Shown here: in pieces, positions 1 to 24,000 of the stretch
How positions within the stretch are numbered: the first letter of the stretch is position 1
Layout: every line of letters starts with the position of its first letter
Origin: Negativicutes bacterium
GTDB lineage: Bacteria > Bacillota > Negativicutes > SG130
Assembly (NCBI GenBank): GCA_963667825.1
Contig: OY764022.1
Span: 360,715-384,714, forward strand
DNA length: 24,000 bases
Reading direction: 5' to 3'
Position numbers and translations under genes: made by a program
Notes under the pieces: model-generated
What the model saw: the letters and a program-made list of their open reading frames with translations, nothing else
What the model was told of the DNA's origin: nothing
The model's database searches: none

Positions 1-1089
1 CTCCGGGTTGACGTTTTCACCGCTGATCTGAGCAAACTCTTTCAGCAACTCTTTTTGTCGGTCCGTAAGCTTTTGCGGCGTCAGCACCTTAACCCTGACG
101 TGTTGGTCGCCGCGTCCATTGCCGCGCAGAAAAGGAATCCCTTTTCCCTTCAACCGAAAGACGGTTCCCGACTGCGTCGCTTCCGGCACCTTCAGGCTAA
201 CGTTTCCATCAAGCGTCGGCACCTGGATCTCATCGCCGAGCGTTGCCTGCACAAAACTGATCGGCACTTCGCAGATGACCTCATTGCCCTCACGCGAAAA
301 CAACGCGTGTTTCTTGACATATAAATATACATACAAATCGCCGGGCGGACCACCGCGCATTCCCGCTTCCCCTTCACGCGAGATGCGTAAACGCGAGCCA
401 TTGTCAACGCCGGCCGGAACCTTAACCTTAATTTTGCGTTTCACCTTAACCTTACCGCGGCCGCTGCAGTCCTTACAAGGCGTATGCACAATGCGTCCTT
501 CGCCATGGCAGCGATCGCAAACCCGCGCATTGACCATTCGGCCAAAAGGGGTATTCTGCACGACCTGCACCTGCCCCGTTCCCTTACATTGAGGACAAGT
601 TTCCGGCTGCGTCCCCGCCGCGGCTCCAGTGCCGCTACAGGTCTTGCAATCCTCCGTCCGCGGAATTTGCACTTCTGTTTCAACGCCAAAGGCAGCCTGC
701 TCAAAAGTGATTTCCATATCAAAACGCAGGTCAGAGCCCTGCTCCGGTCCCGGTTGTCGCCGACCGCCAAAACCGCCGCCGCCGCCAAAAAACATATCGA
801 AAATATCGTTAAATCCACCGCCAAAATCGCCGCTGAATCCGCCCTGACCGCCGCCGGAGCCGTCAAAAGCGGCATGGCCAAACTGGTCGTATTGCGCGCG
901 CCGATCCGCATTAGATAGCACTTCATACGCTTCATTGATTTCTTTAAATTTTTCTTCCGCCTCTTTCGGGTTTTCGCGATTCATATCCGGATGATATTTA
1001 CGCGCCTGCTTGCGGAACGCCTTTTTTATCTCATCTTCCGAGGCGGACTTACTCACACCAAGCAATTCATAATAATCACGTTTACTCAC
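1..1089 (-). CDS. dnaJ: Molecular chaperone DnaJ (Hsp40), 3' end cut by window edge
   Basis: Absent from the ORF track because no stop lies in the window. Manual reverse-strand translation from GTG at 1089 gives [35 protein letters not shown] (J domain with HPD). This is followed by a Gly/Phe-rich linker and four CxxCxGxG zinc-finger repeats ([32 protein letters not shown]). The frame stays open to base 1 (363 codons). It lies downstream of dnaK. Confidence 0.95.
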
Positions 1090-1135
1090 GTCTGCACCAT
1101 CCTACAGAAATAGTCTTCATGCCTAAGCTTGTCTA

Positions 1136-1164
1136 ATAATAAGATAATATCATATTTTTAGCAA
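1136..1164 (-). promoter_or_regulatory. Candidate sigma-A type internal promoter for dnaJ
   Basis: On the minus strand: TTGCTA (1164-1159), a 17-nt spacer, then TATTAT (1141-1136), in the AT-rich dnaK-dnaJ gap downstream of the dnaK hairpin. Motif match only. Confidence 0.3.
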
Positions 1165-1182
1165 GTCGCCAGACATAAATCA

Positions 1183-1220
1183 TAAAATAAGGTTTGGCAG
1201 GGAGTATCGTCCCTGCCAAA
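1183..1220 (-). terminator. Intrinsic terminator/attenuator hairpin after dnaK
   Basis: An 11-bp perfect stem, tttggcaggga (1193-1203) / tccctgccaaa (1210-1220), with a 6-nt loop. On the minus strand it is followed by ccttatttta (a moderate U-tract). It begins 17 nt after the dnaK stop. Confidence 0.6.
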
Positions 1221-1236
1221 CGCTGCACACTATCGC

Positions 1237-3090
1237 TTATTTCTTGTCCTCATCCACTACTTTGTACTCGGCATCAACCACTTTTTCGTCTTTCTTCGTG
1301 CCCGATTCCTGGCCGTGCGCATGCGCTTCCGCGCCATGCTCAGGCTGACCTTCGGCACCTTGTTGGTTGTATACCGCGCTGGTCATTTCGTACAAAGGCT
1401 GTGTCAGCGCTTCGGTGTCCGCCTTGATTTTTTCATTGTCCGTGCCTTTTAAGCTTTCTTTCAAGGTTTCAATCCCTGCTTTGACCTTTTCAAGCAAAGC
1501 GGCATCCGCTTTATCGCCCATGTCTTTTACGGTTTTTTCCGCTTGGTAGACCAGCGAGTCTGCATTGTTTCGTACTTCTACCTCTTCTTTGCGCTTCTTG
1601 TCTTCCGCCGCATGCGCTTCGGCATCCTTGACCATACGTTCGATGTCATCCTTGTTCATGCCGCCGGAAGACGTGATCGTAATTTTCTGTTCCTTGCCGG
1701 TGCCCAGATCCTTCGCCGAAACGTGAACGATGCCGTTGGCGTCAATATCAAAGCTGACTTCGATCTTAGGAATGCCGCGCGGTGCAGGAGGGATATCATT
1801 CAACTGGAAACGGCCCAGCGTCTTGTTGTACGATGCCATTTCACGTTCGCCTTGCAGCACGTGAATGTCCACCGAAGTTTGATTGTCCGCAGCGGTCGAG
1901 AAAACCTGGCTCTTCGAGGTCGGAATCGTCGTGTTGCGTTCAATGATCTTCGTGCACACGCCGCCCAAGGTCTCAATGCCCAGCGACAGAGGCGTTACGT
2001 CAAGCAGCAAAACGTCCTTGACTTCACCGACTAATACGCCGGCTTGAATCGCTGCGCCAACCGCCACGCACTCGTCCGGATTTACGCCGCGATGCGGCTC
2101 TTTGCCCATTGCTTTTTTGATTGCTTCCTGTACCGCCGGAATTCGGGTCGAACCGCCGACCAGAATCACCTTGTCAATATCTTTCGGGCTCAGTCCCGCA
2201 TCGCTCATCGCTTGGCGAGTCGGCCCCATCGTACCTTCGACCAGGTCAGCCGTCAGTTCGTCGAATTTAGCCCGGCTCAACGTAACGTCCAAATGCTTGG
2301 GTCCCGTTTGATCTGCCGTTACGAACGGCAGGTTTATATTGGTCGTCAAAACGCCCGATAACTCGATCTTCGCTTTTTCAGCCGCTTCGCGCAAACGCTG
2401 CATTGCCATGCGATCGCCGGACAGGTCGATACCGTTTTCTTTTTTGAACTCCGCTACCAACCAGTTCATGACGCGTTCGTCGAAATCATCGCCGCCCAGT
2501 CGATTGTTGCCGCTGGTCGCTTTTACTTCGAATACGCCGTCGCCAAGTTCCAAAATAGAAACGTCGAACGTGCCGCCGCCCAAGTCGAATACCAAAATCG
2601 TATGATCTTCGCCTTTGTCCATGCCATAGGCAAGCGAAGCCGCAGTCGGTTCATTGATGATGCGCAAGACTTCAAGTCCGGCAATGACGCCGGCATCTTT
2701 CGTGGCCTGACGCTGACTGTCATTGAAATAAGCCGGAACCGTAATGACGGCTTGCGTTACCGACTCGCCCAGATACGCTTCGGCGTCGGTCTTCAGTTTC
2801 TGCAGAATCATCGCGGAAATTTCCGGCGCACTATATCCCTTACCTTCAATTGTCACTTTATAGTCGGTTCCCATGTGGCGTTTGATCGAGCTGACAGTAC
2901 CATCGGTGTTAGAAACTGCTTGACGCTTCGCCAGCTGGCCAACCAGGCGTTCGCCGGTTTTCGAAAAACCGACAACGGACGGAGTGATGCGGCTGCCTTC
3001 CGCATTAGCGATAACAACCGGCTCGCCGCCTTCCATCACCGCTACGCAGGAATTCGTCGTTCCCAAATCTATACCAATTACTTTACCCAT
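1237..3090 (-). CDS. dnaK: Molecular chaperone DnaK (Hsp70)
   Basis: [18 protein letters not shown]..., [10 protein letters not shown] and VGGSTRIP are Hsp70 signatures. The track ORF starts at 3096 (MNMGK), but the SD GAGGAGG (3104-3098) is only 1 nt from that ATG and 7 nt from the ATG at 3090, so 3090 is preferred. Confidence 0.97.
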
Positions 3091-3159
3091 GTTCATTCCT
3101 CCTCAAAATTAAGCCTATGTATTTTGAACAGTTTTTGCAGACTGTCAACCGCCTTATTC

Positions 3160-3726
3160 TTAGCCTACCACTTTTACCATGCTCGGACGGATCACTTTGC
3201 CGGCTACGGCATAGCCTTTCTGGAACTCTTCCAGAATGATCCCCGCTTCCTGGCTCTCATCGGCAACCTGCATAACGGCTTCATGCTTTTGCGGGTCAAA
3301 AGCGGTTCCCACGGCTTCCACCGGAGTCAATCCCGCTTTTTCAAGCGTCTGCGCCAATTGACGGTAGATCATCTCGATTCCCGTCAACAGGTTGGCAGCA
3401 TCCTGATTGCCTGCCGCCGCCATCGCTCTTTCAAAATTATCAACGACCGGCAAGAGATCTAAAATCAGATTTTGCGTCACAAAAGCTGACATTTCCTCTT
3501 TTTCCTGTCTTGTCCGGCGACGAAAATTTTCAAAATCCGCTTGCAGGCGTTTATAGTGATTCACTTGTTCATCAAGCAAACGTTGTTTTTCAGCGACCTC
3601 CAGCGTCAGTTCTTCAACGCCCGAATCAATCTTTTCTTCAACTGCCGCCTGTTGTTCATCCACTAAACCAACTGTTTCTTCCATCGCTTTCGCTTCTTCC
3701 ATTTTCTTTTTTGTCAACTGTTCCAC
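3160..3726 (-). CDS. grpE: Nucleotide exchange factor GrpE
   Basis: Size is ~188 aa. The central coiled-coil region contains RLQADFENFRRRT (GrpE hallmark), and the C-terminal part has FDP..HEA and a beta-domain. It sits immediately upstream of dnaK. The start is uncertain: GTG 3726, TTG 3717 (better spacing to GAGGTG) or ATG 3702. Confidence 0.93.
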   Translation of the reverse strand: MEQLTKKKMEEAKAMEETVGLVDEQQAAVEEKIDSGVEELTLEVAEKQRLLDEQVNHYKRLQADFENFRRRTRQEKEEMSAFVTQNLILDLLPVVDNFERAMAAAGNQDAANLLTGIEMIYRQLAQTLEKAGLTPVEAVGTAFDPQKHEAVMQVADESQEAGIILEEFQKGYAVAGKVIRPSMVKVVG

Positions 3727-3768
3727 CTCGTTTATGGGTCCTTCACCCTTATCTGCTCACTCTCTCAA

Positions 3769-5358
3769 TCAGAAATCCGGCATACCGGACTCCGCATTCG
3801 GAGCCGGATTCGCTCCGGAAGTCTCATCTCGCTTCTTGATGATGGTGTCGATACGCAAGATCGCGATCGCCACCTCACCGGCCGCCTTAATCGCATGCAA
3901 TTTCACCAGCGCCGGGTCAACGACGCCATTTTCCAGCATATCGACGACCACCCCGCTGTCGCAGTCGATGCCAAGAGAATCCTTCTGCTGTTCAAGCTGC
4001 GCCAGCACGACTTCTTCGACTTTCTCCAGCGGATTATAGCCTGCATTTTCAACAATCTGCTCCAGCGGGCAGCGCAGCGCACTGGCCACACAATCGACGC
4101 CGTAAGTAGACATGCCTTTCAGACCGTCACGACTAGCCGCCACTTCACGGCTAATGGCAATTTCAAGCGAACCGCCGCCAGGCACATAACCGCCTTTTAT
4201 CGCCGCCTGAACGCTCGATGCCGCATCTTTGGCGATCCGTTCCCGTTCTCCGACGACCTCTGCCGTCGATGCGCCGACCAGAATCGTCGCCATCGGTTTT
4301 CCCGAACCGCCCAGCAGGCGGATATGATTGAGCTTTTCATCTTCAAATATCGCATCGGCCATGCCTAGATATCTTGCAATATCGCAGGCGTCTTTCTTTA
4401 AGCCAGTTCGCTTGATCATCCTTGCGCCAACATGCTCCGCCGCCCGACGTAAATCTTTGTTTGCAACGCGCTGCACGACAAGAATGCCGGCATCCGCCAA
4501 CAATTCGTCCGCCGAATCATGCACGCCGCGATCCACCAAAACCACTTTGACGCCCAGCTCGATAATCTTTTGCAGATTGGTTTTAAACTCATCTTGCAGA
4601 TCCACATAGCGTTTAAATCCGGCTTCGGTGCTGAGCGCTTCGCCGCCGATTTCTTCCGGCTCGAGCGCATCGTCAATGACCAGCACCTTCGCTTGCGTCA
4701 CCCGTTTCGGCATTTCCTGGTTCATCCGCTCGCGGTCGACAATGACGCCCATAAAGACCTCATTCGCAGCGCCTTCCTGCGCAATAATCGTATCCGAGAG
4801 CTTAAAATGATCTTCCGCCAACTTATCGCGGCCGATCAATTCCGCCGCTTTAACGACAAGTTCCGCAATGTCTTGATATTCGCGCCCGGCAATCATCGCA
4901 ACATTATGCAAAACCGGCTCCGTCAAATCGTGTACCTGACGCGAGCGCGCCTTGACTTGCTCGAGCGCCTTGGCCACGCCGTAGCGAACCCCTTCAATCA
5001 CTTTCGCAACCGGCACGCCGCGTAAGACCTGATTGACGCCTTCAGAAACCAGACCGCCGGCCATGATCGTCGCCGTAGTCGTTCCGTCACCGACTTCCGC
5101 CTGTTGCGCCTTGGCGATATTAATCAACATCTTGGCCGCCGGATGGTTCACATCCATCTTGTCGAGGATCGTAACGCCGTCATTGGTAATAACGACTTCG
5201 CCAAACCGATCCACCAGCATCGTATCCAAGCCTTTAGGGCCGATCGTTCCTTCCACAGCCGCCGTAATCGCGCGGACCGCATTCGCATTCGTCAGTAGAG
5301 CCGCCATACGTTCATCTACGTCGGCGCCGCCCCCTGCCTGTTTCAGGTTCACGGACAT
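3769..5358 (-). CDS. Thermosome/CCT-like (group II / 'group III' archaeal-type) chaperonin, Cpn60/TCP-1 family
   Basis: The 529-aa ORF carries group II-type signatures: GPKGLDTML (thermosome GPKGxDKML), ITNDGVTIL (GroEL has TKDGVTVA), [13 protein letters not shown] (ATP-binding GDGTT), GYVPGGGS (VPGGG), and an apical-domain insertion [29 protein letters not shown] at the position of the built-in lid. There is no GGM C-terminal repeat and no groES-like ORF next to it. The ATG at 5358 is only 10 nt after the hrcA stop, with AGGAGGG between them. Confidence 0.9.
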
Positions 5359-5368
5359 CCCTCCTTGC

Positions 5369-6406
5369 TTATGCTTTATAATCCTTTAGCATTTCTTCCA
5401 AATGCGTATGCACATAATCCATGATCGACATGATTTTTCCATAATCCATCCGTGTCGGACCAAGAACCGCCACCGAGCCGACTACCTGTCCGCCAATGCG
5501 GTATGTAGCCTGCACCATGCTGCAATCCTGGATGCCGCGGTAACTGTTTTCTTCACCGATGGTAACCACTACGCCGCTGTCCGTTTCTTGCTGACGCTGC
5601 TGCAACAAATCGCAGAGAAGAGGTTCTTCTTCCAACATGTCAAGCAACGTTCGCACCTTCTCGAGGTTACGAAACTCGGGCTGATTCAAAAGCTGCGTCG
5701 TCCCGCCCAGATAGACGCGGTCTTGTTTTTCGCCACGCAGCGCTTGTCGGATAACCTTCATCGCGTCATCAACGACCTTGGCCTCCGCCAGCAGATCTTC
5801 CTTAATTTCACGCAGGATCGAGGATTCAATTTGCTCGAGTGAAAGACCCGACAGCCTTTGGTTCATCATATTGGCCAAGCGCTGCAAGTCTTCGACCCGC
5901 ATACCTTGCGGCAAATCAATCACTTTGTTTTCAACCATGCCGGTATCGGTAACAATCAGTAAGATGGCCCTCGTCTCATCAAACGGCATAAACTGTAAAT
6001 ACTTAAAGTTGCATTGCCCAAACTGCGGCGCCAGAACTAAGGATATGTTTCGCGTCATGCGCGACAATAAGCGCGCGGTTTCTTGAAACACCTCATCCAG
6101 TCGTCTCGCCTTCGCCTGATACCAGTTTTTGACCAGCGTGACTTCCTTATCTGATATTTGCGTCGGCGCCAGCAGCGAATCGACATAGAAGCGATAGCCC
6201 TTACCGGAAGGAATCCGGCCTGAAGAGGTGTGCAACTGCTCGAGGTAACCCAATAGTTCCAAGTCAGCCATTTCGTTGCGGATCGTAGCCGGGCTGACGC
6301 CCAAATCATACTTTCGCGCAATGGTCCGTGAGCCGATGGGTTCTGCCGTAGAAATATAATCATCTACAATCGCATGCAAAATGATTTTTTTTCGTTTATC
6401 CAGCAT
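5369..6406 (-). CDS. hrcA: Heat-inducible transcription repressor HrcA
   Basis: [33 protein letters not shown]... is a winged-helix N-terminus typical of HrcA. Size is 345 aa. SD GGAGGTG lies 7 nt upstream. A perfect CIRCE operator sits in its 5' leader. It has the canonical first position in the hrcA-grpE-dnaK operon. Confidence 0.95.
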
Positions 6407-6425
6407 CGTACAGCACCTCCTGTTG

Positions 6426-6452
6426 TTAGCACTCTTCGTTATAGAGTGCTAA
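6426..6452 (-). promoter_or_regulatory. CIRCE operator (HrcA binding site)
   Basis: TTAGCACTC-ttcgttata-GAGTGCTAA is a perfect match to the CIRCE consensus TTAGCACTC-N9-GAGTGCTAA. It lies between the candidate promoter and the hrcA SD. Confidence 0.95.
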
Positions 6453-6463
6453 CACCTACTAAC

Positions 6464-6492
6464 AAAATACCACTCCAGCCCGCCGCTGTCAA
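6464..6492 (-). promoter_or_regulatory. Sigma-A type promoter of the hrcA heat-shock operon
   Basis: On the minus strand: TTGACA (6492-6487), a 17-nt spacer, then TATTTT (6469-6464), directly upstream of CIRCE. Confidence 0.6.
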
Positions 6493-6500
6493 GCCGAAAC

Positions 6501-7643
6501 CTATTCCGGCAAAAATTCTTCAAACACCTGATTCCCGAATTGCATTCCGCGTTCAGTAAGACAGATTCTTCCGGCTGCGTGACGCACCAAGTCTTTTTCG
6601 ATCAACTCTGCGGTCACCTGGCCGTAAATATCGTCGAAGACCACGCTGAAGCGGCGCGTAAATTCGGCGGTTTCCAAGCCGTCGGCCGTGCGCAGCGCCA
6701 AAAAGACAAACTCCGCCATCGCCGTCCAAACATCGCTTTCTTCACATTCGACGCGCGGCGATCCGCCGCGCGAGACAATTTCGATATACTCGTGCACATC
6801 CTGCGTATTCGCCAAGCGCCGCCCCTCCAAAAAGGAATGTGCGGCCACGCCCAAGCCAAGATACGGCTGGTATCTCCAGTAACGAAGATTGTGCCGGCTC
6901 TCATAGCCGCGCTTCGCATAATTAGAAATCTCATAACGACGAAAGCCTGCGCTTGGCAGAAACTCATTCACGAATTGATACATCTGCACTTCCACGTCTT
7001 CATCCGGCAGTTCCAATTTCCCCTGCTTTTCCAGATAGAAAAACGGCGTGTTTTCTTCCACTTTTAAACCGTAGACGGAAACATGCGTCACATCGAGTTC
7101 CAGCGCCTGCGTCAGACTTTCTTTCAAAGATTCAAATGTCTGGTGCGGCAGACCGTACATTAAATCGAGACTTACATTGCTAACCCCCGCCACTTTTGCC
7201 GCCTGCAATGCGCCAATCGCCTCTTCGCTGCGATGAATGCGTCCGCAGGCCTCGAGAACAGCGTCATCAAAGCTTTGCACGCCAAAACTCAGGCGATTCA
7301 CGCCATAGCTGCGCAACAGCGCCATTTTTTCCGCATCCGCAGTGCCGGGGTTGACTTCCATTGTGACTTCCGCCTCAGGCAACAGTGAAAAAGACTTCTT
7401 CACCTGCGACAGCAGGCGCTCCAAACATTCGATCGGCAAAGCCGTCGGCGTACCGCCGCCAAAATAAACCGTACTCACTTGAACGCCATCTTTCGCCAGC
7501 GCCGCGCCTTCTTTGCCGATTTCCTGAAGCAAGGCGTCGGTATAAGACCAAAAGAGATCCGTCATATTGTCATAGGAAGTAAAATCGCAATACAGACACT
7601 TTTGCACACAGAACGGCACATGGATATATAGGCCGATTTCCAT
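6501..7643 (-). CDS. hemW: Radical SAM heme chaperone HemW / oxygen-independent coproporphyrinogen-III oxidase-like (HemN family)
   Basis: LYIHVPFCVQKCLYCDF contains the CxxxCxxC radical-SAM motif. Size is 380 aa. It has the conserved position between lepA and hrcA, as in Bacillus. SD GAGGAGG lies upstream. Confidence 0.9.
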   Translation of the reverse strand: MEIGLYIHVPFCVQKCLYCDFTSYDNMTDLFWSYTDALLQEIGKEGAALAKDGVQVSTVYFGGGTPTALPIECLERLLSQVKKSFSLLPEAEVTMEVNPGTADAEKMALLRSYGVNRLSFGVQSFDDAVLEACGRIHRSEEAIGALQAAKVAGVSNVSLDLMYGLPHQTFESLKESLTQALELDVTHVSVYGLKVEENTPFFYLEKQGKLELPDEDVEVQMYQFVNEFLPSAGFRRYEISNYAKRGYESRHNLRYWRYQPYLGLGVAAHSFLEGRRLANTQDVHEYIEIVSRGGSPRVECEESDVWTAMAEFVFLALRTADGLETAEFTRRFSVVFDDIYGQVTAELIEKDLVRHAAGRICLTERGMQFGNQVFEEFLPE

Positions 7644-7676
7644 AAACCCGCCTCCTCACTTTACACTCTTTCTTTT

Positions 7677-7716
7677 GACAAAACAAAGGCAGAAAGCGAC
7701 CGCGCTCTCTGCCTTT
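7677..7716 (-). terminator. Hairpin terminator/attenuator after lepA
   Basis: Stem aaaggcaga (7685-7693) / tctgccttt (7708-7716) has an inner extension (agcg/cgct). On the minus strand it is followed by gttttg. It starts 4 nt after the lepA stop. Confidence 0.55.
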
Positions 7717-7719
7717 GCC

Positions 7720-9516
7720 TCAGTCAACCCGTAAAATCGCCATGAAGGCTTCCTGAGGCACTTCAACGTTCCCCACTTGCTTCATTCGTTTCTTACCTTC
7801 TTTTTGCTTCTCGAGCAATTTGCGTTTGCGGCTGATATCGCCGCCATAGCATTTGGCAAGTACGTCCTTGCGCATCGCGCGCACCGTTTCCCTTGCAATG
7901 ACCTTGTTGCCAATCGCAGCTTGGATCGGCACTTCAAACATTTGCCGCGGAATAATTTCTTTCAGCTTTTCCGCCAACAAGCGTCCACGATACTGTGCCT
8001 TATCCTGATGCACGATAATCGACAGCGCATCCACCGGTTCGCTGTTAAGCAGGATATCCATCTTCACCAATTTTGAAGTCCGATAACCAATCACTTCATA
8101 GTCAAGCGATGCATAGCCGCGCGAAGATGACTTTAAGCGGTCAAAATAATCATAAATGATCTCGCTGAGCGGAATGTGATAGGTCAACGTTACGCGGTTC
8201 ACATCGAGATATTTCATGTCCTGGAATTCACCGCGTTTTTCTTGCGACAGTTCCATGACGACGCCGACGTAATCCTTAGGAACGATGATCGATGCATTAA
8301 CATAAGGCTCTTCAATATGATCGACGACTTGCGGTGCCGGCAAATGCGACGGATTGTCAAGCGTCAGTTCTTCGCCGTTCGTCTTGAAGACGCGATAAAT
8401 TACATTCGGCGCAGTAGTTATGAGATTCATGCCGTATTCGCGTTCGAGGCGTTCTTGGATGACTTCCATATGCAATAAGCCAAGGAAACCGCAGCGGAAA
8501 CCAAAGCCAAGCGCAACCGATGTTTCCGGTTCAAAGACCAGTGATGCATCATTAAGTTTCAGTTTCTCCAGCGCATCGCGCAGCAGGTCATATTCGCTGT
8601 TTTCCACCGGATAGAGACCGCAATAGACCATCGGAGTTATCTTCCGATAACCAGGCAACGGCTCGAGCGCCGGATTTTCAAGTTCCGTAATCGTATCGCC
8701 GACCCGCACGTCTTTGACGTTCTTGATGCTGGCGACAACAAACCCGACATGACCCGGTCCGAGTTCCGGCACAGTCGTCATATAGGGCTTGAACACCCCG
8801 ACTTCGGTCACTTCCACCTTTTTGTCGGTCGCCATCATATGGATCTTCATCCCGGGGCGAATCACACCATCCATGACGCGCACATAGGCAATGACGCCTT
8901 TATACGCATCAAAATGCGAATCAAAGATCAGCGCGCGCAAAGACGCCGTCTCGCTGCCGACTGGCGGCGGGACCTTCTTGACAATGGCCTCTAAGACTTC
9001 TTCGATGCCGATGCCTGCTTTTGCACTGGTCAGCACCGCATCTGACGTATCGAGACCGATCACGTCTTCCACTTCCTGCTTTACCCGCTCCGGCTCCGCG
9101 CTCGGCAGATCGATCTTATTAATGACCGGAATAATTTCCAGGTCATTTTCCAACGCCAGATACACATTGGCCAGCGTCTGCGCCTCAATGCCCTGCGCCG
9201 CGTCGACGACCAGCAAGGCACCTTCGCAGGCAGCCAAGCTGCGCGATACTTCATAAGTAAAATCGACATGCCCCGGAGTATCGATCAGATTCAATAAATA
9301 GGTATTGCCGTCTTTCGCCTTATAATCGAGACGAACCGCCTGCGCTTTGATCGTAATGCCGCGTTCGCGTTCAAGATCCATCTGATCCAGCACCTGGTTC
9401 TCCATTTCCCGCGCCGTCAATGCGCCGGTATATTCGAGCAAACGGTCGGCAAGCGTTGATTTGCCATGATCTATATGTGCAATGATTGAAAAGTTTCTAA
9501 TATATTCGGTAGTCAT
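7720..9516 (-). CDS. lepA: Translation elongation factor 4 (LepA / EF4)
   Basis: [25 protein letters not shown] (G1 AHxDHGKST), DTPGHVDF (G3) and NKID (G4), with a LepA-specific C-terminal domain. The true start is the ATG at 9516, with GGAAGGGAG upstream. This gives 598 aa, whereas the 728-aa track ORF is an upstream open-frame artefact. Confidence 0.95.
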
Positions 9517-9560
9517 ATAAACTCCCTTCCTTGGCTTAACGTTGCTCTTGATTATATCAC

Positions 9561-9590
9561 CAGGCGACGCCGGGCCGCAATAGTTACAAA
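9561..9590 (-). promoter_or_regulatory. Candidate extended -10 promoter for lepA
   Basis: On the minus strand: TTGCGG (9590-9585), an 18-nt spacer, then TGaTATAAT (-10 at 9566-9561). Confidence 0.4.
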
Positions 9591-9618
9591 GCCACGCAAC
9601 AAAATTATCACTATCCTC

Positions 9619-9647
9619 TTGCAATTTTTGTCTGGTCATGCTAAAAT
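9619..9647 (+). promoter_or_regulatory. Candidate sigma-A promoter for rpsT
   Basis: TTGCAA (9619-9624), a 17-nt spacer, then TAAAAT (9642-9647), about 35 nt upstream of the rpsT start. Confidence 0.55.
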
Positions 9648-9682
9648 TCTCTAGGTAAAAGGTCTTTAAGGAGGTGAACGAG

Positions 9683-9949
9683 TTGCCGAATATTAAATCA
9701 TCAGAACGCAGTGTAAAAACCGATGCTGAGCGTCGCGCCAGAAATTTCGCAGTTAGATCGACGATCCGTACGTATTCCCGTAAGGTAGTTGAGGCAGTGG
9801 ATGCTGGCAGTGCGGATGAGGCCAAAGTCCTCCTGACTAAAGCCAGCAGTGTTATTGACAAAGCCGTCGCTAAAGGCGTTATCCATAAAAACACCGCCGC
9901 TCGCAAAAAAGCCCGCTTAGCACACCATGTAAATACGGTTGCGAAGTAA
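9683..9949 (+). CDS. rpsT: 30S ribosomal protein S20
   Basis: (L)[20 protein letters not shown]...[13 protein letters not shown] is typical of S20. A TTG start at 9683 sits 8 nt after AAGGAGG (9668-9674) and gives 88 aa. The GTG at 9674 in the track overlaps the SD. Confidence 0.93.
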
Positions 9950-9970
9950 GCTGCATAAGCTTGTATGATG

Positions 9971-10000
9971 AAATCCTGTCCGACTTCGGACAGGATTTTT
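9971..10000 (+). terminator. Intrinsic terminator of rpsT
   Basis: A 12-bp perfect stem, aaatcctgtccg / cggacaggattt, with loop actt, followed by TTTTT. It is A-rich on the 5' side, so it could act in both directions. Confidence 0.7.
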
Positions 10001-10014
10001 GCATTTCACGCCTT

Positions 10015-10057
10015 AAAACCCGTAAGCCGTATCGTTTCGAGACCGCTTACGGGTTTT
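10015..10057 (-). terminator. Hairpin terminator downstream of holA (convergent with rpsT)
   Basis: A 13-nt arm aaaacccgtaagc (10015-10027) pairs with gcttacgggtttt (10045-10057) around a 17-nt loop. A/T tracts lie on both sides. It is 26 nt beyond the holA stop. Confidence 0.5.
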
Positions 10058-10082
10058 TCACTAGCGTGTTAAACCCTCACCT

Positions 10083-11096
10083 TTATACCCTGCGGCAAAG
10101 ACGAATGATGATGCCTTCAAGAACCGCCGCATCGGCGCGCCCCGACTTAAGCGCCCAGTCCGCATCGCTTAATTCCTGAAACGCAGCCCGCAACGCCTTA
10201 GCGGAAAACCCCTTCGACTGCACCGCCATTTTTTCTGCAATAAATGGCGCCACACCAAGTTTCGGGCCTAACTCGCGCGCACCAATCCCTCTTTGCAAAT
10301 ATTCCTTGGCTTGCCAAAGCTGCCTTACCTGGCGAGCCAGCAAGCCGAGGAAACGCAACGGGTGTTCGCCTGCGCGAAACTGATCTTGCAGCAGTTCAAG
10401 CGCTTTCGCCGCTTTTCGCTGATTCATCGCATCCATGATCGCAAAGACCGACGTTTCCGGCAGCGTTCCTAGAACGGCGGTTGCCGCCTCGAGATTCGCT
10501 TGTTTCTTAGGATGTACATATAAGAAAACCTTATCCAATTCATTTTCAAGCAATTCCTGCGACAGTTGGGGCATCTGCCCGAATATCGAGAGAAACCATT
10601 CCTGCGCATCGCCTGTCATCGTGCAGGCGCGCTCGCGTAACGCTTGCTGCAGCCAGGCGCGCAAGTCTTTCGCCTTAAGCGGCGAAAATTCAACGATCCG
10701 GCCGTTTTTTTCCACCGCCTTATACCAGCGGCGACGCTTATCGACGCCGTCTGCGCCGACAATCAGCAAACAGGCATATTCGGGAATATTTGCCAATAAT
10801 GCAAGCAGAGCTTCCTCTTCCGCCTTTTCTTTACTTTGCCAGCCTTTGCCGCTGCGCAGAACAATTACCTGGCGCTGACCGAAAAACGGCGCCGTCTCTA
10901 CGCTGCGCACCAGCTCCCCGACTGACACCTCCTGCTCAAAGATCAAGAGATTCATCTGCCGGTCTTCCGGCGGCAACAAGGCTTCCACTAATGTCTGCTC
11001 GGCTTTTCGCAGCCAATATAAATCGTCGCCATGCAACAGATACAACCGTCCCAGTGGCTCCTGCATCAATTGTTTCACCGTATCCTTCGCGCTCAT
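10083..11096 (-). CDS. holA: DNA polymerase III delta subunit
   Basis: Size is 337 aa. The N-terminus LYLLHGDDLYWLRKAEQTL is typical of HolA, and the C-terminal domain is helical. It sits between comEC and rpsT exactly as B. subtilis holA (yqeN). The assignment rests on family resemblance plus synteny. Confidence 0.85.
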   Translation of the reverse strand: MSAKDTVKQLMQEPLGRLYLLHGDDLYWLRKAEQTLVEALLPPEDRQMNLLIFEQEVSVGELVRSVETAPFFGQRQVIVLRSGKGWQSKEKAEEEALLALLANIPEYACLLIVGADGVDKRRRWYKAVEKNGRIVEFSPLKAKDLRAWLQQALRERACTMTGDAQEWFLSIFGQMPQLSQELLENELDKVFLYVHPKKQANLEAATAVLGTLPETSVFAIMDAMNQRKAAKALELLQDQFRAGEHPLRFLGLLARQVRQLWQAKEYLQRGIGARELGPKLGVAPFIAEKMAVQSKGFSAKALRAAFQELSDADWALKSGRADAAVLEGIIIRLCRRV

Positions 11097-11157
11097 TCCA
11101 GCCTCCCTGTGCGATTCTCCCTTCCTTATTGTACCCGATTCAATACATAAAGCAAAG

Positions 11158-13473
11158 CTATCCGCCGTTCTGCCGTTTCCACTCCCAAGGATTATCCGCT
11201 GACTCTCGCCATGTCTTCACCGATAAGTTCTCTCCGTCGGTGCTAAATACGATCGCCCCGCTCACATCGGTGCGGTACACGCTGACCCCAGCTTTTTGCA
11301 AGCGTCGCAGCGCCTCTGGATGAGGATGACCATACGAATTTCCCGCGCCGACCGATATTGCCGCACAAATCGGCTGCACCAACGCCAAGAATTCTTCACT
11401 CGTCGCTTTTGCCGCGCCGTGATGACCAACCTTGAGCACCGTACTCTTTAGCAACTCACCCTTTTCTTTCACTAAGGCGGCCTCACTTTTCCCTTCTAAA
11501 TCACCCGTGAAAAGAAAACTCTGTTTACCATATTGGATCCTTAGCACAGCCGATCCTTCATTTCCTGTTCCGTTTTCAAAATCTCCCGCCGCCAATATCT
11601 CGACGTCAACGCCATCCATCTTCAAGCGCTGACCTTGTCGCAAAAAAATCGGCGGCCGATCGCTCAAACGAATTGCCTGCATCACCGGCGGCGTCGCAGG
11701 CCCGCTCGGCAGAAGAAGTTGCTCAACCTTTATGCCCTCGACGATCGCCGGCGCTCCGCCCGCGTGATCGTCGTGTTCATGGCTCAAAATCAGGTAATCC
11801 AGTTTATAAACGCCCTGATGCTTTAGATAAGGAAGCACAACTCTCTTGCCGACTTCTCCTGCGCCGCCTTGTCCTGCATCGATCAGCACGCCTCTTCCCG
11901 CTGGCGTTTTAAGCAATATGGCCTCGCCTTGTCCGACATCAATCATATGCACTTCCAATACGCCCGCCGACGGCGCATACAATATCGCAAGCAGTAAAAC
12001 GGTCAACAGCATTCCCGCCTGCTTTCTCCATGGACGCCACGCCAAAGGCCACCAAGGCAGACTCAACAAGAGGAAGTAAACACTCCCTGCGGCAAGCCCA
12101 AATGGCGGCAACGGCAGCGTGGCGCCGGGCATCTGCGCCAATATTTTTGCGGCAGAAAAGGCAAGAGAAAAAACAAAACTAGCCAAGACAAAGGCCATTT
12201 TACCCGCCAGAAAAAAACTTCCGCCAAGCAGCGCCCCTGCAAGACCTATCATCATAACGATCTCCAACATGGGCGCGACGATGAGATTCGCCGGCAGACT
12301 CGCCATGGATAAACTTTTAAAGTACCAGGCTAAAAACGGCAGCGAACCAAGTTGTGCGCCGACCGTCACGGCCAGTATTCCGGCCACGCTTTCAGGCAAC
12401 CAGGCGCTGCCTGCTTTTTGTAACGGTTTGTTGAAAGCCAGCAACCCCAGCGTTGCGGCAAAACTCAATTGAAAACTGATATCCCAGAGCAGCGGCGGTT
12501 CATAAAGAAGCAACCCGCCTGCCGCAAGACAAAGCGCCGCCCAGGCGTCTTTATCGCGTCCGCTGCAAAGTGCCCCGAGCGCAATCCAGCCCATCAACAA
12601 CGCCCGAGCTACCGGCGAAGAGAAACCGCACACAAATCCATAGGCAAGTGAAATCATAACCGCCGCTGCGGCAGCCGCTCCGTTCGGCATGATATGCCTC
12701 GCCAAACAAAAGACCACGCCGATTAGCAATGCGACATGCGTACCAGAAACCGATAAAATATGAATTAGTCCGGTCGTCGAGAAGACACGTAACCACTCCG
12801 ATGGAATTCCGCCGGCGCCGCCAAATAGCAAGCCTTCCAGCACAGACGCTTCGCTTCCCGGCATCGAAAGAGTCAACAAGGTTCGTATTTTTTGTCGCCA
12901 GATATTGGCACGGCTCGACCAGTCTTCTTTCGCATCGAGCAGCGATACTTGTTGCCAATCCGAAACCGTAAAACGATAACGACTGCCGGCACTCCAAGCT
13001 TGTCCAGGATTGTGATAGCGCGTCCCGGCTGCCAGCTTGCCTGCAAGCGATATTTTCTGCCCCGTTTTAATTTCCCGCTGTCCCTCGATCGGCAAATAGC
13101 ACTGTACCGTCTCCCGCGTCAAAACACGATCGACCGTTTCCAGCGCAAGAAGCAGGCGCAGCCTTTCCTCCCCGCGTATTCCGCCGCTCACCACGGCAGG
13201 GCCGTCCTGCACGCGACCGGATAGGACAACCGTCCTGCCGAGTGCAGCAAACATCGGATCCGGCTTTTCTTCGATTTGTCCGGCCCGCAACACCGCCAGA
13301 CAAAGCCAAAACAAAGCCAGACTCACGCCAAACCGTTTCGCACCGCTCGAACGCGGCCAAAAAAGCAGCAGCAACGACGCAACCAGCAATCCCGACAACC
13401 AACTGCGCATCGCCTCGTGACACCAGATTCCGATGCAGATAAAGATAACCCAAACAGCTAGCCAGTGCGTCAT
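11158..13473 (-). CDS. comEC: DNA internalization-related competence protein ComEC/Rec2
   Basis: 771 aa. It has an N-terminal TM plus OB-like region, a polytopic competence domain, and a C-terminal metallo-beta-lactamase domain with LSHEHDDHAGG (HxHxDH). Its start overlaps the comEA stop (ATGA at 13470-13473). Confidence 0.92.
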   Translation of the reverse strand: MTHWLAVWVIFICIGIWCHEAMRSWLSGLLVASLLLLFWPRSSGAKRFGVSLALFWLCLAVLRAGQIEEKPDPMFAALGRTVVLSGRVQDGPAVVSGGIRGEERLRLLLALETVDRVLTRETVQCYLPIEGQREIKTGQKISLAGKLAAGTRYHNPGQAWSAGSRYRFTVSDWQQVSLLDAKEDWSSRANIWRQKIRTLLTLSMPGSEASVLEGLLFGGAGGIPSEWLRVFSTTGLIHILSVSGTHVALLIGVVFCLARHIMPNGAAAAAAVMISLAYGFVCGFSSPVARALLMGWIALGALCSGRDKDAWAALCLAAGGLLLYEPPLLWDISFQLSFAATLGLLAFNKPLQKAGSAWLPESVAGILAVTVGAQLGSLPFLAWYFKSLSMASLPANLIVAPMLEIVMMIGLAGALLGGSFFLAGKMAFVLASFVFSLAFSAAKILAQMPGATLPLPPFGLAAGSVYFLLLSLPWWPLAWRPWRKQAGMLLTVLLLAILYAPSAGVLEVHMIDVGQGEAILLKTPAGRGVLIDAGQGGAGEVGKRVVLPYLKHQGVYKLDYLILSHEHDDHAGGAPAIVEGIKVEQLLLPSGPATPPVMQAIRLSDRPPIFLRQGQRLKMDGVDVEILAAGDFENGTGNEGSAVLRIQYGKQSFLFTGDLEGKSEAALVKEKGELLKSTVLKVGHHGAAKATSEEFLALVQPICAAISVGAGNSYGHPHPEALRRLQKAGVSVYRTDVSGAIVFSTDGENLSVKTWRESADNPWEWKRQNGG

Positions 13474-14033
13474 AATGAAATCTTGTCTTTTATTTTCTCA
13501 AATTTAGCTTCGCCAATCCCATTTACTTTTTTCAAGTCTTCCAGATTACGAAACCCGCCATGATTATTTCGGTATTCAATGATTCGTTCCGCCATCGCCG
13601 CTCCGACGCCGGGTAATTGATCAAGTTCCTGCTTGCCAGCTGAATTAATGTTTATTTTATTGCCTCTTCCCTGTCCATCAAGGACAGGACTCTTACCAAC
13701 CGTCTCCGCTGTCACTTTATTCTGCGCAGGCACAAGAATCTGCATGCCGTCTTTCACCGCCTGCGCCATATTGATTTTTGACGCATCCGCTTCCGGGCTC
13801 AACCCTCCGGCTGCATTGATCGCGTCTATGATTCTCAAACCGCCGGAAATTTTCACCACGCCAGGATGATTCACAGCACCACTGACATAAATGACATTCA
13901 GTTCGCTTTGCGGCAGGGCATTTTCTCCCACCTGCGGCAGCGTCTTACGCGTCCCATTGTATAGACTGATGCCTAAAATCGCGCAGCCCACCAAAAAGGC
14001 CGCTATCCAACGCCGTTTTTCGTTCTTTTCCAC
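13470..14033 (-). CDS. comEA: Competence protein ComEA (membrane-anchored dsDNA receptor, helix-hairpin-helix)
   Basis: It has an N-terminal TM helix (WIAAFLVGCAILGISL), an SLBB-like middle region, and a C-terminal tandem HhH (LDQLPGVGAAMAERII...VNGIGEAKFEKI). The GTG at 14033 lies 7 nt after GGAGG and is preferred over the TTG at 14048 used by the track. Confidence 0.88.
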   Translation of the reverse strand: MEKNEKRRWIAAFLVGCAILGISLYNGTRKTLPQVGENALPQSELNVIYVSGAVNHPGVVKISGGLRIIDAINAAGGLSPEADASKINMAQAVKDGMQILVPAQNKVTAETVGKSPVLDGQGRGNKININSAGKQELDQLPGVGAAMAERIIEYRNNHGGFRNLEDLKKVNGIGEAKFEKIKDKISL

Positions 14034-14123
14034 GTTTTCACCTCCCAATATCTGGCTTCGCTATTTTTCTTCCATTTCCTGTATTTTAGACAATAAAACA
14101 GATTTTTTTTACACTTTGACAAA

Positions 14124-14155
14124 CAAAAAACACCCGCAAATGCGAGTGTTTTTCA
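14124..14155 (-). terminator. Intrinsic terminator after leuS
   Basis: On the minus strand: acactcgcatttgcgggtgt hairpin (one mismatch) followed by TTTTTTGTTTGT. It starts a few nt after the leuS stop. Confidence 0.6.
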
Positions 14156-14159
14156 AGAC

Positions 14160-16640
14160 TTATTTCACTACGATATTGACCAGTTTTTTCGGAACACAAA
14201 TGACCTTGATCACTTGCCGTCCCTCAATCAAGGCCGTCACTTTATCTTGCGCCAGCGCTTTCTCTTCCATTTCTGCCGGCGTGAGTCCGGAAGCAATAAC
14301 GAGCTTGTCCTTGACCTTGCCGTTGATCTGCAGCACAATCTCCACCTCTTCCAAAACCAGAGCCGCTTCCTCATAAGCAGGCCACTTTTGCTTGTGTACG
14401 CTGCCCTCGCCAATCGTCTCTTGCCATAATTCCTCTGCAATATGGGGCGCAAACGGCGCTATCAGTCGGATCAATGCACTGACCGCTTCGCGCGCTAATG
14501 CCGGACTCACGGCATCAGCCACTTCTTTCGTCGCATACATCGCATTGACCAATTCCATAATGGAGCTGATTGCCGTATTGAAATTGAAACGTTCGCCGAC
14601 ATCTTCGCCGACTTTCTTGATACTGGCATGCAAAATCCGGCGCAATTCCTTGGCTTCTTTCGCCAAGCCGTCGACTTCGACCGCCTCATCTTCCGGCGAC
14701 ATGAACACCGCATAATGTTCCACGATTCTCCACAAACGATTCAAAAAACGGTAAGCCCCTTCGACCCCTTGATCGCTCCATTCCAAATCACGTTCCGGCG
14801 GCGCGGCAAACATGATGAATAAACGAGCCGTATCGGCGCCGTATTTGCTGATGATTTCTTCCGGCGACACCACATTGCCTTTTGATTTTGACATCTTAGC
14901 GCCGTCTTTTGTAACCATGCCCTGCGTCAATAAGTTCTTAAACGGTTCATTGACATTAATCAGCCCGGCATCCTTAAGCACCTTCGTAAAGAAGCGTGAA
15001 TACAGCAAATGTAGTATCGCATGCTCAATGCCGCCGATATATTGATCCACCGGCAGCCAGTAATTGGCCTTGTCGATATTGAAAGGTTCCACCGTATTAT
15101 GCGGATCGGTATAGCGCATGTAATACCATGACGAACAGATAAAGGTATCCATCGTATCCGTTTCACGCCGCGCCTGGCCGCCGCATTTCGGGCAGGCGCA
15201 GTTGAGGAATTCTTCCGCTTGCGCCAGCGGCGATACCGAACCGCCGTTGAAATTGATGTTCTCCGGCAACAAAACCGGCAGCTCCTCTTTCGGTACCGGA
15301 ACCGTTCCGCAGGTCGGGCAATAGAGGATGGGAATCGGCGCGCCCCAATAGCGTTGCCGCGATACAAGCCAATCGCGCAGACGATAGTTGACGCGCAACT
15401 GACCGATCCCCAATTCTTCAAATTTGCGTGCGATTGCGTTTTTACCCGCCTCATTGTCCAAACCGCTGAATTCGCCGGAGTTGACTATAATCCCATCGCC
15501 GTCATAAGCGCCGTTCATTTCTGCCAGGTTAAACTCCTGCCCTTTCGGTTGAACAACGATCTTTTTTGCCAACTGATACTTGTCGGCAAAAATCCAGTCG
15601 CGTTCATCGTGCGCCGGAACGCCCATGACCGCACCCGTCCCGTATTCGTACAACACATAATTAGCCACCCAAATCGGCACCTGTTCACCAGTCAGCGGAT
15701 GTTTTGCATACGATCCGGTGAACATGCCTTCTTTTTCCACTTCGGTGGATGTACGGCTGATCTCACTCATTTTGCGGACGCGCGCGACAAACTCCTTGAC
15801 TGCCTGCGCCTGCTCCTTGCCCTCGATCAAACGTTGCACCATCGGATGCTCCGGTGCAAGAACGATGTAACTGACGCCGAAGACCGTGTCCTGACGCGTC
15901 GTATAAACAGGAATCCGTTCATCCAGTTCCGGTACGGCAAAAGAAAACTCCGCGCCTTCACTGCGACCGATCCAATTTTCCTGCATCGTCTTGACGCGTT
16001 CCGGCCATCCTTTGAGTTCACTCAAATCTTCCAGCAAACGATCGGCATAATCGGTAATCTTGAAAAACCATTGCTCCAGATCTTTCTTAATAACCACCGA
16101 GTCGCAGCGCCAACAGCAACCGTCAACGACCTGTTCATTGGCCAATACGGTATTGCATTGGTCACACCAATTGACCGCAGCTTTTTTCTTATAGGCCAAG
16201 CCCATTTCATAAAACTGCAGAAACAGCCACTGCGTCCAGCGATAATATTCCGGGTGACAGGTCGCGACTTCGCGGTCCCAGTCATAGGAAAGCCCTAATT
16301 CCTGTTGTTGGCGCCGCATGTTGGCTATATTCTCATCCGTCCATTTAGCCGGATGAACGCCATGCTTAATTGCGGCATTTTCAGCCGGCATCCCAAAAGC
16401 ATCCCAGCCCATCGGATGTAAGACATTATAGCCCTGCATCGTCTTAAAACGGGCAATGACGTCGCCGATCGAATAATTGCGTACATGCCCCATATGCAAA
16501 TTCCCGGACGGATACGGGAACATTTCCAGCACATAATATTCGGGACGCTGCCGGTTCAAATCCGTTTTATAAGCCTCTTCTTCAGACCACTTGCGCTGCC
16601 ACTTCGCTTCAATTTCTTGCGGTGCATATTTTTCCTTCAT
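14160..16640 (-). CDS. leuS: Leucyl-tRNA synthetase
   Basis: 826 aa. It has [15 protein letters not shown] (HIGH motif), KMSKSKGN (KMSKS) and a CP1 editing domain, and it is preceded by a Leu-specific T-box leader. Confidence 0.97.
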
Positions 16641-16681
16641 AAAAGATCCCCCTCTTTTTTCTCTTTGCCTGCCAGCCTTGC

Positions 16682-16917
16682 GAAAAACAAAAAACGCCCC
16701 TGGCTTAGCGCCAGGGACGAGTTAAACCCGCGATACCACCCTGTTTGACGACTCACGTCGTCCTCTTCATTTAACCAATAACGCCGTCACGCGGCAACGA
16801 TTACTTGCTTCACCGTCGCTCCTCCACAGCGAGTTCAACCGTTTAGGGGATTGGCTCGCATCGCCCGCCAACTTTCTGCACCCGCTACTACGATCTACTG
16901 TTCTGCATCTAAGGATT
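16682..16917 (-). promoter_or_regulatory. T-box riboswitch leader (tRNA-Leu responsive) of leuS
   Basis: On the minus strand the T-box sequence is AGGGUGGUAUCGCGGG (16742-16727). A terminator hairpin follows (16695-16719; ccctggc/gccaggg stem), then UUUUUUGUUUUU. The candidate specifier is GAA-CUC-G (CUC = Leu, plus-strand gag at 16831-16833), followed by a CUGU helix that can pair with an upstream ACAG. The UGGU bulge fits a discriminator A73, as in tRNA-Leu. Confidence 0.85.
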
Positions 16918-16923
16918 TCTTAT

Positions 16924-16952
16924 ATTATAGCGGCTCTCACCAGACAAGTCAA
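16924..16952 (-). promoter_or_regulatory. Sigma-A promoter of the leuS T-box leader
   Basis: On the minus strand: TTGACT (16952-16947), a 17-nt spacer, then TATAAT (16929-16924), a near-consensus match. Confidence 0.7.
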
Positions 16953-16970
16953 CGACAGCCTCCGGCAACC

Positions 16971-16999
16971 TGTGCATTCGAATGATAAAATGATATAAT
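16971..16999 (+). promoter_or_regulatory. Candidate extended -10 promoter for lgt
   Basis: TGTGCA (16971-16976), a 17-nt spacer, then TGaTATAAT (-10 at 16994-16999), about 60 nt upstream of the lgt ATG. Confidence 0.5.
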
Positions 17000-17059
17000 C
17001 ATTTCATATTCTGTTTGTTTGCACTTAGCCGTGCCAAATCAACCCTTGGGAGGTTACTC

Positions 17060-17869
17060 ATGCATCAATATTTGTTCTTCATCGGCGATTTTCCGATCCG
17101 CGCCTATGGTCTCGTCTTGAGCCTCAGCATCATTTTAGCGACTGCGACCGCTTATTTCCTTGCCAAACAGGACGGTCGCTGGCACAAGCATATTCCTGAC
17201 TTCGGACTCTACTGCGGTTTAGCCGGCTTAATCGGCGCTCGTCTTTGGGACGTCTTCTTCTTCGACTGGAGCTATTACAGCCGCCATCTGCTGGAAATCC
17301 CCTTTGTCTGGCAAGGCGGGATGGCCATCCAGGGCGGCGTCTTGCTCGGCGCTTTGACAGGCTATTGGTATACGAAACGCCACGGCATCGACACCTGGTC
17401 CTTCGCCGATATCGTAGCCGCGCCCGCCGTCATCATGGGGCAAGCCTTAGGGCGCGCCGCCAACTTACTGAACGGCGATGCTTTCGGCAGTCCCACTGGC
17501 AGCACGTTCGGCATCTTATACCCTAAGACGACGCTGGCTTACCAAACCTACGGCAACCAACCCTTATGGCCGGCCGAAATCTGGGAAGGCCAGATTGATT
17601 TGGTTATTTTCGTCCTGCTTCTTTTATTCCGAACGACCAATCATAAGAAAGGACAGGTCTTTATCCTCTATGCCGTCCTTTATTCGTGCGCCCGTTTCGG
17701 ACTCGAGTTCTTGCGCGGCGATTACGGCACATTGCTCTTTGGACTAAAGTCGGCTCAACTGACCAGCCTCGCGGTCATCACCGTCGGCCTGCTCCTTTTC
17801 TTCTGGGTAGGACGCAAAGGCGAATCCATTCAGGAGCATGCCGCAAAAAAAGCCACCTCCGGTAGATGA
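17060..17869 (+). CDS. lgt: Prolipoprotein diacylglyceryl transferase
   Basis: Lgt family signatures: MHQYLFFIGDFPIRAYGL..., GGMAIQGG and GRAANLLNGDAFG. It is polytopic. The ATG at 17060 lies 6 nt after GGGAGG, and the track start at 17015 has no SD. Confidence 0.93.
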   Translation: MHQYLFFIGDFPIRAYGLVLSLSIILATATAYFLAKQDGRWHKHIPDFGLYCGLAGLIGARLWDVFFFDWSYYSRHLLEIPFVWQGGMAIQGGVLLGALTGYWYTKRHGIDTWSFADIVAAPAVIMGQALGRAANLLNGDAFGSPTGSTFGILYPKTTLAYQTYGNQPLWPAEIWEGQIDLVIFVLLLLFRTTNHKKGQVFILYAVLYSCARFGLEFLRGDYGTLLFGLKSAQLTSLAVITVGLLLFFWVGRKGESIQEHAAKKATSGR

Positions 17870-17911
17870 GACTCCTTATCCGGCAACGGCTTGCTTCGCT
17901 CCCTTTATAGT

Positions 17912-17948
17912 AAAAAAGATCCGCGCCGCTACGGCTCGGATCTTTTTC
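17912..17948. terminator. Bidirectional intrinsic terminator between convergent lgt and ridA
   Basis: aaaaaAGATCCGcGCCGctaCGGCtCGGATCTtttt is a GC-rich hairpin flanked by an A-tract and a T-tract. Confidence 0.7.
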
Positions 17949-17972
17949 CTTTTGGGCACGCCCCTGACGCAA

Positions 17973-18353
17973 TTACGGATAAACGGCGATGACCTCGATT
18001 TCAATGCTTACGTCACGCGGTAGTCGCGCTACCTGTACGCATGCCCGCGCCGGGTATGGACTGGTAAAATACTCGCCATAAATTTTATTCATATGGGAAA
18101 AATCATTCATATCTTGCAAAAAGACACCCGATTTCACAACATGGTCAAACGTCAGTCCTTCATGTTCCAAAACAGCTTTGATATTCATCAGGACCTGATG
18201 CGTTTGCGATTCGATTCCGCCATACACAATTTGGCCGGTTATCGGATCTAATGGAATCTGTCCCGAAACGAATAGAAAACCGTTCGCTTTTACCGCTTGC
18301 GAATAAGGTCCGATAGCCTGAGGCGCTCTATCAGTACTGACCAGAGTTTTCAT
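17973..18353 (-). CDS. ridA: RidA/YjgF/UK114 family reactive-intermediate (enamine/imine) deaminase
   Basis: 126 aa, with TDRAPQAIGPYSQAVKANGFLFVSGQIPLDP and a C-terminal ...ARACVQVARLPRDVSIEIEVIA, typical of the family. SD GGAGG lies 8 nt upstream. Confidence 0.9.
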   Translation of the reverse strand: MKTLVSTDRAPQAIGPYSQAVKANGFLFVSGQIPLDPITGQIVYGGIESQTHQVLMNIKAVLEHEGLTFDHVVKSGVFLQDMNDFSHMNKIYGEYFTSPYPARACVQVARLPRDVSIEIEVIAVYP

Positions 18354-18434
18354 TCACAATTCCTCCATCAACATCATTGATTTTATTCCTTGTTAAACAT
18401 TTCTCGCCCGAGCTGCAAACTCCTCTCCTAATCT

Positions 18435-19160
18435 TTAAATTTTTCCAAGCAGCATGAACAAGCCTTGCAGCAGTGCGCTCGGACTCGGCGGACAGCCTGG
18501 CACATATACATCGACCGGCAACACTTGATCGAGTGCGCCGACCACCGCATATCCCTTTGGAAAAACCTTACCGCTGCAGGCACAAGCGCCGACCGCCATC
18601 ACCAAGCGCGGCTCCGGCGTTGCTTCATATGTCATCGTAATGGCTTCCAGCAAATTTTTCGTGACGACCCCGGTTACCATCAATAAATCGGCGTGGCGAG
18701 GCGAAGCGACAAAATCTATGCCGTATTGCTGCAAGTCATAAAGGGGCGACCCCAGCGCGGACATTTCAAAGTCGCAAGCATTGCAAGATCCGGCATCTAG
18801 ATGACGGATATGCAGCGATCGGCCGAGCACACTGGAAATCCGTTTCCTAAGCAAATCCCCCGCTTCGCCTTCCAAACGAAGCCCCATCTGCGCTAACGCA
18901 ACATTTTGCGTTTGGCTGAGACAGCGCTGACACTGCGTGACGCACAAACCACAAAAGAGGCACTTCTTCCTTTCCCATTTTAAACCGCTTCGCTTCGCTT
19001 CCAGTGCACCGGTTGGGCAATAGAGCGCGCACTCTCCGCAACCGTCGCAGTCTTGCGCTTCAATGACAAGCTCTCCGCGCACTCCTGTCGAAGCGCCTGC
19101 CTCTGCGTACGCTTCGGTCGCAATTCCCGTATACAAAATTTGTTTCAACATGCGCAGCAT
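18435..19160 (-). CDS. Group 4 [NiFe]-hydrogenase small subunit (HycG/HyfI/NuoB-like) with N-terminal HycF/HyfH-like 2x[4Fe-4S] ferredoxin domain (fusion)
   Basis: The N-terminus MLRMLKQILYTGIATEAY resembles HyfH/HycF N-termini. Two cluster motifs follow: CDGCGECALYCP and CLFCGLCVTQC. The C-terminal half has the NuoB/HycG motifs GSCNACDFE, SPRHADLLMVTG, GACACSG and PGCPPSP. Total length is 241 aa. Confidence 0.88.
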   Translation of the reverse strand: MLRMLKQILYTGIATEAYAEAGASTGVRGELVIEAQDCDGCGECALYCPTGALEAKRSGLKWERKKCLFCGLCVTQCQRCLSQTQNVALAQMGLRLEGEAGDLLRKRISSVLGRSLHIRHLDAGSCNACDFEMSALGSPLYDLQQYGIDFVASPRHADLLMVTGVVTKNLLEAITMTYEATPEPRLVMAVGACACSGKVFPKGYAVVGALDQVLPVDVYVPGCPPSPSALLQGLFMLLGKI

Positions 19161-19172
19161 AATCCAACCCCC

Positions 19173-20675
19173 TTATCGATCCAAACAGCCATAACACAGT
19201 TCAAAGCTTTTATTGATCAGCGGAAAATCAGGAATAATATTGCCCGGAGCGGCTACGCTAAGTGCTGGCCAATTCGGATAGGATGCCGATCGGACAACAT
19301 AACGATAAATCGTTTCGTTTTCGCCCGCCATGATCCAGTGCAGATTCGACCCGCGTGCCGATTCGCTCCAGCCGAGCGCAGTCGTGAATGGCTTCATTTT
19401 CCCCAGCGGATTGCGCAAATGCCGCTCTAAAGGCAAAAGCATCGCCGTCGCCTGCTGAATCAAGTGCAATGATTCTTTGACTTCGTCGACTCTCACCCAT
19501 AAGCGTGCCGCGACATCGCCGCTTTCCTGAAGCGCAACAGTAAAATTCAGTTCCTCATACCCGCTGTACGGATGATCGCGCCGTTCGTCAATCGGAACGC
19601 CTGCGGCCCTTGCAGCCACGCCGACGATGCATAGGTCGGCAACCGCCTGCCGCGTCAGTATACCCGTTTTTTCAATACGGTCCGTGAACGACTCCATCTC
19701 CTGCAACATGGTCGCCAATGTTTCAAATTCCGCCGCAACAGCGCAAAGCGTTTCTTCCATATCTTTTTGGTGTTCCAATGACAGATCGAAAGAGACGCCG
19801 CCCGGCACAACCCAGCCGCGCAAAAAACGATTCCCGCACAATCTCCCGTTTAAACGCTGCAGCGTTTCTTTTAAGCGGCTACCCAAACTGACGCCTACGG
19901 CAAGACCGACGCCGGCGCATAGATTACCAACATCGCCCACATGATTGTAAATCCGCTCCAGTTCCGCCGCCACAATGCGCAAATAACGGGCGGTCGGCGA
20001 TACGGGCGTTGCCGTCAGTTTTTCCACGGCCTGTGCAAATGACAACGCATGCGATACCGAACAGGCGCCGCAAATTCTTTCCACTATAAAAGCAGCGCGC
20101 GCAATCGTTTGTCCCTCCAAGCCCTTTTCGATCCCCCGGTGCGTATAAAACAATCTTGCGTCCAACTGCAAAATTTCTTCGCCCGCCTGGCTAAAACGAA
20201 AATGACCCGGCTCAATGATGCCTGCATGGATGGGCCCAACCGGAACTTGGAACACGCCCGGACCACTGACCGATGACATCGGATATGAAAGCCGTTCACC
20301 TTCCTCGCCGCTCTCGCCTGCACTATCTTTGCGAAGCGGATGATACCCTTGCGCAAAACACTCGTGCAAGACCAGCGGACGTAAGTCGGGATGGCCTTCC
20401 GGAACGAGTCCGAACAGGTCATGAATCTCACGTTCATACCAGGCAGCGGCAGGCAAGGCCACTGCCATCGAAGGAAATTTCTCATCCCCCGGCCGGCAGA
20501 GCGTCCGCATGATTTCCCACTCGCCCGCTTTGGCAAAGACCGCATACACGGCAAAAGCGCCGCGCTGCTGCCGCTCGTCATTGGCAAACATGGCTGCCAA
20601 AGAAAAACCCTGTTCGACCAAATCCTCTCCGCGCAGTAACCAAACATTCTTATCCACATTCCAGGCCATTTTCAT
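19173..20675 (-). CDS. Group 4 [NiFe]-hydrogenase large subunit (HycE/HyfG-like, NuoC-NuoD fusion)
   Basis: The N-terminal NuoC-like part contains AAWYEREIHDLFGL. The NuoD/large-subunit part has the N-terminal Ni-binding motif RICGACSVSH and the C-terminal motif ELCYGCLDR, which sits at the very end of the protein. The true start is the ATG at 20675 (ATGA overlap with the upstream gene stop) or the ATG at 20669. The 666-aa track ORF is over-extended. Confidence 0.9.
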   Translation of the reverse strand: MKMAWNVDKNVWLLRGEDLVEQGFSLAAMFANDERQQRGAFAVYAVFAKAGEWEIMRTLCRPGDEKFPSMAVALPAAAWYEREIHDLFGLVPEGHPDLRPLVLHECFAQGYHPLRKDSAGESGEEGERLSYPMSSVSGPGVFQVPVGPIHAGIIEPGHFRFSQAGEEILQLDARLFYTHRGIEKGLEGQTIARAAFIVERICGACSVSHALSFAQAVEKLTATPVSPTARYLRIVAAELERIYNHVGDVGNLCAGVGLAVGVSLGSRLKETLQRLNGRLCGNRFLRGWVVPGGVSFDLSLEHQKDMEETLCAVAAEFETLATMLQEMESFTDRIEKTGILTRQAVADLCIVGVAARAAGVPIDERRDHPYSGYEELNFTVALQESGDVAARLWVRVDEVKESLHLIQQATAMLLPLERHLRNPLGKMKPFTTALGWSESARGSNLHWIMAGENETIYRYVVRSASYPNWPALSVAAPGNIIPDFPLINKSFELCYGCLDR

Positions 20676-22129
20676 CCCCCCATAACCAGCAGCACCGCTT
20701 GATGCAGCATCGCACTCAACCAGGCCGGCATCACCAAGCCTAAGAACAAGACGACGGAAAACGATATTCCAGCCGCCGCCAGCACGACCCGTTCCGCTTC
20801 TGACGACACCGCCTGCCGAGGCAGCGCACTGAAACAAATTTGCCAGCAATAATACAAAAGCCCCGCGCAAACTCCGGCCAAGAGCAACAGCAAACTTACG
20901 CCAAGCAAACGATCGCCGTTCTGAAACGCAGCCCAAATGATCGTCAGCTTGCTGATGAAGATGCCCATCGGCGGCACGCCGGTGATCGTTAGCAAGAGCA
21001 GCAGAAATAAACTGCCGGTCAGCGGCATCAGCCTGACAAGACCCCGGATGCGCAAAATATCCTTGGTGTGATAGCGTTGTGCAATCACGCCTGACAAATA
21101 AAACAGCGCCGATTTTATCAACGCATGATTGAGCAGATGCAGTAACGCGCCATACATTGCAAGCGGCGTCCAAATTCCTACGCCGACCAAAATAATCCCC
21201 ATATTTTCGACGCTTGAATAGGCCAACAACCGCTTCACGTCATGCTGCACCAAAATGAACGGTAGCGCAATCACAATCGAGAATAAGCCGAAACCAAGCA
21301 GCAGGGATTGCAAAAAAGCAGGCGGCACGGCGCCCTGAAAAAGTGCCAGGTGCCTTAAAAGCACATACATGGCGCAACTCAGCAAAGCGCCGGAAAGAAG
21401 TCCGCTGACCGGTGACGGCGCTTGGCTGTGAGCATCGGGCAACCAAGTATGCATCGGCGCCAAACCGATTTTCGTCCCATATCCGATTACAATGAAAATC
21501 AACGACAGTTTGACGAGTAGCGGGTTCAACGTACTGATCTCACGCCGCAGCACAAGCCAGCTCAGCGCATCGCTTCCGTTTCCGCCCGCTGCCGTCTGCG
21601 CATAATAAAGAATCATCAAACCGAGTAACGCCAGGCAGATCCCGACCGTGCAAACCATGACATATTTCCAGGCCGCCTCCAGCGCCGAACGGCTGACGTA
21701 AAAGGCCACCAAGAGCGCCGAAGCGAGCGTCGTGGCTTCGACCGCGACCCACATAATGCCCAGATTTTCCACCATCAAAACCAACAGCATCGTACAGATG
21801 AACAACTGCAAGAGCGCATAGTATTTGGCCAGTTCTTCTTTGACTATCCCTTCTTCCGCCAGATAAGGCCCCGAAACAAAACAGGCCGTCGCCTGCAAGA
21901 TGCCGACCACAATCAACAGCAATGCGCTGAGCGAATCGACGTAAAAAAGATTCCCTTGGATGACGCCATGCTGCGCAACCGCTCTCGCCACTATGCCAAT
22001 CAGCAGCAGCAAAATAAGGCTTCCTCCTTGGTTAATTCTTTGCAATGCATTTTTTCGTTCGTGCAAAAGAAAGCCCGCTGCAGCAATGGCCGCTGGAACG
22101 CCGACAATTAGGCCGAGTAAAACATCCAA
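20672..22129 (-). CDS. Hydrogenase-4 membrane subunit, NuoM/N / Mrp antiporter-like (HyfF/HyfD-like)
   Basis: 485 aa and polytopic (about 14 TM by eye), with the proton-pumping-subunit motif GLAPMHTWLPDAH(S). It sits between the hyfE-like and large-subunit genes. The start is TTG at 22129. Confidence 0.85.
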   Translation of the reverse strand: MDVLLGLIVGVPAAIAAAGFLLHERKNALQRINQGGSLILLLLIGIVARAVAQHGVIQGNLFYVDSLSALLLIVVGILQATACFVSGPYLAEEGIVKEELAKYYALLQLFICTMLLVLMVENLGIMWVAVEATTLASALLVAFYVSRSALEAAWKYVMVCTVGICLALLGLMILYYAQTAAGGNGSDALSWLVLRREISTLNPLLVKLSLIFIVIGYGTKIGLAPMHTWLPDAHSQAPSPVSGLLSGALLSCAMYVLLRHLALFQGAVPPAFLQSLLLGFGLFSIVIALPFILVQHDVKRLLAYSSVENMGIILVGVGIWTPLAMYGALLHLLNHALIKSALFYLSGVIAQRYHTKDILRIRGLVRLMPLTGSLFLLLLLTITGVPPMGIFISKLTIIWAAFQNGDRLLGVSLLLLLAGVCAGLLYYCWQICFSALPRQAVSSEAERVVLAAAGISFSVVLFLGLVMPAWLSAMLHQAVLLVMGG

Positions 22130-22135
22130 AAAGCA

Positions 22136-22762
22136 TCAACCTTTCAATTCTTGTAATTGACTCGTGTCCGTCGATAATCCTTTCAAGCGTAAACGACGAA
22201 TTAGGATCGAAAGAACAACGGCTACAACCAAGACATCAAAAAAGATTCCCAGTTCAATAATCAAGGGCAGACCATGCGTGATCGACAGGCCCACCAAATA
22301 CAAACCGTTCTCCATTGTCAGCAAACCGACGACCTGCATGAGCGCTTGGCGTCGCGTCATAATCAGCATCAAGCCTAAAAGCGTTAACGCGATCGCCGAC
22401 GCCAGCGCTTCGCCATTATCTGCGCCAATTTGCGCCTGTCCGACGATGCTGTGCGCCAGTACGAGACAAAGCCCCGCGGCCAGCGACGATAAATTATACG
22501 ACAAGATCGGATGGATTTCTCTTTCATGGCGGGACGCTTTCAGCATCCGCAGCAAAGAAAATGGAATCAGCCCCGCCTTTACTAAAAGAGTCAGTCCTGC
22601 AACCAGATAGCCGTGCAGACTCGCCGTTTCTGCCGCCACGACCACGCATACCGCTGCAACCATCAGCGATTGCGCCACTAAAAGCTGTACCGCAGTCTTC
22701 ATATGCGATACCCGGGTCAAGATGAAGGACGTCAGCATCAATAATACCGTCAGTATATTCAT
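22136..22762 (-). CDS. Hydrogenase-4 membrane subunit HyfE-like (NuoK-related)
   Basis: 208 aa and hydrophobic. It contains LTMENGLYLV (the MENG motif recalled from HyfE) and the C-terminal end ...LQELKG (E. coli HyfE ends ...LTALKG, from memory). An SD overlaps the upstream stop. Confidence 0.8.
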   Translation of the reverse strand: MNILTVLLMLTSFILTRVSHMKTAVQLLVAQSLMVAAVCVVVAAETASLHGYLVAGLTLLVKAGLIPFSLLRMLKASRHEREIHPILSYNLSSLAAGLCLVLAHSIVGQAQIGADNGEALASAIALTLLGLMLIMTRRQALMQVVGLLTMENGLYLVGLSITHGLPLIIELGIFFDVLVVAVVLSILIRRLRLKGLSTDTSQLQELKG

Positions 22763-22773
22763 ATTCCGTCTCC

Positions 22774-23628
22774 TTACTGCGCCAGCAGCGCCAACAAAGA
22801 TATCAGGCCCGATAACATGAGAAACTCCGGCACTTTAAAGAGTCTCATTTTGTTAGTGCTTGTCTCGGTTAACGCTAACAGCAGCGCGACCAGCATCACT
22901 TTTACCGCCAGCCAGGCCGCATGTCCCCACGGCAAAAACAATTGGCAGAACAATACAATAAAAAGAAGCTGTTTTAGGGCAGCCGCCAAATGTATTAAAG
23001 CCAGGCGGTGACCGGAATATTCGAGGATCATTCCTTCGTGAATCATCGTCAGTTCAAGATGCGTATCCGGATTATCGACGGGAATGCGTCCGGTCTCCGC
23101 CACCAGGACGAGATAGAAGGCAATCGCCGCCAACAGCTGCGTCAACTGAAGCGAACCGCTCTCTGCCGTTGCAGCCAGCAGCGCCATTTGCGTACTTTGC
23201 GCCGGCAACGCCAATGTGGCGGCCGCCAGCAGCAACGCCGGCTCGACTAACGCGGCAATGAACATTTCCCGCGCCCCGCCCATACCGCCAAACGCACTGC
23301 CGGCGTCGAGCGATGCCAATACAAGAAAAAATCGTCCGCTGGCCAACAGATAAATCATGACAATAAAGTCCATGGAAAAGAGCTGCACCGTCGCCGCAAC
23401 CGTCGCTGCCAGATATACGTAGGGCGCCGCCGCAAAAATCCATGATGTCGTCGGCGACACCACCGCATCCTTATGCAGCCACTTTATGATATCAAAATAC
23501 CCCTGTAACAGCCTTGGCCCGCGTCGGTTCTGCAATCGCGCTTTCGCAGCCTTGATCAGGCCATTTAGCAAAGGCGCGCTTGCAATCGCCGCAACGACAT
23601 TGGCTGTTTCCGTCAAATTCATCTCCAT
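22774..23628 (-). CDS. Formate hydrogenlyase/hydrogenase-4 membrane subunit HycD/HyfC-like (NuoH-like)
   Basis: APLLNGLIKAAKARLQNRRGPRLLQGY and EGMILEYSG match the HycD/NuoH signatures (RxxxRxGP, E..EY.G). The preferred start is the ATG at 23628 (TGATG overlap with the upstream stop). The ATGs at 23643 and 23622 are also possible. Confidence 0.85.
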   Translation of the reverse strand: MEMNLTETANVVAAIASAPLLNGLIKAAKARLQNRRGPRLLQGYFDIIKWLHKDAVVSPTTSWIFAAAPYVYLAATVAATVQLFSMDFIVMIYLLASGRFFLVLASLDAGSAFGGMGGAREMFIAALVEPALLLAAATLALPAQSTQMALLAATAESGSLQLTQLLAAIAFYLVLVAETGRIPVDNPDTHLELTMIHEGMILEYSGHRLALIHLAAALKQLLFIVLFCQLFLPWGHAAWLAVKVMLVALLLALTETSTNKMRLFKVPEFLMLSGLISLLALLAQ

Positions 23629-24000
23629 CACCTCGCACTCCACAGCAAGACGGCAACGGTCACGGCAAAAATATATCCGACATAAGCCTGCACACTGCCG
23701 CCTTGAATTTGTTTCATAATTTGAGCCGCTTGCACCAGTCTGCGCTGTAGCGGTTCATAAATCTGCGTACTGAACAGATAGTGCAATCGAATCTCATAGC
23801 TCAGTTTCTGTCCGTGATAACGATGCGAACTCTGGTTGATCAATTGCTCTTCATGCGGATGAACGACACGGCGAAAGGCTCTTTTCGCCGCCTGAGAAAA
23901 CCCGCTGGCCGTGTATTCCATCTGGCGATCCGGTACAATGCCGCAAGTCCACGTTTCTCCCTGAGTCTGCCTTTCCTTGCCGCCTAAACGAGCCAAGCCC
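23628..24000 (-). CDS. Hydrogenase-4/FHL membrane subunit HyfB/HycC-like (NuoL-like), C-terminal fragment; gene continues beyond the window
   Basis: The reading frame is open to base 24000 (the codon upstream of the track start is GGC, not a stop). The tail ...ETWTCGIVP...YEIRLHYLF...VGYIFAVTVAVLLW resembles the C-terminal extension of HyfB/HycC-type subunits. It sits directly upstream of the hycD-like gene. The assignment rests largely on context. Confidence 0.7.
   Translation of the reverse strand, partial: GLARLGGKERQTQGETWTCGIVPDRQMEYTASGFSQAAKRAFRRVVHPHEEQLINQSSHRYHGQKLSYEIRLHYLFSTQIYEPLQRRLVQAAQIMKQIQGGSVQAYVGYIFAVTVAVLLWSAR

What the first reader, a model, noticed from the sequence alone, without database searches (positions are those of the whole stretch)
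3769..5358. Archaeal-type (group II/III) chaperonin inserted into the bacterial hrcA-grpE-dnaK-dnaJ operon
The canonical Firmicute heat-shock operon hrcA-grpE-dnaK-dnaJ is interrupted between hrcA and grpE by a 529-aa Cpn60/TCP-1 protein. Its diagnostic motifs are thermosome/CCT-like rather than GroEL-like. These are [30 protein letters not shown], an apical insertion where the built-in lid sits, and no GGM tail. No groES partner is adjacent. The gene starts 10 nt after the hrcA stop with its SD in that gap. No terminator is visible in the 42-nt gap before grpE, so it should be co-transcribed and co-regulated with Hsp70 components. From memory, a small 'group III' chaperonin clade located in dnaK operons was described in Carboxydothermus hydrogenoformans and a few other Firmicutes. 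The class is therefore known but rare and barely characterised, including its substrates, lid mechanism and interplay with DnaK/GrpE. By eye, composition matches the neighbouring genes, which suggests an old, domesticated acquisition rather than a recent island.
Basis: partly seen in the sequence, partly recalled or inferred. Interest (0 to 1): 0.7.

Follow-up and report, generated by a model that had tools for sequence, protein, structure and literature searches.

The report
Known Group III chaperonin in dnaK operon

Summary
On the minus strand the window reads promoter, perfect CIRCE operator, hrcA, a Cpn60/TCP-1 gene, grpE, dnaK and dnaJ (cut by the window edge).

The protein is a Group III chaperonin, not Group I or II:
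- It scores 663 bits to the resurrected Group III ancestor (PDB 9RWQ) and 468 bits to the Carboxydothermus prototype (5X9U). The best real thermosome scores 245 bits and the GroEL models at most 178.
- It groups with Ch-CPN, excluding thermosomes, in 99 of 100 bootstraps.
- It has the Group III signatures: a nucleotide-sensing loop 6 residues shorter with the compensating Arg, a lid 4 residues shorter made of two helices, and an intact catalytic Asp and GDGTT motif.
- Its AlphaFold model best matches 5X9V/5X9U.

In 56 Negativicutes genomes the order hrcA-cpn-grpE-dnaK is never broken, and all 55 loci that include the hrcA upstream region have one perfect CIRCE there.

The closest named relative, from Thermosinus carboxydivorans (77% identity), is listed as Group III in An et al. 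2017.

Corrections: the real start is probably the GTG at 5352 (527 aa), and the class is neither very rare nor uncharacterised.

One small extra: the Negativicutes subclade has a conserved C-terminal [M/L]PDF tip.

Verdict: already known, low interest.

The parts
6464..6492 (-). Sigma-A-type promoter-like site (TTGACA, 17 nt, TATTTT, with TG before the second hexamer) upstream of the operon
   Evidence: 10 of 12 matches, the best in the scanned region. It sits just upstream of CIRCE. This is a consensus match only; it has not been shown to be used.
6426..6452 (.). CIRCE operator (HrcA binding site), TTAGCACTC-N9-GAGTGCTAA, with no mismatches
   Evidence: one match in the window, none in 100 shuffles; one perfect CIRCE at the equivalent position upstream of hrcA in all 55 related loci that include that region.
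5369..6406 (-). hrcA, heat-inducible transcriptional repressor (345 aa)
   Evidence: PF01628 at E 4e-69; TIGR00331 at 352 bits (cutoff 197).
3769..5352 (-). cpn, Group III chaperonin.
   Evidence: Start codon: (the printed homologue N-termini contain MNLKQ; the Shine-Dalgarno spacing favours the GTG).
3772..3783 (-). Codons for the C-terminal M-P-D-F tip, at the end of a disordered Gly/Ala/Ser/Asn-rich linker of about 15 residues
   Evidence: 89 of the 120 closest clusters end in xPD[F/Y] or LPEF, and 21 of 120 end in LT[Q/K]F. The more distant Group III members lack it. The tail is predicted disordered, pLDDT below 50 for residues 503-527.
3160..3726 (-). grpE, nucleotide exchange factor (188 aa from the GTG at 3726; the TTG at 3717 is an alternative start)
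   Evidence: PF01025 at E 5.7e-47; NF010738 at 181 bits (cutoff 137). Junction sequence.
1237..3096 (-). dnaK, Hsp70 (619 aa)
   Evidence: PF00012 at E 2e-253; NF001413 at 990 bits (cutoff 648).
1192..1221 (-). Terminator-like hairpin (12 pairs, 7 of them G-C, then CTTATTTTAT) between dnaK and dnaJ
   Evidence: Likely a partial terminator or transcript-stabilising element. A promoter-like site follows at 1136-1164.
1..1089 (-). dnaJ, starting at the GTG at 1089 and truncated by the window edge (363 aa visible)
   Evidence: translation ([12 protein letters not shown]..., Gly/Phe-rich region, CxxCxGxG zinc-finger repeats); dnaJ follows dnaK in the related loci.

Best explanation
The gene encodes a functional Group III chaperonin, the bacterial thermosome-like class whose prototype is Carboxydothermus hydrogenoformans Ch-CPN. 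The host is a Sporomusaceae (Negativicutes) bacterium identical or very close to Azotosporobacter soli.

Shown here:
- It belongs to the Group III clade by sequence, tree, indel signatures, key residues and predicted fold.
- Its ATP-site residues are intact.
- It is the second gene of a CIRCE/HrcA-controlled operon, hrcA-cpn-grpE-dnaK-dnaJ, and this layout is invariant across 56 Negativicutes genomes.

Inferred from the solved homologue (PMC5635000):
- Sixteen identical subunits form two stacked 8-membered rings.
- ATP binding moves the stem loop, which levers the neighbouring subunit's C-terminal strand and rotates the subunits inward.
- The two-helix built-in lid then closes the chamber without GroES.
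- Because the nucleotide-sensing loop is absent and an Arg contacts the gamma-phosphate, closure is essentially non-cooperative.

Inferred from the sequence context:
- At normal temperature HrcA bound to CIRCE represses the operon.
- Protein-unfolding stress relieves HrcA, and the chaperonin is made from the same transcript as GrpE and DnaK, and at least partly DnaJ.
- It therefore acts as an extra heat-shock folding chamber alongside the Hsp70 system and the cell's GroEL/ES.
For: Sequence scores:
- PDB search: 662.8 bits to 9RWQ and 467.6 bits to 5X9U (Ch-CPN), against 288 to the ancestral Group II protein and 245 to the best real thermosome. 9RWQ is the ancestral Group III protein ACIII according to PMC12696368.
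- NCBIfam: thermosome models score about 311 bits, below their cutoffs of 400-671; GroEL models score at most 178 bits, below 352-582.

Tree: in an NJ tree of 124 sequences rooted on E. coli GroEL, the common ancestor of the window protein and Ch-CPN excludes the thermosome and ACII in 99 of 100 bootstraps.

Signatures:
- The nucleotide-sensing-loop segment is 21 residues in all 50 sequences on the Group III side, against 24-29 in all 73 on the Group II side.
- The lid segment is 36 residues in 48 of 50, against 38-45.
- Arg sits at the Ch-R155 column in 48 of 50 on the Group III side and is not among the five commonest residues on the Group II side.
- The window protein has R159, D378, L242, F248, Y251 and F258 (ATG numbering), equivalent to Ch-CPN R155, D373, L237, F243, Y246 and F253 (residues defined in PMC5635000).
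- The GDGTT, NDG and PGGG motifs are invariant in 39 homologues.

Fold: the AF2 model has pLDDT 83.8. Its best Foldseek hits are 5X9V and 5X9U, 'group III chaperonin' (E 1e-48 and 1.7e-43, TM-scores 0.84-0.93), with Group II next at about 1e-35. The lid is predicted as two helices.

Context:
- A perfect CIRCE lies between a promoter-like site and hrcA.
- No terminator-like site is found at the hrcA/cpn or cpn/grpE junctions.
- The same gene order is found in every one of 56 loci, and a perfect CIRCE in 55 of 55.
- Literature: Group III chaperonins are, with one exception, encoded in the dnaK operon (PMC5635000). T. carboxydivorans TcarDRAFT_1251 is listed as Group III, and its protein P0011 is 77% identical to the window protein.
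Against: - Nothing here tests oligomeric state, ATPase activity, folding activity or heat induction for this protein. All mechanistic steps are carried over from a homologue that is 46-48% identical by alignment.
- Co-transcription is inferred only from short gaps, the absence of predicted terminators and the conserved gene order.
- A 9-pair hairpin without a U-tract lies at the very 3' end of cpn. A promoter-like site lies between grpE and dnaK. Transcript processing or internal initiation could therefore uncouple expression levels.
- The exact membership of the Group III clade in the NJ tree is unstable (the identical clade was recovered in 1 of 100 replicates). The tree is distance-based, not maximum likelihood.
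- I could not check whether this genome also carries groESL.
Confidence: 0.9

Rival explanations
1. It is an ordinary archaeal Group II thermosome gene recently transferred into this bacterium, not a member of the bacterial Group III lineage.
For: Thermosome HMMs are the best-scoring NCBIfam models (311 bits). Group II structures also match the predicted fold well (E about 1e-35).
Against: - The scores are below every thermosome cutoff (400-671 bits).
- It scores 468-663 bits to Group III entries against at most 288 to Group II.
- It lacks the 6-residue nucleotide-sensing-loop extension and the 4-residue lid insertion found in all 73 sequences on the Group II side.
- It separates from the thermosome in 99 of 100 bootstraps.
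- Its composition matches its neighbours, and its divergence tracks dnaK, lepA, hrcA and hemW across 56 genomes (rho 0.55-0.65).
- There is no GGM tail.
Confidence: 0.02
2. It is a divergent extra GroEL (Group I) paralogue that works with GroES.
For: The family is shared (Pfam Cpn60_TCP1). JGI automatic names for several homologues read 'chaperonin GroEL (HSP60 family)'.
Against: - GroEL models score at most 178 bits, in two broken stretches, against cutoffs of 352-582.
- E. coli GroEL aligns only over residues 20-192, at E 8e-10.
- The lid segment is 36 residues against 16 in GroEL.
- There is no groES in the window.
- The fold search is led by chaperonins with built-in lids.
Confidence: 0.01
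3. It is a decaying or non-catalytic pseudo-chaperonin kept only by its position in the operon.
For: None found.
Against: - The ORF is full length.
- All ATP-site motifs (NDG, GDGTT, PGGG, catalytic Asp, gamma-phosphate Arg) are present and invariant or nearly so in 39 homologues, with 82% mean column identity.
- The model is confident in all three domains.
Confidence: 0.03
4. The gene is a true Group III chaperonin, but it is not expressed as part of the HrcA/CIRCE-controlled transcript. It would instead have its own promoter, or be separated by processing so that its level is uncoupled from hrcA and dnaK.
For: - There is a stable hairpin at the 3' end of cpn (-21 kcal/mol for the 101-nt stretch folded, z -1.9).
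- From my own knowledge of the B. subtilis dnaK operon (Homuth et al. 1997, 1999; not re-read here), the hrcA/grpE junction is a processing site that lowers hrcA mRNA relative to grpE-dnaK.
Against: - Only 16 nt (10 from the ATG) separate the hrcA stop from the cpn start, and the Shine-Dalgarno sequence lies in that gap.
- No promoter-like site is found immediately upstream of cpn, and no terminator-like site at either junction.
- There is one CIRCE per locus, always upstream of hrcA.
- The gene order is invariant.
- Processing would alter stoichiometry but not the HrcA control of synthesis.
Confidence: 0.1

Closest known systems
Carboxydothermus hydrogenoformans Ch-CPN (Group III chaperonin; PDB 5X9U open, 5X9V closed; An et al. 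2017, PMC5635000; Techtmann & Robb 2010)
   Same: - Same clade, and an essentially gap-free alignment over residues 11-511 (467.6 bits).
- Same short gamma-phosphate loop with Arg, the same two-helix lid with the L/F/Y/F hydrophobic tip, and the same catalytic Asp.
- Best structural match.
- Same placement in the dnaK operon.
   Different: - Identity is 46-48% by alignment.
- The host is a Sporomusaceae bacterium (Negativicutes, a diderm class) rather than a thermophilic Carboxydothermus; its growth temperature was not checked here.
- The C-terminal tail differs: Ch-CPN-like P0131 ends ...EQEDGGKR, while this subclade ends in a Gly/Ala/Ser linker plus [M/L]PDF.
Thermosinus carboxydivorans TcarDRAFT_1251 (A1HR08), listed as Group III in An et al. 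2017
   Same: - Closest named relative (P0011, 77% identity, 529 aa).
- Same class, Negativicutes.
- Ends in the same ...GMPDF tip.
- That genome also has a Group I chaperonin, TcarDRAFT_0384.
   Different: Different genus. No functional data exist for either protein.
[quoted passage not shown]
   Same: Highest-scoring solved chain (662.8 bits). It forms double 8-membered rings, has ATPase activity and protects client proteins from heat.
   Different: It is a reconstructed sequence, not a natural protein. The PDB molecule name reads 'ACII', but the paper assigns 9RWQ to ACIII.
Archaeal thermosomes and eukaryotic CCT (Group II)
   Same: Same three-domain fold, built-in lid, no GroES, 8-fold rings. 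TM-scores about 0.8.
   Different: Group II has a nucleotide-sensing loop 6 residues longer carrying a Lys, a lid 4 residues longer with a beta-strand, GGM-type tails, cooperative ATPase and prefoldin as partner. Scores are only 170-245 bits.
Class I heat-shock operon hrcA-grpE-dnaK-dnaJ of Bacillota, under CIRCE/HrcA control
   Same: Same genes, a consensus CIRCE between the promoter and hrcA, and a hairpin between dnaK and dnaJ.
   Different: An extra chaperonin gene sits between hrcA and grpE.

Membership tests
Group III chaperonin (Ch-CPN type) | Full-length Cpn60/TCP-1 protein with equatorial, intermediate and apical domains | tested here: met
   Pfam PF00118 at E 2e-112 covering profile positions 1-489 of 490. 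AF2 model with pLDDT 83.8 and pTM 0.78, with all three domains confident.
Group III chaperonin (Ch-CPN type) | Forms a clade with Ch-CPN, separate from Group I and Group II | tested here: met
   Scores of 467.6 bits (5X9U) and 662.8 bits (9RWQ, ACIII) against at most 288 bits for Group II. In the NJ tree the common ancestor of the window protein and Ch-CPN excludes the thermosome and ACII in 99 of 100 bootstraps. Caveat: the tree is distance-based and the inner branching is unstable.
Group III chaperonin (Ch-CPN type) | No nucleotide-sensing loop (alpha6-alpha7 loop 6 residues shorter than in Group II), with an Arg (Ch-CPN R155) contacting the gamma-phosphate | tested here: met
   The segment is 21 residues against 27 in thermosomes, and R159 aligns with Ch-R155. 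Across 123 sequences the length separates the two sides perfectly, and Arg is present in 48 of 50 on the Group III side. Feature defined in PMC5635000.
Group III chaperonin (Ch-CPN type) | Built-in lid of two helices, 4 residues shorter than in Group II, with conserved hydrophobic tip residues (Ch-CPN L237, F243, Y246, F253) | tested here: met
   The lid segment is 36 residues against 40. L242, F248, Y251 and F258 are present. The model predicts helices 237-240 and 243-265 (527-aa numbering) and no strand.
Group III chaperonin (Ch-CPN type) | Intact catalytic and ATP-binding residues (Ch-CPN D373; GDGTT; NDG) | tested here: met
   D378 aligns with Ch-D373. D58, D89, G88-T93 and D376 (527-aa numbering) are invariant in 39 homologues.
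Group III chaperonin (Ch-CPN type) | Encoded inside the dnaK (Hsp70) operon | tested here: met
   The order is hrcA-cpn-grpE-dnaK-dnaJ in the window and in all 56 related loci as far as each contig reaches. Literature statement.
Group III chaperonin (Ch-CPN type) | Homo-hexadecamer (two 8-membered rings) with non-cooperative ATPase (Hill coefficient about 1) | not testable with these tools
   Known only for Ch-CPN and ACIII. It needs purified protein.
Group III chaperonin (Ch-CPN type) | Occurs in addition to a canonical GroEL/ES in the same genome | not tested
   There is no groES or groEL in the 24-kb window, and the rest of the genome could not be searched. It is true for T. carboxydivorans (TcarDRAFT_0384) and is stated as the general rule in PMC5220055.
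Group II chaperonin (thermosome/CCT) | Reaches the curated thermosome or CCT model cutoffs | tested here: not met
   About 311 bits against cutoffs of 400 (beta), 450 (alpha) and 671 (TIGR02339). All CCT models are also far below their cutoffs.
Group II chaperonin (thermosome/CCT) | Extended nucleotide-sensing loop with a conserved Lys, and a longer lid containing a strand | tested here: not met
   The 6-residue and 4-residue deletions relative to ACII and 3J1E.
Group I chaperonin (GroEL) | Reaches the GroEL model cutoffs, has no lid, has a GGM tail and an adjacent groES | tested here: not met
   At most 178 bits against 352-582. A lid is present (36 residues against 16). The tail ends ...SGMPDF. 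No groES is present.
CIRCE/HrcA class I heat-shock regulon | Consensus CIRCE inverted repeat between the promoter and the first gene, with HrcA encoded | tested here: met
   A perfect TTAGCACTC-N9-GAGTGCTAA at 6426-6452, with none in 100 shuffles. A promoter-like site lies at 6464-6492. HrcA TIGR00331 scores 352 bits. The element is conserved in 55 of 55 loci.
CIRCE/HrcA class I heat-shock regulon | Heat-inducible, HrcA-dependent transcription covering the cpn gene | not testable with these tools
   Needs RNA-seq or RT-PCR. Only the sequence-based inference is available.

The most novel reading that the evidence does not exclude
The chaperonin gene always sits directly after hrcA, the gap is only 16 nt in the window, and there is a single CIRCE per locus. 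It may therefore be more than an extra folding chamber working with DnaK. It could be the chaperonin that keeps HrcA active, the role GroE plays in B. subtilis, C. jejuni and Chlamydia (PMC8533110). In that case hrcA-cpn would be a self-contained stress-sensing feedback module. The Negativicutes-specific disordered tail ending in [M/L]PDF-COOH could then be a docking or cavity motif for HrcA, DnaK or clients. Nothing here tests either idea. Both go beyond what the Group III papers I could read propose, which is only a possible DnaK hand-off.
Probability: 0.12. Interest if true: 0.5.

Novelty: already known. Interest (0 to 1): 0.18.

Why it matters
The finding adds little. It shows that an Azotosporobacter-like Sporomusaceae genome carries the expected ortholog of a chaperonin class that has already been defined phylogenetically, structurally and biochemically.

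Its modest value is as comparative material:
- The Negativicutes subclade is large. All of the 120 closest 90%-identity clusters listed are at least 70% identical to the window protein.
- Its synteny is perfectly conserved.
- It has a subclade-specific C-terminal tip motif.
- It includes cultured Sporomusaceae genera (Sporomusa, Pelosinus).

These organisms might allow the still-open questions to be tested in vivo: the clients of Group III chaperonins, the division of labour with GroEL/ES, and hand-off from DnaK or feedback on HrcA.

Tried and rejected
- **Source genome scan.** I therefore could not check for groESL elsewhere in this genome. The organism was identified instead from the 90% cluster of the identical protein (Azotosporobacter soli).
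- **Founding paper.** Techtmann & Robb 2010 (PMC2996707) is not held. Its content is cited only through later papers.
- **Is the C-terminal [M/L]PDF tip a Group III-wide feature?** No. Ch-CPN-like P0131, the 60%-identical P0122 and the other 50%-cluster representatives printed lack it.
- **Terminator between cpn and grpE.** The scan finds none. Folding shows a 9-pair hairpin at the end of the coding region, but with no U-tract and only z = -1.9, so I do not call it a terminator.
- **Exact Group III clade.** The clade from the main NJ tree recurred in only 1 of 100 bootstraps, and ACIII sits just outside the common ancestor of the window protein and Ch-CPN. I rely only on the robust Group II/III split, not on the inner topology.
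- **Ch-CPN anchor.** My Ch-CPN fragment transcribed did not match P0131 exactly. P0131 is treated only as a Ch-CPN-like cluster representative.
- **Rfam.** The only match in the window is a T-box far from the operon. No known RNA thermosensor is present in the heat-shock operon.
Full report
**1. What is in the sequence**

All genes around the finding lie on the minus strand. Reading 5' to 3' on that strand:
- A sigma-A-type promoter-like site at 6492-6464 (TTGACA, 17 nt, TATTTT, preceded by TG; the best match in the scanned region).
- A perfect CIRCE operator, TTAGCACTC-N9-GAGTGCTAA, at 6426-6452 (one match, none in 100 shuffles; sequence).
- hrcA at 6406-5369 (TIGR00331, 352 bits against a cutoff of 197).
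- The chaperonin ORF at 5358-3769.
- grpE at 3726-3160.
- dnaK at 3096-1237.
- A strong hairpin followed by a T-run at 1221-1192.
- dnaJ, from the GTG at 1089, running off the window edge.

Upstream of the operon lie hemW, lepA, holA, comEC and comEA.

There is no groES or groEL in the window.

One correction concerns the start codon. The AAGGAGG Shine-Dalgarno sequence ends only 1 nt before the ATG at 5358 but 7 nt before the GTG at 5352. All 40 homologue N-termini printed contain MNLKQ, and 38 begin with it. The identical database protein is 527 aa. The real start is therefore most likely the GTG at 5352, 16 nt after the hrcA stop.

**2. Which chaperonin group**

*Sequence scores.*
- The Pfam Cpn60_TCP1 match is end to end (E 2e-112).
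- Among the curated NCBIfam models the thermosome models score best (about 311 bits) but fall below all their cutoffs (400-671). GroEL models reach at most 178 bits, in two pieces. The protein fits neither Group I nor Group II.
- Against solved structures, the top hits are 9RWQ (662.8 bits) and 5X9U/5X9V (467.6 bits). The next are the ancestral Group II protein 9RWP (288 bits) and the best natural thermosome (245 bits).
- 5X9U/5X9V is the Carboxydothermus hydrogenoformans Group III chaperonin (PMC5635000). 9RWQ carries the molecule name 'ACII' in the PDB file, but the paper assigns it to ACIII, the resurrected Group III ancestor (PMC12696368).

*Indels and residues.*
- The alignment to Ch-CPN is nearly gap-free.
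- The alignments to Group II show the indels that An et al. use to define Group III: six residues missing from the nucleotide-sensing loop and four from the lid.
- The functional residues named in that paper are all conserved. In ATG numbering, R159, D378, L242, F248, Y251 and F258 correspond to Ch-CPN R155, D373, L237, F243, Y246 and F253.

*Tree.*
- I built an NJ tree from 124 sequences: the window protein, six named Negativicutes homologues, 113 full-length 50%-identity representatives from the exhaustive search, four PDB anchors, and E. coli GroEL as root.
- The common ancestor of the window protein and Ch-CPN excludes the thermosome and ACII in 99 of 100 bootstraps.
- The 50 tips on the Group III side all have the 21-residue loop segment, and 48 have the 36-residue lid segment. 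All 73 tips on the Group II side have 24-29 and 38-45 residues respectively.
- The gamma-phosphate Arg is present in 48 of 50 on the Group III side and is not among the five commonest residues at that column in Group II.
- The inner branching of Group III is not stable, so I use only the Group II/III split.

*Predicted structure.*
- The AlphaFold2 model, built on 39 homologues, has pLDDT 83.8 and pTM 0.78.
- The lid is predicted as two helices, and the last 25 residues as disordered.
- The best Foldseek matches in the PDB are 5X9V_A and 5X9U_A, 'group III chaperonin' (E 1e-48 and 1.7e-43, TM-scores 0.84-0.93). Group II chaperonins come next at about 1e-35.

*Intactness.* The ATP-site motifs are invariant in the 39 homologues, so this is not a degenerate copy.

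**3. Organism, distribution and history**

- The identical protein comes from a 3.75-Mb NCBI contig. Its 90% cluster includes WP_346355819.1, 'TCP-1/cpn60 chaperonin family protein [Azotosporobacter soli]'. That species is in Sporomusaceae, Negativicutes.
- All of the closest 120 clusters are 70-88% identical. The named ones are Negativicutes: Thermosinus carboxydivorans, Lucifera, Sporomusa, Pelosinus, Dendrosporobacter and Methylomusa.
- T. carboxydivorans TcarDRAFT_1251 is explicitly listed as Group III in An et al. 2017, and the same genome has a Group I chaperonin.
- In 56 genome loci the order (lepA-hemW-)hrcA-cpn-grpE-dnaK-dnaJ has no exception, as far as each contig reaches.
- Every one of the 55 loci that include the hrcA upstream region has exactly one perfect CIRCE there.
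- Chaperonin identity co-varies with that of dnaK, lepA, hrcA and hemW across the loci (Spearman rho 0.55-0.65). GC and GC3 resemble the neighbours.

**4. How it most likely works**

*Shown here:*
- Membership in Group III.
- An intact active site.
- A position inside a CIRCE-fronted operon, with short gaps (16 nt, then 42-51 nt) and no terminator-like site at either junction.

*Inferred from Ch-CPN (PMC5635000):*
- A homo-hexadecamer of two 8-membered rings.
- ATP binding moves the stem loop, which levers the neighbouring subunit's C-terminal strand. The subunits rotate on inter-ring pivot joints, and the two-helix lids close the chamber side by side.
- There is little cooperativity, because the nucleotide-sensing loop is missing.

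*Inferred from the context and the established HrcA/CIRCE model:*
- Synthesis is repressed by HrcA and released when unfolded proteins accumulate, in parallel with GrpE and DnaK.

*Open:* whether DnaK hands clients to it is an untested proposal of the original authors.

The hairpin after dnaK, and the promoter-like sites before dnaK and dnaJ, suggest that transcript levels along the operon may differ. This resembles what I recall of the B. subtilis operon (own knowledge, not re-read).

**5. Comparison and novelty**

- The class, its defining structural features and its residence in the dnaK operon are published: Techtmann & Robb 2010 (cited through later papers), PMC5635000, PMC5220055, PMC6420498 and PMC12696368.
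- In 2017, 195 members were counted. Here at least 41 full-length 50%-identity clusters carry the signatures.
- The gene itself is in a public genome under a generic family name.
- The finding is therefore correct but already known.

**6. The one thing that seems undescribed**

- In the Negativicutes subclade the disordered tail is a variable Gly/Ala/Ser/Asn linker of about 15 residues. It ends in [M/L]PDF-COOH or close variants in 89 of the 120 closest clusters, and in LT[Q/K]F in a further 21.
- Ch-CPN-like and other more distant Group III representatives lack this tip. Archaeal Group II representatives end in GGM repeats.
- In Ch-CPN, deleting the last 16 residues lowered ATPase activity and the temperature optimum.
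- The tip could be a hydrophobic cavity element analogous to GGM, or a docking motif. This was not tested.

**7. Verdict**

- Observation: confirmed.
- Interpretation: supported, with minor corrections.
- Novelty: already known.
- Interest: low (0.18).
- The most novel reading not excluded is a feedback role on HrcA and/or a tail-mediated partner contact. I give it about 0.12 probability.

Noticed in passing
window 3772-3783 (-), the last four codons of cpn; homologues P0001-P0120: The Negativicutes Group III chaperonins end in a disordered Gly/Ala/Ser/Asn linker plus a conserved tip: [M/L/I/T/V]PD[F/Y] or LPEF-COOH in 89 of 120 clusters, and LT[Q/K]F in 21 of 120. More distant Group III members (Ch-CPN-like P0131, P0122) lack it. 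Group II tails are GGM repeats. The tip is not mentioned in the Group III papers I could read.
   Followed up: partly
The GTG two codons downstream has 7-nt spacing and gives the conserved N-terminus MNLKQ, the same as the 527-aa database protein P0001.
   Followed up: yes
window 3772-3793 (-): A 9-pair hairpin (GGAGUCCGG-UAUG-CCGGAUUUC) overlaps the last codons of cpn. It has no U-tract, and the 101-nt stretch folded has z = -1.9. It could be a stabilising or processing element, or chance.
   Followed up: partly
window 1136-1221 (-) and 3121-3148 (-): A strong terminator-like hairpin (12 pairs plus a T-run) lies directly after dnaK, followed by a promoter-like site before dnaJ. Another promoter-like site (TTGACA, 16 nt, CAAAAT) lies in the grpE-dnaK gap. 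Together they suggest graded expression along the operon.
   Followed up: no
window 16710-16920 (-): A T-box leader (Rfam RF00230, 128 bits, E 1.5e-28) lies upstream of leuS (14160-16640, -).
   Followed up: no
window 18435-24000 (-): A cluster resembling a membrane-bound energy-converting (group 4, Ech/Hyc/Coo-type) [NiFe] hydrogenase. It has a small subunit with a ferredoxin domain (18435-19160), a fused NuoC/NuoD-like large subunit (within 19173-21173), an antiporter-like subunit (20672-22129) and a NuoH-like subunit (22774-23643).
   Followed up: no
window 7720-9906 (-): The mechanical lepA ORF is 728 aa from a TTG, but the LepA model match begins at residue 135. The real start is probably about 130 codons downstream.
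   Followed up: no
proteins P0148 (1057 aa) and P0189 (1047 aa) from the representative search: Two double-length proteins each match the chaperonin in two stretches. They appear to be tandem-fused chaperonins from unnamed metagenomic sources, at 28-31% identity to the query.
   Followed up: no
PDB entry 9RWQ: The molecule name in the PDB copy reads 'Ancestral Group II Chaperonin (ACII)', whereas the paper (PMC12696368) assigns 9RWQ to ACIII, the Group III ancestor. The label could mislead automated annotation.
   Followed up: yes
window 10083-14048 (-): The genes holA, comEC and comEA lie upstream of lepA-hemW. This and the lepA-hemW-hrcA arrangement are ordinary conserved Bacillota synteny.
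   Followed up: no
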